From: a virus
Taxonomy: Duplodnaviria > Heunggongvirae > Uroviricota > Caudoviricetes
Virus record (IMG/VR): IMGVR_UViG_2802429224_000009
Length of the DNA: 28,217 bases
Reading direction: 5' to 3' (one strand)
Shown here: one piece after another, positions 1 through 28,217 of the stretch
How positions within the stretch are numbered: position 1 is the first letter of the stretch
How the letters are laid out: each line of letters starts with the position of its first letter
Notes under the pieces: generated by a model
Told to the model about the DNA's origin: nothing
The model's database searches: none
The model's input: the letters and a program-made list of their open reading frames with translations, nothing else
Translations under genes and position numbers: made by a program

Positions 1-1005
1 TTAATCCCCCGTGGACACTGCGTGGACACTCACGCCACCTTTCAGCGGATTAAGGGCCACCGCATCCTGCAGGTAATCCGGTGCAAAATGTGCATATGCC
101 ATTGTTTGCTGAATGGTTGCGTGGCCAAGAATCTTCTGAAGCGCAATAATGTTTCCTCCGTTCATCACAAAATGGCTGGCGAACGTATGCCGCAGCACAT
201 GTGCAGCCTGGCCTTTTGGTAAATCGGGCTTAACTCTTTTCAGCGCCAAGCAGAATTCCCGGTACTTCACCTCAAACAAGCCGCCTGTTTCTCTGGTTTT
301 GATCGCCTCACAAACTGCCTGCGAAATTGGCACTGTTCTCTTTCGGCCATTTTTGGTTTCAAGAAACGTCACTCGGTTATGAACTATCTGTTCACCACGG
401 AGCTTACAGGCTTCACTCCAGCGCGCTCCTGTGCTTAAACACAAAAGAGCAACACGCCAGTAATCGCCCTCCAATGTATCGAGCAATAACGCAACTTCCT
501 TCTGTGACAGGAACGCCATTTCTCGTGGAGATACATAAAGAATAGAAATTCCCCTTACCGGATGTTCTGCATCCCAAAGACCTATTTTTTTCAGCACGGT
601 AAACATTCCGGATAACCGATTCATGTACCTGTTAGCAGATGACGGTTTCAATCCATCAGCTATCTTTTGAGAACGCCACGCGATAATTTTCAGCTTATCA
701 AGATCCACAGCCTGCATATCAGCGCCAAGCTCATTGATTATGTTGCGCAGTTGTTTTCGGTCTTCTTCCGCCTTACGCCTGTGTTGACCGTGATACATCC
801 ACCACAACTCAAGCAAATCATTTAGCGTTCGGCGATCACGGTAGCCCTGTATATATTCCCGCTTTTCAGCGTTCGCCATGATGTAGCGTTCAGTGGCCAC
901 CGCTACCGATTTTTTGTCAAATACCTTACGCACGCGCTTTCCCTTGCGTCCGTTCGGCCTGATGTCCAGCAAATAACGACCATCTTCGAGCTTCTTAATT
1001 GACAT
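1..1005 (-). CDS. int: Phage tyrosine integrase (P2 Int-like site-specific recombinase)
   Basis: Track ORF 1..1020(-); likely start is the ATG at 1005 (MSIKKLEDGRY...) preceded by GGAGGG, TAA stop at 1-3. C-terminal region carries the tyrosine-recombinase signature (ARWSE...HVLRHTFASHF...LGH...Y). Sits downstream of the repressor on the same strand, as in P2. Confidence 0.9.
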   Translation of the reverse strand: MSIKKLEDGRYLLDIRPNGRKGKRVRKVFDKKSVAVATERYIMANAEKREYIQGYRDRRTLNDLLELWWMYHGQHRRKAEEDRKQLRNIINELGADMQAVDLDKLKIIAWRSQKIADGLKPSSANRYMNRLSGMFTVLKKIGLWDAEHPVRGISILYVSPREMAFLSQKEVALLLDTLEGDYWRVALLCLSTGARWSEACKLRGEQIVHNRVTFLETKNGRKRTVPISQAVCEAIKTRETGGLFEVKYREFCLALKRVKPDLPKGQAAHVLRHTFASHFVMNGGNIIALQKILGHATIQQTMAYAHFAPDYLQDAVALNPLKGGVSVHAVSTGD

Positions 1006-1101
1006 TGCGAAGCCCTCCAATGAACCGCTCTACAATTTCTCCAGCCTCTTTCCAGCAATAATCAGACCAGACAAAGAGCAGGTCTAACCAGTTTTCTGGC
1101 C

Positions 1102-1422
1102 TTAGCGGGGTGATTTTTGGTTTGTTTCGGTTGAAACCTGATCGCCCTCCGAATCGAAGAAGCCATCAAGAGAGAGAGGCGGAGCAATCTGCCCCGTCGC
1201 AGCATTAGTTTGATTAAACATCACCCAATCCGAATACTTCCGAAAACGAGGATGATTCAAAATCAGGAGTAGCGTTTCTCCAGGTATCATTCTTCCCAAT
1301 ATTTCATAATTTTTGAGATTGTTTTGAGATACCCCTGTCACCTCTTCCATCTCTCTACGTGACAATCCCTCTGCCTCTCGAATCAGGCGAAGTTTTTCTC
1401 CAAGGCTTGATTTATGGATCAT
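1102..1422 (-). CDS. C: Immunity repressor, P2 C-like (HTH)
   Basis: Track ORF 1102..1440(-) with a GTG at 1440; the ATG at 1422 (MIHKSSLGEKLRLI...) fits the P2 C N-terminus spacing better. HTH segment LSRREMEEVTGVSQNNLKNYE; C-terminal KYSDWVMFNQ..TGQIAPPL resembles P2 C (KYTLWFMTNQIAPESGQIAPAL) from memory. Divergent from cox. Confidence 0.8.
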   Translation of the reverse strand: MIHKSSLGEKLRLIREAEGLSRREMEEVTGVSQNNLKNYEILGRMIPGETLLLILNHPRFRKYSDWVMFNQTNAATGQIAPPLSLDGFFDSEGDQVSTETNQKSPR

Positions 1423-1537
1423 ATGTGATCTAAACTCCACGATATTGGGTTACATGTAATACAAAACATTCAAATAGCCAAAATAAGCCTATATAAGCCA
1501 TTTTGGGCCATTTGGACGAATTAAGGAGATTACCACA
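1423..1537. promoter_or_regulatory. Lysogeny/lysis switch region between divergent C and cox (candidate Pe/Pc promoters and operators)
   Basis: Seen directly: perfect 10-bp palindrome TTACATGTAA (1450-1459); 10-bp-phased direct repeats ATAGCC (1474-1479), ATAAGCC (1483-1489) and ATAAGCC (1493-1499), the last two overlapping a -10-like TATATAAG; -35-like TTCAAA at 1468-1473; AAGGAG RBS at 1523-1528. Direct-repeat operators are the known P2 C binding mode. Confidence 0.55.
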
Positions 1538-1825
1538 ATGAGCGAATCAGAGCTTGAGGGGTTCATTCAGGTAGCACCATATCCACTTGAAGCGGTGCCA
1601 TATCAACTATTTGCCAAGATGATTGGTCGCAAAGAATCAACCGTCAGAACCATGATTGACGCTGCAAAGTTACCAACGATTGACTTTGTGAAACCAGGTT
1701 CAGTGAAGACGCGAGCATCAGAAAACTGGGTATATCTGCCAGCATTTAACGCAGGTATGCGCAAAGCGTTTTTTGATCAGCCGAAAGAACGCCGCGATGC
1801 ATGGTTGTTGTGGCTGGGGCTTTAA
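1538..1825 (+). CDS. cox: Cox-like excisionase / early transcriptional regulator
   Basis: 95 aa, strong RBS. Translation ...PYQLFAKMIGRKESTVRTMIDAAKLPTIDFVKPG...NWVYLPAFNAG...PKERRDAWLLWLGL closely parallels P2 Cox as recalled (...PYQEFAKLIGKSTGAVRRMIDKGKLPVID...YWVYLPAWNNG...PKEIRDGWLMWLGL). Confidence 0.85.
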   Translation: MSESELEGFIQVAPYPLEAVPYQLFAKMIGRKESTVRTMIDAAKLPTIDFVKPGSVKTRASENWVYLPAFNAGMRKAFFDQPKERRDAWLLWLGL

Positions 1826-1831
1826 TCATAA

Positions 1832-2038
1832 ATGACCAGCAATATCACCAGCGCCATTTTGGACCTTGTATTCCTAGAAGTGGGTGTAATAGCGATTTAT
1901 CTGCTTAGCAAGCTAACAGGACAAAAAGAACGCTTTATTGTTCTCAACGTTCATTACCTCGCCGCTTATGCCAGAGGTCTTTTTCCGATCACCATTGGTG
2001 CGCTGCTCATGGCGTTTGTTATTTGGCTCATCGGGTAG
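1832..2038 (+). CDS. Small hypothetical membrane protein (two predicted TM helices)
   Basis: 68-aa ORF immediately after cox; two hydrophobic stretches (ILDLVFLEVGVIAIYLL, LFPITIGALLMAFVIWLIG). Weak RBS. Confidence 0.35.
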   Translation: MTSNITSAILDLVFLEVGVIAIYLLSKLTGQKERFIVLNVHYLAAYARGLFPITIGALLMAFVIWLIG

Positions 2039-2049
2039 AGGCACGAAAA

Positions 2050-2508
2050 ATGAATAAGCAACAGCGAAATGGCAAGCCCCATAACACGGGATTTCGTCGC
2101 AATTACTTTGAAAATGGGTGTTATGCCGGGGAAGTAAATCGGCACGGAGTTTTTGACATGAAGCAACAGCGCAATTCTTCACAGCAACGCTTCCGCAACG
2201 GGGCGGAACGCCACGCTAACCGTTTCGCTACCAGTGCATCGCGTAGCAACTCTCGCTACAGCCTGAGCGAAACACACGCAACACCGGATGGCCACGCTGT
2301 AAAACAAATCGGCGAGCATGCCTGGCTGATTGAGAAAGCTGGAATCGTGGTCCACAAATGCCCACGCAATCCGTTTACCGGAAACCGCATTTTTGCATTG
2401 AGCTGCGGCGACAATCACTTCGGGCAGGATTTCACATTATACGAAGCGCTTCGCACGGTTGATCGTCTGCTTCGCGGGCAAAGTTTTATTAAACAGGCTG
2501 ATTTATAA
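2050..2508 (+). CDS. Hypothetical early protein (152 aa)
   Basis: Track ORF 2023..2508; internal ATG at 2050 (MNKQQRNGKP...) with GTAGAGG 8 nt upstream. N-terminal half rich in N/Q/R, C-terminal half more globular. No family recognised. Confidence 0.45.
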   Translation: MNKQQRNGKPHNTGFRRNYFENGCYAGEVNRHGVFDMKQQRNSSQQRFRNGAERHANRFATSASRSNSRYSLSETHATPDGHAVKQIGEHAWLIEKAGIVVHKCPRNPFTGNRIFALSCGDNHFGQDFTLYEALRTVDRLLRGQSFIKQADL

Positions 2509-2531
2509 CAGGTGCTTTATGACCAAAGAGC

Positions 2532-2798
2532 ATGCACAAGGTGTATTTATCCGTTTTATTGATTTTCGCGGTGAACTGTTATTACGCGCATCAGCCATTG
2601 ACGGAGTTGTTCCATCCGAAAAAAAACGCAGCTACTTACGTTTATCTGAACGGTACGCGCCTGACTGTGGAGCTTCCGTACCAGACCGTACGAGAAATCA
2701 TTAGCGAAGCTGAAAAGGCACGTCAGGTTAATGGCGATGAACCCTATATCGAAATTATTTGTATGGATTCAGAAGCTGAAATTCAGAAAGCAGATTAA
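2532..2798 (+). CDS. Hypothetical protein (frame uncertain)
   Basis: 88-aa ORF ending 12 nt before the RBS/ATG of the next gene (operon-like packing). An overlapping alternative frame (ATG 2519..2704, 61 aa) cannot be excluded; start unverified. Confidence 0.3.
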   Translation: MHKVYLSVLLIFAVNCYYAHQPLTELFHPKKNAATYVYLNGTRLTVELPYQTVREIISEAEKARQVNGDEPYIEIICMDSEAEIQKAD

Positions 2799-2809
2799 AG
2801 GGCATTGCG

Positions 2810-3052
2810 ATGGGCAAAGAATATAAAACTCTCATTAATAAAGCACTTGAACGATTTTATTTTCGCTTAAGTGCATCAGGCGCTCATGCTGAACGTGCAG
2901 CCCGTGACTCATTGACCAGGGCAATCCGGAGTTTGTATGACGTCGCTTTTTACGCTGATGATCTGGATGCACTTAACGAACTTTCCGAGCTGATCTGTGC
3001 CGCAGAATGCGGGGAACATATTGAACCGTATAAGCTGGGGAATATCGCATGA
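2810..3052 (+). CDS. Hypothetical protein (80 aa)
   Basis: ATG at 2810; stop TGA overlaps the ATG of the next small ORF (ATGA at 3049-3052), suggesting translational coupling. Confidence 0.45.
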   Translation: MGKEYKTLINKALERFYFRLSASGAHAERAARDSLTRAIRSLYDVAFYADDLDALNELSELICAAECGEHIEPYKLGNIA

Positions 3053-3162
3053 GTATATTTATCTCATGGCTTGTTCTGATTATTTCGGTGGCCTGCGCCA
3101 TTGGGATTATGCGAATTATTCATTCAGTAAAAAAGATTGAACGCTTTTTCACTGACGAATAA
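3049..3162 (+). CDS. Small single-pass membrane peptide (37 aa)
   Basis: Not in the ORF track (below length cut-off). My translation: MSIFISWLVLIISVACAIGIMRIIHSVKKIERFFTDE; hydrophobic core then basic tail; start overlaps the upstream stop. Confidence 0.35.
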   Translation: MSIFISWLVLIISVACAIGIMRIIHSVKKIERFFTDE

Positions 3163-3254
3163 CAGCTTAAACAAAACACCAGATTAAATAAGAAAACGTG
3201 AAAACAATCCGCACTCGCGGAGGTATTCGCACACACAAATAACGAGGATACAAA

Positions 3255-3668
3255 ATGAACGCTAAAGATACAGTCACCATCACCAAACTGAAAAAAATAT
3301 CAGAAATGGAAGATGCATTAGCCAGGCAGGCACTGAGAGAAGGACTTATTCCCTTTTATGTTCGTTCAATGGCTATAGCAGAAGTCACCGCAAGTGCTGC
3401 TGGACTTATTGAAAGCCTGAACAACGAAATCAGCACTCTCAAAGCTCAATTAGCCGGCACCAACACTTCTTCCCCCAGCATTGGGAAACGGGTCTTTATC
3501 ATCAACAACCCACAACAGGAATACATCATCCTGGCAGACCTGCAGGGGAGCTACATGATTGCTGCGGTTCCGGCAAATGAGAGCGAACCGCTGAGTGATG
3601 TACACATCATCAGACGCGACCGGATTGCGTTCATCGACACAGCAACCTCTTCCCCATTTAACGCATAA
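3255..3668 (+). CDS. Hypothetical protein (137 aa)
   Basis: ATG at 3255 with AGGA-containing RBS (aacgaggatacaaaATG); follows a ~90-bp non-coding gap, so possibly the first gene of a sub-operon. N-terminal region looks helical/coiled-coil. Confidence 0.5.
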   Translation: MNAKDTVTITKLKKISEMEDALARQALREGLIPFYVRSMAIAEVTASAAGLIESLNNEISTLKAQLAGTNTSSPSIGKRVFIINNPQQEYIILADLQGSYMIAAVPANESEPLSDVHIIRRDRIAFIDTATSSPFNA

Positions 3669-3696
3669 CCCCATGAAAAACCAAAGGAGCACAGCG

Positions 3697-3897
3697 ATGA
3701 TCAAATCATTATTAACCGCACATTTCACATCGCGCGGCGTTGAATACGACGTGGAAGACAGCCTGATCGATCACGACAGAACAGCTCCTTCCCGCAGCGA
3801 GCCGGGTGTTCATCACATCTGGCTTAAGAACGGGGAGCATTACGTGGCTACTAACGTGATGTATGTGCAGGTCCTGCGCAAAAAAGCAGGTAACTGA
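3697..3897 (+). CDS. Hypothetical protein (66 aa)
   Basis: Track ORF 3595..3897; the ATG at 3697 (MIKSLLTAHF...) has AAAGGAG 6 nt upstream and lies after the upstream stop. Confidence 0.4.
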   Translation: MIKSLLTAHFTSRGVEYDVEDSLIDHDRTAPSRSEPGVHHIWLKNGEHYVATNVMYVQVLRKKAGN

Positions 3898-3922
3898 TGA
3901 CTCAGGTACAGGAGCCACGCAG

Positions 3923-4168
3923 ATGACCATTCTGGACTACATCGCCGCCAATCCGGGTTGTAGCGGTGGAGAAATCGCCGCAGCACTGAATACCTCAACC
4001 ACAGCCATTAATGCGGAGTTACGCCGACTCTGGCGCAGCGGTTCAGTCATAAGAAAAGAGCGCAAAACAGGCGGTCGCTTTTCTTACCAGATAAACCCGA
4101 TGCCGTTCGGGTGCGGCAATCCACTTACCAACATGTTTAACCAGCTACTGAAGGAAGCCAGAGCATGA
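3923..4168 (+). CDS. Winged-helix DNA-binding protein (MarR/PadR-like fold, 81 aa)
   Basis: ATG at 3923 with AGGAG RBS; MTILDYIAANPGCSGGEIAAALNTSTTAINAELRRLWRSGSVIRKERKTGGRFSYQI is a typical wHTH layout (recognition helix, then basic wing). Stop overlaps next ATG (ATGA at 4165-4168). Confidence 0.55.
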   Translation: MTILDYIAANPGCSGGEIAAALNTSTTAINAELRRLWRSGSVIRKERKTGGRFSYQINPMPFGCGNPLTNMFNQLLKEARA

Positions 4169-4461
4169 GCGCCATCAACCACCAGGAACTACGCGAACTG
4201 GCAACTGACTTGCAACGAATGGCAACGCATCAAAAATTACTGGCGTTTCGCGCAATGCTCTCGCCGTCTGCTGTGCTGGCCCTACTGGATGAACTGGAGC
4301 ACGCCGGAACCACAGCTCCCGCCATTCGCCTGACGCTCCGCCATGAGATCGAGGATTTTTGCGCAACGCTGGAGTCATTGGGCGAACCCCAGACACCGGA
4401 AGACATGCAGCGCGAGTTACTGCAGCGCATCAACAAGGTTTTTGATTTCTTTCTCAACTAA
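4165..4461 (+). CDS. Hypothetical helical protein (98 aa), translationally coupled to the wHTH gene
   Basis: ATG at 4165 overlapping the upstream stop; acidic, predicted helical; no family recognised. Confidence 0.5.
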   Translation: MSAINHQELRELATDLQRMATHQKLLAFRAMLSPSAVLALLDELEHAGTTAPAIRLTLRHEIEDFCATLESLGEPQTPEDMQRELLQRINKVFDFFLN

Positions 4462-4475
4462 GCGGGAACCACAAC

Positions 4476-4688
4476 ATGAACAAGAAGACATGGCTTCGCG
4501 CCTATGCATGGGCGCTGGTATGCGTCCTCGTTTCTCTCATTCTGTATGTGGGGCTACTCCCCAGAATGATTTCATCAGACAGCTCCTTCCTGGTATTGCT
4601 GGGCATTTTTGTCGCCTTGCTGTACCCGGCGGGCGTTGTCCGCTTTTTCAGTAACTACATCAAAGCAATTATGGAAACCAAACAATGA
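4476..4688 (+). CDS. Small inner-membrane protein (70 aa, two TM helices), partner of the SPFH lipoprotein
   Basis: Hydrophobic segments YAWALVCVLVSLILYVGLL and FLVLLGIFVALLYPAGVV; stop TGA overlaps the ATG of the SPFH gene (ATGA at 4685-4688). Confidence 0.5.
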   Translation: MNKKTWLRAYAWALVCVLVSLILYVGLLPRMISSDSSFLVLLGIFVALLYPAGVVRFFSNYIKAIMETKQ

Positions 4689-5509
4689 AAAAACTATTAC
4701 CACTCATCCCTCTCCTGATGACCACACTTCTGGTTGGCTGTGACCGCGTGGAGCCGGGCAATGTAGGCATCAAAGTCAACAAGCTGGGCGACGACAAAGG
4801 CGTCGGCGAAGTAGTTGGCGTTGGCCGCTACTGGACAGGCTGGAATACAGAGGTTTACATCTTCCCGACCTTCAAACAAATGAAGACTTACGATGAGCCG
4901 TTCAGCTTCCAGATGAGTGACGGCACAACCATCGGCTATCACATCGGCGTGGCTTACAAGGTTGATCCATCCAAAGTTACCACAGTGTTTCAGACCTACC
5001 GCAAAGGCGTGGATGACATTACTGACACTGACCTGCGCCAGAAGATCGCCGATGCACTCAACCGACTGGCCAGCAAAATGACCACCGATAAGTTTATCGA
5101 CGGTGGCAAGTCTGAACTGCTGGATTCAGCACTTAAAGACATTCAGTCAGAAATGACACCTATCGGCATTCAGGTAATGAGCCTCTCTTATGTCGGTAAA
5201 CCGGAATATCCGCCAACCGTTATCGACAGCATTAACGCCAAAGTCACGGCAAACCAGAAAACCCTGCAACGCGAGCAGGAAGTCAAGCAACGCGAAGCAG
5301 AAGCCAACATGCTGCGCGCAGAAGCTGCCGGACAGGCCGATGCCATTCGCACAAAAGCCCAGGCTGAAGCCGACGCCATTCGTTTACGCGGTGAAGCTCT
5401 GCGCCAGAATCCCGGCGTTATGGAGCTGGAAGCGATTAACAAATGGAACGGCACGCTACCGCAATACATGACCAGTAATACCGCTGTTCCGTTTGTTCCG
5501 GTGAAGTAA
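4685..5509 (+). CDS. SPFH/band-7 (prohibitin/stomatin-like) domain lipoprotein
   Basis: 274 aa. N-terminal lipoprotein signal peptide with lipobox LLVGC (MKKLLPLIPLLMTTLLVGC); central SPFH-like core; C-terminal Ala/Glu/Arg-rich coiled coil (REAEANMLRAEAAGQADAIRTKAQAEADAIRLRGEA) typical of the family. Confidence 0.8.
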   Translation: MKKLLPLIPLLMTTLLVGCDRVEPGNVGIKVNKLGDDKGVGEVVGVGRYWTGWNTEVYIFPTFKQMKTYDEPFSFQMSDGTTIGYHIGVAYKVDPSKVTTVFQTYRKGVDDITDTDLRQKIADALNRLASKMTTDKFIDGGKSELLDSALKDIQSEMTPIGIQVMSLSYVGKPEYPPTVIDSINAKVTANQKTLQREQEVKQREAEANMLRAEAAGQADAIRTKAQAEADAIRLRGEALRQNPGVMELEAINKWNGTLPQYMTSNTAVPFVPVK

Positions 5510-5515
5510 TTCAAC

Positions 5516-5539
5516 CCGGCCAGTGAAACCGCTGGCCGG
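5516..5539 (+). terminator. Stem-loop after the SPFH gene (terminator-like, no U-tract)
   Basis: Perfect 8-bp inverted repeat CCGGCCAG (5516-5523) / CTGGCCGG (5532-5539) with an 8-nt loop, 7 nt after the stop; followed by A-rich rather than T-rich sequence. Confidence 0.3.
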
Positions 5540-5576
5540 AAATATAACGAATAAACAAAAAGCCAGAGGACAGAAC

Positions 5577-5723
5577 ATGCACAAAGCCTTTGAACGATGG
5601 ATGCGCCAGCGTTACGGCAATCGCTATGACCTGACAAGGGATGTTGATGGCTACTACTGCCGCGAAATTGTGAAACGAATGTTTGAAGTGTGGTGCCACG
5701 CTCGCGGCCTGTACGCCGTGTAA
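5577..5723 (+). CDS. Small hypothetical protein (48 aa)
   Basis: ATG at 5577 (MHKAFERWMRQRYGNRYDLT...) with GAGGA about 8 nt upstream; short, so coding status uncertain. Confidence 0.3.
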   Translation: MHKAFERWMRQRYGNRYDLTRDVDGYYCREIVKRMFEVWCHARGLYAV

Positions 5724-5862
5724 TCCGTGTCACTGCCAGAAGGTTAACCCATGTATACACAAAAAAACCGCTTGCCATGCCGTAATCAGTCAGGTTACAT
5801 TTCCGCTGCACCTCATAAAACGGGTGCCGGGATTGCAACCCCCGCTGACAACTACAGCGCAC

Positions 5863-5883
5863 AACCGCGCCAGCGGTTTTTTT
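5863..5883 (+). terminator. Candidate Rho-independent terminator
   Basis: AACCGC (5863-5868) / GCGGTT (5873-5878) stem with GCCA loop, followed by a T-run through 5883. Confidence 0.4.
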
Positions 5884-5923
5884 GTGCGTACCGTATCGCC
5901 ACGTCTTTTTCGCACACGAATTA

Positions 5924-6001
5924 TGGTGGGGCGTATGGGGCCGACTTCGGTCGGGCCGGTTTCTGTAGTTGCCGGTGGTTGCAACCCCATACGCCTCGCC
6001 A
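5924..6001. repeat. Long-range inverted repeat (about 17 bp arms) enclosing a UUCG-tetraloop hairpin; candidate structured RNA or DNA cruciform
   Basis: 5924-5940 pairs with 5985-6001 (core 11 bp GGCGTATGGGG / CCCCATACGCC perfect, extended with G-U pairs); interior holds CCGAC-TTCG-GTCGG (5941-5954). Confidence 0.45.
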
Positions 6002-6061
6002 CCCAGAATTGCAACCTCTGGATGGTGAGTTTTCAAAACTTGCAACTACAGAGGCCACATC

Positions 6062-6292
6062 ATGGCAAACCGCAAACAACAGCGCGCATACGCTGCGCGT
6101 CGTCACATCCAGACTGAAATCAACCGCAGACTTTCCCGCGCATCACGCGTCGCGCAAATCATGCACATCAATATGCTGCATGAGCACAGCCACGCACTAT
6201 CAAACATTTATTCCGCCTCTGTTTTCAGCTATCTGGCGGATGATCTGCACGAGCTTCAACAGCTCATCCAGCAGCAAAACAAACTCCATTAA
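6062..6292 (+). CDS. Hypothetical basic protein (76 aa)
   Basis: ATG at 6062 with AGAGG RBS; arginine-rich N-terminus (MANRKQQRAYAARRHIQTEINRRLSR). Confidence 0.45.
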   Translation: MANRKQQRAYAARRHIQTEINRRLSRASRVAQIMHINMLHEHSHALSNIYSASVFSYLADDLHELQQLIQQQNKLH

Positions 6293-6364
6293 TTCCTGTT
6301 CCGGGCCTTTCCTGCACCTTGCGGCGGGAGGCCTTCGCACATCTGTAGTAAAGAGAATTGCAGC

Positions 6365-6754
6365 ATGATTGACCGTCACGACTTCGTAAAATGGGTGCGC
6401 ACACAGGACACCCGTCTGGCCCCAAAACTTCAGGCAATGTTTGATTTTTATCTCCGTGCCCGCGCCAGCCGGGCACGCACCACAAAACCGGAGAACGCAG
6501 ACACCCTTTATTTCACCGTGGACGACTGTTACCGCGTAGCCTTCACGCCACAAGGTCTGGCCCTGTACACCCTGACACCACACGGCGACTCCCTGCTGGC
6601 GTATTACAACTCCCCGGCCTCCGTATTTGCGGCAATGCTGGCGCATCGTACCGCTGGCGGGTGTGCCTCGCTGAGTGAATACACCACTGAATTTAACCGC
6701 CTTTCCGTCATCTTCTCGCAGGAGTGGCAGCGCGTGACGGGATACCAGCCATGA
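6365..6754 (+). CDS. Hypothetical protein (129 aa) translationally coupled to gene A
   Basis: Stop TGA at 6752-6754 overlaps the ATG of the replication gene at 6751. Confidence 0.5.
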   Translation: MIDRHDFVKWVRTQDTRLAPKLQAMFDFYLRARASRARTTKPENADTLYFTVDDCYRVAFTPQGLALYTLTPHGDSLLAYYNSPASVFAAMLAHRTAGGCASLSEYTTEFNRLSVIFSQEWQRVTGYQP

Positions 6755-9591
6755 GTGAGTTTGCATGGAGCTGGAATGAACCGCAGCCAGCTATTGATCC
6801 GGACGACTTCGCGAACTTCAGCCGGTTGCCAAAAACCGGACTGCAACGCGCCATTCGTTACTACTATGAGGCGGACAAAAAGGCTCAGGAAGAACAGGAT
6901 GCGAAGGAAGAAGCCTTTTTCGCACAATCCGCCATGGGTAAAAAACTCATGGCATCCCTTGAGGAAGCCGGGCAACGCGAAAAACTGATAAAAAACATCA
7001 TCAGTAAGCGCCAGGAAATAAAGCAAGACCCGGTGGCCTGCGCCTTTGCCGAACTGAAGGCACTTCCCGTTTATCTGCGAGACCCCCTGAGCCGCCGCCT
7101 CTCTTTTTTACGTAAGAAGCAGGAATCTGACCGCCAGAAAGGAAAAAACGCCAGGCTGGCAGAACGCTATGCACAAGGAACCCTGCTCAAAATATTCAAA
7201 CGTCTGAAACGCACTGACGGACGCTGGCTGACACCGTGTTATTGCTCCCTTGCCGGACGCGAACGCCTGGACGATTTGCTTTACCTGCCGCAGCTCAACA
7301 AACACCAGATACAGACGCTGGCCACCATGACGGCGGCGATGTTCAGCAGCACTTTTGAAACACTCTGCGATAACTTTGGCGCGACTGATGGCGAGCTGAC
7401 CATGAAAATTGCGCTGAAGGCGTATCAGATGCTGGCCCGCATGGCGTTACATCTGCACACCATGCCGCCGCATTACGAAGCACTGAGAACGGACAAAGAC
7501 CGGAAGAACGCACCGAATACGGAGCTGCTGCCGGGTGCCATCCTTCGCCTGACCTGTGCGGAATGGTGGAAACACAAACTGTGGCTTTTACGTTGCGAGT
7601 GGCGGGAAGAACAACTCCGTGCCGCCTGTCTGGTTTCCAGAAAAACATCACCCTATCTGAGCCAGGACGCGTTAAGCGAGTTTCGCGCACAGCGCGAGAA
7701 AACACGCGATTTTCTGAAAAGTTTCATGCTGGAAAATGAAGACGGGTTCACGATTGATCTCGAGACAGTGTATTACGCGGGAGTAAGTAACCCGGTTCAC
7801 CGTAAGGCAGAAATGATGGCCACCATGAAGGGGCTGGAACTTCTGGCCGAAGCCCGTGGTGACAAAGCGGTGTTTCTGACTGTCACCTGCCCGTCAAAAT
7901 ACCACGCAACAACGGAGAACGGTCATCCGAACCCCAAATGGAACGGGGCCACCATGCGCGACTCCAGCGATTACCTGGTTAACACGTTTTTTGCGGCGGT
8001 CCGCAAAAAACTGAACCGCGACGGCCTGCGCTGGTATGGCATCCGCACGGTGGAGCCTCACCATGACGGCACCGTGCACTGGCATATGATGGTCTTTGCT
8101 CATCCGGAAGAAATCGACAGCATCGTGGCCATCACCCGCGATATTGCCATTCAGGAAGATCGTCACGAACTGGGCGATGATATTACTCCGCGCTTTAAGG
8201 CGGAGTATGTCGACGGCTCAAAAGGCACACCAACCAGCTATATCGCGACCTACATCGGAAAAAACCTGGACAGCCGCGCCGTAGATGGCATCGACCCGAA
8301 AACGGGCAAGCCACGCGTTGACCACGAAACCGGAAAATCAATGGCCGAGAGCGTGGAGCGCGCCATTGGCTGGGCGCGTCTTCACCGGGTCCGCCAGTTC
8401 CAGTTCTTTGGCATCCCCTCCCGTCAGGTATGGCGTGAACTCCGCCGCCTTGCCAGCCAGATGGCACGCAACCCGGAAGGCCCGCAACGGCTGAAGGATG
8501 ATGCAATGGATGCGGTACTCGCTGCCGCTGATGCCGGGTGTTTTGCCTCCTACATTGAAAAACAGGGCGGCGTACTTGTTCCACGTAAAGACTACCTGAT
8601 TCGCACCGCCTACGACCTCGCAGATGAGCTGAACGATTACGGCGAACAGAGCGTACAGATTTACGGGATCTGGTCACCACTCATCGGGGAATCCTCCCGT
8701 GTGTGCACGCATCCGGATAACTGGAAGCTGGTAAGACGCAAACCGGAAGCGGAAGACAGCGCCCGCGAAAATGGTTTTGACCTTCAGGGCGGCCCTGCCG
8801 CCCCTTGGACTCGTGGCAATAACTGTCCCCGTGTACAGGAAACGAACAACAACGGGACAGAACAGCCGGAAGAACGGCCAGCACTGTGGCCGCAGCTCCC
8901 TGACGGCGTTGAAGTGAATGAATGGATGCGCTCACTGAAACGGCACGAACGCCGGGCGCTGATGCGTTCGCTGCGTGACAAACAGGCCAAAAACAGCAGT
9001 GCTGAAATGCAGAACTGGACACAGAGCCGCAAACAGCCACAGCCTTTGCCTGATAACCACGAGTTACTCGCTAAAGAATGGCGGGAGTCTGCTGAATCTC
9101 TCGGCCTGCATATCGGTGAACAGCAGATGCAGCACCTGTTACGGGGCGGCAGTCTGTACGTTGACGGCAGCATCATTGCACCGCAGGGATTTGAAATTGT
9201 ACGCAAACCGGATACCCGCCCGGACAGCCGAATCACGCAGCTCTGGCAACGCCTGAGCCGTAACCACGGCGTAAGCAGCACGGAGATCCGCCATAACCCG
9301 GTCGCCAGCTATCTGGAACAACTAGGGGCATCAGACCCTGAAGCCGCCGCACACCTGGCATCCACACTTCAGCAGGACCAGAACACCATGAAAACCCCCG
9401 TTACCGTGCTTTCTGACATGCTGCGCGCCATCCGTGACGCAGAGCATGCACAAAGAATCAGTGAAACCACTGAACGCGCCCGCCGCAAAGCAGACCTGCT
9501 GCGGGGTGGCCTGACCAGCGGAAACAAAAAACAGACAGAAACGGGATTCACAAATCCCGTAAATGAGCAAAAAACGCGCCGCGATATATGA
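6751..9591 (+). CDS. A: Rolling-circle replication initiation endonuclease, P2 gpA family
   Basis: Track ORF 6724..9591; probable start is the ATG at 6751 (MSEFAWSWNEPQ...). Carries the HUH-type motif (HDGTVHWHMMVF) and paired catalytic tyrosines (TSYIATYIGKN) characteristic of gpA-family initiators. At 946 aa it is longer than P2 gpA as I recall it. Confidence 0.9.
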   Translation: MSEFAWSWNEPQPAIDPDDFANFSRLPKTGLQRAIRYYYEADKKAQEEQDAKEEAFFAQSAMGKKLMASLEEAGQREKLIKNIISKRQEIKQDPVACAFAELKALPVYLRDPLSRRLSFLRKKQESDRQKGKNARLAERYAQGTLLKIFKRLKRTDGRWLTPCYCSLAGRERLDDLLYLPQLNKHQIQTLATMTAAMFSSTFETLCDNFGATDGELTMKIALKAYQMLARMALHLHTMPPHYEALRTDKDRKNAPNTELLPGAILRLTCAEWWKHKLWLLRCEWREEQLRAACLVSRKTSPYLSQDALSEFRAQREKTRDFLKSFMLENEDGFTIDLETVYYAGVSNPVHRKAEMMATMKGLELLAEARGDKAVFLTVTCPSKYHATTENGHPNPKWNGATMRDSSDYLVNTFFAAVRKKLNRDGLRWYGIRTVEPHHDGTVHWHMMVFAHPEEIDSIVAITRDIAIQEDRHELGDDITPRFKAEYVDGSKGTPTSYIATYIGKNLDSRAVDGIDPKTGKPRVDHETGKSMAESVERAIGWARLHRVRQFQFFGIPSRQVWRELRRLASQMARNPEGPQRLKDDAMDAVLAAADAGCFASYIEKQGGVLVPRKDYLIRTAYDLADELNDYGEQSVQIYGIWSPLIGESSRVCTHPDNWKLVRRKPEAEDSARENGFDLQGGPAAPWTRGNNCPRVQETNNNGTEQPEERPALWPQLPDGVEVNEWMRSLKRHERRALMRSLRDKQAKNSSAEMQNWTQSRKQPQPLPDNHELLAKEWRESAESLGLHIGEQQMQHLLRGGSLYVDGSIIAPQGFEIVRKPDTRPDSRITQLWQRLSRNHGVSSTEIRHNPVASYLEQLGASDPEAAAHLASTLQQDQNTMKTPVTVLSDMLRAIRDAEHAQRISETTERARRKADLLRGGLTSGNKKQTETGFTNPVNEQKTRRDI

Positions 9592-9636
9592 AGCGCGCAC
9601 AAAACAGGCGAAAACGGGATTTAAAAATCCTGTAAC
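9528..9636. promoter_or_regulatory. Two about 35-bp imperfect direct repeats, each with a hyphenated palindrome ACGGGATT-N4-AATCC(C/T)GT; candidate parC-like centromere/operator or replication nick site
   Basis: Copy 1 at 9528-9562 (inside the 3' end of A), copy 2 at 9601-9635 (intergenic, about 30 bp before the parM RBS). Palindromes 9541-9560 and 9614-9633. Confidence 0.4.
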
Positions 9637-9667
9637 CGATTAATTAATCAACATAAGGAAAAGCGAC

Positions 9668-10627
9668 ATGAAAATTTGTATCGACGACGGCTCCACCAAC
9701 ATCAAGCTGGCATGGACTGAGAACGGCGAACGCCGCAACGCCATCAGCCCGAACAGCTTCAAGTCGGAATGGTCTGCGCCGTTCGGTGGCACGCAGCCCG
9801 CGAACTACATGCTTGATGGCGTGCGCTATGGTTTTGATCCGGTCAGCGATCGCTTTGTCCAGACGACCGACACGCAATACCAGTACAGCGATGTGAATGT
9901 CATTGCCATTCATCATGCGCTGGTCAAATCAGGCATCACGCCACAGGAGGTGGATGTGGTTGTCACCCTGCCACTGAGCGAGTATTTCGACACAAACGCA
10001 CAGCCGGACATGACCAACATCAACCGCAAAAAAGCGAACGTTATGCGCCCGGTGGAGTACCAGAACGGCGAGGCATTCACTATCCGTAACGTGCGGGTTA
10101 TGCCTGAATCCATTCCGGCTGGCTTTAAAGCACTGGCTGACATGAGTCCGTTTGAATCCCTGCTGATTGTGGATTTGGGCGGAACCACGCTGGATGTGGC
10201 AAAGGTTCAGGGGCAACTGGCAGGTATCAGCCAGGTGTTTTGCGATCCACACGTAGGCGTTTCCCTGATGGCCGATGCCGTACTGTCGGTGATGGCCACC
10301 AACGGTATGCGCACCAGTCACCACATCGCCAATACCATTATCGAACATCGCCACGATGAAGCCTGGCTGCGCCAGCACATCCACAATGACGCGCATTACG
10401 CCAGCCTGATGGCGGTTATTCGTGAAAAGGAAGAAACACTGAAACAACGCGTGATCCGCGCGCTGGCGGGTTTTTCGGGTTACGGGCGGGTGATGGTTGT
10501 CGGTGGAGGGGCGGAGATTGTGGCACCCGCTATCCGCGAAGCCTGCGGAGTTAATGCGACTTTCATCGCGGACGGGGTGCCACAGTTTGCTCTGGTTAAT
10601 GGGCTGTACGCAATGGACAAGGAGTAA
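9668..10627 (+). CDS. parM: Actin-like segregation ATPase, ParM/StbA family (type II partition)
   Basis: 319 aa, AAGGAA RBS. N-terminus MKICIDDGSTNIKLAW closely matches R1 ParM as recalled (MLVFIDDGSTNIKLQW); phosphate-2 motif IVDLGGTTLDV; C-terminal VMVVGGGAEI...LVNGLYA also ParM-like. Confidence 0.9.
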   Translation: MKICIDDGSTNIKLAWTENGERRNAISPNSFKSEWSAPFGGTQPANYMLDGVRYGFDPVSDRFVQTTDTQYQYSDVNVIAIHHALVKSGITPQEVDVVVTLPLSEYFDTNAQPDMTNINRKKANVMRPVEYQNGEAFTIRNVRVMPESIPAGFKALADMSPFESLLIVDLGGTTLDVAKVQGQLAGISQVFCDPHVGVSLMADAVLSVMATNGMRTSHHIANTIIEHRHDEAWLRQHIHNDAHYASLMAVIREKEETLKQRVIRALAGFSGYGRVMVVGGGAEIVAPAIREACGVNATFIADGVPQFALVNGLYAMDKE

Positions 10628-10631
10628 ATCA

Positions 10632-10946
10632 ATGACGACACCAACCAGACGGATAAGTTTCTATCTGAAGCCCGCCGTCGTCAAGAGCGAACGGGAGGCG
10701 TGCAGTTACCTCGACAGCCTGCCAGCCTCCGAACGCAGCCGCGCACAACGCGCGGCTTTTCTGGCCGGACTGGCTCTTATAAAACGCACCCCCGCGTTGG
10801 CGTATTCGCTGGCAGAATGGTCAGAAGACGAAATACGGATGCCATCGCTGCCAGTACAGCCTGAAAAACCGGCACAACCAGCAACAAAGAACGACAGCGC
10901 CACACAACTGATGAAGGACAATATCCGCGCACTCTTTCCCGAATAA
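10632..10946 (+). CDS. parR: ParR/StbB-like centromere-binding adaptor (ribbon-helix-helix)
   Basis: ATG at 10632, 4 nt after the parM stop. RRISFYLKPAVVKSEREACSYLDSLPASERSRAQRAAFLAGLAL parallels R1 ParR (RTIAFKLNPDVNQTDKIVCDTLDSIPQGERSRLNRAALTAGLAL) from memory. The track ORF 10497..10946 is an artefactual upstream extension overlapping parM. Confidence 0.8.
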   Translation: MTTPTRRISFYLKPAVVKSEREACSYLDSLPASERSRAQRAAFLAGLALIKRTPALAYSLAEWSEDEIRMPSLPVQPEKPAQPATKNDSATQLMKDNIRALFPE

Positions 10947-11033
10947 CCCCATCGGGGCAATATCGCCCGCTTGCAGGAGAGTCCGGACGAAGCCAGAATA
11001 ACGGCAAACAGTAACTCAGAAGAGGATAACATC

Positions 11034-11537
11034 GTGAGTCACTTTAACGATTTATGTCAGATCAACAAGGATGCAGAAGAGAAGCATACCGAAGCAGCGA
11101 AAATTCTGCGGGAGAGCGCAGCAGAGTTGATTGATTTTTATGAAGAATGGCTGGGGCTTCCATCCCTGTACTGGGAAGATAATGACGGCAACTCGCATCG
11201 CTATGTAGACACAGGCCAGCCATGCAAAACAGCGGAAGACTTCCGCCCGTTCCCACTCCACAGAATGCCATCTTCTCGGGACAATGTTTTTCGTATGGCT
11301 GTGCGAACGTGGGTTGGTTCATCTGACAACAGTTACCCGGTAAGCGTGGTTATTGCGCTTGAACTGCATTCGGTAGATACAGAAAGGGTATCCCTGAAAG
11401 TTCAGGTAGAAGACGATGGCCCTGTTCGCGTATTGCTTAATAAACCCAGCGCAGAAGCCTGGGGAGAGGTGGTCAAGAGCATGAAAAAACACATTGCCAG
11501 TCACCTGAAAAGCCGCGCTCCATCCGCGCTCCGTTAA
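11034..11537 (+). CDS. Hypothetical acidic protein (about 167 aa from GTG 11034; track ORF begins at TTG 10971)
   Basis: GTG at 11034 has AGAGGA about 7 nt upstream; ORF ends at 11537 directly before a strong hairpin. No family recognised. Confidence 0.5.
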   Translation: MSHFNDLCQINKDAEEKHTEAAKILRESAAELIDFYEEWLGLPSLYWEDNDGNSHRYVDTGQPCKTAEDFRPFPLHRMPSSRDNVFRMAVRTWVGSSDNSYPVSVVIALELHSVDTERVSLKVQVEDDGPVRVLLNKPSAEAWGEVVKSMKKHIASHLKSRAPSALR

Positions 11538-11553
11538 ACAGGGCTGGTGAGTC

Positions 11554-11576
11554 GGGGCATAAATCCTTTATGCCCC
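11554..11576. terminator. Perfect 10-bp stem / 3-nt loop hairpin (GGGGCATAAA-TCC-TTTATGCCCC), terminator-like, no U-tract
   Basis: Seen directly at 11554-11576, 17 nt after the stop of the preceding ORF, at the boundary between the early (+) and late (-) gene blocks. Confidence 0.4.
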
Positions 11577-11812
11577 GGCGAAGCAGCAGACAAGCGAAGC
11601 GCGTCAGTCACCGTAGTAGGGAAAATAACTTTATTGTTGAGCTTAAATTTATCAAGCGTTATCTTTCGCCTGTAAACTGCATTGTAAGGTTTTGGGGATT
11701 CAGAGGCGGCTCCCCCAAAAAAGTTGATACCGCCTAGTTGGTCACTTCGTCGTCAGACTGGGACTCCAGCCACGCCAGCTGAGAGGTTGGCACAAACCTC
11801 CAGCTATCCCCG

Positions 11813-12070
11813 TTACCCCGCCTGCAACAGTTCCAGTGCCATCTGTTTTTCTTCCGGGCGCATCCGTTCAATCAACAGCTTTAACACGCCATTCTCCAGC
11901 CCGCTGGGCACCAGTGTGTGCGAGTAGGTCAGGTTCATCACCCAGGTGTGCCCACACTCGAGACGGGTGCAACGGTAATAAACATCTGCAAAGCGATCAT
12001 CTTTCCAGAAGGTCTTCTCAATCACTGCGCGTTCACCACAGCAAAAACATCGCGCTTTTTGTCTGCGCAT
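11813..12070 (-). CDS. ogr: Ogr/Delta-family zinc-finger late-gene transcription activator
   Basis: Track ORF 11813..12139(-); internal ATG at 12070 (MRRQKARCFCCGER...) with GGAGGTGG RBS. Cys spacing C-X2-C-X22-C-X4-C (C8, C11, C34, C39 of the 85-aa product) equals the Ogr zinc-finger spacing. Confidence 0.8.
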   Translation of the reverse strand: MRRQKARCFCCGERAVIEKTFWKDDRFADVYYRCTRLECGHTWVMNLTYSHTLVPSGLENGVLKLLIERMRPEEKQMALELLQAG

Positions 12071-12135
12071 TTTCCACCTCCCAGAGCAGCGTTTTCCTGC
12101 AGCTGATTTTACCTGCTCTTTTCGCATGTCGCACA

Positions 12136-13170
12136 TCACTCCGGGGGCTCATCAAATTCAAGAATAAATTTCACCTCCCCCAGTCGCCTGATATCCGGGT
12201 CACTGTTGATTCCCTCCATAATCAGGCGGCGCATCGGAATAACCTCATCCCTGTAATATGCCTCGCGGGATTTCAGTGGGTCACCAAGCCCGGCCGTATT
12301 TGCGGGAATGATGCCGGCAAGTCCGGGTGGGAAACGGTGCGCAACGAGCTGATCCTGGGCACTGATGGTTTTTATATTCAGGAACTCATCTTTTGTACCT
12401 GAATCCCCGATAGGGATCACCTTAACGCCTTCTTTGTCTCCGCCCGGTATATTGATAAACATGGATTTAAAGTTGCCCGCCCCTTTTGACGCCTCTATCT
12501 TTTTACGGAATTCCGCCTCGAGCTCGGGATCCATGTCCGGGTCAGTGGAATACAGGATATAACCAAGATGTGCGCCGTTCTTGTAATACTTGCGGCGAAA
12601 GCGGGTGGCATCCACATTCAGCATGGCGGATTCCATCCCGTGAATATAATCCGGGACACCGTAAACCTGCTGTTGCGGGTCATAAATGGCCACGAACACC
12701 ACTTCGCCTGGCGGGTAAACGAGATCTTCCAGTGCCGCCTGCACAATCACCGTGCCACCCTCGTTGTTACGCCGCAGGTACAGAGAAGGTAACGTATGCA
12801 GGCGCACCACCCGACCGAAGCCATTGCGCACTTTAAGCAACCCCATATCCCCGAATATCAGCAGATTGGTTACTGCTGCCGCCATGGCGGCGTGTGTCAT
12901 ACCACCACCACCCCGAAAACCCTGCATGATCATATTGACGCGCGCACGCAATACCGCGCCGTGATACGGTGCGATATTGGACAACATGGCGAGATCCATG
13001 CGCTCAATGGGCGGCGTGTACCAGCCGTTATAGCCATCCCAGAGCGAGCCGTAATAACAGCCCCATGCAGCGACCGGTTCCGGGTCACCAAATTCAATAA
13101 ACGTCATTTTGCTGGCTGTTTTTTTTGCCACGCCATCGTGTAACACGGGGTATTTTTTCTTTTTACTCAT
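12136..13170 (-). CDS. Q: Portal vertex protein (P2 gpQ-like)
   Basis: 344 aa, same length class as P2 gpQ; immediately downstream of and overlapping the large terminase gene on the same strand. Confidence 0.85.
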   Translation of the reverse strand: MSKKKKYPVLHDGVAKKTASKMTFIEFGDPEPVAAWGCYYGSLWDGYNGWYTPPIERMDLAMLSNIAPYHGAVLRARVNMIMQGFRGGGGMTHAAMAAAVTNLLIFGDMGLLKVRNGFGRVVRLHTLPSLYLRRNNEGGTVIVQAALEDLVYPPGEVVFVAIYDPQQQVYGVPDYIHGMESAMLNVDATRFRRKYYKNGAHLGYILYSTDPDMDPELEAEFRKKIEASKGAGNFKSMFINIPGGDKEGVKVIPIGDSGTKDEFLNIKTISAQDQLVAHRFPPGLAGIIPANTAGLGDPLKSREAYYRDEVIPMRRLIMEGINSDPDIRRLGEVKFILEFDEPPE

Positions 13171-14950
13171 CTGACAGGATCCATGTTGATTTGCGCTTGT
13201 GCTTATAGTTCAGGGGTTCATTACTTGCGGCATGAGCTATGGCAAAGAAGATGTCAGCGTGCCCGGTTTCTTCGCTACGTTCGGCGGTGAAAGTGACTTT
13301 ATTGCCGCTGTTGGTGGATTCCTGACGAATGGCCAGGAACGATGCCGGAATATCCGTGGCTTCTTCATCCCACTCAATACGGTTGGCGTAAATCAGATCC
13401 AGCATCTTCATCACCAGGCGGTTTTTGGATTCCACGCTGTAATGAATGGCCACTGTTTCACGGCGGGCAAATCCCTGAACCAGCTCAAAGACACCGTAGC
13501 CAAGACCGGTGACGTCAATGCCGATAAATGTCATGTTATAGCGCGCCTTAATGCTGCGGATACGCTCTGCCATAAACTGGAATGACATGCTGCGCCAGTG
13601 GTGTTTTTCCAGCACGCGGAATCGTTCTGCCGCAACCAGCGGCGGTGCCAGCACAACAAATGTGGCGTTATCGCCGGAGCGCGCAGGGTCAAAGCCACCC
13701 CAAACCTCACGGTTACCAAATGGCATGGACTCTTCCGGGTGAAAATCCTCCCACGTACTGACATCAACACCACAACGCACAAGATCATCGAATTTAAAGA
13801 CGCTCTCTTTGTCATCCACAAACACACACATAAACAGCATATTGAACGCTGTTTCGTTGTATCGCTCGCGCAGTTCGTTGATGTCAGCAAGGTTAAAGCC
13901 GCCGGCAATGGCATCTTCCAGCGTAACCACATAGCGCCACTGACCATCCGGACATTCACGCCCACCATCGCGCAGCTCATCAAAGGACGGAAACTCAACC
14001 CCTTTTCGTTTCGGATCGCCTTTGCGCCATTCATCGCCAGACCAGAACGGGTAACCCTGGTGTGTTTTGGATGACGGCGTGGAGAAATAGGTAATGCGCC
14101 AGTGTTTATGGGTGGCCATCCCTGATGCCACTTCATTGAGACGGCGAAAACCGGGGATCCACAGGTATTCATCAATATACAGGTGGCCGCTGTTTGACTG
14201 CGCTGTGTTACTGTTGGTCGCCAGAAAATACAGTTCAGCCAGATTACTTAACTTAACCGGATTGCCTTTAATGGGAATGCCAAACTCTGTTTGTGCAATT
14301 TTTACAATATAAGTACGGAACACTTCGGCCTGACGTTTTGATGCCGATAAAAATATCTGTGTGTCGCCGGTTAATACTGCATCTTCAAATGCCTCAAACG
14401 CGAAGTAATACGTCGCCCCAATCTGGCGGGATTTAAGCAGGTTGCGTACACGGCGGAATTTGTTTTCACGCAGATGCAACTGATAAGCAAACAACTTTTT
14501 CGTAAACGGCTCAAAACTTTCAGCAGTCAGTCCGGAAACGTCATTAGTTTTGCGGGGACGCTCTTTCTTACCTGCACCTTTTTCTCCGCGTTCTTCTTTT
14601 CCATAACGGCCAGGCTGGGGGATGTCCACTCCCATTCGCGCAATCTCAGCCATTCGTTCCGTGTGCTTGTTTCTGACCGACATTAGTTTGACGTGATGAC
14701 CAATCAGGCGGTCGAGTTCATCGTGTTCTTCCGGCGTTTTATGGTCACGCTCCGCCAGTACAGCGAGACGCCGGGCGATAACATCCTCCACACCTTCCGT
14801 ATTGAGCTGCGTGTACCACTCAAACTTTGTCGCCCAGTAATAAACAATTCGCGGGCTGTTCAGTCCGAGTTTCTTTTGTATTTCTTTTGGTGTGTGCCTT
14901 TTCAGATAGAGCGATTTTGCAGCAGCAATCACCTCATCAGAATACGCCAT
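13163..14950 (-). CDS. P: Terminase large (ATPase) subunit (P2 gpP-like)
   Basis: 595 aa; ATG at 14950 with AGGTGAGG RBS; divergent from the scaffold/capsid operon as in P2. Confidence 0.85.
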   Translation of the reverse strand: MAYSDEVIAAAKSLYLKRHTPKEIQKKLGLNSPRIVYYWATKFEWYTQLNTEGVEDVIARRLAVLAERDHKTPEEHDELDRLIGHHVKLMSVRNKHTERMAEIARMGVDIPQPGRYGKEERGEKGAGKKERPRKTNDVSGLTAESFEPFTKKLFAYQLHLRENKFRRVRNLLKSRQIGATYYFAFEAFEDAVLTGDTQIFLSASKRQAEVFRTYIVKIAQTEFGIPIKGNPVKLSNLAELYFLATNSNTAQSNSGHLYIDEYLWIPGFRRLNEVASGMATHKHWRITYFSTPSSKTHQGYPFWSGDEWRKGDPKRKGVEFPSFDELRDGGRECPDGQWRYVVTLEDAIAGGFNLADINELRERYNETAFNMLFMCVFVDDKESVFKFDDLVRCGVDVSTWEDFHPEESMPFGNREVWGGFDPARSGDNATFVVLAPPLVAAERFRVLEKHHWRSMSFQFMAERIRSIKARYNMTFIGIDVTGLGYGVFELVQGFARRETVAIHYSVESKNRLVMKMLDLIYANRIEWDEEATDIPASFLAIRQESTNSGNKVTFTAERSEETGHADIFFAIAHAASNEPLNYKHKRKSTWILSDE

Positions 14951-15144
14951 AAATAAACCTCACCTGCTGATGCAATTTTAATTTATGCATTTTCAGCAAA
15001 GGCTTTTTTAAAAACGAATATCGCTTTTCGGTATTTTTCGGATATATGCGCATATCCGAAAGTACCGGAAATTAATCAGATGACGACGTTTTCATTTCTC
15101 CGTTAAATAACGCCAGTTTAATTTTTATCAGCGGATTAATTCAG
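14951..15144. promoter_or_regulatory. Divergent late-promoter region between P (-) and O (+)
   Basis: AT-rich 194-bp intergenic region. Inverted repeat gctgaTGCA...TGCAttttcagc (about 14964-14998); perfect 12-bp palindrome ATATGCGCATAT (15044-15055); direct TTTTCGG repeats (15025-15041). Confidence 0.5.
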
Positions 15145-16041
15145 ATGACGAAGCAGAAAACAGACTGGGTTGTGGTTGCCACATCAGGCCCCACCATCGA
15201 CGGTCGGGAAATTGAACCGAAGTGGCTGACGGATGCCGCCGAGGTTTACAACCCGGACGAGCGAGCCGCCATGCTCTGGCCATATCACGCCGATTCCGGA
15301 TGGCGTGCCTTCACCAATAACTACGGCATTGTTGATGCCCTGAAAGTCGAAAAATTTGGTGAAAAGGTGCAGCTTAAAGCACGCCTGATCCCAAATCGCT
15401 TCCTGATTGAAGCCAATAAGGCCGGGCAGAAACTTTTTACCTCCATTGAAGTGCGGGAAAACTATCTGGGCACGGGCAAATTCTTTGTGTCCGGTATCGC
15501 CGTGACGGATACCCCAGCCAGCATTAACACTACACGCCTGCAGTTTTCCATGGGGGAAGCCATCCATATGGGCAACGCAGAGGCGCTGAATTTTACGCTG
15601 CAGCCTGATGATGAGCAGGCCAAACGCAACTTCTTCTCCCGCTTCTTCTCATCTGACAATCACCAACAGGGAATTTACCAAGCCATGAACGAAGAACAGT
15701 TCAGCCAGTTAATGGGTGCCATTAATAAAACCAGTGAACGCCTGGACGAGCTGGAAAAAAACGTCGCGCAGTTCAGCGCGAAGGATGCCTCGAAAGATAC
15801 CGGTGATAACAAGCCGGAAGGCAGCACCGGCGTTCAGGGGCAGGACAACGCAGAACAGAACAACAAGGACGACAAAACCTTCACGCTGACCACCGAGCAG
15901 GGCGAAAAGCTGTTCTCCACAGTGAACGCCATCGCGGAGAAGGTTACCAGTATGGAAACCGCATTTGCTGAACTCAGCAAGGACGCCACGAAGCTGCCGG
16001 GCAACAATCCGGCCGGTGGCGAAACTTTTAACCTGGTGTAA
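15145..16041 (+). CDS. O: Capsid scaffolding protein (P2 gpO-like)
   Basis: 298 aa; segment GKFFVSGIAVTDTPAS matches P2 gpO (GKCYLVGLAVTDDPAS as recalled); acidic coiled-coil C-terminal half. Confidence 0.85.
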   Translation: MTKQKTDWVVVATSGPTIDGREIEPKWLTDAAEVYNPDERAAMLWPYHADSGWRAFTNNYGIVDALKVEKFGEKVQLKARLIPNRFLIEANKAGQKLFTSIEVRENYLGTGKFFVSGIAVTDTPASINTTRLQFSMGEAIHMGNAEALNFTLQPDDEQAKRNFFSRFFSSDNHQQGIYQAMNEEQFSQLMGAINKTSERLDELEKNVAQFSAKDASKDTGDNKPEGSTGVQGQDNAEQNNKDDKTFTLTTEQGEKLFSTVNAIAEKVTSMETAFAELSKDATKLPGNNPAGGETFNLV

Positions 16042-16055
16042 CCGGAGAGAACGCA

Positions 16056-17069
16056 ATGAACATGACACCAGAAGCACAAAAGCTGGTTAATCAGTACATC
16101 AGCGAACTGCAAAAAACATTCAGTGACTGCGGGAAATCAAGCGATCGTTTCTTTTCGCTGACCGAGCCACGCAGTATTGCTCTGCGTAAAGCCCTGCTGG
16201 AAAGCACGGAGTTTCTGAGTTTCATCACCTGCATGGACGTTCCGCACCCGCAGGGGCAGGTCGTCGCCGTGGGCGAATCCACACTGCGCACCGGTCGCGT
16301 GAAAAGCGGTCGTTTCGCTAAAGGTTCGGGCATCAAAGGCAACGAATTTAAACTCGTTGAAACTGATTCCTGCTGCGTGATCACCTGGGAACAACTCGCC
16401 ATCTGGGCGAATGCCGGCAGCCCGCAGGAATTTTTCAACCTGATGAACTCCGCCGCCGTCACCAACTTTGCGCTGGATATGCTGCTCATTGGCTTTAACG
16501 GTAAAACAGCAGCGGAAAACTCTGACCCGGAAAGTCACCCGAACGGCGAAGACGTCAACATCGGCTGGCATGAAATCGCCAAAAAGTGGGGAGAACAGCC
16601 CGGCAATACCTCCCGTATTCTGACAGACGCCGTTACCCTGGGCGAAGGCGGCGATTATGTCGGTCTTGATGCCATGGCCTCAGACCTGATCCGCACTTAC
16701 ATCCCGGCACAGTATCACAACGACCCACGACTTACCGTACTGGTCGGCGCAGACCTTGTGGCTGCTGAAGAACTACGCCTCTACAACAAAGAGGATAAGC
16801 CTACCGAAAAAGTGGCCGCACAGTTGCTGACAAAGAACATTGCAGGCCGCAAGGCCATCATTCCGCCGTTTATGCCGGGCAAACGTATGGTGGTGACCAT
16901 GCTGCCAAACCTGCAGATCCTGACGCTGAAAGGCTCCCGCCGCCGCAAGGCAGAAGATGTGGGCGATCGCAAACAGTTCGAAAACTCATACTGGCGTTAC
17001 GAGGGGTACGCCCTGGGCGATCCGGATTTATATGCTGCCGTAGATGAGTCTGCGGTCACCATCGCCTGA
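16056..17069 (+). CDS. N: Major capsid protein (P2 gpN-like)
   Basis: 337 aa; ...LLIGFNGKTAAENSD...GEGGDYVGLDAMASDLI...HNDPRLTVLVGADL... parallels P2 gpN (...FIMAGFNGVKRAETSD...GKGGDYASLDALVMDAT...QEDPDLVVIVGRQL...) from memory. Confidence 0.85.
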   Translation: MNMTPEAQKLVNQYISELQKTFSDCGKSSDRFFSLTEPRSIALRKALLESTEFLSFITCMDVPHPQGQVVAVGESTLRTGRVKSGRFAKGSGIKGNEFKLVETDSCCVITWEQLAIWANAGSPQEFFNLMNSAAVTNFALDMLLIGFNGKTAAENSDPESHPNGEDVNIGWHEIAKKWGEQPGNTSRILTDAVTLGEGGDYVGLDAMASDLIRTYIPAQYHNDPRLTVLVGADLVAAEELRLYNKEDKPTEKVAAQLLTKNIAGRKAIIPPFMPGKRMVVTMLPNLQILTLKGSRRRKAEDVGDRKQFENSYWRYEGYALGDPDLYAAVDESAVTIA

Positions 17070-17086
17070 TAAACGGAGCGCACGGT

Positions 17087-17797
17087 ATGCCAACGCCAAT
17101 GCAGCGACAACGTGCCCGACAGATGGATGAGCGCCGTGCGGCGCTCATGACCAGAACGGACGGGAGCGCCATCAGCACAGAGAGTCAGCACATTAAGCTG
17201 CTGGCACTGGATAACGACATCAGACAACTGCACAACATGGAGCTGCTGTCTGACAAGCTGGAATTCAAACGGAACACGCTGCTGCCCCGCTGGCTGCCAC
17301 ACGCACAGGCTTATCTGGAGGGGGAACGCGTCTATCAGAATCCCATTCTGGTGTACTGCATCATCTGGCTGTTCGATACCGGGCAGTTTGAGATGGCGCT
17401 GCGGTGGGCTGACATTGCCATTGAGCAGGGGCAAAAGACGCCGGAGAACTTCAAAAGCGAGCTGCCAACGTTTGTGGCCCATTTCATTCTTGAATGGGCA
17501 GAAACCGAAGCTGAACGTGGGAACAGTATCGCGCCATATTTTCAGCAGGTGTTTGAAAAAATCCGTGACAAATGGCGCGTGAATGAACGCCTTGCTGCCC
17601 GCTACTGGCGCTTTGCAGGCGTCCTGCTGCTGCGCGGCGATGACGGTAAACCGCTGGCCAGTGCAATTAACGATCCGGAGAGACTGCAACAGGCCGACCA
17701 GTGTCTGGAACGGGCTGCCTGGCTGCATCCAAAAATTCAGGTGAAAACCCTGCGCCAGCGCATTGCCGCAAGACTGCGCGCGTTGCAGGGCACGTAA
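17087..17797 (+). CDS. M: Terminase small / endonuclease subunit (P2 gpM-like)
   Basis: 236 aa, position after the capsid gene as in P2; GGAG RBS. Confidence 0.75.
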   Translation: MPTPMQRQRARQMDERRAALMTRTDGSAISTESQHIKLLALDNDIRQLHNMELLSDKLEFKRNTLLPRWLPHAQAYLEGERVYQNPILVYCIIWLFDTGQFEMALRWADIAIEQGQKTPENFKSELPTFVAHFILEWAETEAERGNSIAPYFQQVFEKIRDKWRVNERLAARYWRFAGVLLLRGDDGKPLASAINDPERLQQADQCLERAAWLHPKIQVKTLRQRIAARLRALQGT

Positions 17798-17895
17798 ACG
17801 ACTCCCAACAACCGGGCGGGCGCGGTGGAGGTGTGCCGGCAAAAGCCATCAGCACACTGCGGAAACCGGTCAGCCCGCCTTTCCCCGGAGTGAGC

Positions 17896-18390
17896 ATGTT
17901 TGACGGGAAAAGCATTCACTATCAGCAGGCCATTATTCAGAACGATGGATTCTGGCCGGATATTGATGCCGGCGATTTTGAAAAGAGCCGCAGCATCCCC
18001 GCCGTCACGTCACACGAAACGGTGCTGACGGCACTGCTTTGCGCGGTAACAGAGATTAACACTGAACTGGCTGCACGCCGTGAATACTGGCAGGAACAGG
18101 GCCACATCCGGGCCGCCGATATTCCGGGTTACACCGTGTTGCAACCAGAGCCGCGCAATACGGATGCACAACCTGAACGGATGCAGAACCACATTACAGC
18201 ACTGTACACCAAGGCTGTGTATGCCCGCGCAAAGGCCGATCTTTTGCCGGAATCTGCCAGCGTGGGGCGGCGCGAGGCGCAGCCATCATCAGAAGCCAGC
18301 GAAAGCCGCCGGACGTTGCTGGCTGAAGCGGCCATGGCGGTGCGGGCGCTGCTGGGCCGACCGCGTGCATCCATCGCGCTGATTGATTAA
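17896..18390 (+). CDS. L: Head completion/stabilisation protein (P2 gpL-like)
   Basis: Track ORF 17701..18390; ATG at 17896 (MFDGKSIHYQQ...) has GGAG 6 nt upstream. Motif GFWPDIDAG...EINTELAARRE resembles P2 gpL (FFFPDIDPK...ETNAELYEYRE) from memory. Confidence 0.7.
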   Translation: MFDGKSIHYQQAIIQNDGFWPDIDAGDFEKSRSIPAVTSHETVLTALLCAVTEINTELAARREYWQEQGHIRAADIPGYTVLQPEPRNTDAQPERMQNHITALYTKAVYARAKADLLPESASVGRREAQPSSEASESRRTLLAEAAMAVRALLGRPRASIALID

Positions 18391-18399
18391 GGAAATGGT

Positions 18400-18873
18400 A
18401 TGACGCAACTCGCCAGCCTGACGGCATTCATTGAAAACAATCTGCCGGCACGCGCACGCATTCCGTTCACCAGTGACATGGACGACATCACGCTCGTTCC
18501 GTTTACGAAGTCGCTGGGGCACGGGCAGTTATGTACGCAGGTCCGAAAATATACGGCTTTTCTGCGATGGGACGCATGGCCCTATCGTCAGCTCAATCCG
18601 GATTTGGTGTTTTCTCTGGTTGAAGCCTGGCTGGCAGACAACGGCGGCGACCTGCGCCAGCGCCTGGCACCGGATGCGCCAGCCGTTGACGTCGAAGTGG
18701 ATGATGAAAATGAAGTGGCATGGCTGGAAATCAGTCTGCCGCTGGTTGATCCCATCACCCTGGTTGAGGACGAAAACGGCCCCATCCCCAGAGGCGGGAA
18801 ACGTTACCAGCTGGAAAAGCCTGAAATCTGGGTGGCTCAGGCGCATCAGCTTCACTGTCAGGTGATGCCATGA
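18400..18873 (+). CDS. Putative head-tail joining / tail completion protein (157 aa)
   Basis: Position between head completion and tail sheath; stop overlaps next start (ATGA). Function assigned by synteny only. Confidence 0.35.
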   Translation: MTQLASLTAFIENNLPARARIPFTSDMDDITLVPFTKSLGHGQLCTQVRKYTAFLRWDAWPYRQLNPDLVFSLVEAWLADNGGDLRQRLAPDAPAVDVEVDDENEVAWLEISLPLVDPITLVEDENGPIPRGGKRYQLEKPEIWVAQAHQLHCQVMP

Positions 18874-19583
18874 CGCGCCCAGTGATTAACGAGTCACAAC
18901 TCCGGCAGGTTCGTCGCGCCATCAGAGAGGCAGAACTTCCGCCGGCAAAGGCCAGAAAGCTGCTGGTTCGCATTGCGAAATACGGCCTGATACCGGCTGC
19001 ACGACGCAATGTGAAAGCACAGCGAACACCGGAGGGGGCAGCCTGGGCACCACGAAAAAGACCGGATAAAGCCAGCGGCAGGTATAAAAACAAAATGCTG
19101 CTGGGACTGCCGAAACTGCTGGCCATCAGGGTTGACGGCAGCGGGAAAAGTGTCCGCCTTTTCTTCAAAAAAGGGGCTTACAACACCGGCTCTCATGGTG
19201 GGGCGGTCGCGTGGGTGCAACAGCACGGCGCAACCATCAAAGGCCGCGCCACAAAGCGCCGGGACAGCGAAGCCATGCGCACCCGTCCCGCCACACGACG
19301 GCAGGCAGAACGCCTTCTTTCTCTGGGCTTTCGCGCCCCCGTCGGCGCAGTCAGCAAAAAGACCGGGCGCAGGGGGCGCAGAAAACCTTCCCTGAAATGG
19401 ATTATGGAAAACATGAGTATGGCGCAGGCCGGACTGGTGATCAGCATTCTGAAAGGCGAGCAGAAAAAACGTGTATGGGAAATCAAAATCCCCTCCCGCG
19501 CATTTCTGGGAGCCAGCGATGCTGAATTTGCCCGCATTCTGGAAGCGCAGCTGCGTAGCCTGCATTACGGCGGCACGAGATAA
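18870..19583 (+). CDS. Putative virion morphogenesis / tail completion protein (237 aa), basic C-terminus
   Basis: Translationally coupled to the previous gene; lies directly before the sheath gene; assignment by position. Confidence 0.35.
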   Translation: MTRPVINESQLRQVRRAIREAELPPAKARKLLVRIAKYGLIPAARRNVKAQRTPEGAAWAPRKRPDKASGRYKNKMLLGLPKLLAIRVDGSGKSVRLFFKKGAYNTGSHGGAVAWVQQHGATIKGRATKRRDSEAMRTRPATRRQAERLLSLGFRAPVGAVSKKTGRRGRRKPSLKWIMENMSMAQAGLVISILKGEQKKRVWEIKIPSRAFLGASDAEFARILEAQLRSLHYGGTR

Positions 19584-19602
19584 CAAAATCAGGAGACAAA
19601 CC

Positions 19603-20751
19603 ATGACATGGCCATCTGTCACGATTGAACAGTACAACACATTCAGCAGTTCACCGGACGGCGTGGAAAATACGCTGCTGTTTGTGGGCAATGCACAAAA
19701 CAACAAAGGTGAGGTTCTGCCGGTTAATGCCAACAGCGATCTGGATGAGCTACTGGGAAAGAACGCCAGCCCGCTGAAGAACTTCCTTCAGTCTGCACTG
19801 ACCAATGCCGGACAGAATGCCTTTTTCTATGTTGCCGTTCTGCCGGAAGCCGGCAAAGGCAAAGAAGCAACGCCAGCCTGCCAGGTATGGCAGAACGCCA
19901 TACTGGCGGCTCAGGAAACTGTTTCAGTTGAAGGCGTGGTGATCACCGAGCCGGTCAGCACGAAGGATGACATCAACGCCATACAGGCGTTACGTCAGAC
20001 CATCATCAATAAATATCAGCGCCGCATCTGGTTCATCCTGACCATCGCCGCCAACGACAACAGTAAAACCTGGGCGGAATACGTTGCCGAACTGACCGCA
20101 CTACAGAAAGGCATTGCAGCCCCGCAGGTCATGCTGGTTCCGGAGATTTTTGGATTTGAACCGGGCGTTCTTGCCGGTCGCCTGTGTAACAGCGCCGTCA
20201 CCATTGCTGACAGTCCGGCACGTGTGGCAACCGGGCCCCTGTCCGCACTGAAAACCACAGAACGCCCGAAAGACAGCACAGGGCAGGCAATTGATCTCGA
20301 CACTCTGCAGGCGCTGGCAACCGCCCGCTACAGCGTGCCCATGTGGTATGCCGACTATGACGGCCTTTACTGGGCTGACGGTGTAACACTTGAGGTGGAA
20401 GGCGGGGACTACAACGTCATTGAGCATGTCCGCATTGCTGATAAGGTGGCGCGCCGCGTGCGGCTGATGGCCATCCCCAAGATTGCCGACCGCTCGCTGA
20501 ACAGCACGCCGGGCAGCATTGCCGCACATGAAACGCTGTTTGCCCGCCCACTGCGTGCCATGGCGAAATCCATGCAAATTAACGGCATCACGTTTCCGGG
20601 CGAAGTGAAATCGCCCCGGAAAGGCGACGTGGTTATCACCTGGCAGGACGAAAAGACGGTCAGCATCAGCATTGTCGTCCGCCCTTACGCCTGCCCTAAA
20701 ACCATCAAAGTGGGCATTCAGCTGGATAAATCTCTGGAGGAAAACGCATGA
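19603..20751 (+). CDS. Putative contractile tail sheath protein (382 aa)
   Basis: Track ORF 19471..20751; ATG at 19603 with AGGAG RBS. Size and position (first of sheath, tube, chaperone, tape-measure order) support the call; not verified by motif. Confidence 0.5.
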   Translation: MTWPSVTIEQYNTFSSSPDGVENTLLFVGNAQNNKGEVLPVNANSDLDELLGKNASPLKNFLQSALTNAGQNAFFYVAVLPEAGKGKEATPACQVWQNAILAAQETVSVEGVVITEPVSTKDDINAIQALRQTIINKYQRRIWFILTIAANDNSKTWAEYVAELTALQKGIAAPQVMLVPEIFGFEPGVLAGRLCNSAVTIADSPARVATGPLSALKTTERPKDSTGQAIDLDTLQALATARYSVPMWYADYDGLYWADGVTLEVEGGDYNVIEHVRIADKVARRVRLMAIPKIADRSLNSTPGSIAAHETLFARPLRAMAKSMQINGITFPGEVKSPRKGDVVITWQDEKTVSISIVVRPYACPKTIKVGIQLDKSLEENA

Positions 20752-21203
20752 CGACCCGCATTAACGGCATGGCGTTTGACACTTTTATCGGTGGAACGGA
20801 TATCCATGTGAAAAGCATCTCACTGGACATCAGCGATGAAAGCGCCGTTGCCAAAACCCGTGGCATCCCTGACGGCAAACTGCGCGGCCCTGTCAGTGCC
20901 GAAGGTGAAATCGAAATGAGTACCCGCAGCTTTAACCAGCTCGGGGAAGTGGCTGCTCAGGAGGGATCGTGGCGTGACCTGCCGCCAATGGATTTTGTGT
21001 TTTACGCCAACACGGGAACCGAAGAAATCCGCGTTGAAGCCTTCGGTTGTGAGCTGATGCTTTCCGGCCTGTTAAGCATTGACACCGAGAGCGCAGATCT
21101 GACCACGCACAAAATCAAGTACGTGGTGGCAAGCCCTGACTTTGTGCGTATCAACGGCGTGCCCGTTCTCTCAGAGAACGACGTGCGCGGACTGATGGGG
21201 TGA
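20748..21203 (+). CDS. Putative tail tube protein (151 aa)
   Basis: Start overlaps sheath stop (ATGA); size and synteny typical of a myophage tube protein. Confidence 0.5.
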   Translation: MTTRINGMAFDTFIGGTDIHVKSISLDISDESAVAKTRGIPDGKLRGPVSAEGEIEMSTRSFNQLGEVAAQEGSWRDLPPMDFVFYANTGTEEIRVEAFGCELMLSGLLSIDTESADLTTHKIKYVVASPDFVRINGVPVLSENDVRGLMG

Positions 21204-21206
21204 ACC

Positions 21207-21503
21207 ATGCAGGAGCATGAGCGCACCATTATCACTCTGGGTATTCTGGGCGGAATCGCTGCCGCAAGTCGGGTGCTGGCTGGCGCAGAGCCGATTACGT
21301 TGCGGTTGTTTGTGGGCCGAACCCTGCTGGGGAGCGCGCTGGGTGTTTCTGCCGCTGCCCTGCTGGTTCGCTACCCGAACCTTGACCCACTGGCCATTGC
21401 CGGCGCAGGCACCGCAATGGGCGTTGCCGGTTACCAGATTGTTGAAATCTTCCTGCGTCATATGCGCCGGAAGCTGGGCGAGAAAGAGAACAAAGAGGAG
21501 TAA
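21207..21503 (+). CDS. Holin-like small membrane protein (98 aa)
   Basis: Two to three hydrophobic helices (IITLGILGGIAAASRVLAG; LLGSALGVSAAALLV; AIAGAGTAMGVAGYQIV) followed by a highly charged C-terminal tail (RRKLGEKENKEE), a classic holin layout. Confidence 0.45.
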   Translation: MQEHERTIITLGILGGIAAASRVLAGAEPITLRLFVGRTLLGSALGVSAAALLVRYPNLDPLAIAGAGTAMGVAGYQIVEIFLRHMRRKLGEKENKEE

Positions 21504-21508
21504 CAGCA

Positions 21509-21610
21509 ATGCTGTCCCGCAGGGAACAAAAAGCTGCCGCCATTGCCTGGAAAATTATCCGGGCACTGTGGTACTGGCTGCGCAAACCTCAGCAACCTCA
21601 TAAGGAGTAA
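21509..21610 (+). CDS. Small basic peptide (33 aa), possible lysis accessory peptide
   Basis: Not in track. ATG at 21509 with AAGAGGAG RBS; my translation MLSRREQKAAAIAWKIIRALWYWLRKPQQPHKE; ends 2 nt before the peptidase ATG. Confidence 0.3.
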   Translation: MLSRREQKAAAIAWKIIRALWYWLRKPQQPHKE

Positions 21611-21612
21611 AA

Positions 21613-21954
21613 ATGAAACTCTCCGATAAGCAACAACAATTTACCGTCATGATCGGAAAACTCATCCAGTTTGCCCATCAGCGCGGTTATGGCCTGACGT
21701 TCGGTGAGGCGTACCGCACGCCAGAACAGGCAAAACTCAACGCACAAAAGGGATCCGGCATTGCCAACAGCCTGCACTGCCAGCGGCTGGCCGTGGATTT
21801 TAATCTGTTTATTAACGGTGAATATCAGACCCGCACAGAGGCCTACCGTGAGCTGGGCGAGTACTGGGAATCCCTTGGTGGCGCATGGGGCGGTCGTTTT
21901 AAAAACCGACCGGATGGCAATCATTTCAGCCTTGAGCACGACGGCGTGCGCTGA
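21613..21954 (+). CDS. Peptidase M15-family cell-wall hydrolase (putative endolysin)
   Basis: 113 aa; zinc-ligand pattern of the M15/VanY-like fold (SLHCQRLAVDFNLF ... DGNHFSLEH); AAGGAG RBS. Confidence 0.6.
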   Translation: MKLSDKQQQFTVMIGKLIQFAHQRGYGLTFGEAYRTPEQAKLNAQKGSGIANSLHCQRLAVDFNLFINGEYQTRTEAYRELGEYWESLGGAWGGRFKNRPDGNHFSLEHDGVR

Positions 21955-22018
21955 TTTTACGCTTAATAAGCCTTCCTGCAGGCTTATTAAGCCCTCTTAT
22001 TCTTGACTTTAAAAGGAA

Positions 22019-22312
22019 ATGATGATGAACGATAAAAACACACAGACTACCGCAGAGAACACCATCACTTTACAGGTCGGCGAGCATGAACTGACGTTTA
22101 TCCCGACCGTAAAAGCCTACAACGACCTGCAGAACGACTTCATGCCGGATAACAAAATCGCGCCGCTGAAAAACTACCTGCGCCGTATCGTGATTAAAGA
22201 GCACCGCGATCTGCTGAACCAGTTGCTGGAAAAACCAGGAATGCCGGCCAGCCTGGCAACAGCCGTGAATAACGAGTTTGTGCCGGAAGTGGAAATCACC
22301 GTAAAAAAATAA
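22019..22312 (+). CDS. Tail assembly chaperone (gpE / lambda gpG analogue), with -1 frameshift extension to 22500
   Basis: 97-aa ORF directly upstream of the tape measure gene. Slippery heptamer A_AAA_AAA at 22303-22309 followed by an open -1 frame of 63 codons ending TAA at 22498-22500, overlapping the tape-measure ATG. Confidence 0.7.
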   Translation: MMMNDKNTQTTAENTITLQVGEHELTFIPTVKAYNDLQNDFMPDNKIAPLKNYLRRIVIKEHRDLLNQLLEKPGMPASLATAVNNEFVPEVEITVKK

Positions 22313-22499
22313 AAAGCCATCTGGGGGCCATTGATCGCAATGACCTGACCCGGATGCTGATTCTGCGCCGCCACTGGCTGCCCGGCGAGGATGACTCGCC
22401 GCAGTCACTGGCTGCCGCCGTCTGGCTGGATAACCACTACTGGGAAAATATGAGCATCGCCGTCAATAACGGCATTATCCGTGCTTTTAAGGGATCGTA

Positions 22500-24596
22500 A
22501 TGTCACAACAGCGCCTTGAATTACTTCTTGAACTGACAGATCGCCTGACAAGGCCGTTGCGTGCAGCCGGGCGACAGGTTCAGGGATTTGCTGCAACAAG
22601 TCGGGGAGCCTTTCGGGACATTGCTACCGGAGGCGCTGCGCTCTGGGGAGTGGGTGCAGCCATTCAGGGGGCACTGATGCCAGCCATTGAAATGGACAGG
22701 GCGCTCGGTGAGGTGAAATCACTGGGCGTCGCAGAGTCCGGATTGCGTAAACTCAGCCGCGCCGCCGTTGATTTCACTATGGAATACGGCGGGGCTGCGC
22801 AGGATTTTGTGCGTGCTTCTTACGACATCCAGTCAGCCATTGCCGGGTTAACTGACGATGAGCTGTCCCGCTTCACCACCGCATCAGCAACGGTGGCAGC
22901 AGCAACCAAATCCAGCAGCCAGACCATTACCGCCTACATGGGCACCATGTACGGCATCTTTAAAGACCAGGCTGATGCCATGGGAAAAAGTAAATGGGTG
23001 GAGCAGGTCGCCGGGCAAACCGCCACCGCCGTGCAAATGTTTAAAACAACCGGCGATAACATGTCAGCGGCGTTCACCACGCTGGGGGCTAGTGCAAAAG
23101 CGGCCGGTATTGATGCGGCTGAACAGTTCGCCGTGCTGGGACAACTACAGGCCACCATGAGTGGCAGCGAGGCCGGGACAAAATACAAGGCATTTCTTGC
23201 CGCAGTAGGTAGCGCCCAGAAAAAGCTGGGGCTTAATTTCGTGAATAAAGACGGCACCATGAAAAGTGTTGTCGAGATCATGAAACTTATCAGGGGTAAA
23301 TTTGGTGATCTGTCAAAAGTGGCTGATTCCGATTTGCTAAAAAGCGCCTTTGGCTCCGATGAAGCTGTGGCCATGATTAAATTACTCAATGCGGACATTG
23401 GCGGACTTGAAAAGAATATCGCCACGCTGGGCAATATCAAAGGTATGGATAAGGCTGTCGAAATGGCGCAGGCCATGGCTGATCCATGGGAACAGGCCGC
23501 TGCAATTATTAACGGCATTCGCATCGAAATTGGCACGCAGTTGTTGCCTGTTCTGTACCCGTTTATCCAGAAAAGCAACGAAGGCGGTAAATCCTTTGTT
23601 GCCTGGTTACGCCTGTATCCAAACATCACTCGCGCAATCGGCTTATTAAGCGCGGCACTTATTGGTGTTGCGGCGGTTGGCGCAACGGTCAATGTCGTAA
23701 TGGGGGTTGCGAAATTTATCTGGGTGGGATTACGCATGGTCTGGATGGCCGTCATCGCCCCACTGAAATTAATCGTTTTTCTGTATCGCACAATGAGAGT
23801 GGTTATGCTTGCGTTCTGTGCTGCCGCTCGCATGGTAAGAGCAATATATCTGGCAATAAACATCGCCATGGGAGTGATGAATATTCGCGCCAGAGCACAA
23901 CTGCTATTGATGGGCCTACAACGTGCCGGAATGCTCCTGCAGGCAGCAGCATTATCAGCCGTCTCTGTTGCCATGGGGATTTATTCCGCAGTCACCAGCG
24001 GAGCCGCAATTGCAACACAGTTACTTTTCAGCCCCATCACATTAATCATCCTGGCACTGGCTGCGCTGGGTGTGGGCATTTATTTCCTGATCACCCGCTG
24101 GGATGAAATCAAAGCTGCACTGATGGATACCGCTGCATTTCAGTGGGTTGCCGGCATCATTAACAGCATGGGGGCGTGGTTCGGCAATGCATGGAGTGCA
24201 ATCAGGGATGGCTGGAATGCACTGGTTAACTATTTTTCCACCCATTCACCACTGGATGCCCTGAAGGATCTCGCCGGCGGCATACTGAAGATTTTCAGTA
24301 ATCTCTGGGAACTGGTGAAACAGTCCTTCAGTGATTCATGGGGCTGGATTGTGGACAAACTCAACATGATCCCCGGCGTTAACATCGGCACATCAGAAAG
24401 CACAGGAAGTGGCGAAGGCTCCGTATTAACCGGCGGTAAAGCCATCAGCGCGGGGCCGGGTGGCATTGCGGCAGAAATGCAGAACAACAGCGAAAACCAG
24501 ACCACAATCGACAACTCCCGTCGTGTGGTCAACGTCAATGTGCAGGATCCATCCCCTGCCCGTCTTAACGAGTGGATGGAGCTGCATGCATACTGA
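22500..24596 (+). CDS. Tail tape measure protein
   Basis: 698 aa; helical Ala/Gly-rich N-terminal half, then multiple hydrophobic transmembrane-like segments (residues about 370-530), typical of tape measure proteins; directly follows the chaperone frameshift. Confidence 0.85.
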   Translation: MSQQRLELLLELTDRLTRPLRAAGRQVQGFAATSRGAFRDIATGGAALWGVGAAIQGALMPAIEMDRALGEVKSLGVAESGLRKLSRAAVDFTMEYGGAAQDFVRASYDIQSAIAGLTDDELSRFTTASATVAAATKSSSQTITAYMGTMYGIFKDQADAMGKSKWVEQVAGQTATAVQMFKTTGDNMSAAFTTLGASAKAAGIDAAEQFAVLGQLQATMSGSEAGTKYKAFLAAVGSAQKKLGLNFVNKDGTMKSVVEIMKLIRGKFGDLSKVADSDLLKSAFGSDEAVAMIKLLNADIGGLEKNIATLGNIKGMDKAVEMAQAMADPWEQAAAIINGIRIEIGTQLLPVLYPFIQKSNEGGKSFVAWLRLYPNITRAIGLLSAALIGVAAVGATVNVVMGVAKFIWVGLRMVWMAVIAPLKLIVFLYRTMRVVMLAFCAAARMVRAIYLAINIAMGVMNIRARAQLLLMGLQRAGMLLQAAALSAVSVAMGIYSAVTSGAAIATQLLFSPITLIILALAALGVGIYFLITRWDEIKAALMDTAAFQWVAGIINSMGAWFGNAWSAIRDGWNALVNYFSTHSPLDALKDLAGGILKIFSNLWELVKQSFSDSWGWIVDKLNMIPGVNIGTSESTGSGEGSVLTGGKAISAGPGGIAAEMQNNSENQTTIDNSRRVVNVNVQDPSPARLNEWMELHAY

Positions 24597-24936
24597 TAAA
24601 CCGCTTTACATTGATTTGCTCATCACCGGCCGCAATCTCACGCTGAACAGCGCCAGTGAGCCGGTGTTATGCAACAACAGGGAAAGTATTGCCCAGGACT
24701 GCCAGCACGCCATCATTGAGAGCGGACTGGCAACGCGCCTGCTGGCTGAAAAAAGCCCGACGCTTCGTGCCGACATCATGATGCAGATGACACTGCTGAT
24801 TGAAGATGATGAGCGCATCACACCTGGCACGGTCAGTGTGACAGAAGAAACCCTGCTTTCTGGTCGCCTGCTGATTAGCGCCCACACCGAAGATTTTTTT
24901 GAACCCCTGACTTTTACGGTATCTCTTGATGATTAA
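24586..24936 (+). CDS. Putative baseplate protein, gpW/gp25-like (116 aa)
   Basis: Track ORF 24460..24936; ATG at 24586 (MHTDKPLYIDL...) overlaps the tape-measure stop. Size and position before a J-like gene fit; assignment tentative. Confidence 0.45.
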   Translation: MHTDKPLYIDLLITGRNLTLNSASEPVLCNNRESIAQDCQHAIIESGLATRLLAEKSPTLRADIMMQMTLLIEDDERITPGTVSVTEETLLSGRLLISAHTEDFFEPLTFTVSLDD

Positions 24937-26113
24937 CGGCAAACCTACCGCAGATTACGAGCGCATTCTGGCTGATAATGGCATGCCGGTAACCGAAGAA
25001 CAGGCTCGCGCTGAATTTGAAGCCATTGTCAAAGACGAAGGGCTTATCACCAACACTTCCCGCATGTCGCCGTTCTGGCGACTGATTACAGCTATCACCA
25101 CAAGACCCGTGATGTGGCTGAAAGATGCGCTGGTTAATGTGGTGATGAAAAACCTGTTTCTGGCTGATGCCAGCGGTGTATTCGTTGATGTTTTTGCCTG
25201 GGCGGTAAACCTGCAACGCAAGGCCGCCACGCACGCAGCCGGCGTGATTCGTTTCACCAAAAACGACATTGATCGCGCAGTTACCGTGTCGGCCGGTACG
25301 CAGATTCAGACAGAACGCATTAACGGCGTGATTTATACGCTGACCGTTGTCAGGGATACCGTTATTCCGGCAGGAACACTCAGCATGAACATCGATGTTT
25401 CTGCGGAACAGGCCGGAGCCGGCTTTAACCTTGCGCCGGGATATTACCGCATCCTTCCGGTGGCGATTGATGGTATTGCCGGCGTTGAGAACGATGAAAA
25501 CTGGCTGACCACACCGGGTGCCAACGAAGAAAGCGATGACGAGTTGCGTGATCGTGTTCGCAATCAGTTTAATCTTGCCGGCGCTTATCACACTGATGCA
25601 GTTTACCGGGGATTAATTGCCGGCGTTGCCGGCATCAGTGCCGACCGCATCTATTTTCTGCATGACGCACCACGCGGCCCCGGCACAGCAAATGCTTACA
25701 TTCTGCTGGATACCGGCATCGCATCCGAACCGTTCGTTGATGCAGTAAACGCATTCATTAACGATGAAGGTCATCACGGACACGGTGATGATCTGCGCTG
25801 TTTTTCCATGCCTGAAACACGCCACACCCTGACCGTGACACTCTGGTTATATGCAACGCTGAACCTCAGCGATGAGGAAATTCAGACGTTATTGCGCAAT
25901 GTGGAAAATCTGGTTCGCTGTGCATTTCGAGAAAACAGCGATTATGACGTTCAGAAAACATGGCCGTATAGCCGTTTCAGCATGTCCAGACTGGGCGAAG
26001 AGATCCACCAGGTATTTCCACAGGTGGAGTCGGTTACATTTTCTCTTCCGGATATTCTCAGTGATCTGGCTGTTCCTCGTCTGGAATCCCTTACTGTGGA
26101 GGTGAGCGCGTGA
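24929..26113 (+). CDS. Baseplate J-like protein (394 aa)
   Basis: ATG at 24929 (track begins at TTG 24926); order W-J-I-H as in P2; general resemblance to baseplate J family. Confidence 0.55.
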   Translation: MINGKPTADYERILADNGMPVTEEQARAEFEAIVKDEGLITNTSRMSPFWRLITAITTRPVMWLKDALVNVVMKNLFLADASGVFVDVFAWAVNLQRKAATHAAGVIRFTKNDIDRAVTVSAGTQIQTERINGVIYTLTVVRDTVIPAGTLSMNIDVSAEQAGAGFNLAPGYYRILPVAIDGIAGVENDENWLTTPGANEESDDELRDRVRNQFNLAGAYHTDAVYRGLIAGVAGISADRIYFLHDAPRGPGTANAYILLDTGIASEPFVDAVNAFINDEGHHGHGDDLRCFSMPETRHTLTVTLWLYATLNLSDEEIQTLLRNVENLVRCAFRENSDYDVQKTWPYSRFSMSRLGEEIHQVFPQVESVTFSLPDILSDLAVPRLESLTVEVSA

Positions 26114-26745
26114 AACTTCCGGAGATCCCTGAATTCCCGCTCCCCACCTGGATGAATAAAGGCGAGCCGTTAACGCTGGCACATTCATCGCATCGCTACT
26201 GGGAAAAGGTATACAGCTGGCTGACGTGGCCACTACAGCAGATTGATGTCGACACCTGCGCAGAGCCTTTACTTAACCTGCTGGCTTATCAGCGCAATAT
26301 CACCCGATTTAAAGGTGAGCCGGTTTCGTTATTTCGCTTAAGAGTGAAACACGCGTTTATTAACGCTCAGGACTCTGGCGAACGCGCCGGCTTCGAACGC
26401 ATCTTTAAGCGTCTTGGCGTGGGAGACGTTAAAACACTGGAACGGCAACTGCAGCATGACTGGGACGTTATTTTACTGCGCATTAATGACACCCAGTTAA
26501 GTGAAAACAACGCGCTGATGATGCAGCTCGTGCGCCAGTATGGTCGTACCTGCAGGCGCTATTTCTTTCAGGTAATCAATACAACCACTGCCCGGCTGAC
26601 AGCCGGCACATTCGATGGCCATTACAGGTATCACACAGCAGAAGCAACGGTGAGAAAGGACACCATCTGGTTAACCGCTTCGCTACAGGCAGGACATTAC
26701 GGCCTGTCCGTGGAACATTACACATTACAGGCAGATGAAGCATGA
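26110..26745 (+). CDS. Tail protein I-like (P2 gpI family)
   Basis: GTG start at 26110 overlapping the J stop, GGAGGTG RBS; lies directly upstream of the tail fibre gene; loose pattern similarity to P2 gpI. Confidence 0.55.
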   Translation: MKLPEIPEFPLPTWMNKGEPLTLAHSSHRYWEKVYSWLTWPLQQIDVDTCAEPLLNLLAYQRNITRFKGEPVSLFRLRVKHAFINAQDSGERAGFERIFKRLGVGDVKTLERQLQHDWDVILLRINDTQLSENNALMMQLVRQYGRTCRRYFFQVINTTTARLTAGTFDGHYRYHTAEATVRKDTIWLTASLQAGHYGLSVEHYTLQADEA

Positions 26746-28217
26746 GCACGATTATTACTGAACAGTACGAACACTGGTGCGCAAATCAAATCATCAGTGG
26801 AAAACCTGCGCGCCCGGATACATTTGTTTTTGCATATATTCCGGGACAGGATGAATCCGCAGAGATCCCCCGCGATGAGATACTCCCTGATGAATCCATG
26901 ATTCAGTATCGTGCGCCGGTCACCCAGTACGGCCTCCTGTCGCCGAACGCGACCGCGTTTTCCATCATTCTGGACACGACAGTCGGCGACTTCGAATACA
27001 ACTGGATCGGTCTGCTGAACGAAGAAAGCGGCGTGCTCTGCATGATTGCACACACACCTCGTCAGCAAAAAATTAAAACAGCGAACGGCGTGCAGGGAAA
27101 CAACCTGATCCGCACATTTTCCATGGAGTTTGACGGCGCAGCCGCAGCAATGCATATCGATGTCAGCGCTGATGTCTGGCAGATTGATTTCACTGCACGC
27201 CTTGCAGGAATGGATGAGGCCCGCCGGCTGCTGGCGTTTGATCACTACGGTGAAGCCGCTTTTCTGGGGGATGGTTTTCAGGTCAGCTATCAGGACGGTA
27301 CCGCCACTGTTGCCGCCGGCGTGGGCTATGTGGGAGGTCTGCGCGTCAGTCTGCGCGAACCTTACAGCCTGCCGGCTGCGGTCGGGGATACCCTCTGGAT
27401 TGATGCAAGCTGGCAGGGATTTGTTACCGGCGAATGGAATACCGTTTTTACGTTCTGCGCCCGCCAGGAACATGCGTCCTATACAGACGGTAACGGCTTC
27501 CGACACTTTGTCGCGCCACTTGCAAAACTGACAGCAGATGGCCCACAGGACCTGCGCCCGGAGACACCCGACGAGGAACAAAGCAATGCACTGGCAGAGC
27601 ACGAAAAATCCCGCCATCATCCGGACGCAACACTGAAGGAGAAAGGCTTTGCGCAGTACAGCAACTCCACCGACAGCGACGCAGAAGACCGCGCCGCCAC
27701 ATCAAAAGCAGTAAAAGCCGCAATGGATAAGGCAAAAGGCGCTGTTGAGCGCGACGGTGATACCATGACCGGGGAACTAAAAATCCGTGGTGTTAATGCG
27801 CTGAGGATTTTCAACGAAGCCTTTGGCCTGATTTTTCGTCGTTCGGAAGAGTGTCTTCATCTTATCCCTACCAGTGAAGGTCAGGGCGAGAGTGGTGATA
27901 TTGGTCCTCTCCGTCCGTTCACCATTAACCTGCGGACGGGTGAGATATCCATGTCGCATAAAGTGTCCGTTGGCGGCGGTTCTCAGGTCAATGGTGCGCT
28001 GGGTATCGGCGTTCAGAACGCGCTGGGTGGAAACTCAATTGCTTTCGGGGATAACGATACCGGGCTGAAACAGAATGGCGACGGCATTCTGGATGTTTAT
28101 GCGAATGGACAGCATGTATTTCGTTTCCAGAATGGTGTGGCAATAGCGTTAAAAAATATTCAGGCCGGAAATGCTAAAAAATTCACGTTATCCAGCGCCA
28201 ACAACTCCACGAAAAAC
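26742..28217 (+). CDS. H: Tail fibre protein (P2 gpH-like), 3'-truncated by the window edge
   Basis: ATG at 26742 overlapping upstream stop. Segments AEHEKSRHHPDATLKEKGFAQYSNSTDS...SKAVKAAMD and NALGGNSIAFGDNDTGLKQNGDGILDVYANGQHVFRFQNGVAIALKNIQAGNAKKFTLSSANNSTKN match P2 gpH almost residue for residue as recalled. Confidence 0.85.
   Translation, partial: MSTIITEQYEHWCANQIISGKPARPDTFVFAYIPGQDESAEIPRDEILPDESMIQYRAPVTQYGLLSPNATAFSIILDTTVGDFEYNWIGLLNEESGVLCMIAHTPRQQKIKTANGVQGNNLIRTFSMEFDGAAAAMHIDVSADVWQIDFTARLAGMDEARRLLAFDHYGEAAFLGDGFQVSYQDGTATVAAGVGYVGGLRVSLREPYSLPAAVGDTLWIDASWQGFVTGEWNTVFTFCARQEHASYTDGNGFRHFVAPLAKLTADGPQDLRPETPDEEQSNALAEHEKSRHHPDATLKEKGFAQYSNSTDSDAEDRAATSKAVKAAMDKAKGAVERDGDTMTGELKIRGVNALRIFNEAFGLIFRRSEECLHLIPTSEGQGESGDIGPLRPFTINLRTGEISMSHKVSVGGGSQVNGALGIGVQNALGGNSIAFGDNDTGLKQNGDGILDVYANGQHVFRFQNGVAIALKNIQAGNAKKFTLSSANNSTKN

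Follow-up and report, generated by a model that had tools for sequence, protein, structure and literature searches.

The window analyzed here, a stretch of 28,217 nucleotides, is a P88-like (Xuanwuvirus, P2-like) prophage of E. coli. The window region is 86–95% identical at the DNA level to the Xuanwuvirus phages P88, P884B11, and Shae_phiSM, and of the 5426 complete E. coli genomes, 1404 carry prophages at the same level of identity to it. Its genes are ordered as int, the C repressor, cox, a run of short genes at 2050–3162, replication gene A, and then the P2-type capsid and terminase genes. This is the early-operon layout of the P2-like Peduoviridae, with the run at 2050–3162 between cox and gene A on the same strand, and with the divergent C and integrase genes adjoining. 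An earlier note on this DNA had described a run of short, closely packed early ORFs in what it took for a temperate phage, and both points are borne out: the ORFs follow one another tightly on a single strand, in the early operon just downstream of cox. Four conserved genes make it up (DUF4761, phrog_3800, DUF4754, and the gene of a 37-aa peptide), preceded in the window by cox and a gene for a 68-aa membrane protein. The features referred to below are as follows.

1–1020, minus strand: int
1102–1440, minus strand: HTH repressor (C), divergently oriented
1538–1825, plus strand: Phage_Cox
2050–2157, plus strand: 36-codon in-frame extension upstream of DUF4761, with which the whole ORF would encode 152 aa
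2158–2508, plus strand: DUF4761 family gene, 116 aa if translation begins at the conserved Met
2519–2798, plus strand: phrog_3800 gene, frameshifted in the window, its N- and C-terminal halves being the ORFs 2519–2704 and 2532–2798
2619–2626, plus strand: A8 homopolymer run, the +1 frameshift site by alignment (A7 in intact alleles)
2810–3052, plus strand: DUF4754 family gene, 80 aa, predicted soluble helical hairpin
3049–3052, plus strand: ATGA overlap, the peptide start lying across the DUF4754 stop
3049–3162, plus strand: gene of the 37-aa peptide, predicted to be a single-pass inner-membrane peptide
3055–3111, plus strand: codons of the predicted transmembrane helix (residues 3–21, hydropathy 2.68)
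3208–3221, plus strand: conserved RNA hairpin, UCCGC-N4-GCGGA and then GG, 45 nt past the peptide stop
6724–9591, plus strand: Phage_GPA replication gene
21207–21503: holin-like multi-pass ORF, with three hydrophobic stretches by eye
21613–21954: M15 endolysin

The region 2050–3162 is an ordinary, previously catalogued accessory part of the P88-type early lytic operon. The same genes occur in the same order in P88 as gp04–gp07 (YP_009113047–YP_009113050), and RefSeq holds counterparts of the DUF4754 protein (WP_000514277) and of the 37-aa peptide (WP_000021654), the P88 and RefSeq peptides being 97–100% identical to that of the window. Two differences from P88 were found: the equivalent of gp05 is frameshifted in the window (A8 vs. 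A7), and the window has an extra 68-aa membrane-protein gene and the 36-codon extension before DUF4761. In some relatives, reverse-strand genes are inserted directly upstream of DUF4761, which is thus an insertion-prone region for extra genes. Another membrane module, consisting of an SPFH lipoprotein and a 70-aa membrane protein, is located in the same operon at 4476–5509. Extra matches in a contig scan came only from E. albertii and from one record titled Vagococcus sp. with an E. coli-type prophage.

The earlier note recognized no family among these ORFs. Three of the genes do match families, all of unknown function: DUF4761 (PF15958; E = 4e-69, 229.9 bits against a cut-off of 27, covering profile positions 1–105 of 105), DUF4754 (PF15946; E = 2.8e-54, 181.7 bits against a cut-off of 27, positions 1–80 of 80), and phrog_3800. 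The note also placed the start of the first gene at 2050. Some gene callers choose the same start (P0072, 152 aa, with 1217 member sequences), but position 2158 is the only Met of DUF4761 shared across about 40 different upstream contexts, and judged by this comparison 2158, not 2050, is the conserved start. The 36-codon extension is confined to the roughly 12 loci that have the 68-aa membrane-protein module, and its first codons repeat the DUF4761 start imperfectly (ATGAATAAGCAACAGCG vs. ATGAAGCAACAGCG).

The ORFs 2519–2704 and 2532–2798, treated in the note as competing genes, turned out by comparison with relatives to be one frameshifted phrog_3800 gene. The PHROG 3800 profile is split between them, with positions 1–37 matched in frame 1 and positions 34–95 in frame 2, whereas relatives have a single phrog_3800 ORF of 92 or 95 aa. 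With one A removed from the A8 run, the sequence encodes a 92-aa protein that matches the commonest allele of that length exactly. The window therefore has a phrog_3800 family member in a disrupted state, with no intact ORF of about 92–95 aa spanning the whole profile. The same A8 allele was observed at locus L028 and in E. coli strains JB2 and 631, where PGAP labels the gene “frameshifted.” A conserved programmed frameshift was considered and rejected: A8 is the minority allele, present on 1 IMG/VR contig against 39 with A7, and PGAP calls the gene a pseudogene. Because the A7 run has become A8, the copy in the window is inactive or leaky. As a minor alternative, the A7/A8 run of phrog_3800 and the A6 and T5 runs in the tail of the peptide gene could be slippage-prone switches that vary the accessory proteins.

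Overlap between the genes is confined to a single junction. Overlapping stop and start signals had been claimed for the whole run; the claim holds for the ATGA at 3049–3052, and the other junctions are gaps of 10–11 nt (2508 to 2519, 2798 to 2810, and, if the start at 2050 is counted, 2038 to 2050), each with its own Shine-Dalgarno-like motif. The proposed coupling of the peptide to its upstream gene is upheld, its signal being the ATGA overlap, which is unchanged in all 90 sequences examined and also at the divergent loci L090 and L094–L096, with a GGGGA or GGGAA motif 7 nt upstream. None of the 89 loci, and none of the phage matches, has the peptide ORF anywhere but beside DUF4754, and the cassette of the two genes is present in 1364 of 5426 complete E. 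coli genomes (about 25%). At the nucleotide level, the region of DUF4754 and the peptide is unusually alike between phages with differing flanks. The DUF4754 gene has a pN/pS of 0.08, and its protein is 80 aa long in every allele checked, including three divergent ones that were translated and are 26–40% or 81% identical to the protein of the window. AlphaFold2 predicts helices at residues 4–48 and 52–66 (pLDDT 88.8), and the predicted fold has no PDB match at E < 1. At locus L095, an E. coli-type DUF4754 (81% identical to that of the window) stands beside a peptide of 65% identity. The two genes can thus be swapped independently, which weakens the case for a tightly co-evolved complex.

The product of the ORF at 3049–3162 is MSIFISWLVLIISVACAIGIMRIIHSVKKIERFFTDE. 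By its conservation and substitution pattern, this 37-codon ORF is judged to be a real, conserved protein-coding gene. Among 89 related loci, 87 have the ORF intact, and pN/pS is 0.21 in its own frame compared with 1.2–1.6 in the other two forward frames. Against homologs at 54–65% identity pN/pS is 0.34–0.45, and in these homologs the gene order, the ATGA overlap, and the 80-aa upstream gene are all kept. The antisense-frame ratio over the region is also low (0.25), which mirrors the sharing of wobble positions, as expected; the frame-specific pattern was not put down to an antisense ORF, as none spans the region. When 1.84 billion representative proteins were searched exhaustively with HMMER, only 8 clusters came back, all of the peptide's own family and confined to prophages of Escherichia, Salmonella, and Shigella. 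The exact peptide sequence is found on at least 1000 contigs. Its equivalents are the WP_000021654-type proteins of RefSeq and gp07 of P88, catalogued previously only as hypothetical or as a prophage membrane protein (“membrane protein” in P88, “hypothetical protein” in RefSeq, “Prophage membrane protein” in UniRef), and the gene is uncalled in the records of Shae_phiSM and 520873. The peptide is truncated to 30 aa in the isolated phage Chuche and frameshifted in phage 503458, and 45-aa alleles with a frameshifted tail have been maintained and have since diverged. On these grounds the peptide is judged non-essential.

One could argue instead that the 37-codon ORF is untranslated and owes its conservation to an RNA or DNA element, given that the nucleotide similarity of DUF4754 and the peptide is unusual for phages with different flanks and that a conserved RNA hairpin lies directly downstream. 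This explanation is close to refuted and we give it hardly any weight. The substitutions are frame-specific; homologs with as little as 54% identity still have an uninterrupted ORF, in which the changes are conservative; the overlap of start and stop does not vary and comes with a Shine-Dalgarno-like motif; and the hairpin is outside the ORF.

The hairpin is itself conserved. Its pairing is kept in 98.9% of cells; one pair has changed on both sides, from CG to UA, in 4 sequences, and two one-sided changes yield G·U pairs, which are workable on the plus strand only. The fold z-score is −2.9 on the plus strand and −0.55 on the minus strand. A scan had suggested a minus-strand terminator, which we rejected because the G·U pairs form only on the plus strand and the minus-strand fold is no better than that of shuffled sequences. 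The hairpin is retained in divergent cassettes and ahead of no fewer than three distinct downstream genes, and the conserved module formed by DUF4754 and the peptide has its 3′ edge there.

The earlier description of the peptide as a 37-aa single-pass protein with a hydrophobic helix and a basic tail agrees with our measurements. The maximum of the 19-residue Kyte-Doolittle profile is 2.68, at residues 3–21, which ranks the peptide top of the 168 ORFs of 30–60 aa in the six frames of the window, only 3 of which reach 2.5. The tail is basic and amphipathic, with a net charge of +1 and a helical moment of 0.72 that is reached by 2.4% of shuffles. The family-invariant residues in the alignment columns (S6, W7, L10, I11, A17, R22, and I24) are in or beside the helix, where by helical-wheel arithmetic they span an arc of about 160 degrees. 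Following the positive-inside rule, the predicted topology is most likely N-out/C-in, with two N-terminal residues outside and the basic tail in the cytoplasm. The C-terminal tail is evolutionarily labile, and thus this amphipathic part may not be the functional part of the peptide.

By analogy with P2 biology, 2050–3162 would be transcribed from Pe once the C repressor is lifted; a simple consensus scan of 1440–1538 did not return the Pe promoter. Over 1000–6000 the consensus scan gave a sole promoter-like site, at 5772, and no such site near the peptide gene on either strand. The Rfam scan found only isrK and C4, at 5808–6006, and nothing over 2000–3300.

Searches with the 37-aa peptide gave no Pfam match at E ≤ 0.1, no PHROG match at E ≤ 0.01, no NCBIfam match, and no PDB relative by sequence. 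Profile searches of the PDB with DUF4761, DUF4754, and phrog_3800 gave chance-level matches only, the folds of the neighboring gene products offered no clue to function, and none of the genes in 1832–5509 has a credible match in PADLOC (best E = 0.012 at 11 bits). The peptide is not part of lysis: it is located 18 kb from the endolysin and the holin-like ORF, and it has no Pfam match to a holin, antiholin, or spanin. A literature search returned no paper naming DUF4754, DUF4761, the RefSeq accessions, or the peptide sequence; papers on P88 and Xuanwuvirus appear to treat host range or prophage surveys, and a search for fil and dhr of coliphage 186 returned unrelated papers only.

Several known groups of small proteins resemble the peptide in part. 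Lambda Kil, Rac KilR, and Fil and Dhr of coliphage 186 are small, non-essential products of genes that temperate coliphages transcribe early in the lytic cycle; their target is the host rather than phage replication. The peptide has no sequence similarity to any of them by Pfam match, and lambda Kil is not known to have a transmembrane helix. Type I toxins are short (TisB 29 aa, Ldr 35 aa, Hok about 50 aa), with a single hydrophobic helix and a charged end. The peptide is similar to Hok/Gef, Ldr, TisB, and Ibs in size and helix and shares with them the character of a small hydrophobic membrane peptide, but it matches none of these families. Type I toxins also form self-contained toxin-antisense loci, whereas the peptide gene is coupled to an upstream gene in a long operon, and neither the Rfam families nor the promoter scan provided a cognate antisense RNA or an independent silenced mRNA. 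AcrZ, MgtS, MgrB, CydX, and SidA of Caulobacter are small regulatory inner-membrane proteins of 29–49 aa that act through helix-helix contacts; each has one transmembrane helix, and the tail on the cytoplasmic side is short. In them, as in the peptide, it is mainly the helix that is conserved; they are chromosomal and have known partners, whereas the peptide is phage-borne and non-homologous to them.

Our best guess is that the peptide is a non-essential inner-membrane accessory factor produced together with DUF4754. Since the peptide ATG overlaps the DUF4754 stop codon, ribosomes that terminate on DUF4754 probably reinitiate at the peptide start, so that expression of the early operon would yield both proteins together. 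Insertion of the peptide into the inner membrane is most likely, and there the conserved face of its helix probably acts on a membrane partner. This partner could be a host membrane protein; alternatively, the peptide could tether or regulate DUF4754. Overall, we lean modestly toward the genes being accessory genes of a P88-like early operon, and toward the peptide being a non-essential, host-modulating inner-membrane factor with a membrane partner, which would modulate the host during early lytic growth.

The earlier note had tied the peptide to Kil, Fil, and toxin-like host-takeover factors, which would place it in an early division block or in inner-membrane depolarization. Judged by position only, a host-takeover role is a reasonable guess: the peptide is small, hydrophobic, and non-essential and is encoded in the early operon of a temperate phage; kil-type genes are often present in phage early operons; and small membrane peptides can block division (SidA of Caulobacter) or collapse the membrane potential (Hok, TisB). 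The searches gave nothing to tie it to these families: the peptide had no Pfam, PHROG, NCBIfam, or PADLOC match at E ≤ 0.1 and no PDB relative, so that it shows no relation to Kil, DicB, Hok/Gef, Ldr, TisB, or Ibs, nor membership in any other phage division-inhibitor family of Pfam or PHROG. Its gene has no type I layout: Rfam shows neither an antisense RNA nor an sRNA belonging to it, and it is coupled to the gene upstream. Moreover, the conserved residues share one helix face, as would suit contact with a specific partner better than nonspecific damage to the membrane. The exact peptide occurs in prophages on at least 1000 contigs, and about a quarter of E. coli genomes have the cassette; such a spread is compatible with tight repression but does not hint at toxicity. 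We consider such a factor rather unlikely.

It is somewhat less doubtful, if still tentative, that the peptide is a membrane anchor or regulator of the DUF4754 hairpin, with DUF4754 as the active component of a complex on the inner face. The invariant ATGA coupling, the strict linkage in 89 of 89 loci, and the constant 80 aa of DUF4754 are all in line with this, and the predicted two-helix hairpin could pack against the amphipathic tail helix. The recombinant at L095, which joins an E. coli-type DUF4754 to a divergent peptide, and the persistence of peptide alleles with wholly different frameshift-derived tails argue the other way. Small prophage membrane proteins also often serve lysogenic conversion or exclusion, and the cassette could be a module for superinfection exclusion or defense, expressed in the lysogen from an internal promoter. 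The SPFH membrane module of the same operon and the insertion-prone region, with its reverse-strand genes upstream of DUF4761, would fit this explanation. We nevertheless regard it as improbable: the cassette is same-strand and tightly packed behind cox, the only promoter-like site over 1000–6000 is at 5772, PADLOC gives no match, and in these phages the cassette belongs to the operon as a constant component rather than a variable insertion. Going beyond the favored accessory role, we also entertain, as a speculative proposal, that DUF4754 and the peptide, with their invariant ATGA coupling and conserved 3′ hairpin, form a hitherto undescribed two-part membrane effector by which P88-type phages disable a specific inner-membrane machine of the host early in the lytic cycle; the machine could be the division, envelope-stress, or membrane-bound defense apparatus.

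These results do not overturn current knowledge of P2-like phages, and their practical value is modest: a sub-threshold ORF is shown to be a real gene, the DUF4761 start is fixed at 2158, two competing frames become one frameshifted gene, and a conserved RNA hairpin is recorded at the edge of the module. Genes for tiny phage membrane proteins are usually missed by annotation. If the peptide and DUF4754 have a defined host target, they would be a new and very widespread case of tiny membrane proteins of temperate phages. If the two-part effector is true, it would represent a very common, unstudied phage-host interaction, since the cassette is present in about a quarter of sequenced E. coli.

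The ORFs of 2050-3162(+) are present as an earlier note had described them, with four details corrected here, and belong to a run of small genes framed by the following features.

1-1020 (-), tyrosine integrase
1102-1440 (-), HTH repressor
1538-1825 (+), Phage_Cox protein
between Phage_Cox and Phage_GPA (+), run of small genes on one strand
6724-9591, Phage_GPA replication gene, which ends the first 9.6 kb
21207-21503, holin-like multi-pass ORF with three hydrophobic stretches by eye
21613-21954, M15 peptidase of lysis

P2-type portal, terminase, scaffold and capsid genes, tail genes and an M15 endolysin lie 3' of Phage_GPA. Window 1000-4700 has 86-95% DNA identity to Xuanwuvirus phages P88, P884B11 and Citrobacter phage Shae_phiSM, and its DNA is matched by prophages in 1404 of 5426 complete E. 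coli genomes. In P2, early transcription starts at Pe and proceeds through cox as far as gene A. By analogy with P2, the region would belong to the accessory genes of the early lytic operon in a P88-type prophage; Pe was not detected in a simple promoter scan. The region is ordinary and already catalogued, and no pointer to an unusual mechanism was found.

Other genes of the window were also observed. Directly 3' of cox, a 68-aa ORF with two hydrophobic stretches (1832-2038, phrog_14475) is found in a subset of relatives only, always accompanied by a 36-codon extension before DUF4761. A second membrane module of the same early operon (4476-5509) comprises two genes with a 4-nt overlap: the first encodes a 70-aa hydrophobic protein (4476-4688), and the second, whose start lies in the overlap, encodes a lipoprotein of 274 aa that has an SPFH/Band 7 domain (Pfam E 1e-30) and weak HflK/HflC similarity, annotated “serine protease” in P88. 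Rfam places the isrK Hfq-binding sRNA (5808-5883, 60 bits) next to C4 antisense RNA (5919-6006, 81 bits), upstream of a gene annotated “derepression protein” in relatives; we take the pair to be the known P1/P7-type antirepressor control module, here inside a P2-like prophage. Just 3' of replication gene A is a full-length ParM/StbA actin-like segregation protein gene (9668-10627; StbA_N E 3e-82, ParM C-terminal domain E 1e-68), an unusual cargo for an integrating P2-like prophage.

A length of 37 codons alone is unremarkable, as the window holds 168 ORFs of 30-60 aa, and the coding evidence for the ORF at 3049-3162 therefore rests on comparison with relatives. By tblastn, the ORF was found in 89 of 89 related loci and is intact in 87, with conservative substitutions (e.g., V/I/A, R/Q, H/N). 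The annotated frame has a pN/pS of 0.21 across 31 distinct DNA sequences, compared with 1.56 and 1.23 for the two remaining forward frames; the adjoining DUF4754 gene has a pN/pS of 0.08. When 1.84 billion representative proteins were searched exhaustively with HMMER, eight clusters were recovered, of which P0066 and P0067 are 54-65% identical to the peptide and P0069 is 43% identical. The source loci of P0066 and P0067 are also P2-like prophages, in which DUF4761 is followed, in some cases after an intervening gene, by a DUF4754-type gene of 80 aa and then, across the same ATGA overlap, by the peptide gene, and against these homologues the peptide gene has a pN/pS of 0.34-0.45 at a pS of 0.53-0.75. 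The ATGA overlap and a GGGGA/GGGAA motif 7 nt upstream are invariant in 90 of 90 sequences. Short of direct peptide detection, we take this comparison to settle the coding status of the ORF, and the membrane peptide proposed in the earlier note is real, with the most hydrophobic helix among the small ORFs of the window.

The stop/start overlap is confined to the ATGA at 3049-3052. The other junctions, which had been read as overlapping too, are gaps of 10-11 nt (2508 to 2519, 2798 to 2810 and, if the 2050 start is counted, 2038 to 2050), each with a Shine-Dalgarno-like motif. Nor are the genes without recognized families: DUF4761 (PF15958, E 3.6e-69), phrog_3800 and DUF4754 (PF15946, E 2.8e-54) are catalogued families of unknown function. 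RefSeq annotation covers all these genes, the 37-aa ORF included. Annotation often misses the peptide gene, which is present yet unannotated in the records of Shae_phiSM and phage 520873, and frameshifted and also unannotated in that of phage 503458.

The ORFs 2519-2704 and 2532-2798, earlier treated as competing frames, are halves of one phrog_3800 gene, positions 1-37 of the profile matching the first frame and 34-95 the second, and relatives have a single ORF of 92 or 95 aa. The window has A8 at 2619-2626 where intact 92-aa alleles have A7, and deletion of one A recovers the commonest 92-aa protein. The A8 allele is also found in an IMG/VR contig (L028), E. coli JB2 and E. coli 631, whose backgrounds show 15-17 differences from the window over 761 positions, and PGAP labels the gene “frameshifted” in both E. 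coli strains. In exact context, IMG/VR holds A8 once and A7 39 times. Given this rarity and the intact A7 relatives, a conserved programmed frameshift was rejected, and the window either carries a minority allele in which the gene is disrupted or contains a sequencing error in the homopolymer.

For DUF4761, an upstream walk from the family match in 95 loci places the conserved start at 2158, since the only Met common to about 40 unrelated upstream contexts aligns there. The ATG at 2050, a candidate alternative start, opens the 36-codon in-frame extension, which is restricted to loci with the 68-aa membrane-protein gene and whose beginning imperfectly repeats the DUF4761 start.

Hydropathy averages 2.68 over residues 3-21 of the peptide, a value that no other of the 168 small ORFs reaches, and a single transmembrane helix is predicted. 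The remaining 16 residues (RIIHSVKKIERFFTDE) include five basic (four K/R and one His) and three acidic residues, and should be cytoplasmic by the positive-inside rule. On paper this tail forms a strongly amphipathic helix, with a moment of 0.72 that is equalled by 2.4% of shuffles. Family-invariant residues are M1, S6, W7, L10, I11, A17, R22 and I24, all but the initiator Met in or beside the membrane helix. By helical-wheel arithmetic these other seven residues fall within about 160 degrees of arc (roughly p = 0.05), which is only suggestive of a single conserved face. The tail end falls into two classes: IE..FTGE, in 37- and 41-aa forms, and unrelated tails of 45-aa forms, in which the A6 run (3129-3134) or the tail T5 run (about 3146-3150) has changed by one base, so that 12-17 other residues replace the last 4-9. 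Since these 45-aa alleles have gone on to diverge from one another, they are persistent natural variants and not sequencing errors. Because the invariant residues cluster at the helix and the tails vary, the constrained part is the helix with its basic border, and the tail end is labile. The full-length peptide is dispensable for a viable phage, because it is truncated to 30 aa in the isolated phage Chuche and frameshifted in phage 503458. The lysis genes lie 18 kb away.

DUF4754 and the peptide form a fixed two-gene cassette in the early operon, coupled through ATGA and under purifying selection. Its 3' edge is marked by a plus-strand RNA hairpin of sequence UCCGC-N4-GCGGA, which precedes an invariant GG (3208-3221, within 3198-3230; stem 3208-3212 with 3217-3221), 45 nt 3' of the peptide stop. 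The hairpin persists in divergent cassettes and also where the downstream gene differs, with at least three such genes represented. In one base pair both partners have changed (CG to UA), and two substitutions on one side only leave G.U pairs that can form on the plus strand alone. No U-tract follows, so it is not a canonical terminator; it may serve in RNA processing or stability, or as a binding site for a protein. Rfam returned no RNA family within 2000-3300.

The peptide has no match in Pfam, PHROG, NCBIfam, PADLOC or PDB, and its database names are “hypothetical protein,” “membrane protein” and “Prophage membrane protein” only, with its exact sequence on at least 1000 contigs. DUF4754 is confidently predicted as a two-helix hairpin (pLDDT 88.8) with no informative structural neighbor, and a literature search found no mention of these families, accessions or the peptide sequence. 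A DUF4754 98% identical to that of the window occurs on a 226-kb contig titled Vagococcus sp. WN89Y (NZ_JBQPOM010000071.1), which carries an E. coli-type prophage under a Gram-positive label; this record is probably contaminated or mislabelled.

With moderate confidence, we regard the peptide as a real and non-essential accessory factor that is located in the membrane, serves early lytic growth and is co-produced with DUF4754. On activation of the early operon, both proteins would be produced, the peptide would insert N-out/C-in, and its conserved helix face would act on a membrane partner. This partner would be an inner-membrane protein of the host or else DUF4754, held at the membrane by the peptide. 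Two overlapping versions fall within this general reading. That the peptide anchors DUF4754 is possible though doubtful: in a recombinant locus (L095) an E. coli-type DUF4754 is paired with a 65%-identical peptide, which, with the labile tail, argues against a tightly co-evolved complex. The Kil/Fil-type or toxin-like role proposed in the earlier note is unlikely; from general knowledge, lambda Kil and 186 Fil resemble the peptide in position and size only, and the one-sided conservation of the helix speaks against unspecific damage to the membrane. Type I toxins, as generally known, are alike in size and hydrophobicity only, and the peptide lacks their defining layout, a separate, antisense-controlled locus. 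We consider it quite improbable that the pair is an undescribed membrane-acting effector on a specific host target.

P88 gp07 and its RefSeq equivalents are the same gene as the peptide. The small regulatory membrane proteins AcrZ, MgtS and SidA, again from general knowledge, are alike in architecture and location of conservation, without homology. The peptide is best filed with uncharacterized small phage-encoded membrane proteins of early operons. The DUF4754-peptide pair is very widespread, and the useful outcomes for this region are the corrections to its first reading and the conserved plus-strand hairpin at 3208-3221.

Follow-up and report, generated by a model that had tools for sequence, protein, structure and literature searches.

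P88 (Xuanwuvirus, Peduoviridae), a phage of the P2 family, carries in its early operon two adjoining genes that overlap by ATGA: gp09, annotated as a winged helix-turn-helix domain-containing protein, and gp10, annotated as an ead/Ea22-like family protein. A membrane protein/SPFH lipoprotein pair follows them. In lambda, Ea22 is encoded in the exo-xis region and forms a tetramer; a coiled coil links its N-terminal and C-terminal domains (PMC7093339, PMC10834534). Ea22 proteins are modular in build and their C-termini can be exchanged (PMC7093339, PMC10834534); lambda Ea22 is pro-lysogenic and raises host survival after infection, as is likewise known for the Ea22 of Phi24B (PMC7093339). In lambda, ea22 is preceded by the gene for the TraR-like Orf73 (PMC9239242). 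Type II toxin-antitoxin operons with HTH antitoxins also consist of small overlapping genes, the DNA-binding protein coming first. MarR proteins are of about 140-150 aa, and their N- and C-terminal helices build the dimer interface around the winged-helix domain. Finally, P1-like phages carry a pair formed by a small membrane protein and an SPFH lipoprotein, which in P1 we take to be upl and plp.

The relevant features of the window, that is, the whole stretch of DNA analysed (28,217 nucleotides, IMG/VR record IMGVR_UViG_2802429224_000009), are the following:

1-1020, minus strand: integrase gene
1102-1440, minus strand: repressor gene
1538-1825, plus strand: cox-like gene
3697-3897, plus strand: 66-aa ORF (PHROG 3459), the invariant neighbour 5' of the winged-helix gene
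3898-3922, plus strand: 25-nt spacer, a rare junction variant, in which AGGAG serves the winged-helix gene as Shine-Dalgarno sequence
3923-4168, plus strand: winged-helix gene, for a basic, stand-alone protein of 81 aa; counterpart of P88 gp09
4165-4461, plus strand: gene for an acidic, predicted helical, putative minimal Ead/Ea22-like protein of 98 aa (PHROG 4144); counterpart of P88 gp10
4476-4688, plus strand: gene for a 70-aa membrane protein (PHROG 1130), first gene of the SPFH cassette; context, outside the pair
4685-5509, plus strand: gene for a lipoprotein of 274 aa (SPFH/Band 7), which completes the two-gene cassette; context, outside the pair
5808-5883, plus strand: isrK-family sRNA with intrinsic terminator (Rfam RF01394); context
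5919-6006, plus strand: C4-type antisense RNA (Rfam RF01695); context
6724-9591, plus strand: gpA replication endonuclease gene

The winged-helix ORF extends from an ATG at 3923 to a TGA at 4166-4168 and the 98-aa ORF from an ATG at 4165 to a TAA at 4459-4461, giving a 4-nt ATGA overlap. The sequence-only reading had drawn the two ORFs and their overlap in exactly this way; its 15-nt gap to the membrane/SPFH pair is in fact a spacer of 14 nt (4462-4475), the next ORF beginning at 4476. The membrane-protein and SPFH lipoprotein genes overlap by ATGA as well. Purifying selection was detected on the winged-helix gene (mean pairwise dN/dS 0.16, 46 distinct sequences) and on the 98-aa gene (0.20, 61 distinct sequences), and the same order is annotated in P88 (gp09-gp12) and in E. 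coli A36. These two observations argue that both ORFs are genuine genes and not chance ORFs.

The pair lies on the early strand between the cox-like gene and gpA, in a position syntenic with P88 and A36, as in a P2-family early operon. The winged-helix protein is 97.5% identical to P88 gp09, the 98-aa protein 87.8% identical to gp10 and the 66-aa ORF 44% identical to gp08. P88 and the window thus share genes, order, early operon, the ATGA overlap and the membrane/SPFH pair that follows; they differ upstream, where P88 has an ORF of 67 aa that overlaps gp09 by ATGA instead of the 25-nt spacer, and in that P88 lacks a 137-aa ORF and has a gp10 of 104 aa that overlaps gp11. In A36 the same four genes are adjacent and the 25-nt spacer is shared with the window. 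We favour the following reading, to which as a whole we give a probability of about 0.7: both ORFs are genuine accessory genes in the long rightward early operon, from the cox-like gene to gpA, of a P88-like P2-family prophage; they neither make up a toxin-antitoxin system nor regulate the SPFH genes, and the membrane/SPFH pair is an independent cassette. Both genes are already annotated publicly, as winged-helix and ead/Ea22-like, in a well-known prophage type, and by itself the pair matters little.

The assignment of the 81-aa product as a winged-helix protein was borne out by Pfam, AlphaFold2 and Foldseek. It scored 29 bits against HTH_24 (cut-off 21.9) and 29.6 bits against MarR_2 (cut-off 27); the score against MarR (PF01047), 17.6 bits, was under the 24.6-bit cut-off. 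The AlphaFold2 model (pLDDT 84.5) has the topology H-H-H-beta-beta-H, with helices at residues 3-9, 15-22 and 26-39, strands at 42-46 and 53-57 and an extra C-terminal helix at 67-80, so that the predicted fold contains the three helices and the beta-hairpin wing. Foldseek returned ArsR, MarR, SlyA and Z-alpha structures with a probability of 1.0 and TM values of about 0.6-0.67 (query-normalised). The three-helix bundle and wing are those of the MarR/ArsR regulators (MepR, SlyA, SmtB/CzrA and E. coli YgaV, PDB 3cuo), and the C-terminal helix occupies the alpha5 position of ArsR proteins; the whole-chain rmsd to structures of these types is nevertheless high (about 9 Angstrom) because this helix is placed differently. 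Unlike MarR proteins, the 81-aa protein lacks N- and C-terminal dimerisation helices, its single additional helix and its size setting it apart from the MarR family proper, and unlike ArsR proteins it lacks alpha1 and the metal-site residues. The annotation 'MarR family transcriptional regulator' is for this protein a domain-level label only. When a narrower identity was sought by PDB sequence and fold searches and in BFVD, only generic domains of MarR/ArsR/FeoC/PapI/Z-alpha type were retrieved; the viral protein that matched best, from Serratia phage Eta, is itself a member of the family.

We found 223 members of this family, 76-103 aa long (miscalled or fused ORFs set aside) and all stand-alone, in Escherichia, Citrobacter, Salmonella, Klebsiella, Raoultella and Serratia, and on these records it appears confined to Enterobacteriaceae prophages. 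The protein of the window has a pI of 9.9, with basic residues in helix 3 and in the wing, and we infer that it is a dimeric DNA-binding protein acting in trans. DNA binding is not assured, since the family alignment shows that the surface residues of the recognition helix differ between subfamilies; the best-conserved part of the family is the C-terminal helix, with the motif PFGxxNPLxxMFNQLL. The winged-helix region corresponds to the C-terminal part of longer PHROG profiles (19053, 1687). The idea that an N-terminal domain had been lost was dropped, as all 223 members fall in the 76-103 aa range. YfdS and YfdT of the E. coli K-12 prophage CPS-53 were also considered, because lambdoid members of the family come right after YfdP/Q/R homologues; neither the winged-helix nor the 98-aa protein showed any similarity to them.

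The 98-aa protein (pI 5.1) appears to be a minimal Ead/Ea22-like protein, in which residues 1-47, corresponding to the N-terminal module of lambda Ea22, are joined directly to a separate, mobile C-terminal module of about 45 aa (residues ~50-98, 'EIxDFC...GEPxTPE...'). BLASTP aligned it with residues 1-45 of lambda Ea22 at 47% identity over 47 residues (E 3e-6) and hhalign with the Ea22 N-terminus at a probability of 93% (E 3e-7), both pointing to homology with the N-terminal domain; identity to the N-termini of Ea22-like proteins of Stx phages was 46-57%. The Pfam profile Ead_Ea22 (PF13935) gave 21.5 bits, under its 27-bit cut-off and over residues 21-49 only, and a precomputed PF13935 match is present in some relatives at 90% identity. 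Among 1.84 billion representatives, the N half alone and the C half alone were each matched separately. The C-module also caps other Ead/Ea22-like proteins and is common to other short proteins, and in phage Chuche it stands alone, adjoining the 66-aa ORF.

The sequence-only reading had called this protein helical, and the AlphaFold2 model is indeed all-helical, at low confidence (pLDDT 64). With this low-confidence model as query, no fold match with E < 0.26 was found in BFVD, and a PDB profile search returned only chance coiled-coil matches. Like lambda ea22, the 98-aa gene is early-transcribed, accessory and modular, with an exchangeable C-terminus. Unlike lambda Ea22, its product lacks the coiled coil and the alpha-beta C-terminal domain with its K/RGE end, terminating instead in FDFFLN, and its 45-aa C-module is unrelated. 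No winged-helix gene is known upstream of lambda ea22.

Gene context was surveyed in 103 unique related contexts and, for the presence of the 98-aa gene and the SPFH cassette, in 82 complete ones. The 66-aa ORF precedes the winged-helix gene in 100 of the 103 contexts and is its constant partner. At this junction stop and start overlap by ATGA in 98 of the 100, so that a promoter dedicated to the winged-helix gene would find no space, and a 25-nt spacer is found in the two others. The spacer of the window contains a Shine-Dalgarno sequence only, and the autonomous control by a dedicated regulator that had been proposed for the locus does not hold up against these junctions. Translational coupling of the winged-helix and 98-aa genes, also proposed, is supported: of 83 related contexts with both genes, 79 preserve the ATGA junction between them. 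The 98-aa gene is present in 65 of the 82 complete contexts and missing from 17 (the winged-helix gene occurs without it in phage 520873, for example), while among P88-like phages no full-length 98-aa gene turned up without the winged-helix gene. The 98-aa gene is always accompanied in these phages by isrK, C4 and a derepression ORF (65/65), and 16 of the 17 contexts without it also lack these three. This comparison divides the P88-like early operon into a backbone formed by the 66-aa ORF and the winged-helix gene, an optional block with the 98-aa gene, isrK, C4 and the derepression ORF, and the SPFH cassette as a separate insertion. Such a map helps the annotation of P88-like early operons.

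A consensus scan for promoter-like sites gave none between 1000 and 5771, the only one in 1000-7000 being 5772-5801, which ends 7 nt before the isrK match. The scan is insensitive and missed the early and repressor promoters expected near 1440-1540, so an internal promoter may still exist. The four genes from the winged-helix gene to the SPFH gene had been read as one compact unit that may be co-regulated: their co-orientation and tight packing make co-transcription likely, but they do not travel as a unit of four. The genes seem to be simply part of the long early operon, the very outcome that the sequence-only reading had named as its own refutation.

In the mechanism that we propose, the 66-aa ORF, the winged-helix gene and the 98-aa gene would be translated as a chain of coupled ORFs, the last two without a promoter of their own and carried by the long early operon. 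The small, basic, stand-alone winged-helix protein would bind DNA in trans as a dimer and, by analogy with lambda Ea22, the pair probably tunes the early lysis/lysogeny or host-takeover phase. This functional step is an extrapolation from a 45-residue homology to the least understood domain of lambda Ea22. The 98-aa protein and its winged-helix neighbour could nonetheless offer a simpler handle on the Ea22 (lambda exo-xis) mechanism.

The order winged-helix gene then Ead/Ea22-like gene was also found outside the P88-like phages. It occurs in 37 of 38 contexts of Stx1-type lambdoid phages, in Serratia phage Eta and in Citrobacter prophages. In the Klebsiella RothC-type, whose downstream neighbours were identified from all-frame ORFs with phmmer, an Ead-like gene lies directly 3' in 61 of 70 contexts, mostly with a 4-nt overlap. 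An intervening gene is present in some lineages, for a small membrane protein in the Stx1-type and Citrobacter prophages and for a PAPS-reductase-like product in Salmonella. Since this order recurs in lambdoid prophages (Escherichia, Citrobacter, Klebsiella, Serratia), the most fitting description of the two genes is that of an early-expressed accessory duo which recurs among prophages. Contexts within one lineage are closely related to each other, and the gene order has in effect been observed independently in about four or five lineages. Ead/Ea22-like genes are common in early accessory regions, and part of the adjacency may reflect this base rate.

Such recurrence might mean that the two genes form a true two-component module, conserved in P2-like and lambdoid Enterobacteriaceae prophages, in which the winged-helix protein docks or regulates Ea22-type proteins with exchangeable C-terminal 'cargo' modules, for example through its conserved C-terminal helix. 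The two would then steer host takeover or act jointly on immunity or the lysis-lysogeny switch, possibly together with the isrK-C4-derepression module. The proposal fits the recurrence of the gene order, frequently with an overlap of 4 nt, in four or five lineages that have diverged from one another, the conservation of the C-terminal tail, the best-conserved part of the winged-helix family, and the downstream RothC-type Ead-like gene, whose product has a constant N-terminus and a highly variable remainder. However, the Ead/Ea22-like proteins encoded downstream have N-modules that differ in type between lineages and are not homologous, so that a common docking partner is absent, and in three groups of prophages another gene intervenes. 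Moreover, the N-module was found in 63 phage records as against 30 with the winged-helix gene, most N-module genes having no winged-helix neighbour, and the winged-helix gene is retained where the 98-aa gene is missing. The strict co-occurrence of the 98-aa gene with the RNA module, and their joint absence, would also agree with a functional link but may reflect a single deletion lineage. We consider a two-component module unlikely; if it were true, it would give the Ea22 family a partner protein and, in the 98-aa protein, a minimal member that is tractable.

Much less probable still is a Type II toxin-antitoxin-like system, in which the 98-aa protein would be toxic and the winged-helix protein a DNA-binding antitoxin that counteracts it and controls expression of both genes. 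The sequence-only reading had raised an antitoxin-like partnership, and the locus resembles such operons in that a small gene for a DNA-binding protein comes first and overlaps a second small gene, in the basic/acidic charge pair and in the fact that, among P88-like phages, the winged-helix gene is found alone and the full-length 98-aa gene is not. This asymmetry is explained by the place of the 98-aa gene within the block that varies from phage to phage between winged-helix gene and gpA, and co-occurrence is not obligate, 17 of 82 contexts lacking the 98-aa gene. Searches of Pfam, NCBIfam, PADLOC and PHROGs matched the 98-aa protein to no toxin, antitoxin or defence family, and the 81-aa protein gave only generic winged-helix matches. 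The 98-aa protein, whose model is of low confidence, shows no recognisable toxin fold; it is acidic, helical and of Ea22 type, its one characterised relative, lambda Ea22, raises host survival after infection (PMC7093339), and both its modules occur without the winged-helix gene. Unlike Type II operons, the pair sits inside a coupled early-gene chain with no promoter or operator of its own, the 98/100 overlaps and, in the window, the 25-nt spacer leaving no space for an autoregulated promoter; the insensitive scan showed no promoter-like site there.

The accessory-gene reading is further supported by the SPFH cassette. The lipoprotein matches Pfam Band_7 (E 1e-30) and is 96% identical to a lipoprotein of a P1-like phage, in which it is preceded by a membrane protein with 48.5% identity to the 70-aa protein of the window. 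The likeness to P1-like phages lies in this neighbouring cassette, not in the pair studied here, and shows that the mobility of the cassette does not depend on the winged-helix gene. The dedicated-regulator claim, by which the winged-helix protein would control a four-gene unit including the membrane/SPFH genes, draws on the common strand, the 14-nt and overlapping junctions and the adjacency of the four genes in P88 and A36, but is highly improbable. Of the 82 complete P88-like contexts, all with the winged-helix gene, just 27 carry the cassette; it occurs without that gene in P1-like, phiP27 and Stx2 phages and is absent beside the lambdoid winged-helix family members. The insensitive scan showed no promoter-like site before either gene pair. 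Both this and the toxin-antitoxin reading can be set aside.

The cassette sits between the 98-aa gene and the isrK-C4 module in about 40% of the relatives with the 98-aa gene. The seemingly non-coding gap that follows it corresponds to two regulatory RNAs, isrK (RF01394, 60.1 bits, gathering score 50) and C4 (RF01695, 81.1 bits, gathering score 45). A terminator-like hairpin (5863-5878) lies inside the isrK match, and isrK was also found in P88, A36 and 705R2; it marks the downstream limit of the protein-coding region to which the pair belongs. Bases 5962-5972 of C4 show perfect complementarity to 6042-6052, a segment that lies immediately before the ribosome-binding site of the ORF at 6062 and extends into it. 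TTGCAAC repeats (5827-6056) were considered as binding sites of the winged-helix protein and rejected, because they lie inside the isrK and C4 RNAs and the target, and winged-helix phages without these RNAs exist. In at least one deposited genome, a 205-aa 'hypothetical protein' has been called across the isrK and C4 RNA genes.

The two genes were found where the sequence-only reading had placed them, the winged-helix gene (3923-4168, 81 aa) and the 98-aa gene (4165-4461) sharing an ATGA overlap at 4165-4168. The pair does lie directly 5' of the 70-aa membrane protein gene (4476-4688), but the spacer is 14 nt and not the 15 nt proposed. The membrane protein gene in turn shares an ATGA overlap with the SPFH lipoprotein gene (4685-5509). 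In related viral contigs the winged-helix gene has a mean pairwise dN/dS of 0.16 (46 distinct sequences) and the 98-aa gene one of 0.20 (61 distinct sequences), which indicates that these are real, constrained coding genes.

The window belongs to the P88 type of P2-family prophages (Xuanwuvirus, Peduoviridae) and has the following landmarks.
1-1020, minus strand: integrase
1102-1440, minus strand: C-type repressor
1538-1825, plus strand: cox-like gene
6724-9591, rightward: gpA replication endonuclease, closing the long run of small ORFs after the cox-like gene
The 2.7 kb surrounding the gene pair show about 90-92% DNA identity to phage P88 and to many E. coli prophages; among 5,426 complete E. 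coli genomes, strain A36 alone showed the full arrangement. Escherichia sp. isolate MOD1-EC5948 encodes a protein with 100% identity to the 98-aa protein. The same four genes are present in P88 as gp09 (winged helix-turn-helix, 97.5% identity to the window protein), gp10 (ead/Ea22-like, 87.8%), gp11 (membrane protein, 83.6%) and gp12 (lipoprotein, 96.7%). The gene pair is an ordinary, already-annotated part of a known prophage type. Further 5', a 37-aa membrane ORF (3049-3162) is a homologue of P88 gp07. The intergenic region 3' of it (3163-3254; RNA fold z-score -2.9) is kept whether a 137-aa or a 66-aa ORF comes next, and contains at about 3198-3230 a hairpin with the core TCCGC-ACTC-GCGGA, in which a C-G to T-A swap occurs in relatives. 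The 137-aa ORF (3255-3668; PHROG 9338, no Pfam match) is an optional insertion 5' of the 66-aa ORF. Its identity to the counterpart in E. coli A36 is just 68%, against 91-100% for flanking genes, which indicates a locally fast-evolving or recombinant segment.

Downstream, the sole promoter-like site (5772-5801) ends 7 nt 5' of a match to isrK. The isrK and C4 RNAs occupy a 338-nt 'non-coding' gap 3' of a 48-aa ORF (region 5772-6064).
5808-5883: isrK-family sRNA (Rfam, 60 bits)
5863-5878: isrK terminator hairpin
5919-6006: C4 antisense RNA (Rfam, 81 bits)
6062-6292: 76-aa ORF, Pfam 'Derepression protein family' (PF25738, 32.9 bits; cut-off 27)
C4 bases 5962-5972 form a perfect complement to 6042-6052, a segment next to the Shine-Dalgarno sequence of the derepression ORF and overlapping it. 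This ORF accompanies isrK and C4 in all 66 complete P88-like contexts having them, and may encode an antirepressor-like protein under C4 control. Both RNAs are also found in P88, A36 and phage vB_EcoM-705R2. The stretch with the gene pair thus looks bounded downstream by an RNA-based switch, placed before the derepression ORF and gpA and presumably of the P1 c4-icd-ant or Gifsy-1 isrK type. In the 705R2 record (ON470623.1), a deposited CDS for a 205-aa 'hypothetical protein' (4075-4692) spans both isrK (4132-4206) and C4 (4242-4329) and is therefore a probable mis-call across RNA genes; similar long spurious ORFs occur in the window over 5683-6368.

The association of these genes was followed in 103 unique P88-like contexts from IMG/VR. 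The 66-aa ORF (3697-3897 in the window) is followed by the winged-helix gene in 100 contexts, with an ATGA overlap in 98; the 25-nt spacer seen in the window occurs in 2 of the 100 and is common to E. coli A36. Where both the winged-helix and the 98-aa genes are present, they overlap by ATGA in 79 of 83 contexts. The entire interval from the winged-helix gene to gpA was on the contig in 82 contexts, which divided as follows.
38 contexts: 98-aa gene, isrK, C4 and derepression ORF, without the SPFH cassette
27 contexts: 98-aa gene, isrK, C4 and derepression ORF, with the membrane/SPFH cassette
16 contexts: none of these elements (for example phage 520873)
1 context: isrK, C4 and derepression ORF, without the 98-aa gene
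These counts indicate that the backbone unit consists of the 66-aa ORF and the winged-helix gene, that an optional block opens with the 98-aa gene, and that the SPFH pair is an additional insertion, likewise optional.

When present in P88-like phages (27/65 contexts), the SPFH cassette lies between the 98-aa gene and isrK. The pair also occurs alone. In P1-like phages it lies among tRNA genes (in one of them upstream of a DnaB-like helicase gene), and it is also present in phiP27 and in Stx2 phages, where the lipoprotein gene is near int/xis and some records name its product 'serine protease'. Compared with the window, the P1-like lipoprotein is 96% identical and its small membrane-protein partner 48.5%. 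The pair (4476-5509) is a self-contained mobile cassette. Since it is optional (27/82) and found alone, the four-gene unit of the sequence-only reading is a mosaic juxtaposition rather than a conserved unit.

The 81-aa protein is basic (pI 9.9) and exceeds the cut-offs of both Pfam HTH_24 and MarR_2. Its AlphaFold2 model (pLDDT 84.5) has three helices followed by a beta-hairpin wing, with an extra C-terminal helix at 67-80. Foldseek retrieved ArsR/SmtB, MarR/MepR/SlyA and Z-alpha domains with probability 1.0, an agreement at the domain level only, and a BFVD search returned nothing beyond members of its own family. Whereas true MarR proteins have flanking dimerisation helices, the 81-aa protein lacks them, and the name "MarR family" given to it in databases refers to the domain. 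A profile search yielded 223 relatives, every one stand-alone (76-103 aa), in prophages of Escherichia, Citrobacter, Salmonella, Klebsiella, Raoultella and Serratia; none of the 223 is characterised. In the family alignment (26-45% identity) the C-terminal tail is most conserved (P61, G63, N66, P67, F72, N73 and L76 are invariant) and the recognition helix less so. This conservation points to a candidate dimerisation or docking helix in the tail. A consensus scan of 1000-5771 found no sigma-70-like site, a weak result as the scan also missed the switch promoters. The stronger argument against a promoter of its own is that nearly all relatives have zero intergenic DNA 5' of the winged-helix gene. 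The 81-aa protein is most likely a small DNA-binding protein produced within the early operon.

The 98-aa protein is acidic (pI 5.1), with a low-confidence all-helical prediction. Over residues 1-47 it is homologous to lambda Ea22's short N-terminal domain (47% identity, E 3e-6; hhalign probability 93%) and to the N-terminal ends of Ead/Ea22-like proteins from Stx phages and Citrobacter. Pfam Ead_Ea22 scored 21.5 bits, below its threshold of 27. Residues ~50-98 (4312-4458) constitute a separate module, EIxDFCxxL...GEPxTPExMQxELLxRI..VF. This 45-aa C-module, LVESEIADFCAGL.SPGEPETPEEMQ.ELL.RI..VF, has a conserved Cys and a GEPETPE loop and matches no Pfam family. It caps the C-terminus of otherwise unrelated short phage proteins (related proteins P0239, P0242, P0243, P0245, P0247, P0248, P0260 and P0269), several with upstream Ead/Ea22 hallmarks. 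In phage Chuche it follows a different, basic N-terminus directly 3' of the 66-aa ORF, the winged-helix gene being absent. Only 55 matches emerged when 1.84 billion representative proteins were scanned exhaustively, and these divide into N-only and C-only classes. Ea22 proteins have a coiled coil, a C-terminal domain and a K/RGE terminus (PMC7093339, PMC10834534), all of which the 98-aa protein lacks; 'minimal Ead/Ea22-like protein' describes it best. By analogy with lambda Ea22, the two proteins might act in the early lysis/lysogeny or host-takeover phase.

The recurrence of this gene order outside P2-like phages is real: winged-helix family members lie in lambdoid early accessory regions, followed by an Ead/Ea22-like gene. 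Stx1-converting phages carry the winged-helix gene, a 100-aa membrane protein, then Ea22-like proteins of 209 and 137 aa that have the N-module of the 98-aa protein, and an Ead/Ea22-like gene lies within 1.5 kb of the winged-helix gene in 37 of 38 unique contexts. The winged-helix gene of Klebsiella RothC-type phages comes after the replication genes, and in 61 of 70 unique contexts the gene directly 3' of it is Ead/Ea22-like, its ATG lying 4 nt ahead of the winged-helix stop codon in 46 of the 61. Serratia phage Eta has the same order, as have Citrobacter prophages; in Salmonella a PAPS-reductase-like gene stands in between, and the next ORF has an Ea22-type GVKGE terminus. Such recurrence would suit a true two-protein module. 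However, contexts inside each lineage are close relatives, the Ead/Ea22-like N-modules are not alike across lineages, and Ead/Ea22-like genes are abundant there (63 phage records have the N-module and 30 the winged-helix gene), so we rate this reading as possible but rather unlikely. That the winged-helix protein is the antitoxin-like partner of the 98-aa protein is highly improbable: the two small genes do overlap with the DNA-binding protein gene first, and the P88-like set has no full-length 98-aa gene without the winged-helix gene (an asymmetry arising because the former is inside the variable block and the latter at its edge), but no recognisable toxin was found, the product of the second gene is acidic and of Ea22 type, its characterised relative, Ea22, improves host survival (PMC7093339), an autoregulated promoter has no room 5' of the winged-helix gene, orphan winged-helix genes exist, and each module of the 98-aa protein is also found where the winged-helix gene is absent. 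Only the recurrent pairing of a winged-helix gene with an Ead/Ea22-like gene and the conserved C-terminal tail of the winged-helix protein merit experimental follow-up.

A second frequent 3' neighbour of the lambdoid winged-helix gene encodes an 86-105 aa protein with an N-terminal transmembrane helix followed by KKWNKRRKQ... (4245-4547 in related locus L003, 3252-3518 in L307, and in the RothC-type loci L165-L244). A Citrobacter 88-aa ORF at the same position is unrelated to it. The KKWNKRRKQ protein lies within 1.5 kb of the winged-helix gene in 34/38 Stx1-type and 22/70 RothC-type contexts.

What the first reader, a model, noticed from the sequence alone, without database searches (positions are those of the whole stretch)
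4476..5539. SPFH/band-7 lipoprotein coupled to a small two-TM membrane protein inside the early accessory region
A 274-aa protein with a lipoprotein signal peptide (LLVGC lipobox), an SPFH-like core and an Ala/Glu/Arg coiled coil is translationally coupled (ATGA overlap at 4685-4688) to a 70-aa two-helix membrane protein, and the operon ends in a strong hairpin. SPFH proteins scaffold membrane microdomains and modulate membrane proteases (HflK/C-FtsH is the established example). A periplasm-facing SPFH lipoprotein with a dedicated inner-membrane partner, carried in a variable prophage region, is a plausible superinfection-exclusion or abortive-infection module. I am not aware of a characterised defence system of this composition.
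Basis: partly seen in the sequence, partly recalled or inferred. Interest (0 to 1): 0.75.

Follow-up and report, generated by a model that had tools for sequence, protein, structure and literature searches.

The report
Phage SPFH lipoprotein with hairpin partner
The two overlapping genes are real and encode a small two-helix membrane protein and a lipid-anchored SPFH "cage" protein; the pair is not a rare prophage defence oddity but a widespread, still uncharacterised two-gene membrane module carried by hundreds of temperate and virulent phages (including coliphage N4-type phages) and by many bacterial chromosomes.

Summary
Window 4476-4688 encodes a 70-aa two-TM hairpin protein whose stop overlaps (ATGA) the start of a 274-aa lipoprotein at 4685-5509 (lipobox LVGC, Asp at +2; Pfam Band_7 E=1e-30). 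The AlphaFold model (pLDDT 88) resembles the cage-forming SPFH proteins HflK/C, prohibitin, erlin and stomatin. The pair is presence/absence cargo in the cox-to-gpA early operon of a P88-like (P2-type) prophage.

It is not rare. The SPFH gene occurs in 406 phage records, at least 493 viral contigs and about 10% of complete E. coli genomes. The carriers include P1-like, Stx/phiP27-like, N4-like (gp19/gp20) and other virulent phages. It is also a stable chromosomal gene in Dyella, Leptospira, Bacteroidota and others.

The hairpin gene, with a conserved turn motif P-x-L-I-S-A, travels with the SPFH gene in 78 of 80 viral contigs. In about 1 in 7 distant relatives the two are fused into one protein that keeps an internal lipobox (hhalign 98.5%, E=3e-15).

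I found no support for a defence role. There is no PADLOC match, no own promoter and no defence-island context, and the pair is present in virulent phages. The partner is not NfeD, and the SPFH protein is not an HflK/C orthologue. Function is still unknown. The best guess is a periplasm-facing inner-membrane cage made early in lytic growth.

The parts
4476..4688 (+). Gene for a 70-aa two-TM hairpin membrane protein (N-in/C-in). Its periplasmic turn L-L-P-R-M-I-S-S-D-S-S carries the family motif P-x-[LM]-[IV]-S-[AS].
   Evidence: ORF; hydropathy and charge distribution; PHROG 1130 E=7e-20; no Pfam family; dN/dS 0.14-0.27; motif conserved in phages and bacteria; homologous to the N-terminal part of fused proteins, hhalign 98.5%, E=3e-15.
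4685..4688 (+). ATGA start/stop overlap between the two genes. It implies translational coupling (inferred, not tested).
   Evidence: Sequence. No strong Shine-Dalgarno sequence precedes the second ATG. Overlaps of 4-20 nt recur in 9 of the 13 phage pairs examined.
4685..5509 (+). Gene for a 274-aa SPFH/Band-7 lipoprotein.
   Evidence: Pfam Band_7 E=1.1e-30; PHROG 200 'lipoprotein' E=2.8e-111; AlphaFold pLDDT 88.2; Foldseek hits to HflC/HflK, prohibitin, erlin, stomatin, flotillin and QmcA at E 1e-13 to 1e-7; dN/dS 0.01-0.09.
4685..4744 (+). Lipoprotein signal peptide, lipobox L-V-G-C (Cys19 codon at 4739-4741) and Asp at +2.
   Evidence: Regex and hydropathy. Cys is at least 90% conserved in a 50-sequence family alignment. 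The +2 residue is Asp in 101 and Glu in 5 of the 106 close homologs in which a lipobox was detected. Asp+2 as an inner-membrane retention signal in E. coli is established knowledge, not tested here.
4745..5206 (+). SPFH alpha/beta core (residues about 21-174).
   Evidence: Pfam match over residues 21-207. The model has strands 18-93, helices 95-157 and a strand at 162-174, with pLDDT above 90.
5213..5407 (+). Single 65-residue Ala/Glu/Arg-rich helix (residues 177-241), equivalent to the wall helix of SPFH cages.
   Evidence: DSSP on the model; composition; aligned with the coiled-coil parts of HflK and prohibitin-2.
5441..5461 (+). Conserved C-terminal motif K-W-N-G-x-L-P (residues 253-259). 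This is a family signature of unknown role. It lies just before the low-confidence tail.
   Evidence: W254 and G256 are invariant and P259 is at least 90% conserved in the 50-sequence alignment. K253, W254, G256 and P259 are invariant in the 11-sequence alignment. The motif served as a search pattern that retrieved at least 493 viral relatives.
5516..5539 (+). 10-bp G+C-rich stem-loop that marks the right end of the cassette shared with P88-type prophages. It is not a canonical intrinsic terminator.
   Evidence: Fold dG -22.5, z -5.3. No T-run follows it and the terminator scan did not list it. Homology to P88, E. coli 2015C-3163 and a Salmonella prophage ends at 5540.
4483..5749 (.). 1,267-bp segment present in the window but absent from backbone-matched prophages. 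It comprises the pair, the stem-loop and a further small mosaic piece.
   Evidence: Alignments to E. coli C9 and O157:H7 prophages stop at 4482 and resume at 5750. Gene order is MarR - Ead-like - [pair present or absent] - derepression protein - gpA.

Best explanation
The pair is one instance of a conserved, self-contained two-gene membrane module: a 2-TM hairpin protein plus a lipid-anchored SPFH protein. In this P88-like (P2-type) prophage it is mobile accessory cargo inserted in the early lytic operon. The steps below are marked as shown or inferred. (1) Shown: the two genes overlap and are always adjacent, and in some lineages they are one fused gene, so the two proteins act together. (2) Inferred from sequence rules: the SPFH protein is exported, lipidated at Cys19 and, because of Asp+2, retained on the periplasmic face of the inner membrane. 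The hairpin sits in the same membrane with only its conserved turn exposed to the periplasm, where it can contact the SPFH base. (3) Inferred from fold similarity: like HflK/C, prohibitin, erlin, stomatin and QmcA, the SPFH subunits assemble through the long helix into a closed ring or cage that fences off a patch of membrane. The orientation is that of HflK/C (periplasmic), but with a lipid anchor in place of a TM anchor and a hairpin subunit in place of NfeD or a paralogous SPFH partner. (4) Inferred from gene position: it is made together with early lytic genes and not from the repressed prophage. It serves the phage during infection by organising or protecting the inner membrane, and the exact target is unknown. 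Blocking DNA entry by secondary phages and keeping the membrane energised are the two most plausible outcomes.
For: Identity and architecture. Linkage: the hairpin gene lies upstream in 78 of 80 viral contigs, in 10 of 13 diverse phages including N4-like gp19/gp20, KpCHEMY26 gp28/gp29 and Vibrio and Burkholderia phages, and in most of 80 bacterial loci from several phyla. Fusions: 24 sequences have the lipobox Cys beyond residue 50, about 20 of them full-length hairpin-linker-signal peptide-lipobox-SPFH fusions among the 150 best representative clusters; hhalign of the split proteins against the fused N-termini gives 98.5%, E=3e-15. Self-contained unit: there is no recurrent third gene near 25 diverse bacterial loci. 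Cargo status. Early-operon position: integrase and repressor are on the - strand, Cox to gpA are all on the + strand, and no promoter-like site lies upstream of the pair. In phiP27 and Fraca the pair lies upstream of xis and int on the same strand, between the regulatory genes and the recombination genes. In P1-like RCS47 it lies downstream of an exact C1 operator pair in the tRNA-ban gene string. In N4-like and other virulent phages it sits among RNA polymerase, nucleotide-metabolism and replication genes. Cage-forming relatives and their orientations are described in PMC13086221.
Against: No experiment was found on any member (5 literature searches). A 2026 paper states that the reason for SPFH genes in phages is unclear. 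Oligomerisation, localisation and the hairpin-SPFH contact are all inferred. The +2 residue is not Asp in many distant relatives (Ser/Thr in 56 of 119, Tyr in N4-like), so inner-membrane retention may not be universal. Three phage lineages (LUZ24-like, FelixO1-like, phiCbK-like) have a different small upstream gene. The promoter scan is a crude consensus search and cannot exclude a weak internal promoter active in lysogens.
Confidence: 0.55

Rival explanations
1. Superinfection exclusion or abortive infection. The cage and hairpin block DNA entry of incoming phages at the inner membrane, or kill or arrest the infected cell. They would do this either from the prophage or during the carrier phage's own lytic growth, as T4 Imm/Sp and T5 Llp do.
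For: The pair is at the envelope, it is small, and it is presence/absence cargo. PHROG 1130 is filed under 'moron, auxiliary metabolic gene and host takeover'. A Vi01-like phage lists its SPFH gene next to a gene annotated as superinfection exclusion. Early expression fits exclusion systems of virulent phages (my own knowledge of T4 and T5). N4, which carries gp19/gp20 homologs, has an unsolved response to superinfection.
Against: Neither protein matches PADLOC and neither matches a Sie-annotated PHROG. There is no own promoter, and the pair lies inside a repressed operon, so expression in lysogens is doubtful. The same module is a stable chromosomal gene in about 20 syntenic Dyella species and in other phyla, with housekeeping neighbours and no defence islands.
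Confidence: 0.2
2. Mimic or competitor of HflK/C. The phage SPFH cage engages the host protease FtsH from the periplasmic side and changes the stability of FtsH substrates (lysis-lysogeny regulators, LpxC, membrane proteins) in favour of the phage.
For: HflC and HflK are the top structural matches (E about 2e-13) and HflK is the top sequence match in the PDB. The predicted periplasmic orientation is the same as that of HflK/C. The position in the early-left operon of lambdoid phages is where lambda carries its FtsH inhibitor cIII (my own knowledge). A satellite-phage paper made the same suggestion for an HflK/C-family gene.
Against: Identity is only 16-17%, and scores are far below the HflK/HflC equivalog cut-offs (26 against 134 bits). 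There is a single SPFH gene and not a K/C pair, and a lipid anchor in place of the TM anchor. The gene occurs in virulent phages that make no lysogeny decision. No ftsH or other protease recurs next to bacterial copies. Prohibitin, erlin and stomatin match about as well as HflK/C.
Confidence: 0.12
3. Gated pore. The hairpin is a small membrane-permeabilising protein and the SPFH cage sequesters or times it. The pair would contribute to lysis timing or lysis inhibition, or act as a toxin-antidote type cassette that helps the cargo to persist.
For: The 2-TM size class is that of holins and small membrane toxins (my own knowledge). The strict 1:1 genetic coupling and the fusions fit a regulator-effector pair. 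Stomatin-type SPFH proteins regulate channels (abstracts).
Against: The pair lies in early regions and not in lysis cassettes, in every phage examined. It is a stable chromosomal gene in many bacteria. The most conserved part of the hairpin is the periplasmic turn and not the TM faces.
Confidence: 0.08

Closest known systems
HflK/HflC-FtsH complex of E. coli (PDB 7vhp, 7vhq, 7wi3, 9cz2)
   Same: Both have the SPFH core followed by a long wall helix. HflK/C gives the best fold and sequence matches. The bulk of the protein is predicted to lie on the periplasmic side of the inner membrane.
   Different: Identity is 16-17% and scores are far below the equivalog cut-offs. There is one SPFH gene and not a K/C heterodimer. 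The anchor is a lipobox and not an N-terminal TM helix. The partner is a 2-TM hairpin. No link to FtsH was found.
SPFH-NfeD operons (QmcA-YbbJ 8z5g, YqiK-YqiJ, FloA-NfeD, PH1511-PH1510)
   Same: An SPFH gene is co-transcribed with an adjacent gene for a small membrane protein, which is thought to support oligomerisation. QmcA is a structural match.
   Different: The 70-aa partner has no NfeD/OB-fold domain and matches no Pfam family. QmcA-YbbJ faces the cytoplasm, whereas this protein is exported and lipidated.
Phage families PHROG 200 ('lipoprotein') and PHROG 1130 ('membrane protein'), including the N4-type gp19/gp20, KpCHEMY26 gp28/gp29, P88 gp11/gp12 and phiP27 L05
   Same: These are direct homologs with the same gene order and overlap. 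The window pair is a member.
   Different: No difference in kind. These families are catalogued but uncharacterised, and the link between the two had not been described in any text I could search.
Early-expressed exclusion proteins of virulent phages (T4 Imm and Sp, T5 Llp)
   Same: They are small envelope proteins made early. One is polytopic in the inner membrane and one is anchored and faces the periplasm. This is a functional analogy from my own knowledge.
   Different: No sequence or fold relationship was found. Exclusion activity has not been tested for this pair.

Membership tests
SPFH / Band-7 superfamily | Match to Pfam PF01145 above the gathering score | tested here: met
   E=1.1e-30, 107.5 bits against a cut-off of 23.6, covering residues 21-207 and the whole profile.
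SPFH / Band-7 superfamily | alpha/beta SPFH core followed by a long helix, as in solved cage-forming members | tested here: met
   Model pLDDT 88.2 with helix 177-241. Foldseek probability 1.00 to HflC/K, prohibitin, erlin, stomatin, flotillin, QmcA and major vault protein.
SPFH / Band-7 superfamily | Assembly into a ring or cage on a membrane | not testable with these tools
   Only monomer models were available. This needs multimer modelling, SEC-MALS or cryo-EM.
Phage pair PHROG 1130 + PHROG 200 (N4 gp19/gp20 type) | Both proteins match the two PHROG profiles | tested here: met
   PHROG 200 E=2.8e-111 and PHROG 1130 E=7e-20.
Phage pair PHROG 1130 + PHROG 200 (N4 gp19/gp20 type) | Hairpin gene directly upstream of and overlapping the SPFH lipoprotein gene, with the turn motif P-x-[LM]-[IV]-S-[AS] | tested here: met
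   ATGA overlap and the sequence LLPRMISS in the window. The same arrangement occurs in 78 of 80 viral contigs and 10 of 13 diverse phages.
HflK / HflC (FtsH modulators) | Score above the NCBIfam equivalog cut-offs TIGR01933 and TIGR01932 | tested here: not met
   22.6 and 26.4 bits against cut-offs of 159.4 and 134.4.
HflK / HflC (FtsH modulators) | Two paralogous SPFH subunits, each with an N-terminal TM anchor | tested here: not met
   There is a single SPFH gene, and its N-terminus is a lipoprotein signal peptide.
HflK / HflC (FtsH modulators) | Physical association with FtsH | not testable with these tools
   No ftsH gene is near the bacterial copies, but this is not decisive.
SPFH-NfeD operon | Partner protein carries the NfeD (OB-fold) domain | tested here: not met
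   The 70-aa protein has no Pfam hit at E<=0.1, and the fused N-termini have none either. The protein is too short for an OB-fold after two TM helices.
SPFH-NfeD operon | Adjacent, co-oriented gene for a membrane protein co-transcribed with the SPFH gene | tested here: met
   4-nt overlap on the same strand.
Known anti-phage defence systems (PADLOC-DB v2) | Match of either protein to a defence-system model | tested here: not met
   No family matched either protein at E<=0.1.
Known anti-phage defence systems (PADLOC-DB v2) | Location in defence islands in bacterial genomes | tested here: not met
   The pooled neighbours of 25 loci are housekeeping genes. Their PADLOC hits are generic ABC ATPase, cysteine desulfurase and UvrD paralogs. 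The Dyella locus is flanked by peptidases, hemerythrins and ribonucleotide reductase.
Known anti-phage defence systems (PADLOC-DB v2) | Protection against phage when expressed | not testable with these tools
   Needs plating assays.
Moron (independent transcription unit added to a phage genome) | Presence/absence between otherwise collinear phages | tested here: met
   A 1,267-bp indel at the same site. The backbone region matches in 1774 E. coli genomes, the SPFH gene in 535 and the full pair in 145.
Moron (independent transcription unit added to a phage genome) | Own promoter and own terminator | tested here: inconclusive
   No sigma-70-like site lies upstream. The downstream stem-loop lacks a T-run. 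These scans are consensus-based only.

The most novel reading that the evidence does not exclude
The hairpin plus SPFH-lipoprotein pair may be a previously unrecognised, cross-phylum two-component membrane-cage system. In this reading, single-gene versions are made as precursors with an internal lipoprotein signal peptide and are cut by signal peptidase II into the same two subunits. Phages as different as N4, P1-like, P2-like and Stx phages would deploy the system early in infection to exclude secondary phage DNA, to shield the inner membrane from abortive-infection effectors, or to sense superinfection (a candidate for the unsolved N4 lysis-inhibition signal).
Probability: 0.2. Interest if true: 0.8.

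Novelty: new variant of a known kind. Interest (0 to 1): 0.5.

Why it matters
SPFH cages (HflK/C, prohibitin, stomatin, flotillin, erlin) are an active topic in membrane biology, yet most bacterial members have no known function. This variant is lipid-anchored and periplasm-facing, has a conserved non-NfeD hairpin subunit, and exists in both split and fused gene forms. It is carried by hundreds of phages, including model and medically relevant ones (N4-type, P1-like phage-plasmids, Stx2 phages), and by about 10% of complete E. coli genomes. Because phages of very different lifestyles keep it under strong purifying selection, it probably does something general and important at the inner membrane during infection. 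The genetics to find out is simple: delete gp19/gp20 in N4, or the pair in P88 or P1-like phages. If the fused precursors are indeed split by signal peptidase II, that would be an unusual route of membrane-protein biogenesis. The practical by-products are unannotated partner genes in RefSeq records and frequent 'serine protease' mis-annotations.

Tried and rejected
(1) NfeD identity of the small protein was rejected. It has no Pfam hit and is too short for an OB-fold.

(2) HflK/C orthology was rejected, because the scores are far below the equivalog cut-offs.

(3) A known defence system was rejected on current databases.

(4) The hairpin as an intrinsic terminator is not supported. It has no T-run and was not listed by the scan.

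(5) A search for a recurrent third component or protease near bacterial copies found none. The divergent BlaR1-type M56 peptidase is conserved within Dyella only.

(6) A spanin or lysis-cassette role was considered and rejected. The pair is in early regions in every phage examined, and the large protein has an SPFH fold.

(7) The first genome scan, with a 50-sequence alignment, failed because no stretch was conserved enough. It was repeated with an 11-sequence alignment.

It was replaced by a model of the fused relative P0001.

(9) The word-indexed homolog search for the 70-aa protein found only 14 close clusters. The motif-based scan of fetched loci reached much further.

(10) Five literature searches found no functional study of this family. 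The PA14 SPFH survey does not mention lipoprotein-type members, and the N4 lysis preprint does not mention gp19/gp20.

(11) My first pairwise BLAST merged several subjects and was redone with separate subjects.
Full report
OBSERVATION

The window carries two overlapping + strand ORFs exactly as described: 4476-4688 (70 aa) and 4685-5509 (274 aa), sharing ATGA at 4685-4688.

The small protein has two hydrophobic stretches separated by the short loop L-L-P-R-M-I-S-S-D-S-S. Its termini are K/R-rich, which by the positive-inside rule gives an N-in/C-in hairpin with only the loop in the periplasm.

The large protein starts with a hydrophobic signal segment and the lipobox L-V-G-C19, followed by Asp. 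It matches Pfam Band_7 at E=1.1e-30. Its AlphaFold model (pLDDT 88.2) has a beta-rich SPFH core, one 65-residue Ala/Glu/Arg-rich helix (177-241), a short helix and a low-confidence tail.

The stem-loop at 5516-5539 is strong (dG -22.5 kcal/mol, z=-5.3), but no T-run follows it and the terminator scan did not list it.

Both ORFs are under purifying selection among close homologs. dN/dS is 0.14-0.27 for the small gene and 0.01-0.09 for the SPFH gene.

CONTEXT IN THE WINDOW

The window is a P2-type prophage of the P88 kind (Xuanwuvirus). Integrase and an HTH repressor lie on the - strand. Cox, DUF4761, DUF4754, a winged-helix/MarR protein, an Ead-like protein, the pair, a derepression protein and the gpA replication protein all lie on the + strand. 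ParM, portal and terminase follow.

The pair begins 14 nt after the preceding gene, and no sigma-70-like site is found upstream. In P2-type phages the Cox-to-A string is the early lytic operon, which the immunity repressor silences in lysogens; this is established knowledge of P2 and was not tested here. gpA lies downstream and must be transcribed through the stem-loop. The stem-loop is therefore unlikely to be an efficient terminator, and the pair is not an operon of its own.

CARGO STATUS

Backbone-matched E. coli prophages either have the pair (strain 2015C-3163, phage P88, a Salmonella prophage) or lack it (strain C9, O157:H7 strain 7.1_Anguil). The gene order is MarR - Ead-like - [pair present or absent] - derepression protein - gpA.

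Alignments to the prophages that lack the pair stop at 4482 and resume at 5750, which defines a 1,267-bp indel. The unit shared with P88-type carriers ends at 5540, just after the stem-loop.

Among 5,426 complete E. coli genomes, the backbone region matches in 1,774, the SPFH gene in 535 (418 chromosomal places and 199 on plasmids, most of about 86-102 kb, the size of P1-like phage-plasmids) and the full pair at the nucleotide level in 145.

THE PAIR IS A WIDESPREAD, CONSERVED MODULE

The SPFH protein falls in PHROG 200 (E=3e-111) and the small protein in PHROG 1130 (E=7e-20).

The same SPFH gene, at 87-91% nucleotide identity, sits in P1-like phages (RCS47 and P1 variants) and in Stx2/phiP27-type phages. 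Phage Fraca (Hendrixvirinae) carries a copy at 82% identity over the best-matching part. In each of them a 62-78 aa hairpin ORF overlaps the SPFH start. This ORF is not annotated in the RefSeq records of phiP27 and RCS47.

A protein-level search finds the SPFH lipoprotein in 406 of 50,697 phage records. Many of these are strictly virulent lineages: N4-like Schitoviridae, Vequintavirinae, LUZ24-like podophages, FelixO1-like Erwinia phages, phiCbK-like phages, jumbo phages, crAss-like phages and Lak megaphages.

In the N4-like phage Jura the two genes are labelled as homologs of N4 gp19 and gp20. In KpCHEMY26 the annotators had already noted '2 TMDs N in C in' for the upstream gene.

Of 13 diverse phages examined, 10 have a hairpin protein with the turn motif P-x-[LM]-[IVM]-S-[AS] directly upstream; in one of them, KE22, it lies two genes upstream. 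Three lineages have a different small gene there. In 80 close viral contigs the hairpin ORF is present in 78.

GENE FUSIONS

A deep search gave 2,880 representative clusters at E<=1e-3, of which 214 are at E<=1e-30. Twenty-four sequences have the lipobox Cys beyond residue 50, and about 20 of these are full-length fusions among the best 150 clusters. They are 320-390 aa long, with an N-terminal extension that is a 2-TM hairpin carrying the same turn motif. After the hairpin come a positively charged linker, a hydrophobic segment, a lipobox Cys and the SPFH core.

Profile-profile comparison of the split small proteins with these N-terminal regions gives 98.5% probability, E=3e-15, over 59 columns with the P...S motif in register. 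Some caution is due because TM segments inflate such scores.

A model of a fused E. coli variant, built with the natural fusions as its alignment, predicts helix 5-38, a four-residue turn, helix 43-68 and a third helix 74-89, followed by the SPFH core. The hairpin has pLDDT about 85.

Fusions of this kind are classical evidence that two proteins work as one unit. The lipobox and a full signal-peptide-like segment are retained inside the fusions. I therefore infer, without a test, that such precursors are lipidated and cut by signal peptidase II, releasing the same two products as the split genes.

In several loci the two ORFs are in the same frame and separated by a single stop codon. Switching between split and fused forms is therefore easy.

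NOT ONLY A PHAGE GENE

A scan of one genome per species found 119 relatives. About 30 Dyella/Rhodanobacteraceae genomes carry the module at about 45% identity. Both flanks are syntenic across about 20 species at 75-90% nucleotide identity.

The neighbours in Dyella are a DPP-IV-type peptidase, a divergent BlaR1-type M56 membrane peptidase, two hemerythrins and ribonucleotide reductase, and none are phage genes.

Hairpin ORFs with the motif were also detected upstream of the SPFH gene in Leptospira, Saprospirales, Flavobacterium, Sutterella, Cupriavidus, Xenorhabdus, Morganella and a Dependentiae MAG.

The pooled neighbours of 25 diverse loci are unrelated housekeeping genes. There is no recurrent third partner, no recurrent protease and almost no phage signature, and their PADLOC hits are only generic paralogs. 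The module is therefore a self-contained two-gene unit of Gram-negative bacteria that phages have captured repeatedly. In E. coli, every copy I inspected lies in a prophage or on a P1-size plasmid.

WHAT IT RESEMBLES

Foldseek places the model, at probability 1.00, with HflC/HflK (E about 2e-13), prohibitin, erlin, stomatin, flotillin, QmcA-YbbJ and the vault shoulder domain. Sequence identity is about 14-18%. By sequence the best solved relative is HflK, at only E=5e-4. All of these proteins form closed rings or cages on membranes. HflK/C protrudes into the periplasm and QmcA-YbbJ into the cytoplasm (PMC13086221).

The window protein fails the HflK/HflC equivalog cut-offs by a wide margin. 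It is a single gene and not a K/C pair, and it is lipid-anchored and not TM-anchored. Its partner has no NfeD/OB-fold domain and no Pfam family.

It therefore works like an SPFH scaffold, but it is not an HflK/C orthologue and not an SPFH-NfeD operon. It is a distinct variant: a lipoprotein SPFH with a hairpin subunit.

LOCALISATION

The residue after the lipobox Cys is Asp in 101 and Glu in 5 of the 106 close enterobacterial homologs in which a lipobox was detected. Asp at +2 is the classical signal for retention in the inner membrane in E. coli (established knowledge). This places the SPFH protein on the periplasmic face of the inner membrane, next to the only exposed and best-conserved part of the hairpin.

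In distant relatives the +2 residue varies (Ser, Thr, Asp, Gly and others; Tyr in N4-like phages), and sorting rules differ between taxa. This step is therefore inferred for the window protein and left open for the family.

FUNCTION

No experiment on any member was found in five literature searches. A 2026 paper on a Schitoviridae (N4-like) phage states that the reason for an SPFH lipoprotein in a phage genome 'remains unclear'. Older genome papers only list the domain.

Gene position gives a consistent hint:
- In the P2-type phage the pair is in the early operon.
- In phiP27 and Fraca it lies between the regulatory genes and xis/int, on the same strand.
- In P1-like RCS47 it lies in the tRNA-ban gene string downstream of an exact C1 operator pair, with no promoter-like site of its own.
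- In virulent phages it sits among RNA polymerase, nucleotide-metabolism and replication genes.

My best-supported reading is therefore a periplasm-facing inner-membrane cage, with the hairpin as its integral subunit, made early in lytic growth to organise or protect the membrane.

Three rivals remain. Exclusion of secondary phages during lytic growth is the most attractive specific outcome (0.2). An HflK/C-like action on FtsH (0.12) and a gated-pore role (0.08) are the other two.

VERDICT

The pair is a member of catalogued but uncharacterised phage families and represents a new variant within the SPFH superfamily.

This analysis adds the following:
- the obligatory hairpin partner and its cross-phylum motif;
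- the split and fused gene forms with an internal lipobox;
- the breadth of carriers, from N4-type phages to Stx phages and bacterial chromosomes;
- the negative results for NfeD, HflK/C and known defence systems.

Interest is moderate (0.5). It is a good, cheap experimental target, not a demonstrated new defence system.

Noticed in passing
L002 2753-2941 (phiP27, NC_003356) and L003 2730-2966 (RCS47, NC_042128): The hairpin ORF upstream of the SPFH lipoprotein gene is not annotated in these RefSeq phage records, although it is conserved and under purifying selection.
   Followed up: yes
phage records: The SPFH lipoprotein is frequently mis-named 'serine protease', 'transposase fusion protein', 'putative transposase' or 'transferase' in GenBank phage records.
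   Followed up: partly
L003 2940-2966 and protein P0001: The RCS47-type overlap contains an A7 run. An E. coli protein of 347 aa (P0001) is an in-frame fusion of hairpin and SPFH across it, consistent with a 1-nt indel. That indel could be a sequencing error, a real mutation or slippage.
   Followed up: partly
window 5541-5757 (48-aa ORF at 5577-5723): This is a separate mosaic piece (PHROG 3871, E=1e-31). It is absent from P88 and E. coli 2015C-3163 but present in phiP27 (L002 4455-4577) and in a Shigella prophage (L017 8554-8679). Its function is unknown.
   Followed up: partly
window 4730-4741: Nucleotide homology to the P1-like, Stx/phiP27 and Fraca copies starts just before the lipobox Cys codon. 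The mature SPFH protein is 95-98% identical between the P2-type, P1-like and Stx/phiP27-type carriers, while the signal peptide and hairpin gene have diverged into two sequence types.
   Followed up: partly
window 9668-10627: A ParM actin-like plasmid-segregation ATPase (Pfam E=3e-82) lies directly after the gpA replication gene, as in phage P88. This is unusual cargo for an integrating P2-type phage.
   Followed up: no
L052 2902-5055 (-) and syntenic Dyella loci: A BlaR1-type M56 membrane peptidase gene lies divergently next to the hairpin-SPFH module and is conserved with it across about 20 Dyella species. It may be coincidence or a lineage-specific functional link between the SPFH cage and a membrane protease.
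   Followed up: partly
L003 965-992: An exact match to the P1 C1 operator consensus, together with an inverted second copy with two mismatches, lies upstream of the tRNA - pair - tRNA - ban gene string in RCS47. In RCS47 the pair occupies the position where, from my own knowledge of P1, the reference phage carries tciA-C; this was not checked here.
   Followed up: partly
PhiSH19 genome table (PMC3220722): In this Vi01-like Salmonella phage, the 263-aa SPFH-domain gene is listed next to a gene annotated as a superinfection exclusion protein.
   Followed up: no
window 6062-6292 and 4165-4461: The genes flanking the cassette are a 'derepression protein' family member (Pfam PF25738, E=5e-8) and an Ead/Ea22-like protein (PHROG 4144). 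Both stay in place in prophages that lack the pair, so they are not part of the module.
   Followed up: yes

Follow-up and report, generated by a model that had tools for sequence, protein, structure and literature searches.

Adjacent isrK and C4 RNA genes make up a probable P4/P1-type antisense-RNA immunity module in a P88-like prophage

Immediately upstream of a gene starting at position 6062 of the window (the whole 28,217-nt stretch of caudoviral DNA analyzed here, IMG/VR record IMGVR_UViG_2802429224_000009) lies a region, 5724–6061, that is rich in secondary structure and repeated motifs. We asked what this region is. A preliminary description, made from the letters alone, had proposed a structured small RNA, a regulator-binding array controlling the downstream operon, or an origin or iteron-like element. 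The features on which these proposals rested were all recovered at the same positions: a T-tract terminator (5863–5883; stem 5863–5878, then a T7 run), a long stem pairing 5924–5940 with 5985–6001 (17 nt, 88% complementary), a CCGAC-UUCG-GUCGG tetraloop hairpin (5941–5954), and four plus-strand TTGCAAC boxes at 5833, 5979, 6009, and 6040, spaced 146, 30, and 31 nt apart.

The first of the three proposals is the one that held. An Rfam scan, which the preliminary description had named as a check, matched two RNA families, both above their gathering scores: isrK (RF01394), full length with 60.1 bits against a gathering score of 50, and C4 (RF01695), with 81.1 bits against 45 over model positions 1–87 of 87. 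The region is made up of these two adjacent RNA genes, both on the plus strand, isrK first and then the C4 antisense RNA, the latter holding both the 17-bp stem and the UUCG hairpin. No match to c4-a1b1 (RF03163) was obtained anywhere in the window with E allowed up to 10, and weak matches to CRISPR-DR31 and IMPDH (E ~10) are noise. The isrK plus C4 module is a hitherto unannotated copy of a well-known phage RNA switch and an ordinary member of its family; we are confident, short of certainty, that 5724–6061 is a P4/P1-type antisense-RNA immunity module and that its host is a P88-like (Xuanwuvirus, P2-family) prophage. Its RNA elements are as follows.

5772–5801, plus strand: predicted sigma-70-like promoter (TTGCCA, 18 nt, TACATT)
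5808–5883, plus strand: IsrK / P4 seqA / c4-a1b1-type small RNA, with two hairpins, a linker, and an intrinsic terminator
5863–5883, plus strand: predicted Rho-independent terminator of IsrK, coinciding with the terminator hairpin of the Rfam isrK model
5919–6006, plus strand: C4 / P4 CI-type antisense RNA (Rfam RF01695)
5924–5940 with 5985–6001, plus strand: outer stem of C4
5941–5954, plus strand: hairpin 1 of C4
5955–5976, plus strand: hairpin 2 of C4

The promoter-like site stops 6 nt before the isrK match, and transcription from it would start at about 5808, the first base of that match. Judged from sequence, this site and the terminator delimit the ~77-nt RNA expected for the IsrK class. 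Relatives of the P88 clade keep both promoter hexamers, and farther relatives carry TTGACG/TAAAGT-type hexamers at the same place; the site is a putative functional promoter. A 23-nt inverted repeat pairs 5753–5775 with 5869–5891, its upstream arm being an A-tract beside the –35 hexamer. The idea that this repeat acts as a promoter-dependent antiterminator of the IsrK terminator was rejected, since nothing comparable was found in 46 other modules, a comparison that is imperfect for the clade of the window, where the script chose a different T-run.

The 88-nt C4 core folds with –49.9 kcal/mol (z = –5.1), and its minimum-free-energy structure equals the Rfam structure. Covariation in related modules, likewise suggested beforehand as a check, backs this structure: compensatory (double) changes were found in 16 of the 24 C4 pairs over 60 sequences. 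The search pattern prescribed the loop of hairpin 1 and the stem of hairpin 2, so that the invariance of these two parts is uninformative.

The TTGCAAC(C) boxes are sites of RNA–RNA pairing, namely b1 in IsrK, b' in C4, and b2 downstream, with the fourth box overlapping a site of another kind, a2. They resemble direct repeats only because GGTTGCAACC is palindromic. The preliminary description had treated the four as a single class; this is right for the boxes at 5833, 5979, and 6009, which form one set (b1, b', b2), but not for the box at 6040, which overlaps a second set. That second set, which had been missed, consists of CAACTACAG at 5849 and 6043 and its complement in the C4 loop at 5963–5971, three copies in ~200 nt compared with 0.09 expected in the whole window. 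The TTGCAAC heptamer is unenriched over the whole window (9 copies, 8.4 expected), and its clustering is non-random, 4 of the 7 plus-strand copies falling inside 214 nt (P ~5e-5 under random placement). The pairing elements are as follows.

5829–5844, plus strand: b1 site, core UUGCAACC at 5833–5840, in the loop of IsrK hairpin 2 (box 1)
5849–5857, plus strand: a1 site CAACUACAG, within the linker of IsrK and complementary to the loop of C4 hairpin 2
5960–5971, plus strand: a' recognition loop UUUCUGUAGUUG of C4 hairpin 2, from complementarity and fold
5977–5984, plus strand: b' single-stranded recognition segment GGUUGCAA, within the palindrome GGUUGCAACC (box 2)
6009–6021, plus strand: b2 target site, UUGCAACC plus flank (box 3)
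6042–6054, plus strand: a2 target site GCAACUACAGAGG, its 5' end overlapped by box 4 (6040–6046)

An inverted-repeat search showed the middle part of IsrK to be complementary to the downstream C4 region through a1 and b1. The b1 site is 88% complementary over 16 nt to 5973–5988 (b' in C4) and covaries with b' across relatives; b2 is 85% complementary over 13 nt to 5972–5984 (b'); and a2 (6042–6052) is 100% complementary over 11 nt to 5962–5972 (a'), with a duplex energy of –18.6 kcal/mol. The duplex of a C4 probe with IsrK reached –38.7 kcal/mol and that with the downstream leader –38.0 kcal/mol, and 0 of 500 shuffles were as good in either case. The Shine–Dalgarno sequence GAGG (6051–6054) lies inside a2, 7 nt before the ATG at 6062. 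Two further candidate sites were discarded. A CUGUAGU at ~6343 that resembles a' is unchanged in the related locus L068 despite a different a' there, and is a chance likeness; a strong complement of the a' loop at ~26440–26452 lies inside a 211-aa ORF with nothing else supporting it, and is probably also due to chance.

The gene whose ribosome-binding site is overlapped by a2 encodes a homologue of epsilon, the derepression (anti-repressor) protein of P4, with 33% identity over 51 aa (E = 2e-9), and is itself a putative anti-repressor gene, whose product may inactivate the phage C repressor, encoded by ORF 1102–1440. Its equivalents in P88 and RefSeq are labeled 'derepression protein'. The downstream genes are:

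6062–6292, plus strand: first gene of the putatively regulated operon, epsilon-like, 76 aa (Pfam PF25738 Derepression, E = 5e-8)
6365–6754, plus strand: orf129
6724–9591, plus strand: replication endonuclease gpA (PF05840, E = 1e-129)

The order of these three genes is the same in P88, and they are probably co-transcribed as one unit. NCBIfam gave no match for the epsilon-like protein or orf129, and PHROGs lists both as function-unknown groups.

The sites change together with the RNA that recognizes them. In a sample of 60 distinct a'/b' combinations from related modules (53 a' and 33 b' alleles), complementarity of at least 7 nt to the module's own loop was seen at b2 in 92%, at a2 in 77%, at b1 in 95%, and at a1 in 65% of modules, compared with 2–4.5% of heterologous loop/site pairs (2% for b'/b2). 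Between modules, the specificity alleles of a and b reassort freely. In ~50 of 54 relatives a2 overlaps the Shine–Dalgarno sequence, with the start codon 6–11 nt downstream. The 30–31-nt phasing singled out in the preliminary description is present, and its meaning is a fixed family architecture, b2 lying 9–15 nt and a2 37–48 nt after C4 in nearly all relatives.

These data bear on whether the boxes act as DNA, as iterons or an operator array for gpA or another phage protein at an origin or in transcriptional control. The grounds for such a reading are the four similar heptamers in 214 bp, three of them at 30–31-bp spacing, just upstream of the replication operon. However, in P88 a' is kept, b' has become GTGGAAA, and b1 and b2 alike read TTTCCAC, so that the boxes there are two TTTCCAC and one inverted GTGGAAA, although the P88 and window gpA proteins are 86% identical overall and nearly identical past residue 130. 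It is thus the antisense RNA that the boxes follow, rather than the replication protein. Moreover, 33 box sequences occur over the 60 modules, always matching the b' of the adjacent RNA, and the same module stands beside unrelated replication proteins in P4-like satellites, lambdoid Stx and Gifsy phages, and P1-sized contigs. The P2 origin is located inside gene A. A DNA-level element is in our judgment extremely improbable, and the origin or iteron proposal is given up, the boxes being complementary sites and not direct repeats. Control of the downstream operon survives in spirit, by RNA–RNA pairing at the ribosome-binding site of the 6062 gene rather than by a regulator-binding array.

How the antisense module would work can be proposed from this arrangement. 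The promoter at 5772–5801 would drive a transcript whose first 76 nt are an IsrK/seqA-type small RNA. Most transcripts would end at the IsrK terminator, and those reading through would carry the C4/CI-type RNA (~5924–6005), which would be cut from the transcript with RNase P making its 5' end, by analogy with P1 C4 and P4 CI. RNase P processing and Rho dependence are features of P4/P1-type systems; in P4-type immunity operons the RNA controls a Rho-dependent terminator, timm. Mature C4 would expose a' (UUUCUGUAGUUG) and b' (GGUUGCAA) and pair with b2 (6009–6016) and a2 (6042–6054) on transcripts from its own operon; the duplex at a2 would cover the Shine–Dalgarno sequence of the epsilon-like gene and block its translation, probably with Rho-dependent polarity on orf129 and the replication gene A, as in P4 and P1. 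IsrK, with its copies of the targets, b1 (5833) and a1 (5849), could bind up C4, by sequestration in cis or titration in trans, and so turn expression on. The C4 mechanism is summarized in PMC12197685, and the C4 and c4-a1b1 families were defined in PMC2864571. A titration/activation role was shown for Gifsy-1 IsrK, which pairs with the downstream region and activates anrP translation, and Hfq binding and trans-activation of downstream translation are experimental properties of IsrK (PMC4825925).

In the interpretation of the Gifsy-1 authors, the same pairings make up an mRNA structure that is inhibitory in cis and is opened by IsrK (PMC4825925). Applied to the window, with activation as the sole mode of control, the C4-like stretch would be part of a self-inhibitory leader ('structure A') and not a trans-acting repressor: the IsrK part would pair in cis with the downstream part, and short IsrK would open the leader in trans to allow translation. 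This interpretation is backed by mutational data at the prototype isrK locus, and extra STnc1160 failed to counteract IsrK in Gifsy-1 (PMC4825925); given the authors' cis model and this result, repression by the C4-like RNA of IsrK-type modules is a hypothesis. The centroid fold of the 268-nt window transcript also pairs the a1/b1 region of IsrK in cis with the a'/b' region of C4. What activation alone leaves unexplained is the compact, covarying, tRNA-like 80-nt core, with a fold identical to that of processed P1 C4 and P4 CI, the second covarying target pair b2/a2 on the downstream Shine–Dalgarno sequence, and the stable processed RNA STnc1160 in Salmonella (PMC4825925). We consider it rather unlikely that activation is the whole story, and the antisense switch and the Gifsy-1-type model are largely compatible, not exclusive.

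The statement in the preliminary description that the region holds no convincing ORF needs qualifying: ORFs of 205 and 144 aa on the plus strand and of 285 aa on the minus strand cross it. The first of these is:

5751–6368, plus strand: candidate P4 eta-like read-through ORF, 205 aa, starting upstream of the IsrK promoter

IsrK, C4, and the epsilon-like gene (in frame +1) all lie within it, and at its end the TGA stop shares an ATGA (6365–6368) with the start codon of the next gene. The eta-like frame is open in P88, in L068 and L126, and in the diverged L065, where the chance of an open alternative frame is ~0.05–0.09 per lineage. The role of this ORF is hypothetical. One might suppose that the region simply codes for an 'Ash family' protein (ORF 5751–6368 or 5683–6117), with the RNA structure incidental. 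The equivalent of the 205-aa product is annotated 'ash family protein' in the RefSeq prophage of E. coli STEC711, Pfam Phage_ASH matches translations of the module region in P4 and a Stx2 phage and, weakly, ORF 5683–6117 (E = 0.025, below cut-off), and a forward frame is open across the module in 39 of 59 loci, commoner than expected from shuffles (38%). Yet the substitutions are compensatory at the RNA level. Among relatives C4 is 74–81 nt long, with all three residues modulo 3 seen, and the a' loop is 9–15 nt; because these lengths vary, no single reading frame is conserved family-wide. The 'cI protein' ORF of P4, the anchor of Phage_ASH, overlaps the CI RNA, and P4 CI is established as an RNA (PMC4825925). 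A protein-coding region with incidental RNA structure is very unlikely on this evidence, whereas translation through the region, as a process, may matter, as with P4 eta.

The pairing of isrK or a1b1 with C4 recurs in one Stx2 phage and in most of the 14 IMG/VR and P88 loci scanned, and across loci the gene that comes first after the module is P4 kil-like, epsilon-like, or a member of the Bro-N, Rha, ANT/AntA, or ORF6N family. A 901-bp query (window 5500–6400) found matches in 1560 of 5426 complete E. coli genomes; coverage of the query reached 80% or more in only 8 of these, and many matches represent the module as carried by phages of other types. In literature searches, no account of an isrK plus C4 module in P88 or P2-like phages turned up. 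The inspected records of P88 and related E. coli prophages lack an annotation for either RNA gene and leave the region blank or show a spurious minus-strand CDS (P88) or an 'ash family protein'; two RNA genes should stand there instead. P2-family helper-type phages likewise carry the RNA immunity/anti-repressor cassette of P4, P1/P7, and Gifsy-1, placed immediately before the replication gene. The 53 a' and 33 b' variants, with their reassortment, make a ready catalogue of immunity specificities. Current understanding of the mechanism is unchanged by these data.

As a tentative extension, which may well prove wrong, the P4-type cassette in the early operon of P88-like P2-family phages could gate an epsilon-type anti-repressor and gene A, with lytic transcripts escaping by eta-like translation and with satellite/helper RNA cross-regulation possible. 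C/Cox phages would then gain a second, RNA-based layer of immunity. Lytic transcripts from an upstream early promoter would escape as ribosomes translate 5751–6368 through IsrK, C4, and epsilon, and this translation would couple into orf129/A at the ATGA overlap. Since P4-like satellites share the cassette and alleles reassort, cross-regulation of derepression and replication genes between helper and satellite could occur.

Among known systems, P22 sar RNA/ant and 186 Tum are functional analogues, examples of post-transcriptional or conditional anti-repressor control in temperate phages, 186 being a P2-family phage with an anti-repressor. The sar RNA is a true cis-antisense transcript and Tum is LexA-controlled, and they share neither sequence nor structure with the window module.

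The Gifsy-1 isrK-orf45 (STnc1160)-anrP locus has the same succession of an isrK match, a C4 match, and an anti-repressor gene, the C4 match falling exactly at orf45/STnc1160 in an Rfam scan. There too the middle of IsrK is complementary to the downstream RNA, and a promoter with a leaky terminator gives short and long isoforms; its authors remarked on the resemblance to P4 seqA/CI and described STnc1160 as a processed RNA (PMC4825925). Gifsy-1 differs in being lambdoid, with an output, AnrP, that acts on antQ, and in that orf45 ends on the anrP start, whereas in the window the ORF opened by the corresponding AUG (5923) runs on into the epsilon-like gene and stops at 6117.

Like the window, P1/P7 immI (c4, icd, ant) has an antisense RNA processed from the operon that it represses, processing in the window being proposed by analogy. 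The two also share a pair of recognition elements pairing at the ribosome-binding site of the first gene, an anti-repressor output (putative here), and an immunity specificity set by the a'/b' alleles (PMC12197685, PMC2864571). In contrast to P1/P7, the upstream a1/b1 element of the window is a terminated IsrK-type RNA (RF01394) that falls below the c4-a1b1 RF03163 threshold, and the regulated protein is epsilon-type, not Icd/Ant.

The P4 immunity region (seqA, CI RNA with seqB, seqC, kil/eta, epsilon, alpha) differs from the window in its host: P4 is a satellite with an alpha primase, whereas the window belongs to a full P2-family phage that has gpA and a C/Cox switch. The first regulated gene is kil in P4 and the epsilon homologue itself in the window, where no kil homologue was found at the locus; the eta-like ORF of the window is read in a different frame from the first gene and stops at the start codon of the one after it; no similarity of orf129 to P4 ORF151 could be detected; and the specificity alleles differ. 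The two regions nevertheless contain the same two Rfam families in the same order (CI, 74.9 bits on C4; seqA, 60.8 bits on isrK and 44.1 bits on c4-a1b1). They share the logic of a1/b1, a'/b', and b2/a2, with a2 on the Shine–Dalgarno sequence of the first gene, an epsilon homologue downstream, a replication gene at the end of the operon, and a long ORF, eta in P4 and the candidate eta-like ORF 5751–6368 here, that runs from upstream of the inner promoter across the RNA module.

The Rfam scan proposed in the preliminary description was run over the whole window. Only two matches exceeded the gathering score, and both were full-length, on the plus strand and within 5724-6061, so that a structured small RNA, one of the options raised there, is now represented by two families. 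The elements of this module are:

5772-5801: promoter-like site (TTGCCA, 18 nt, TACATT), ending six bases before the isrK match
5808-5883, plus strand: isrK (RF01394), 60.1 bits against a threshold of 50
5829-5844: b1, in the loop of IsrK hairpin 2, complementary to b' (box 1)
5849-5857: a1, complementary to a'
5919-6006, plus strand: C4 antisense RNA (RF01695), 81.1 bits against a threshold of 45
5960-5971: a', exposed loop of C4 hairpin 2, UUUCUGUAGUUG
5977-5984: b', exposed single strand of C4, GGUUGCAA (box 2)
6009-6021: b2, complementary to b' (box 3)
6042-6052: a2, complementary to a' over 11 of 11 bases, with box 4 at its 5' edge
6051-6054: Shine-Dalgarno (SD) sequence GAGG, 7 nt before the ATG at 6062; a2 extends into it

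The T-tract terminator (5863-5883), the 17-nt stem (5924-5940 with 5985-6001) and the CCGAC-UUCG-GUCGG hairpin noted earlier are all present; the first is the IsrK terminator, and the other two belong to the C4 fold, and MFE prediction gives this same fold (-49.9 kcal/mol, z = -5.1). The promoter-like site is kept in relatives. A 23-nt inverted repeat (5753-5775 with 5869-5891, 87% complementary) has as its arms an A-tract just upstream of the -35 hexamer and the 3' half of the IsrK terminator with its U-tract. It could be an antiterminator for transcripts from upstream, or an UP-element coincidence; no equivalent was found in the other modules.

The four TTGCAAC boxes (5833, 5979, 6009, 6040) were confirmed. 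The heptamer is not enriched over the whole window (9 hits vs 8.4 expected); four of its seven plus-strand copies nevertheless cluster inside 214 nt, with P about 5e-5. Another set of repeats, rarer than the first, had been overlooked: CAACTACAG at 5849 and 6043, with its reverse complement at 5963-5971, for which only 0.09 copies are expected across the whole window. Complementary sites look like direct repeats because GGTTGCAACC equals its own reverse complement. Predicted duplexes of the C4 recognition region with the downstream leader (-38.0 kcal/mol) and with IsrK (-38.7 kcal/mol) were equalled by none of 500 dinucleotide shuffles. The b' allele GGUUGCAACC (5977-5986) is a perfect 10-nt palindrome, most other alleles being non-palindromic; this would allow pairing between two C4 molecules, or between b1 and b2 (self-duplex tile, -20.5 kcal/mol). 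Elsewhere, CGGCAACTGCAG at 26440-26452, within a 211-aa ORF, complements the C4 a' loop and arm with one G-U pair (-21 kcal/mol), probably by chance.

Searching IMG/VR with a pattern for the conserved C4 core gave 120 loci; with the window, phage P88 and P4 added, 93 modules with complete C4 architecture were recovered, carrying 60 distinct a'/b' combinations. The covariation check suggested earlier showed that 16 of the 24 pairs in the C4 consensus structure have undergone compensatory double changes; the search pattern fixed the hairpin-1 loop and the hairpin-2 stem, which are thus uninformative. Specificity was scored as exact complementarity of at least 7 nt between a'/b' and a site at the expected position. 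The own-module probe succeeded at b2 in 92% of cases (heterologous probe, 2.0%), at a2 in 77% (2.0%), at b1 in 95% (4.5%) and at a1 in 65% (3.0%). This covariation of a'/b' with their flanking sites is the key comparative result. The analysis as a whole demonstrates RNA identity, structure, targets and specificity of the module. In almost all loci b2 lies 9-15 nt and a2 37-48 nt downstream of C4, and these near-fixed distances account for the 30-31 nt 'phasing' described previously. In about 50 of 54 loci a2 overlaps the SD and a start codon lies 6-11 nt downstream. First genes after C4 in all modules include P4 kil-like (10) and epsilon-like (7) genes and members of the Bro-N, Rha, ANT/AntA, ORF6N, DUF6124, DUF3077 and Tad2-like families; isrK or c4-a1b1 accompanies C4 in most of 14 scanned IMG/VR and P88 loci.

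Across 60 modules, a' and b' alleles reassort (one a' with up to three b', one b' with up to six a'), spanning P4-like, P2-like and lambdoid contexts, a pattern suggestive of modules being exchanged or of diversifying selection acting on immunity specificity. One viral contig (L057) carries two C4 matches (266-463 and 8633-8720), one with its own isrK. In P1-sized contigs (L008, 93 kb; L069, 90 kb; also L098, L120 and L121) the first gene after C4, at the P1 icd position, encodes 85 aa and matches Pfam Tad2-like (Thoeris anti-defence 2-like domain, E = 4e-6).

The closest relative, P88, provides the cleanest control. There a' is unchanged, b' is GTGGAAA and TTTCCAC stands at both b1 and b2; the fourth 'TTGCAAC' box is retained because a' is kept. 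The replication endonuclease gpA is 86% identical overall to that of the window and near-identical after residue 130 (epsilon-like protein, 92%). The boxes therefore track the RNA rather than the replication protein, which argues strongly against the origin or iteron-like element and the regulator-binding array that had also been considered for the region. In P88 (L001), GenBank and RefSeq place a 'hypothetical protein' CDS (5033-5221, minus strand) across isrK/C4, an annotation that is almost certainly spurious.

The window represents a P88-like prophage (genus Xuanwuvirus, P2 family); its nearest records are phage P88, at 94% identity, and numerous E. coli prophages. Its gene content around the module is:

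integrase gene
1102-1440, minus strand: HTH repressor
1538-1825: Cox-like gene, with a series of small early genes after it
4685-5509: SPFH lipoprotein gene, after the small early genes
5577-5723: 48-aa ORF, immediately before the module region
6062-6292, plus strand: epsilon-like 76-aa ORF, after the module region
6365-6754: orf129, between the epsilon-like gene and gpA
6724-9591: replication endonuclease gpA (PF05840, E = 1e-129)
9668-10627: ParM-like segregation ATPase gene, directly after gpA

The epsilon-like gene, first after the module, matches Pfam Derepression (E = 5e-8), and its product shares 33% identity with P4 epsilon (E = 2e-9). The ParM-like ATPase gene after gpA, together with the gene next to it, which in P88 is a partition protein gene, hints at a plasmid-like maintenance option in an integrase-bearing P2-family prophage.

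In the scheme we propose, the promoter at 5772 would drive IsrK, mostly terminating at 5883, and a C4-like RNA would arise from read-through transcripts. RNase P excises C4 in P1 and P4, and by analogy may do so here. Pairing of b'/a' with b2/a2 on operon transcripts would occlude the SD of the epsilon-like gene, and the untranslated RNA would then probably be open to Rho termination ahead of orf129 and gene A. IsrK, carrying b1 and a1, would sequester C4 in cis or titrate it in trans, turning the operon on, and the epsilon-like protein would then inactivate a C-type repressor. We infer here how the RNA is processed, in which direction regulation works, the part played by Rho and what the epsilon-like protein acts on. 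Chief among the alternatives is the interpretation of the Gifsy-1 authors, who invoke cis structure only; it relies on identical pairings and can for the most part coexist with the C4 scheme. Mutations in Gifsy-1 showed that the middle part of IsrK pairs with the downstream region and that short IsrK activates anti-repressor translation in trans; read-through gives rise to a processed RNA, and the same authors noted the similarity of IsrK to P4 seqA, where pairing of CI RNA with seqA/seqC leads to termination (PMC4825925).

Long mechanical ORFs span the region. Pfam PF10554 (Phage_ASH) matches translations of exactly the isrK-C4 RNA region, among them P4's obsolete 'cI protein' ORF and an N-terminal extension belonging to the annotated 'antirepressor' of a Stx2 phage (window ORF 5683-6117, weakly, E = 0.025). 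RefSeq names the 205-aa equivalent in E. coli STEC711 'ash family protein', a CDS that displaces the epsilon-like gene. Phage_ASH and 'ash family protein' (examples: window 5683-6117 and 5751-6368; loci L122, 8168-8584, minus strand; L124, 1646-2797; L126, 1355-1972) appear to be built on isrK-C4 translations, and the family probably represents, for the most part, an RNA gene taken for a protein. C4 length varies over 74-81 nt with every residue modulo 3 present and the a' loop over 9-15 nt; given these variable lengths and substitutions compensatory at the RNA level, a family-wide conserved protein frame was rejected.

ORF 5751-6368 (plus strand, 205 aa) deserves attention as a process, not a product. 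From a start upstream of the IsrK promoter it runs in frame +1 through IsrK, C4 and the entire epsilon-like gene, and its TGA overlaps the orf129 ATG (ATGA). The arrangement is common to P88, L068, L126 and the diverged L065. In L065 about half of the epsilon residues are identical, and the gpA-like gene itself comes next. When epsilon was recoded synonymously, the frame stayed open in no more than 5-9% of the trials for each lineage; family-wide, 39 of 59 modules have an open forward frame from IsrK to a2, compared with 16 of 59 for the reverse strand and 38% among shuffles, the loci being non-independent. These statistics are suggestive, not conclusive. For P4 eta, Forti et al. in 1999 reportedly found translation from the upstream promoter PLL alone, and eta is said to let PLL transcripts escape immunity-specific termination. 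By this analogy ORF 5751-6368 is a candidate eta equivalent, with translation-dependent escape from RNA immunity; if true, this would explain how early-operon transcripts pass the embedded terminator to reach gene A.

We conclude that the finding is real, statistically solid and clearly explained, and that the element is of a known kind. What is new is only that it lacks annotation here, that a P2-family phage carries it ahead of an epsilon homologue and gene A, and that its b allele happens to be palindromic. C4 and c4-a1b1 have been defined bioinformatically (PMC2864571), and the P1/P7 C4 mechanism is summarized elsewhere (PMC12197685). In the P4 immunity region the C4 match is the CI RNA (74.9 bits), the seqA region matches isrK (60.8 bits), and c4-a1b1 scores 44.1 bits, slightly under its gathering score of 46.7. 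In Gifsy-1, the prototype locus, isrK lies at 34240-34316, and a C4 match at 34131-34214 coincides with the published 'orf45'/STnc1160, immediately upstream of anrP; in an Stx2 phage, isrK and C4 stand upstream of a Rha anti-repressor.

Follow-up and report, generated by a model that had tools for sequence, protein, structure and literature searches.

The window analysed here is a stretch of 28,217 nucleotides from a tailed phage genome (IMG/VR record IMGVR_UViG_2802429224_000009). Directly after its replication gene A lies an operon of two genes, parM and parR, that encodes an intact ATPase and a ribbon-helix-helix (RHH) adaptor. The relevant features, in window coordinates, are the following.

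4-1020, minus strand: integrase
1102-1440, minus strand: C-type HTH repressor
1538-1825, plus strand: Cox
6724..9591, plus strand: gene A, for the 955-aa rolling-circle endonuclease that initiates replication; Pfam Phage_GPA, E 1.3e-129
9525..9562, plus strand: first copy of the direct repeat (38 nt), lying in the final codons of gene A; candidate ParR site
9541-9560: palindromic site 1, ACGGGATTCACAAATCCCGT, with core CGGG-N10-CCCG at 9542-9559, inside repeat copy 1
9598..9635, plus strand: second copy of the direct repeat (38 nt; 82% identity with the first); candidate ParR site
9614-9633: palindromic site 2, ACGGGATTTAAAAATCCTGT, inside repeat copy 2 and overlapping a possible -35 element
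9620..9659, plus strand: putative weak promoter (8/12 consensus matches) and ribosome-binding site
9668..10627, plus strand: parM (319 aa), predicted actin-fold ATPase and filament-forming motor for type II partition
10632..10946, plus strand: parR (104 aa), predicted RHH centromere-binding adaptor
10971..11537, plus strand: variable cargo ORF of the gpA-gpQ hotspot, outside the partition module

The original prediction, made from the sequence alone, described a complete R1-type ParM/ParR cassette flanked by repeats, next to an intact int-C-cox switch. All the sequence features it named are present, with coordinates exact or within a few bases, including the integrase, repressor and Cox genes, and matches to Pfam and to R1 ParM confirm that the type II cassette after gene A is complete and intact; candidate parC-like sites accompany it. 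The repeats do not flank the cassette, since both lie upstream of parM, and the first, with site 1, falls inside the 3′ end of gene A, which terminates 76 nt before parM.

ParM matches the Pfam families StbA_N (E 2.9e-82) and ParM C-terminal domain (E 1.3e-68), and aligns over its full length with R1 ParM (PDB 1mwk; E 8.9e-93, 47% identity). It retains all its ATPase motifs (DDGSTN, MPESIP, DLGGTT and GGGAE), identical to those of R1. Purifying selection on the protein is very strong: dN/dS is 0.05 across 69 distinct alleles (mean dS 0.084), the 319-aa ORF is intact in all 87 P88-like loci examined, and mean amino-acid identity to the window over the same 79 loci is 99.3% for ParM versus 87.8% for the neighbouring gpA. 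In a small neighbor-joining tree of 11 sequences, P2-like ParMs cluster apart from those of R1, phage D6, an ICE and a plasmid-like element.

ParR matches Pfam Plasmid_stab_B (E 1.2e-24), a ParR profile matches pB171 ParR (PDB 2jd3; E 1.6e-15), and the protein belongs to PHROG 2515, annotated as 'partition protein'. An N-terminal beta-strand (MTTPTRRISFYLKP) is joined through a variable linker to the C-terminal tail MKDNIRALFPE, which in an alignment with R100/R1 ParR falls opposite the tail by which R1 ParR binds ParM. Beside the near-invariant ParM, ParR alleles fall into at least three deeply diverged groups, all of which share an unchanged beta-strand and the same upstream sites. The window carries a group B allele, 57% identical to P88 ParR. 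Alleles are linked with particular downstream cargo clusters, and allele A adjoins at least 12 different ones.

The two palindromes take the form ACGGGATT-N4-AATCCYGT and have no match elsewhere in the 28-kb window even at 3 mismatches (4 strand-matches versus 0.25 expected). The two sites start 73 nt apart, and site 2, the downstream one, begins 53 nt ahead of the parM start codon. Among 50 distinct P88-like upstream sequences, the palindrome arms hardly vary, and variation is highest in the 4-nt spacer. The two-site layout is conserved across genera: Hafnia and Plesiomonas carry 18-bp GGG-N10-CC sites 72-73 nt apart at about the same distance from the ATG, with YGGG-N10-CCYR pairs at -126/-53 in the window and P88, -132/-60 in Plesiomonas and -129/-56 in Hafnia, the background rate of this loose pattern being roughly one per 4-6 kb. 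Serratia and Enterobacter relatives have another layout, with 20-nt inverted arms 26-28 nt apart. Because an RNA hairpin at the sites is not conserved in Hafnia or Plesiomonas, the palindromes are best read as DNA sites, and site 1 is a candidate for the far half of a centromere/operator resembling parC.

The stretch that separates site 2 from the ATG retains TTAATCAA in the window, Hafnia and Plesiomonas alike; the letters after it are TAAGGA in the first two and AAAGGG in Plesiomonas. In the window, a putative weak parM promoter combines a -35 element TTTAAA (9620-9625), a 17-nt spacer and a -10 element ATTAAT (9643-9648), followed by a Shine-Dalgarno AAGGA at 9655-9659. A consensus promoter scan called no plus-strand promoter upstream of parM, so the cassette could equally well be transcribed together with gene A from the early promoter.

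The prototype of type II systems, parMRC (stbAB) of R1/R100, likewise places parM before parR and its cis sites directly upstream of parM. The R1-type label holds for the two proteins, although ParR shares with its R1/R100 counterparts only about 33% identity beyond the Pfam family and the aligned K-x-N-hydrophobic C-terminal tail, and it does not hold for the repeats. R100 parC comprises A/C-rich direct iterons of about 11 bp that flank the promoter, whereas the window has two 18-20-bp palindromes starting 73 bp apart and no iteron array upstream of parM. R1 parC has ten iterons against these two palindromes, which could be a mere operator. The replicons differ too, R1/R100 being theta-replicating low-copy plasmids and the window a rolling-circle, integrating P2-like phage.

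The same module is found as gp17-gp18 of P88 (Xuanwuvirus, Peduoviridae), as parM/parP of phiSM and, in PGAP annotation, as ParM of E. coli P2-like prophages; these ParMs are 99.7-100% identical to that of the window and share its upstream sites and post-endonuclease position. Relative to P88, the window carries a different ParR allele and another downstream cargo gene. Isolated phages 569R5, PhiR44_2 and Chuche also carry parM. Among 5426 complete E. coli genomes, 1303 have a parM match and 1279, about a quarter of the total, have at least 80% of the gene, at 1441 chromosomal places and 2 on plasmids; the integrated state thus prevails, in assemblies that record the state of the majority of cells and from which transient or minority episomes are not quantifiable. 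The cassette had been thought unusual for a P2-like prophage; it is neither unusual nor new, but a common backbone feature of P88-like phages that PGAP and PHROGs already annotate.

As predicted, the cassette occupies the variable stretch after gene A, between gpA and gpQ, in which P2 has tin and old. Its reading as cargo of that variable locus does not stand: parM is constant in the P88-like loci and gene order is kept across genera, which makes the cassette the conserved left flank of the hotspot. The order is A-parM-parR-cargo-ogr-Q (portal) in Plesiomonas and Hafnia, the latter with one extra ORF between A and parM, and A...parM-parR-cargo-Q (portal) in Serratia and Enterobacter, where no Ogr gene was called at these loci. 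ParM identity to the window is 63% in Plesiomonas, 62% in Hafnia, 58% in Serratia and 54% in Enterobacter. Similarity to relatives stops within the 3′ part of parR and returns at about position 11538, beyond the cargo ORF, which belongs to PHROG 5091 (unknown function) and has no Pfam or PADLOC match.

We propose, with moderate confidence, that the cassette works as a DNA-segregation module of type II (ParMRC-like), acting on the extrachromosomal circular phage genome. Each palindrome would offer two half-sites to ParR dimers, four in all; the palindromes start about 7 helical turns apart and should therefore face the same side of the DNA, with A-tracts between them. The ParR-DNA complex would use the C-terminal tail of ParR to cap ParM filaments and would probably repress the weak promoter overlapping site 2; growing filaments would then push paired DNA molecules apart. 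P2-type replication produces monomeric circles. The substrate would be the circular phage genome and not a stable plasmid prophage, either in the interval between infection and integration or once excised and during replication. Copies may thereby be spread through the cell or to both daughters, with a higher lysogen or phage yield and less loss of the excised element.

Two systems are experimentally shown precedents for such a role. The srpMRC system of SXT/R391 (Carraro 2015, PMC4489591) is likewise a type II-like partition system on a normally chromosomal element; its target is the circular form that exists transiently and replicates by rolling circle, it measurably lowers loss of the ICE once excised and, in R391, it functions with an srpC of only four 13-bp repeats in two pairs. 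SXT/R391 is conjugative, unlike the phage studied here, SrpM and SrpR are only distant to ParM and ParR, and SrpR lacks homology to known ParR proteins (PMC4489591). AlpAC/alpS of the Corynebacterium prophage CGP3 (Donovan 2015, PMC4446434) pairs an actin-like protein with a DNA-binding adaptor on an integrated prophage; the adaptor binds upstream of its own operon, and the system is induced early and required for efficient replication of circular CGP3 DNA. AlpAC is a member of another actin-like subfamily, its host is Gram-positive, and it is not described as a plasmid-type stabiliser. The P1-like phage-plasmid D6 also carries a StbA/StbB pair, its ParM being 48% identical; D6 is a 91-kb plasmid prophage with upstream 16-nt TCTCAAAT-type direct repeats, unlike the window, and its ParM falls outside the P2-like clade.

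The main idea of the original prediction, also a published speculation, was that P88-like phages can persist as stable low-copy plasmid prophages, alternatively to integration, with ParMRC as partition function. That the cassette acts on episomal phage DNA is a sensible part of that idea; a stable plasmid as the normal state is unlikely, given the preponderance of chromosomal places. The P2-like Burkholderia phage KS14 is reportedly a plasmid prophage. A phage-plasmid screen listed KS-14 and flagged P88, suggesting episomal and integrative states (Pfeifer 2021, PMC7969092), and a 34,461-bp circular PLSDB record (NZ_CP148288.1) comprises a whole P88-like phage, 100% identical over 25 kb to a chromosomally integrated prophage in another strain of the same project. 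That one contig may be merely excised or replicating phage DNA from the sequenced culture, however, and the remaining PLSDB matches are prophages within large replicons or an unplaced linear contig. Moreover, integrase, repressor and Cox are all intact, and among the ORFs tested no theta-type plasmid Rep was found, the sole initiator identified there being the rolling-circle gpA of the repressed early operon.

We consider it distinctly improbable that the cassette is defence or exclusion cargo that interferes with related phages, satellites or plasmids instead of serving its own DNA, by partition incompatibility or ParR binding to incomers' sites. The gpA-gpQ interval is a documented anti-phage hotspot (Rousset 2022, PMC9122126), and the diverged, cargo-linked ParR groups recall diversification of specificity or incompatibility. 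Yet the cassette has no PADLOC match and, unlike true hotspot cargo, is constant within its lineage and syntenic across genera; the shared DNA-reading beta-strand and sites indicate that ParR binding specificity has not diversified, and the many partners of allele A fit hitch-hiking at a recombination boundary. We would be equally surprised if ParR were chiefly a transcription regulator controlling the end of the early operon, or if ParMR separated prophage-bearing sister loci. The element is nearly always chromosomal, ParM is strongly selected in the integrated population, and two sites only, the first within the 3′ end of gene A and the second across a putative -35, look operator-like; a purely regulatory role nonetheless leaves the constraint on a 319-aa ATPase with all its catalytic motifs, and the conserved ParM-binding tail of ParR, unexplained. 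We know of no type II system that serves a chromosomal locus. That the cassette is a decaying, functionless remnant of a captured plasmid cassette is barely credible: ParM clusters of 188-261 aa occur in the protein database, at least one labelled partial, but the low dN/dS and intact parM loci contradict decay, and synteny and a separate ParM clade across five genera also count against it, as does the presence of at least 80% of parM in 1279 of 1303 matching E. coli genomes.

Episomal or plasmid-like maintenance through this cassette has been put forward as speculation (Rousset 2022, PMC9122126; Pfeifer 2021, PMC7969092), and no experimental work on it was found in the searchable literature. 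To this our analysis adds the cross-genus gene order, a ParM clade of its own, a dN/dS of 0.05, the recurring two-site layout and the ParR alleles. With the same moderate confidence as its proposed function, we regard the module as vertically inherited in the P88-like (Xuanwuvirus) branch of P2-like phages and not as a recent plasmid acquisition. Its most likely role would be to segregate or position the transient circular phage genome, maintenance of a stable plasmid prophage being less likely.

The original prediction of a type II, actin-like ParM/ParR partition cassette (parMR) directly after the replication gene A of this P2-like prophage is borne out by the family of ParM, its motifs and the adjacent ribbon-helix-helix ParR, with the genes arranged in the window as listed here.

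Genes of the cassette and its neighbours
6724-9591, + strand: gene A, product gpA, 955 aa (Pfam Phage_GPA, E 1.3e-129)
9668-10627, + strand: parM, 319 aa (Pfam StbA_N, E 2.9e-82; ParM C-terminal domain, E 1.3e-68)
10632-10946, + strand: parR (Pfam Plasmid_stab_B, E 1.2e-24)
12136-13170, - strand: portal gene Q

Window ParM aligns over its full length with R1 ParM (PDB 1mwk; E 8.9e-93), with a global identity of 47%, and carries all the ATPase motifs: DDGSTN (phosphate-1, residue 6), MPESIP (catalytic Glu, residue 145), DLGGTT (phosphate-2 Asp, residue 169) and GGGAE (adenosine, residue 279). In the alignment all four line up with the motifs of R1 ParM, where we take the corresponding residues to be E148 and D170; inactivation of these motifs, named beforehand as an observation that would count against the cassette, was looked for, and all four are intact. 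The parR gene starts 5 nt past the parM stop and encodes a small ribbon-helix-helix adaptor. The window ParR by itself matches pB171 ParR (2jd3) weakly (E 0.006), and a profile built from seven ParRs matches it with an E-value of 1.6e-15. MKDNIRALFPE, the C-terminal tail of ParR, can be aligned with KKNAMKLIN, the corresponding tail of R100/R1, a short motif compared by sequence alignment only, and across the seven aligned sequences its Asn is invariant and its hydrophobic positions are conserved. The integrase, C-type repressor and Cox of the anticipated integrase-C-cox switch are also all present in the window, and a search of the window with a P2 cos sequence returned no match. Elsewhere in the early region, the product of 4685-5509 (+) belongs to the SPFH/Band 7 family (Pfam E 1e-30); the P88 gene at the corresponding position (4084-4914), matched by position only, is annotated as a lipoprotein/serine protease.

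The repeats predicted to flank the cassette are real, but both lie upstream of parM, and the first falls within the end of gene A. Each copy contains one palindrome, distal (site 1) or proximal (site 2) to parM.

Elements upstream of parM
9525-9562 and 9598-9635: direct repeat of 38 nt, copies 82% identical (repeat finder)
9541-9560 and 9614-9633: palindromes ACGGGATT-N4-AATCCYGT, one per repeat copy
9620-9625 and 9643-9648: candidate weak promoter, -35 TTTAAA (inside site 2) and -10 ATTAAT, 8/12 consensus matches

With up to three mismatches allowed, the palindrome pattern yields four strand-matches in the window, against 0.25 expected, and these fall solely at the two sites; at the same threshold the window holds no further copies that could serve as dispersed centromeres. 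The looser pattern YGGG-N10-CCYR, which occurs about once per 4-6 kb in the compared loci, recurs in pairs at equivalent positions 5′ of the parM ATG.

Positions of the paired sites relative to the parM ATG
Window and phage P88: distal -126, proximal -53, start-to-start 73 nt
Plesiomonas: distal -132, proximal -60, start-to-start 72 nt
Hafnia: distal -129, proximal -56, start-to-start 73 nt

Between genera, the outer GGG/CC of the sites, their spacing and their position are constant, and the inner bases vary. Among 50 distinct upstream sequences from P88-like phages (relatives of P88; Xuanwuvirus, Peduoviridae) the arms hardly vary, and variability peaks in the 4-nt spacer of site 2; within this population the contrast between arms and flanks is uninformative, the whole region being uniformly conserved apart from that spacer. 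The Serratia and Enterobacter relatives carry two arms of 20 nt that are inverted relative to each other and separated by 26-28 nt. As candidate RNA structures, the window palindromes fold at -11 and -9 kcal/mol, but the Hafnia and Plesiomonas sites give z-scores of only -0.6 to -2.3, and an Rfam search on the palindromes returned no credible match. Because a stable RNA hairpin forms only in the E. coli-type sequence, the RNA reading was rejected and the conserved object is taken to be a DNA site. The two candidate centromere sites occupy the place expected of parC, upstream of parM. Whereas parC of R100 consists of short A/C-rich iterons arrayed around the promoter, the phage layout is minimal, with two palindromes; the srpC centromere of R391, with four repeats, is functional (PMC4489591). 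On an E. coli contig bearing an unrelated mobile element (L096, 4808-4978; ParM 51% identical), three ATYTTTCTATAT-type direct repeats of about 23-30 nt stand upstream of a parMR pair at a spacing of 72-73 nt, the same phasing as that of the two P88-like sites.

Between site 2 and the ATG, three genera retain TTAATCAA, with TAAGGA after it in the window and Hafnia and AAAGGG in Plesiomonas, and its conservation suggests a weak parM promoter overlapping site 2. A promoter consensus scan did not call the candidate at 9620-9648. A terminator between A and parM was rejected, the sole terminator-like call at site 1 being on the minus strand, which carries no gene there; since the A-parM interval lacks a terminator, read-through from the early operon into parMR is likely as well.

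The taxonomic breadth of the cassette was taken from the protein database and from contig look-ups, because a scan of genome contigs with a single ParM returned only three near-identical loci. In the protein database, ParM homologues are 91-100% identical among P88-like phages, and the next relatives stand at 63% and lower. The contigs of these next relatives are all P2-like prophages.

Gene order in P2-like prophages of other genera
Plesiomonas (ParM 63%): A-parM-parR-cargo-Ogr-portal
Hafnia (ParM 62%): order as in Plesiomonas, plus one ORF between A and parM
Serratia (ParM 58%): A-parM-parR-cargo-portal, no Ogr gene called
Enterobacter (ParM 54%): A and parM separated by two genes, no Ogr gene called

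Homologues about 50% identical lie in an ICE (Dickeya), a plasmid-like region (Mangrovibacter) and another mobile element, and a small neighbour-joining tree places the P2-like ParMs in a clade separate from those of R1, D6, the ICE and the plasmid-like element. By tblastn against 50,697 phage records, ParM was found solely in P88-like phages and in the P1-like phage-plasmid D6, whose ParM is 48% identical to that of the window and falls outside the P2-like clade. An intact 319-aa parM ORF is present in 87 of 87 P88-like loci, with a mean dN/dS of 0.05 at a mean dS of 0.084. Over 79 of the 87 loci, ParM averages 99.3% amino acid identity to the window, and the neighbouring gpA 87.8%. Relatives lose similarity to one another within, or shortly past, the 3′ part of parR, so the variable hotspot starts there, with parMR as its conserved left flank. 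By gene order and conservation, parMR is backbone and not cargo. Its proposed placement in the variable locus after gene A, the interval from gene A to portal gene Q (gpA-gpQ), a hotspot for defence genes of the tin/old type in P2, is correct as to position, but the cassette itself is not variable, being intact in all 87 loci and syntenic in four other genera.

In the window, the variable gpA-gpQ slot is filled by a 188-aa ORF at 10971-11537 (+; GTG at 11034 a possible start), which falls in PHROG 5091 (unknown function), has no Pfam or PADLOC match and varies from one prophage to another even where these are otherwise similar; it may be a cargo or defence gene not yet characterised. Past this ORF, a short conserved stretch contains a sub-threshold match to the Rfam gyrA RNA motif (11545-11623, +; E 0.005; 24.4 bits, where the gathering score is 45), probably by chance. 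An Ogr/Delta-type zinc-finger gene (11813-12139, -; listed length 108 aa) stands immediately upstream of portal gene Q, which it overlaps by 4 nt, a placement shared by the Plesiomonas and Hafnia prophages (L086, L087); in P2 the ogr gene lies near int instead.

In loci where ParM is 98-100% identical to that of the window (compared loci L001-L085), ParR is anywhere from 54 to 100% identical, and it falls into at least three allele groups: the P88 type (group A, 62 loci), the window type (group B, 14 loci) and a third type (8 loci). The first 16 parR codons, which encode the DNA-reading beta-strand, are essentially identical across alleles; the break lies near codon 16, beyond which the dS separating the window allele from the P88 allele has reached saturation (1.2-1.5). 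No covariation between allele group and upstream sites was found, the sites and the ParR beta-strand being shared by all groups. Any one downstream cargo cluster goes with a single ParR allele type, and allele A adjoins at least 12 cargo clusters. On the simplest reading of these patterns, old parR alleles would hitch-hike at the recombination boundary of the hotspot; alternatively, the allele groups may differ functionally as adaptors.

The original prediction regarded a plasmid-type segregation system in such a phage as unusual, a view that the survey overturns. A parM-only search requiring at least 80% of the gene finds it in 1279 of 5426 complete E. coli genomes, and the 2.2-kb region has matches of 94-96% in phage P88, in Citrobacter phage phiSM and in about eight further isolated phages. 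In P88 the cassette genes are annotated as 'plasmid segregation protein ParM' and 'partition protein', PGAP names both genes, and PHROGs 691 and 2515 ('partition protein') cover both proteins. In an analysis of 18,150 gpA-gpQ loci, Rousset 2022 (PMC9122126) voiced the maintenance idea as speculation, and Pfeifer 2021 (PMC7969092), whose phage-plasmid screen caught P88, did likewise for an episome. No functional study of the cassette was found in the searchable literature, where the searches brought up nothing beyond annotations and these two speculative sentences. The cassette is thus a known, annotated and earlier-discussed trait of a very common phage lineage, and its interpretation as an episome system is already in print, as speculation.

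Judged from sequence, the features of the cassette are real and functional-looking: the ParM/ParR pair is intact and strongly constrained, with conserved upstream sites, and the host phage is almost always integrated. A cassette in decay is contradicted by the 87 intact parM ORFs and their dN/dS of 0.05, and a role in defence is unsupported, because ParM and ParR have no PADLOC match and the cassette is constant within the P88-like lineage. A possible case of a prophage maintained as a plasmid is NZ_CP148288.1 (L002, from PLSDB), a 34,461-bp circular record labelled plasmid that constitutes a complete P88-like phage; over 25 kb, however, it is 100% identical to a chromosomal prophage in another strain of the same project (NZ_CP148378.1, H92), and the record represents either phage DNA that had excised and was replicating or a true episome. 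Stable plasmid maintenance, as in the plasmid prophages P1, N15, SSU5, D6 and KS14, is less likely, because chromosomal places dominate (1441 parM places, against 2 on plasmids, in the 5426 complete E. coli genomes) and the early-region ORFs scanned include no plasmid-type initiator, only the rolling-circle gpA. A 26.8-kb Shigella 'plasmid' match was rejected as an episome, being a linear, IS1-riddled unplaced contig.

Four PLSDB plasmid records of 228-542 kb from E. coli and Salmonella (H19-H22) carry the end of gene A together with parM and parR, 96% identical to the window; at least one record is typed conjugative, and some may be mis-assigned chromosome fragments. A 226-kb contig labelled Vagococcus sp. 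WN89Y (L004, NZ_JBQPOM010000071.1) holds an E. coli-type P88-like prophage (ParM 98% identical), and this Gram-positive assembly is probably contaminated or mislabelled.

Most likely, the cassette acts in a transient extrachromosomal phase, either between infection and integration or after excision and during replication. We favour this role because the integrated state dominates and because the experimentally studied precedents, srpMRC of R391 (PMC4489591) and AlpAC of CGP3 (PMC4446434), match it. Under such a scheme ParR would bind the four half-sites of the two palindromes and repress its own promoter, the ParR complex would cap ParM filaments, and the filaments would move circular phage DNA. 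P2 replication produces monomeric circles, and a more ambitious proposal, to which we give rather little credence, is that ParMRC forms a phage cytoskeleton acting on these rolling-circle products, with a two-palindrome centromere of 73-bp phasing, a brief partitioned plasmid phase and carrier-state inheritance. If it were true, carrier-state inheritance would take place before integration or after excision, and the deep ParR polymorphism beside an invariant ParM would reflect functionally distinct adaptor variants.

As the product of a genome scan the finding is ordinary, the genes being annotated and the idea published. Roughly one quarter of complete E. coli genomes nevertheless harbour an actin segregation machine of plasmid type on which purifying selection is very strong, although the host phages are almost always integrated, and the benefit of this module to an integrating phage is a worthwhile question that is easy to test experimentally. 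Were a role demonstrated, the life cycle of the P2 family would gain a cytoskeletal step, whether in positioning replicating circles, raising lysogenisation, stopping loss after excision or permitting a transient plasmid state, and any such role would make the boundary between integrative phages and phage-plasmids less sharp, the effect that srpMRC had in the case of ICEs.

Follow-up and report, generated by a model that had tools for sequence, protein, structure and literature searches.

A probable cargo slot and module joint, with a phiX174-like single-strand element, where the cos site of a mosaic P2-family prophage was expected

The locus raises a simple question: does the gene-free interval between the early genes and the leftward late operon of this P2-family prophage hold the cohesive-end (cos) site, as the gene order of P2 would suggest, or does it hold something else? 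The window, i.e. the whole 28,217-nt stretch of viral DNA that we analysed (IMG/VR record IMGVR_UViG_2802429224_000009), had been described from its letters alone as having an ORF, a perfect hairpin with a 10-bp stem, and a gene-free interval of ~275 bp between parR and that operon, and all three are indeed present (Table 1). The leftward direction of the operon was also right, except that the gene met first, from 11813, encodes the Ogr/Delta zinc-finger protein and not the portal: ogr is the terminal gene of a leftward P-Q-ogr operon, and its 85-aa product, annotated in E. coli relatives, is found exactly in 322 blocks of the assembly collection. On the other side, parR is the final gene of a P88-like early/partition block and forms the left flank of the slot; its profile match starts at residue 46 of a long ORF, where relatives annotate a gene of 312-315 nt. 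Between 11577 and 11812 there is no supported ORF, the sole one of at least 50 aa (11570-11737, plus strand) spanning three mosaic joints. Searches of the interval for tRNA, tmRNA, and att remnants found none, and no Rfam family reached its gathering score; a sub-threshold match of the gyrA motif over the hairpin (24 bits vs a gathering score of 45) was treated as chance. On balance, the interval is probably a variable slot for cargo, and a joint between modules, in a mosaic prophage; it is assembled from three unrelated parts and is probably not a cos site.

The mosaic character of the window emerges from the alignments on its two sides. Positions 6017-11607 are ~95% identical to P88-type phages, and beyond 11607 there is zero nucleotide match to them. 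In the late genes, the window matches ~47 prophages of E. coli with 93-98% identity, and the portal protein has matches, among characterised phages, only in HP1 and vB_YenM_324 (53-54% amino acid identity, HP1 being the closest with 54%). Going by these matches, the window is a mosaic in which a P88-like early/partition region, extending to 11607, is joined to an HP1-like late module. The last 70 nt before the joint adjoin the portal stop codon in P88-like phages, which is the position of tQ.

Table 1. Features at the early/late junction and the putative nick site, with positions in the window
Feature	Position	Strand	Basis or detail
Probable gpA nick site (ori) inside gene A	8797..8826	+	25/30 identical to P2 ori GCCGCGCCTCGGAGTCCTGTCAATAACTGT
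parR-type partition gene	10632..10946	+	PF10784 Plasmid_stab_B (3e-24), phrog_2515
Left mosaic joint	10947..10965		P88-type homology ends near 10785-10946; homology to the E. coli SCU-115 ORF167 locus begins at 10966
Cargo gene ORF167	11034..11537	+	GTG start, 167 codons + stop; RBS aagagga at 11020-11026
70-nt block	11538..11607	+	94% identity to P88-like phages; ends on the right at the mosaic joint 11607/11608
Imperfect hairpin, 45 nt, part 1 of PAS-like element	11543..11587	+	DNA folds
Perfect 10-bp stem GGGGCATAAA-TCC-TTTATGCCCC	11554..11576		Apex of the 45-nt hairpin
Invariant G + ACAAGCGAAGCGCGTCAG, part 2 of PAS-like element	11589..11607	+	Mini-hairpin GAC-AA-GCG-AAG-CGC-GTC
Spacer	11608..11685	+	Common only to ECL27977-type and Chuche-type inserts (alignments)
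Relic of lambdoid PR'-proximal late leader ('6S RNA' region)	11686..11791	+	Nucleotide homology
Right joint, relic/late module	11792..11812		Flank after GAGAGGTTGGC differs between window, ECL27977, and Chuche
Ogr/Delta-type late activator gene	11813..12070	-	PF04606 (3e-11), phrog_603

The sequence-only reading had placed cos in 11577-11812, in analogy to the cos of P2 between the right-end cargo genes and gene Q. Three observations agree with it: the position fits P2 and 186, in which 160-190 nt separate cos from the portal gene, the interval is devoid of genes, and vB_YenM_324 has a gap of 295 nt at the equivalent place. The expected map position is, however, the only likeness to the P2/186 site, since the interval has neither sequence similarity to it nor co-inheritance with the terminase module. 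The alignment to the P2 and 186 cos regions that had been proposed with that reading gave no match in the interval. The P2/186 19-mers, their flanking block, and the conserved blocks of P88 type had no match in the window by pattern search, blastn-short, or fuzzy search. A 19-nt G+C-rich cohesive-end sequence related to GGCGAGGCGGGGAAAGCAC is absent from the whole window at up to three mismatches, and at up to five mismatches no match of the cos 19-mer falls in the interval and blastn-short gave nothing above chance. The flanking block (TGCGCGC..GACGG) or the P88-type blocks are present in the P88_4B11, SCU-115, Chuche, Salmonella, and Edwardsiella loci, and were not found in the window, L010, or L011. 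The P88-type cos-like blocks stand upstream of the ORF167 homologue in the relatives from E. coli, Salmonella, and Edwardsiella; this region of ~380 nt is missing from the window, and one relative with the same late module retains just a deleted relic of it.

The distribution of the interval among relatives argues in the same direction. Of 24 close relatives that share terminase and portal with the window (portal identity of 92% or more), 17 lack positions 11608-11812; in these the conserved 18-mer described below directly adjoins the ogr stop codon, and several of the variants without this segment recur in many genomes. What remains, the hairpin and the 18-mer, is the only sequence common to all relatives at this place, and it is also found in P88-type phages, which have a different terminase, and in microviruses and plasmids, which have no cos. 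Moreover, cosL of HP1 is annotated at record position 1-9, beside attP and int and 10.7 kb from the portal gene, so P2 synteny is not to be assumed for this packaging lineage. A cos site in 11577-11812 is thus very improbable, and the matches and their absence place the packaging site most likely elsewhere. We searched for it by sequence matches, by contig ends of IMG/VR and assembly relatives (no clustering near the portal), and by the cos ends of HP1 (no counterpart in the window), and did not locate it; because the true site was not found, a very small cos could conceivably overlap the hairpin and 18-mer. Other candidates were set aside: the P-O and M-L intergenic regions resemble an activator site and a structured attenuator, and the 9-mer CGGGGAAAG, which occurs on the minus strand near 17878 and also in the P2 cos core, is no more than chance would give. 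For annotation, this means that P2 synteny cannot place cos in mosaic Peduoviridae, given that the packaging module is here HP1-like and the interval by the portal operon is dispensable.

The sequence that all relatives share is a 65-nt element (11543-11607) composed of the 45-nt hairpin, AG, and the 18-mer ACAAGCGAAGCGCGTCAG, which is present in a single copy in the window and absent from P2. The hairpin consists, in order, of a 4-bp outer stem, a bulge, 1 bp, a 2x2 GA-rich internal loop, a 13-bp stem, and a 3-nt loop. Folded as single-stranded DNA, 11538-11612 reaches -19.8 kcal/mol, vs -9.9 +/- 1.9 for shuffled sequences (z = -5.4; 0 of 200 as good). Its dot-bracket shape is identical to that of the element of a Col156/MOBQ plasmid of unrelated sequence and near that of the 44-nt hairpin of phiX174. 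The shape is also conserved more broadly: 15 unrelated hairpin sequences fit one 18-pair register, in which each pair shows two to four standard pair types, and controls with shifted partners accommodated 0-9 sequences vs 27 in the true register. Compensatory stem changes are found within the lineage as well (L058, L278). The 60 nt upstream of the 18-mer fold with a median of -12.2 kcal/mol, vs -6.2 for control windows (P = 1.5e-23), and 39 of 52 strong cases have a gap of 2 nt between hairpin and motif. That the 18-mer seems invariant is due in part to a search that used exact copies; in an Edwardsiella relative, GCGTAGC replaces GCGAAGC, which still complies with the mini-hairpin rule GCGNAGC (PMC13037366).

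The closest known counterpart is the complementary-strand origin of phiX174, ori(-), in the F-G intergenic region, which comprises a PriA-binding hairpin and a mutation-sensitive short hairpin at nt 2353-2373 (preprint 10.64898/2026.07.25.740675). The core of the second part of our element is identical, at 13 of 13 positions, to phiX174 nt ~2356-2368 (CAAGCGAAGCGCG), inside that short hairpin. Both replicons have an imperfect hairpin of 44-45 nt with an A/T-rich apex and GA-rich internal loops, followed after 1-2 nt by the short hairpin with CAAGCGAAGCGCG, the outer pairs of which are GAC/GTC here vs ACC/GGT in phiX174, i.e. the outer stem covaries. The imperfect hairpin of ~44 nt, the short hairpin 3' of it, and the stem covariation are the features of a phiX174-type primosome assembly site (PAS, the n' or PriA recognition site) that the window's element displays. 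It would lie, as in phiX174, on the strand that is single-stranded during replication if the nicked strand of this phage is the one suggested by the plus-strand annotation in the P2 record, the single-stranded DNA substrates used for gpA, and the analogy to phiX174. The two systems differ in that phiX174 is a single-stranded DNA virus and this is a double-stranded DNA phage of the 30-kb class with gpA rolling-circle replication, and no T-run follows the element here; the likeness is one of sequence and fold. In these terms, 11543-11607 is a strand-specific single-stranded DNA element that belongs structurally with the phiX174 complementary-strand origin/PriA site, and we read it as a putative signal for single-strand priming (primosome assembly) in rolling-circle replication by gpA. 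Two other types of priming site were considered and discarded from the sequence, a G4-type primase origin, for which the CTG template triplet is missing at the conserved position, and the hairpin of the ABC primosome, for which there is no DnaA box.

Sites of the n' type share the signature 'AAGCG(G)'. Such PAS/ssi signals are known on plasmids F, R6K, R100, ColE1, and ColE2 (Nomura et al. 1991, as cited in PMC6854812; review PMC5778457), and the element resembles them in being small, strand-specific, and non-coding, with the hairpin and 19-mer identical in 1,543 plasmids. Exact copies of the 18-mer were also found in more than 120 IMG/VR contigs and in 104 species genomes, with the qualification that ~17 random exact hits are expected in the genome scan and that some hits, within coding sequence, are probably due to chance. 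Among the plasmids with the element, 1,002 are conjugative, 448 mobilizable, and 93 non-mobilizable (94% conjugative or mobilizable), and they include an IncX3 (NDM) plasmid and the Col156/MOBQ plasmid. Many unrelated microviruses have the element on the viral strand, and the copies in species genomes neighbour genes for relaxases, ArdC, SprT-like proteins, ParAB, and primases. Exact hits in contigs of HNH-TerL siphophages fall within a small ORF and were disregarded as probably due to chance. The 18-mer was also considered as a relaxase nic site or oriT, which we rejected because it is placed at the 3' ends of mob genes and not upstream of them. We did not find the motif described in a phage or plasmid context in the literature that was searched.

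How could such a signal serve a P2-like phage? The P2 record annotates the nick at 29892; the 20-mer of the P2 ori has no match in the window at up to three mismatches, and the ori-like site inside gene A was found through protein alignment. The PAS-like element is on the gene A strand, 2.7 kb 3' of this site, and gpA has been studied with single-stranded DNA substrates. P2 has gpB ('required for lagging strand synthesis') and does not have the motif; in this phage no gpB homologue is detectable, an association of gpB absence with motif presence that comes from just two lineages, and one of the unassigned early ORFs could encode a diverged analogue of gpB. By analogy with phiX174, gpA would nick the plus strand at ~8807 and rolling-circle synthesis would displace that strand, which at 11543-11607 would fold, avoid coating by SSB, and be recognised by the host PriA primosome; this would load DnaB and primase, and lagging-strand synthesis would begin. 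The element would then substitute for the gpB of P2. As a stable hairpin between convergent operons, it probably also limits read-through, and it doubles as the conserved joint for the exchange of cargo and late modules.

We extend this tentatively to a broader proposal, which we regard as quite possible with the balance leaning slightly against it: the hairpin and G-ACAAGCGAAGCGCGTCAG would be one widespread modular complementary-strand origin cassette, found across many bacterial phyla in microviruses, gpA-type double-stranded DNA phages, conjugative and mobilizable plasmids, and ICEs; P2-family phages devoid of gpB, namely this lineage and the P88-like group, would need it to begin lagging-strand synthesis via the host PriA primosome. 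If true, a temperate double-stranded DNA phage would replicate with a minus-strand origin in the style of phiX174, and the proposal would explain why the cassette marks the joints of cargo and late module swaps. Sites of single-strand priming seem to be marked, in kinds of replicon as far apart as microviruses, P2-like prophages, IncX3 NDM plasmids, and small Col plasmids, by a 65-nt element that is recognisable from its letters alone. If confirmed, it would provide a simple marker for the strand that is single-stranded in replication or transfer, a handle on the start of the lagging strand in P2-like phages without gpB, and a PriA-dependent step common to many resistance plasmids.

The hairpin and 18-mer could instead act only as punctuation at the level of RNA or duplex DNA, i.e. 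as a bidirectional terminator or 3'-end stabiliser equivalent to the tQ of P2, which by its conservation would become a hotspot of homologous module exchange and would have no role in DNA priming. In P88-type phages the element does occupy the position of P2 tQ and 186 tW, right after the portal stop codon, convergent genes flank it in most contexts in both phages and plasmids, and every mosaic joint falls exactly at its 3' end. Besides, phiX174 and many microviruses use the large hairpin as a terminator too, T-runs are seen in the microvirus versions, and an alternative hairpin of this lineage has the T-run TTTTCTTATT on the minus strand. Yet the hairpin of the window has no T-run on either strand (flanks ggcgaagc on the plus and gactcacc on the minus strand), a scan for intrinsic terminators (GC-rich hairpin and T-run) did not call it, and the relic and the ogr gene intervene between it and the portal gene; P2 tQ has the canonical form, a GC hairpin and a T-run, and lacks a conserved 3' motif. 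A terminator would also leave unexplained the invariant strand-specific 19-mer 3' of freely varying stems, the conserved GA-rich internal loop, and the restriction to replicons that pass through a single-stranded stage (microviruses, gpA phages, and a plasmid set that is almost entirely conjugative or mobilizable), and the counterpart in phiX174 is a documented PriA site. We therefore consider it rather unlikely that punctuation is the only role of the element and retain the priming signal as the preferred reading.

The part of the interval that most relatives lack has a different history. The segment 11686-11791 shares 93% identity with phage Chuche and with P2-like prophages of E. coli, and it matches lambdoid leaders in the same orientation, with 74% identity over 102 nt in the SCU-485 lambdoid prophage and 81-83% over ~65 nt in HK446, Kapi1, and IME10, keeping a GGCGG...CCGCC stem. 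In lambdoid phages this homologue lies 66-130 nt downstream of the annotated PR', and in both lambdoid and P2-like hosts the leader is followed by a leftward DUF3800 gene, colinearly and with 68% identity over 901 nt. The window differs in its P2-family context and in that the relic is truncated where the DUF3800 moron was inserted in the donor. Searches for a PR' promoter and qut, for a neighbouring Q gene, and for tR' found none of them, and there is no homology upstream of 11686. On the homology of the core, the segment is a relic of a lambdoid PR' leader with no function or at most a marginal one, presumably imported together with the DUF3800 moron, which would since have been lost. One may ask if 11637-11791 is instead a working small RNA gene, in which a sigma-70 promoter drives a transcript resembling the PR' leader; this would enter the 3' end of ogr in antisense and dampen late activation in the lysogen, or act in trans like the short PR' transcripts of StxS type. 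The spacer has weak promoter-like hexamers, TTGAGC (11637-11642) and TATCTT (11660-11665), with a 17-nt spacing that is kept in three diverged copies, the leader core is conserved at 81-93% across P2-like and lambdoid phages, and in every case the element points towards the 3' end of a gene that runs leftward. The hexamers, however, have just 8 of 12 consensus positions and were not called by a promoter scan, the sequence upstream of the core has no homology to lambdoid PR' or qut, and the window has no terminator for such a transcript. The RNA fold of the relic is no better than that of shuffles (z = +0.9), for which reason a structured RNA was also rejected. Most relatives do without the element, and because co-transfer with the moron explains its presence, this presence needs no function. 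We hold a small RNA gene to be improbable and keep to the relic.

The remaining part is the cargo gene. The start of ORF167 is supported because six of six homologues begin at the same MSHFNDL (with ATG). Its product had been called acidic, which it is only mildly (pI 5.8, 26 D+E vs 21 K+R). It matches over its full length the profile of phrog_5091, a phage protein family with no assigned function (1.7e-46; residues 1-166 on profile positions 2-163 of 164). A confident structural model predicts a helix, a six-strand sheet, and a helix, a fold with no match to any annotated protein. In our view ORF167 is a genuine but rare accessory protein, presumably a small factor that binds other proteins and is made from the early/cargo transcript. 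The earlier assignment of this place to a cargo position holds, since relatives with the same flanking genes have there either the 167-aa ORF, a 95-aa ORF with an Rrf2 regulator, a PAPS reductase, another small ORF, or a DUF3800 gene; its equation with the tin/orf91 side of P2 does not. The cargo genes near the cos of P2 (tin, old, orf91) resemble ORF167 in occupying a variable accessory slot at the early/late junction, but have no homology to it. The neighbourhood of tin and old to cos in P2, the other accessory genes in the same slot of relatives, and a GC content below that of the neighbouring early genes (0.50 vs 0.56) would suit an anti-phage protein, acting in superinfection exclusion or defence like P2 tin or old; a comparison with the PADLOC defence models gave 0 families at E <= 0.1, and we see such a function as a reasonable but doubtful possibility. 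ORF167 adds a rare accessory protein, confidently modelled and with no known relative, to the cargo that is worth screening. In P88-type relatives its homologue lies on the portal side of cos, between the candidate cos region and the portal gene, which corresponds to the left end of the packaged chromosome.

By its sequence, the perfect hairpin downstream of the cargo gene ORF167 belongs to a phiX174-type origin cassette that resembles a primosome assembly site (PAS) and recurs widely on transmissible plasmids and in microviruses, a membership that was the unexpected result of our analysis. The sequence-only reading had placed here an ORF, a perfect 10-bp stem and a gene-free interval, all of which lie where it put them, and had called the protein acidic, which holds only mildly (pI 5.8). 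ORF, Rfam and tRNA searches of 11577-11812 found no credible coding content, and the right-hand neighbour of the interval is the Ogr/Delta gene, not the portal gene.

Features of the interval and its neighbours in the window, and retrieved comparison loci (L handles)
Feature	Position	Strand	Remarks
gpA gene	6724-9591		left of interval
ParM gene	9668-10627		left of interval
ParR gene	10632-10946		left of interval
ORF167	11034 (GTG) to stop 11535-11537	+	167 aa; aagagga precedes start
Perfect inverted repeat	11554-11576		GGGGCATAAA-TCC-TTTATGCCCC
Ogr/Delta zinc-finger gene	11813-12070	-	85 aa; PF04606; first gene right of interval
Portal gene	12136-13170		beyond Ogr/Delta gene
Large terminase gene	13163-14950		beyond portal gene
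DUF3800 gene with PR' leader piece	L014 4001-4912; L015 4001-4911; L003 3001-3911		
Candidate P88-type cos	L006 end + L001 1-100; L002 5616-5992; L003 4025-4533; L139 5630-5730; L141 5529-5641; L145		

In single-stranded DNA folds, the perfect stem is the apex of a 45-nt imperfect hairpin (11543-11587); two bases (AG) further on, the 18-mer ACAAGCGAAGCGCGTCAG forms a short hairpin. The F-G intergenic region of phiX174 has the same layout, in which a single G separates a 44-nt hairpin from ACCAAGCGAAGCGCGGTAGG, and the short-hairpin cores are identical at 13/13 bases. Sites of the n' type carry the signature AAGCGG, and Shlomai and Kornberg reportedly described in 1980 a 55-nt n' fragment with a 44-nt hairpin. 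The phiX174 hairpin overlaps ori(-) and is a PriA-binding site, and the short hairpin (nt 2353-2373), exactly the window's motif, is sensitive to mutation on both stems (saturation-mutagenesis preprint 10.64898/2026.07.25.740675). Reviews describe the phiX174 PAS as a fork-like hairpin at which PriA, PriB, DnaT and DnaB-DnaC act. GCGNAGC sequences form unusually stable DNA mini-hairpins, frequent at phage replication initiation sites (PMC13037366); the GCGAAGC of the 18-mer is one of them, and an Edwardsiella relative has GCGTAGC instead, which keeps the rule.

Exact copies of the 18-mer occur in more than 120 viral contigs, including P88-like phages, the window's own lineage, which has a very different long hairpin (AACCCGGAACGGGTGCGC...), and many unrelated microviruses of 4.1-4.9 kb, where they lie on the viral strand, between genes and 3' of a hairpin. 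With one genome per species, 104 stretches from many phyla carry it, against a chance expectation that we estimate at about 17. Median folding energy of the 60 nt upstream is -12.2 kcal/mol, vs -6.2 in control windows (P = 1.5e-23), and the gap between hairpin and 18-mer is exactly 2 nt in 39 of 52 strong cases. Hairpin sequences are unrelated from lineage to lineage; 15 distinct hairpins can be written in the 18-pair register of the window, each pair being represented by several standard pair types, and shifted-partner controls for this register gave 0-9 sequences vs 27. In this comparison the base 5' of the motif is invariably G. The copy on a Col156/MOBQ plasmid has the window's dot-bracket shape with a different sequence, and a GA-rich internal loop (GTGA...GARG) is common to this copy, the window and phiX174. 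In PLSDB, 1,543 plasmids carry GACAAGCGAAGCGCGTCAG (1,002 conjugative, 448 mobilizable, 93 non-mobilizable), including an IncX3 NDM plasmid and 5-kb Col plasmids. Genes near the genome matches encode MobA/MobL relaxase, ArdC, SprT-like proteins, ParA/ParB, primase-helicase and integrases. The replicons bearing the element all pass through a single-stranded stage; some exact 18-mer matches within coding sequence of HNH-TerL phages are probably due to chance.

In microviruses (L063, L047 and about 20 other IMG/VR contigs of 4.1-4.9 kb), the hairpin and 18-mer are often followed within 5-25 nt by CTTGATATATTAGTG, which is flanked by an inverted repeat and resembles the phiX174 gpA cleavage sequence, so that both origins may be side by side in one intergenic region. 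On the plasmids L340 (IncX3 pA575-NDM, 3440-3520) and L341 (Col156, 1715-1795), the element lies on the strand that serves as template for adjacent transfer-region/mob genes, in the former between genes for an ATP-binding protein and a thermonuclease. In high-GC siphophage contigs from metagenomes, an exact 18-mer lies inside a small zinc-ribbon-like ORF (L028 396-600 and relatives, e.g., L017, L022, L033) directly upstream of an HNH-TerL fusion gene, where HNH-dependent cos phages would have cos; this is probably chance amplified by relatedness.

By analogy with phiX174, we infer that the PAS-like element may be a priming site for the lagging strand of the window's phage. The gpA protein is a phiX-A-like rolling-circle initiator, and 8797-8826, within gene A, matches the P2 origin at 25 of 30 positions, the P2 record placing the nick at 29892. 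Single-stranded oligonucleotides have been used as substrates of P2 gpA. If gpA nicked the + strand, as annotated in P2 and as in phiX174, the displaced strand would carry the element in folding orientation 2.7 kb downstream of the nick, and a PriA primosome could assemble at the folded element and begin lagging-strand synthesis. P2 gpB is described as 'required for lagging strand synthesis'; tblastn and PHROGs searches of the window, including the early ORFs (1538-6754), detected no gpB homologue, and the 18-mer motif is absent from P2, a pair of absences thinly consistent with priming. A role solely in terminating transcription or stabilising 3' ends, and as a recombination joint, would suit the element's place between convergent genes, but would leave unexplained why its 3' motif is invariant and strand-specific, why the internal loop is conserved and why the element is restricted to replicons with a single-stranded stage; the window's hairpin also has no T-run. 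Priming and termination need not exclude each other, since the phiX174 hairpin doubles as the T_F terminator (10.64898/2026.07.25.740675).

The cassette also marks a module joint in this phage group. Across 6017-11607, identity to P88-type phages (Xuanwuvirus) is about 95%, with an abrupt end of nucleotide similarity at 11607. To the right lies a different lineage, present at 93-98% identity in about 47 of 5,426 complete E. coli genomes, whose portal, among characterised phages, matches only HP1 and vB_YenM_324, at 53-54% identity. In P88 phages, the hairpin and following bases (11538-11607, the final 70 nt of the P88-like part) adjoin the portal stop codon, a position occupied in P2 and 186 by the terminators tQ and tW.

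The expectation that cos lies in the non-coding interval was not supported. The proposed alignment to P2 and 186 gave no match in the window to their cohesive ends or flanks. The segment 11608-11812 is dispensable, because the 18-mer directly abuts the ogr stop codon in 17 of 24 close relatives of the late module; 6 have an insert like the window's (205-221 nt). The only sequence that all these relatives share is the hairpin with its 18-mer, and this is also present beside other terminases and in replicons that lack cos. In the HP1 record, cosL is annotated at positions 1-9, beside int and 250 nt from attP, with the portal gene at 10.7 kb; P2 synteny is therefore not transferable to this packaging lineage. 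A search for the true cos did not locate it, and since the window terminates within tail-fibre genes, it may lie outside.

A plausible P88-type cos can be proposed from sequence conservation in relatives. The record of P88_4B11 begins 350 nt left of the hairpin. The sequence spanning this start, which is conserved in phage Chuche and in prophages of E. coli, Salmonella and Edwardsiella, comprises a block GCACAATTTTTTTGAACGA(A)TTTT|TGCCCTT and, about 70 nt further on, a block TGCTGCGCGCAGGTGACGGGGG that resembles TGCGCGCTGACGG, adjoining the P2 cut; in those prophages the blocks sit just upstream of an ORF167 homologue or a small ORF. They are absent from the window. Locus L145, with a window-type terminase and late module, keeps a copy that has lost everything between two GTGCACAAA repeats, and with it the putative cut site. 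In the window, the G+C-rich M-L intergenic region (17798-17895) has a long-range inverted repeat (GGGCGGGC...GCCCGCC) then TTT; its minus strand holds the 9-mer CGGGGAAAG, identical to the core of the P2 cohesive end, a match within chance for 28 kb.

The suggestion that ORF167 occupies a cargo position was supported. Its start is supported because 6/6 homologues open with the shared N-terminus MSHFNDL. It matches phrog_5091 over its full length and nothing in Pfam, NCBIfam or PADLOC. Searches of billions of proteins detected only 7 clusters of homologues at 90% identity and 28 at 50%; all are stand-alone and of similar size, and none has a Pfam domain. In P2-like prophages of Edwardsiella, Salmonella and E. 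coli, the homologue is always convergent with the portal gene and preceded by a 500-650-nt non-coding region; in the window the gap from parR is only 87 nt.

The segment 11686-11791 is 93% identical to one in Chuche and E. coli P2-like prophages, and 74-83% identical to the transcribed leader just 3' of PR' in lambdoid phages such as HK446, Kapi1, IME10 and an SCU-485 prophage. Immediately beyond it lies a leftward DUF3800 gene, both in the lambdoid SCU-485 prophage (between Q and lysis genes) and in Chuche, A17 and SMBL, all P2-like prophages (between parR and portal); the two arrangements are colinear (901 nt, 68% identity). The simplest reading of these alignments is that a lambdoid phage donated a DUF3800 moron with a piece of PR' leader to the P2-like cargo slot and that the gene was later lost in the window's ancestor, which would exemplify a moron crossing phage families. 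Weak hexamers (TTGAGC-17-TATCTT, 8/12) lie at a conserved position upstream, the RNA fold of the relic is unremarkable, and no Q gene, qut or terminator was found around it in the window. StxS is a PR' short transcript.

The partition module at 9668-10946, a complete actin-type ParM/ParR system, separates gene A from the cargo slot in a prophage of the P2 family that is integrated (integrase at 1-1020), and all P88-like relatives have it. This invites the question whether the phage has a plasmid-like state or partitions its replicating DNA. Nearly all early ORFs (1538-6754) are without assigned function. Among them, 4476-5509 looks like a second cargo spot, with an SPFH/Band-7 protein and a small membrane protein (phrog_1130); the SPFH gene is also present in ETEC1717, and ECL27977 and SCU-115 have a DNA-binding protein instead. 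The Ogr/Delta activator gene ends the leftward terminase-portal operon in the window; P2 has it next to att, vB_YenM_324 is arranged as the window, and an unannotated zinc-finger ORF seems to occupy the equivalent position in HP1 (comparison loci L012 ~2000-2190 and L013 5023-5343). The terminase-scaffold (P-O) intergenic region, which in P2 holds the Ogr binding site for divergent late promoters, contains in the window a near-perfect palindrome, TTTCGGATATATGCGCATATCCGAAA (15036-15061).

Follow-up and report, generated by a model that had tools for sequence, protein, structure and literature searches.

Late promoters of the P2 type are activated by zinc-finger proteins of the Ogr/Delta family, to which P4 Delta and phage 186 B belong, and P4 Delta has low similarity to the helper ogr genes (PMC8628076). 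The family is characterized by the cysteine motif C-X2-C-X22-C-X4-C, and three activator sites with the consensus TGT-N12-ACA serve the four late promoters of P2 (PMC3931495). According to the RefSeq record of P2, ogr is located directly after the tail gene D (F operon) on the same strand, beside attP and int, with a -35 and a -10 sequence of its own in the D-ogr gap and followed by a terminator annotated 'for ogr transcript and F operon'. A position after the portal gene Q instead of D has already been stated for K139 and Smhb1, together with speculation on an effect on timing (PMC8537503). In K139 (Longwoodvirus) the gene is orf13 ('zinc-finger protein'), which is present downstream of Q on the same strand and convergent with rep.

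The DNA analysed here, referred to as the window, is a 28,217-nt stretch from a member of the Caudoviricetes (IMG/VR record IMGVR_UViG_2802429224_000009), in which an ogr-like gene was found surrounded by P2-type A, Q, P, O, N, and M genes (Table 1). In a profile search, its 85-aa product matched Pfam PF04606 (Ogr_Delta) along the whole profile (1-47 of 47; E 2.1e-11; 44 bits, gathering cut-off 26.3 bits), and it matched PHROG 603 ('transcriptional regulator') with E 7e-28. Cysteines 8, 11, 34, and 39 show the C-X2-C-X22-C-X4-C spacing, and an alignment of the protein with P2 Ogr and four phage homologues showed these four to be invariant; an additional cysteine is present at position 10. The 'MR' start was kept in the homologues of SW3, ESSI-2, phiO18P, and K139, and the C-terminal region was conserved across genera. 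By tblastn, a 100% match was obtained with WP_001254197.1, an 85-aa protein from E. coli ETEC1717 annotated by PGAP as 'ogr/Delta-like zinc finger family protein', and the short 85-aa form is the one that PGAP annotated in relatives. The gene is real and encodes a member of the Ogr/Delta zinc-finger family, and routine annotation suffices to recognise it correctly. Solved structures were discarded as a clue to identity, as they gave chance-level zinc-ribbon matches only (RPB9/TFIIS, E 0.3-0.8). An earlier sequence-only reading of this DNA had described an 85-aa minus-strand protein with Ogr cysteine spacing directly downstream of Q, at the distal end of the terminase-portal operon, and all of this was confirmed: ogr follows Q and P on the same strand. 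The gap between the Q stop and the ATG, which it gave as 66 bp, was measured as 65 nt, and the interval 11813-12135 corresponds to gene plus spacer. A separate ogr homologue, a possibility which that reading had raised, was not found in the rest of the window or in the complete prophage of ETEC1717, which is 98% identical.

Table 1. Positions in the window of the ogr-like gene, its flanking genes and the predicted regulatory elements.
Feature	Position	Strand	Basis or remark
Variable cargo between ParR-like gene and ogr	10902..11812		Context, outside the ogr unit
Hairpin	11543..11587		GGGGCAUAAAG, an 11-bp stem without mismatches; about 225 nt beyond the ogr stop, no U tract
ogr-like gene, 85 aa	11813..12070	minus	ATG 12070-12068 to TAA 11815-11813; Pfam Ogr_Delta match, cysteine spacing, conserved 'MR' start, PGAP-annotated relative
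Q-ogr spacer, possible 23-codon N-terminal extension	12071..12139	minus	Open frame; GTG 12139-12137 overlaps the Q stop (GTGA)
Shine-Dalgarno sequence GGAGG	12077..12081	minus	Read from the sequence; 6 nt before ATG 12070
Candidate -10 TAAAAT of a predicted dedicated ogr promoter	12106..12111	minus	Begins 41 nt upstream of the ATG; GTGCGA at the -35 position, weak
Portal gene Q	12136..13170	minus	Pfam Phage_portal; colinear with annotated portal genes in relatives
Terminase large subunit gene P	13163..14950	minus	Pfam Terminase_6N, Terminase_6C, Terminase_5 (gpP-like)
Extended symmetric region	15022..15075		TTCGG-N5-dyad-N5-CGGAA; outer half-site-like repeats, spacing identical in K139
Perfect dyad, candidate operator of the Ogr subfamily	15037..15060		TTCGGATAT-ATGCGC-ATATCCGAA; sole copy in the window, conserved position
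Capsid scaffold gene O, opening the rightward late operon	15145..16041	plus	Pfam Phage_GPO

We consider it likely that this gene encodes the single Ogr/Delta-type late activator of the phage, belonging to a subfamily of the K139/ESSI-2/SI7 type and working as follows. Upon derepression, a short mRNA would be made from a weak dedicated promoter between Q and ogr, and the 85-aa protein would be translated from this mRNA by means of the GGAGG ribosome-binding site. The protein, probably as a dimer, would bind the one dyad TTCGGATAT-N6-ATATCCGAA and then turn on the divergent late promoters on either side, that of P-Q to the left and that of O-N-M-L-tail-lysis to the right. Since no terminator was found between Q and ogr, late P-Q transcripts would be expected to continue through ogr and to provide positive feedback, and ribosomes ending Q may restart at the overlapping GTG to produce a 108-aa form. 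Transcription would then stop downstream of ogr. Both routes of expression proposed by the sequence-only reading, i.e., co-transcription with the operon and a promoter just upstream of the gene, appear to fit the sequence.

The dyad is located between the divergent genes P and O, with its centre 98.5 nt from the ATG of P and 96.5 nt from the ATG of O. In K139, the same dyad (TTCGGATATggggttATATCCGAA) was found at the same place and as the sole copy in the genome. An exact TTCGGWTA within 260 nt upstream of P was detected at fixed positions in 42 of 45 loci from species genomes compared to 1.7% in shuffled sequences, a comparison that overstates significance because related sequences are not independent, and variants of the dyad were found in about 60 distinct IMG/VR and phage loci. 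The outer repeats of the extended region may serve as additional binding sites or belong to the core promoters. Further copies of the TTCGG dyad were not found ahead of L, of the lysis genes or of the tail genes, even when two mismatches were allowed. A search for exact TGT-N12-ACA gave five matches in the window, none of them near a late gene start and none within 14951-15144, where the sequence-only reading had placed the late promoters. This pattern was dropped as a criterion because the annotated sites of P2 itself fail it in its strict form; the annotated pP/pO site fails it too, so the absence of the pattern is by itself weak evidence. The link between protein and dyad is based on co-occurrence and on analogy, and the dyad is unlike the TGT-N12-ACA consensus of P2, 186, and P4.

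The dyad could also be the site of another factor, either a host or a phage protein, with Ogr acting elsewhere or through a less obvious site. Such a factor would be in line with a sequence that does not resemble TGT-N12-ACA, with one copy per genome compared to the three activator sites for four late promoters in P2, and with two portal-less elements (L010 and L011) that have the Ogr gene and no TTCGGWTA in the DNA examined. We nevertheless regard it as rather unlikely, as the dyad and the Ogr subfamily were found together over Enterobacterales, Vibrionaceae, and Aeromonas, with the dyad keeping its place between P and O, and as no such dyad was present in the P/O spacers of P2 and P88, phages with another type of Ogr or none after Q. 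P88, which has no exact TGT-N12-ACA match, could be used for the TTCGG dyad alone, as a negative control. Besides, the place and symmetry of the dyad mirror the single activator site shared by pP and pO in P2, and the P/O spacer showed neither another conserved element nor a sigma-70-like promoter.

The reading we prefer also includes a dedicated ogr promoter, for which the Q-ogr spacer contains a candidate. Of 69 unique IMG/VR upstream sequences, 68 have TA[AG][AG]AT 33-44 nt ahead of the ogr start, compared to 3.5% of shuffled ones, the significance again being overstated by the relatedness of the sequences. Among the loci from species genomes, hexamers of the TAAAAT type were present in 50 of the 56 that have Q upstream and in 1 of the 17 that do not. 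The first-codon base varies and TA-AAA-T is fixed, and the variants TAAGAT and TAGAAT retain T1, A2, and T6, which points to a constraint on DNA rather than on protein. Lineages with a closed upstream frame also retained the hexamer, as did loci that have no Q next to ogr; it was absent from Vibrio and Aeromonas members, including K139. As most relatives have an open frame across the hexamer, its conservation could be partly coding (L/V-K-S). The candidate -35 sequence is poor, and the predicted promoter may be weak or factor-dependent. Direct control of ogr by the C repressor was considered and rejected, the ATAAGCC direct repeats of the C/cox control region being absent near ogr. An 11-mer beside the hexamer, AAAGAGCAGGT, is repeated at 1073-1083, with about 0.06 chance matches expected by a rough estimate. 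No terminator-like site was found in the Q-ogr spacer, and its RNA structure was not significant (z +0.94); Rho-dependent termination in the spacer is a further possibility.

The ogr-like frame is open back to GTG 12139, so that a 108-aa form is possible. This form might be the true product, coupled to Q and translated from the late P-Q-ogr mRNA only, in which case TAAAAT would be coding sequence (V/L-K-S) and there would be no ogr promoter. In 42 of 51 sequences from species genomes an in-frame start codon was shown to overlap the Q stop, and in 55 of 62 IMG/VR and phage sequences one is located no more than 6 nt away. The frame is preserved by most spacer lengths (50, 56, and 65 nt), an AGGGxG resembling a Shine-Dalgarno sequence is present ahead of ATGA, and the long form was chosen in the GenBank annotation of SW3 and ESSI-2. 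However, an activator produced only from the operon that it activates could never start the cycle. The hexamer was kept in lineages with a closed frame (spacers of 64, 73, and 80 nt; the in-frame codon is TAG in one of them), in loci with 3 kb inserts between Q and ogr, and in the portal-less L010 and L011. Moreover, the lysine codon is always AAA and T6 is retained despite a change of residue, the homologues of K139 and phiO18P begin at the methionine of the short form, and the residues of the N-terminal extension are poorly conserved. The mapped -10 of P2 ogr is identical to the hexamer in sequence and spacing (annotated as TAAAATG 40 nt before the ATG). Taken with the coupling evidence, these observations make it improbable that the long form is the only product.

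A dedicated promoter giving the 85-aa protein is thus retained in the preferred reading, with the 108-aa protein as a possible second form. On this basis we tentatively suggest, with somewhat less than even confidence, that the Ogr subfamily has a specificity of its own, TTCGGWTAW-N6-WTAWCCGAA in place of TGT-N12-ACA, with one operator halfway between P and O governing all late expression to either side, two forms of the activator, and near-identical copies in portal-less, satellite-like elements presumably exploiting the operator. The 85-aa form would then be made from its own promoter with the P2-like -10, and the extended form by translational coupling to the portal gene. Neither this combination nor a defined binding site for activators of the K139/ESSI-2/SI7 type was found in the literature searched.

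The order P-Q-ogr, convergent with the replication gene A, was found in K139, phiO18P, SW3, and ESSI-2. It was present in 76 of the 80 best-matching IMG/VR loci, and in a further two Q and ogr were separated by an insert of about 3 kb. Among 75 evaluable species-representative genomes, 56 showed the order, 52 with adjacent genes and four with inserts, and it is the rule in at least five other genera of the Peduoviridae. These relatives are diverged, with 47-60% identity in Ogr and terminase across many genera. The window was shown to be colinear with K139 throughout (int, C, cox, rep, ogr, Q, P / O, N, M, L, sheath, tube, lysis, tape measure, baseplate) and has the K139/ESSI-2/SI7-type order rep ... 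ogr <- Q <- P / O -> N -> M -> L. The Peduovirus order D - ogr - attP - int was not found; int is located at the left end of the window, and ogr after Q, about 11 kb from int. Judged by its sequence, the window is a regular member of the K139/ESSI-2-like branch of the Peduoviridae, for which ogr after the portal gene is the normal, already described layout. The prophage lineage was found in 46 of 5426 complete E. coli genomes, and none of the isolated phages in the collection showed at least 60% terminase identity to the window, so that this is an E. coli prophage lineage without a cultured representative in the collection.

The sequence-only reading had taken the position of ogr as a different regulatory topology and as a sign of a mosaic rather than a canonical P2, and had suggested a comparison of gene order in related prophages. 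The comparison does not bear this out, as the order is not unusual. An unusual rearrangement in a P2 mosaic, creating a new feedback topology, would agree with an order unlike that of P2, where ogr lies between D and int, with tail genes, lysis genes, and a ParMR module that are not P2-like, and with the recombination seen in the DNA adjoining ogr. It is nevertheless very improbable, since the same order prevails in the other genera and in most related loci, extends to full colinearity with K139, and is already in print for K139 and Smhb1, and since the divergence of the relatives argues against recent recombinants of one ancestor. In addition, P2 ogr likewise closes a late operon that it activates, has a promoter of its own and shares the terminator of the operon; the difference lies in the operon alone. 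That the gene is an inactive or unexpressed remnant, as the rarity of the lineage in E. coli might suggest, is hardly credible for an intact ORF with four cysteines, a strong Shine-Dalgarno sequence, full-length family matches, a conserved C-terminal region common to several genera and more than 555 relatives in IMG/VR alone, which is the sole ogr of its prophage.

Downstream of ogr, the cargo region contains an ORF on the plus strand (10971-11537, 188 aa) that matches PHROG 5091 (function unknown). Similarity to close relatives ends at 10901 and returns at 11814. In relatives with 97-100% identical P and Q proteins, DNA similarity ends exactly at the ogr stop codon, and one of them has a terminator and then an unrelated Rrf2 gene directly after ogr. 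The DNA adjoining ogr is a recombination hot spot. In the ETEC1717 relative, a strong terminator (-36 kcal/mol, z -5.7) followed by UUUUCUU was found right after the ogr stop. The hairpin of the window (-29.3 kcal/mol, z -2.0) showed 93-94% identity to DNA that immediately follows the portal stop in P88-like phages, and it is possibly the end of the P-Q-ogr transcript. A GC-rich inverted repeat at 11690-11720 was rejected, as it folds no better than shuffled sequences (z -0.8) and is missing from the ETEC1717 relative. The gene had also been described as being next to cos, which the analysis did not support; no cos site was located, the P2 cos 19-mer was not found in the window, even with three mismatches, and the similarity break in close relatives argues against a conserved cos between ParR and ogr.

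The position of ogr after Q matters little by itself, being the norm in a large P2-related branch and already in print. The dyad, on the other hand, is a concrete and testable candidate operator for activators of the K139/ESSI-2/SI7 type. Together with the cassette-like layout of ogr and the hint from satellite-like elements described below, it would assist the annotation of late promoters in prophages of enterobacteria, Vibrio, and Aeromonas, which number in the hundreds. The closest homologues in isolated phages (43-53% identity) were found in SW3, SW5, and SI7 (Salmonella, Irrigatiovirus), ESSI-2 (Cronobacter, Seongnamvirus), vB_YenM_324 (Yersinia), and phiO18P (Aeromonas), in all of which a 'transcriptional regulator' follows the portal gene as in the window. 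The C-terminal sequence HTLSPS...L.PE.RQ.AL.LL is common to the window protein and these homologues. SW3 and ESSI-2 also share with the window the TAAAAT hexamer and the TTCGGWTAW half-site upstream of P, but differ in that their records annotate the long, Q-overlapping form. K139 orf13 showed 45% identity over residues 7-76, and K139 has the same single-copy dyad TTCGGATAT-N6-ATATCCGAA; it differs from the window by a small additional orf14 between Q and orf13 and by having no TAAAAT hexamer at the conserved distance, other putative promoters having been annotated by its authors.

Portal-less elements with the Ogr subfamily of the window often carry the TTCGGWTAW element, which agrees with an operator role of the dyad. 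There is also a hint that satellite-like elements exploit the same activator. Like P4, L010 and L011 carry an Ogr homologue, along with a primase-like gene and an integrase. P4 Delta is a fused double Ogr domain, whereas the Ogr of these two elements consists of one domain only and shares 95-96% identity with that of the window.

P2 Ogr (72 aa) belongs to the same Pfam family and has the same cysteine spacing as the window protein, but the two showed only 21% identity and P2 Ogr does not have the conserved C-terminal region. In P2, a GGAGGTG-like Shine-Dalgarno sequence follows the -10 of ogr, and one activator site is shared midway between pP and pO, 55-56 nt from both transcription starts; the dyad of the window is likewise central. 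In P2 as in the K139/ESSI-2-like branch, ogr thus appears to travel as a cassette of own promoter, ribosome-binding site, gene, and terminator at the end of a late operon, which suggests that the feedback logic has been conserved and that only the operon differs.

The minus-strand ORF downstream of the portal gene Q was confirmed to be an Ogr-type gene, as the sequence-only reading had claimed. Its product has cysteines at positions 8, 11, 34 and 39, giving the predicted spacing C-X2-C-X22-C-X4-C, and matched the full Pfam Ogr_Delta profile (E 2.1e-11, 44 bits; cut-off 26.3) as well as PHROG 603 (“transcriptional regulator”, E 7e-28). The gap after the Q stop codon was measured to be 65 nt instead of 66 bp. 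A 98%-identical prophage adjoining pheA in E. coli ETEC1717 encodes a protein with 100% match, annotated as “ogr/Delta-like zinc finger family protein”, and the gene was present in 46 of 5426 complete E. coli genomes, with this annotation every time.

Features of the ogr region and the P/O spacer
Feature	Position	Strand	Remarks
ogr	12070–11813	minus	ATG 12070 to TAA 11813; 85 aa, begins MRRQKARCFCCGERAVIEKTFWKDDRFADVYYRCTRLECGHTWVMNL...
Portal gene Q	12136–13170	same as ogr	ogr 65 nt after stop
Terminase gene P	13163–14950		overlaps Q
Scaffold gene O	15145–16041		divergent from P
Replication gene A	6724–9591		
ParM/ParR	9668–10946		
TAAAAT hexamer, candidate −10	12111–12106	minus	starts 41 nt before ogr ATG
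Perfect dyad TTCGGATAT-ATGCGC-ATATCCGAA	15037–15060		between P and O; only copy in window

The position of ogr had been regarded as unusual. The closest phage homologues (SW3/SW5/SI7, 53% identity to the window protein; ESSI-2, 47%; vB_YenM_324 and K139 orf13, 45% each; phiO18P, 43%) all place the Ogr-like gene after P and Q, where it converges with the replication gene; the gene order was inspected in K139, SW3, ESSI-2 and phiO18P. IMG/VR contained at least 555 relatives, and among the 80 loci that matched best, 76 also had the order O / P-Q-ogr; two of the other four had approximately 3 kb between Q and ogr, and two were without P and Q. Among 75 evaluable species-representative loci from Enterobacterales, Vibrionaceae and Aeromonas genomes, 52 had Q directly upstream (21–80 nt), four had an insert and 19 had no portal gene nearby. 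Besides, the ogr homologues of K139 and Smhb1 were previously reported between the portal and replication genes, with a suggested consequence for timing (PMC8537503); in Burkholderia KS5 and KL3, ogr is located elsewhere, in the early region (PMC3091744). Both the gene and its location are thus real, but they are ordinary and had been annotated and described before.

The window is an integrated prophage with the order integrase, repressor, cox, early genes, A, ParM/ParR, variable segment, ogr, Q and P, followed by O, N, M, L, tail, lysis, tape measure and baseplate genes. This layout is colinear throughout with Vibrio phage K139, and the element therefore belongs to the K139-like branch of Peduoviridae as a regular member and is not, as proposed earlier, a mosaic departing from canonical P2. 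None of the isolated phages in the collection had as much as 60% terminase identity to the window. The ParM/ParR module of this P2-like, chromosomally integrated prophage is of plasmid partition type (Pfam StbA_N and ParM_N; PHROG 2515, partition protein), separates A from the cargo segment and is conserved in the E. coli relatives. The 98-nt M-L gap (17798–17895) is GC-rich (GGGCGGGCGCGGTGGAGGTGTGCCGGCAAAAGCC...), and K139 and P2 keep a gap of similar size; it may conceivably be a site for packaging or regulation.

No second full-length ogr was found in the window or the ETEC1717 prophage. Cysteines spaced as in Ogr were found in no further plausible gene of the window, and tblastn with P2 Ogr and the window protein as queries gave no further match, either there or in the complete ETEC1717 prophage up to the junction near raiA. 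The proposed location of ogr next to cos was not supported. The P2-type cos 19-mer was absent from the window, in which no cos site was located, and relatives with 97–100% identical P and Q proteins shared no DNA with window 10902–11813. Because their similarity to the window ends exactly at the ogr stop codon, and because a terminator occupies the DNA that separates ogr from the neighbouring Rrf2 gene in ETEC1717, a conserved cos site directly adjoining ogr appears unlikely. The region 10902–11812 is a cargo hot spot limited exactly by the 3′ end of ParR and the ogr stop codon; it contains a 188-aa ORF in the window (10971–11537; PHROG 5091, function unknown), a hypothetical gene and the Rrf2 regulator in ETEC1717, and different DNA in other relatives.

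The ogr reading frame is open upstream as far as a GTG at 12139 overlapping the Q stop codon (GTGA), from which a product of 108 aa is predicted. The 85-aa form is favoured by a GGAGG 6 nt before ATG 12070, by an “MR” start conserved among homologues, at which the K139 and phiO18P proteins begin, by the poor conservation of the N-terminal extension and by the PGAP annotation of 85 aa in E. coli relatives. In favour of the 108-aa form, 42 of 51 species-genome sequences have an in-frame start codon overlapping the Q stop, and 55 of 62 IMG/VR and phage sequences have one no more than 6 nt away. Since most relatives have such starts, it is plausible that translational coupling on a P-Q-ogr mRNA yields a longer form alongside the short one.

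Of 69 distinct IMG/VR upstream sequences, 68 carried a hexamer TA[AG][AG]AT 33–44 nt before the start, compared to 3.5% in shuffles; so did 50 of 56 species-genome loci with Q upstream, compared to 1 of 17 without Q. The hexamer persisted where the upstream frame was closed (spacers of 64, 73, and 80 nt), where Q and ogr were 3 kb apart, and in loci L010 and L011, which have no portal gene. The base preceding it is free, AAA is never AAG, the last T is constant while the encoded residue changes, and both variants, TAAGAT and TAGAAT, retain T1, A2 and T6; this pattern fits a constraint at the DNA level rather than on coding. In P2, the annotated ogr −10 is likewise TAAAATG, 40 nt before the ATG and followed by a similar GGAGGTG-type ribosome-binding site. 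The case for a candidate homologous, P2-like promoter upstream of the window ogr is good, though indirect. Its −35 sequence, GTGCGA, is weak; the C/cox region has repressor-type repeats that were not found at this promoter, and the hexamer was absent from Vibrio and Aeromonas members, including K139. Extra DNA of 1–3 kb was found between Q and ogr in loci L079, L081, L106 and L166 (also L167 and L169), and the first three keep TAAAAT despite the insert, which fits ogr being a self-contained cassette. The 11-mer AAAGAGCAGGT immediately upstream of TAAAAT (12111–12121) recurs at 1073–1083 between the integrase and repressor genes, with approximately 0.06 such matches expected by chance (rough estimate).

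L010 1–7861 (IMG/VR contig IMGVR_UViG_2541047882_000002) and L011 1–6536 (IMGVR_UViG_2734482785_000020) have no terminase or portal gene. They encode a Toprim primase-like protein (895 aa), a tyrosine integrase (346 aa) and an Ogr protein 95–96% identical to that of the window, whose gene keeps the TAAAAT hexamer; they also contain repeated TGTAACCG motifs (L010, approximately 5740–5840). They look like a satellite carrying its helper's activator, whereas P4 Delta is only distant kin of helper ogr genes (PMC8628076). The 19 of 75 species-representative loci with this Ogr subfamily and no upstream portal gene (L112, L127, L133, and L139–L159) showed TAAAAT in one of 17 scorable cases. Most had a TTCTGGCGGGC-like motif approximately 25–35 nt before ogr, many had a TTCGGWTAWAAAtTtCTTGC element approximately 4 kb upstream on the same strand, and seven had an O-like (scaffold/protease) fragment upstream.

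The 194-nt P/O spacer contained neither a sigma-70-like promoter by consensus scan nor TGT-N12-ACA. The centre of the dyad within it is 98.5 nt away from the start codon of P and 96.5 nt from that of O. The same dyad (TTCGGATATggggttATATCCGAA) is present once in the K139 genome, also between P and O, and both elements share the outer repeats TTCGG-N5-dyad-N5-CGGAA. Variants (TTCGGWTAW-N6-WTAWCCGAA) were found in approximately 60 distinct IMG/VR and phage loci. In 42 of 45 species-genome loci, compared to 1.7% in shuffles, an exact TTCGGWTA was present no more than 260 nt before P, at fixed positions (−81/−82 in 23 loci, −104 to −116 in 15). The TTCGG-type element was absent from the P/O spacers of P2 and P88, and no mention of such a motif in phages was found in the literature searched. 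In P2, the transcription starts of pP and pO are each 55–56 nt away from a single annotated activator site (3057–3087), and one palindrome was likewise assigned to pP and pO in Smp131 (PMC3931495). Its position, symmetry and co-occurrence make the dyad the best candidate binding site of this Ogr subfamily. The site would act either from approximately −55, as in P2, or from nearer the core promoters. The P2-like ogr promoter, the possible coupled long isoform, the TTCGG-type dyad as candidate operator and the satellite-like carriers, all of which we infer, may be new. A joint reading, with a TTCGG-type specificity of its own, a single P/O operator, two Ogr forms and satellite-like carriers, is proposed tentatively, with somewhat less than even confidence.

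A strong terminator (−36 kcal/mol, z −5.7, then UUUUCUU) immediately follows the ogr stop codon in ETEC1717; in the window, approximately 205 extra nt are followed by a hairpin without a U tract (11543–11587). A 70-nt element (11538–11607), consisting of hairpin GGGGCATAAA..TTTATGCCCC and GACAAGCGAAGCGCGTCAG, is 93–94% identical to sequence at and after the portal stop codon of P88-like phages (Xuanwuvirus) and others, and is behind most of the 1142 E. coli genomes matching the region; ETEC1717 has only the GACAAGCGAAGCGCGTCAG part left, directly after ogr. The element may represent a common module for transcript ends or for recombination. The sole sigma-70-like consensus match within 11400–15300, TTGATA-16-TAAAGT (11628–11655, minus), falls in the 205 nt that separate ogr from the hairpin and is oriented antisense to the 188-aa cargo ORF.

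No terminator-like site was found in the Q-ogr spacer of the window, the RNA of which folds no better than shuffles (z +0.94), whereas P2 has the terminator tQ directly after Q. In the P2 RefSeq record, ogr directly follows tail gene D on the same strand, with its own −35/−10 inside the 81-nt D-ogr gap, and the terminator after it is labelled “for ogr transcript and F operon”. Thus, P2 ogr is also the last gene of a late operon that it activates. The ogr cassette is on the P operon in the window and on the F operon in P2, so that what had been taken for a different regulatory topology follows the same logic as P2, placed on another operon.
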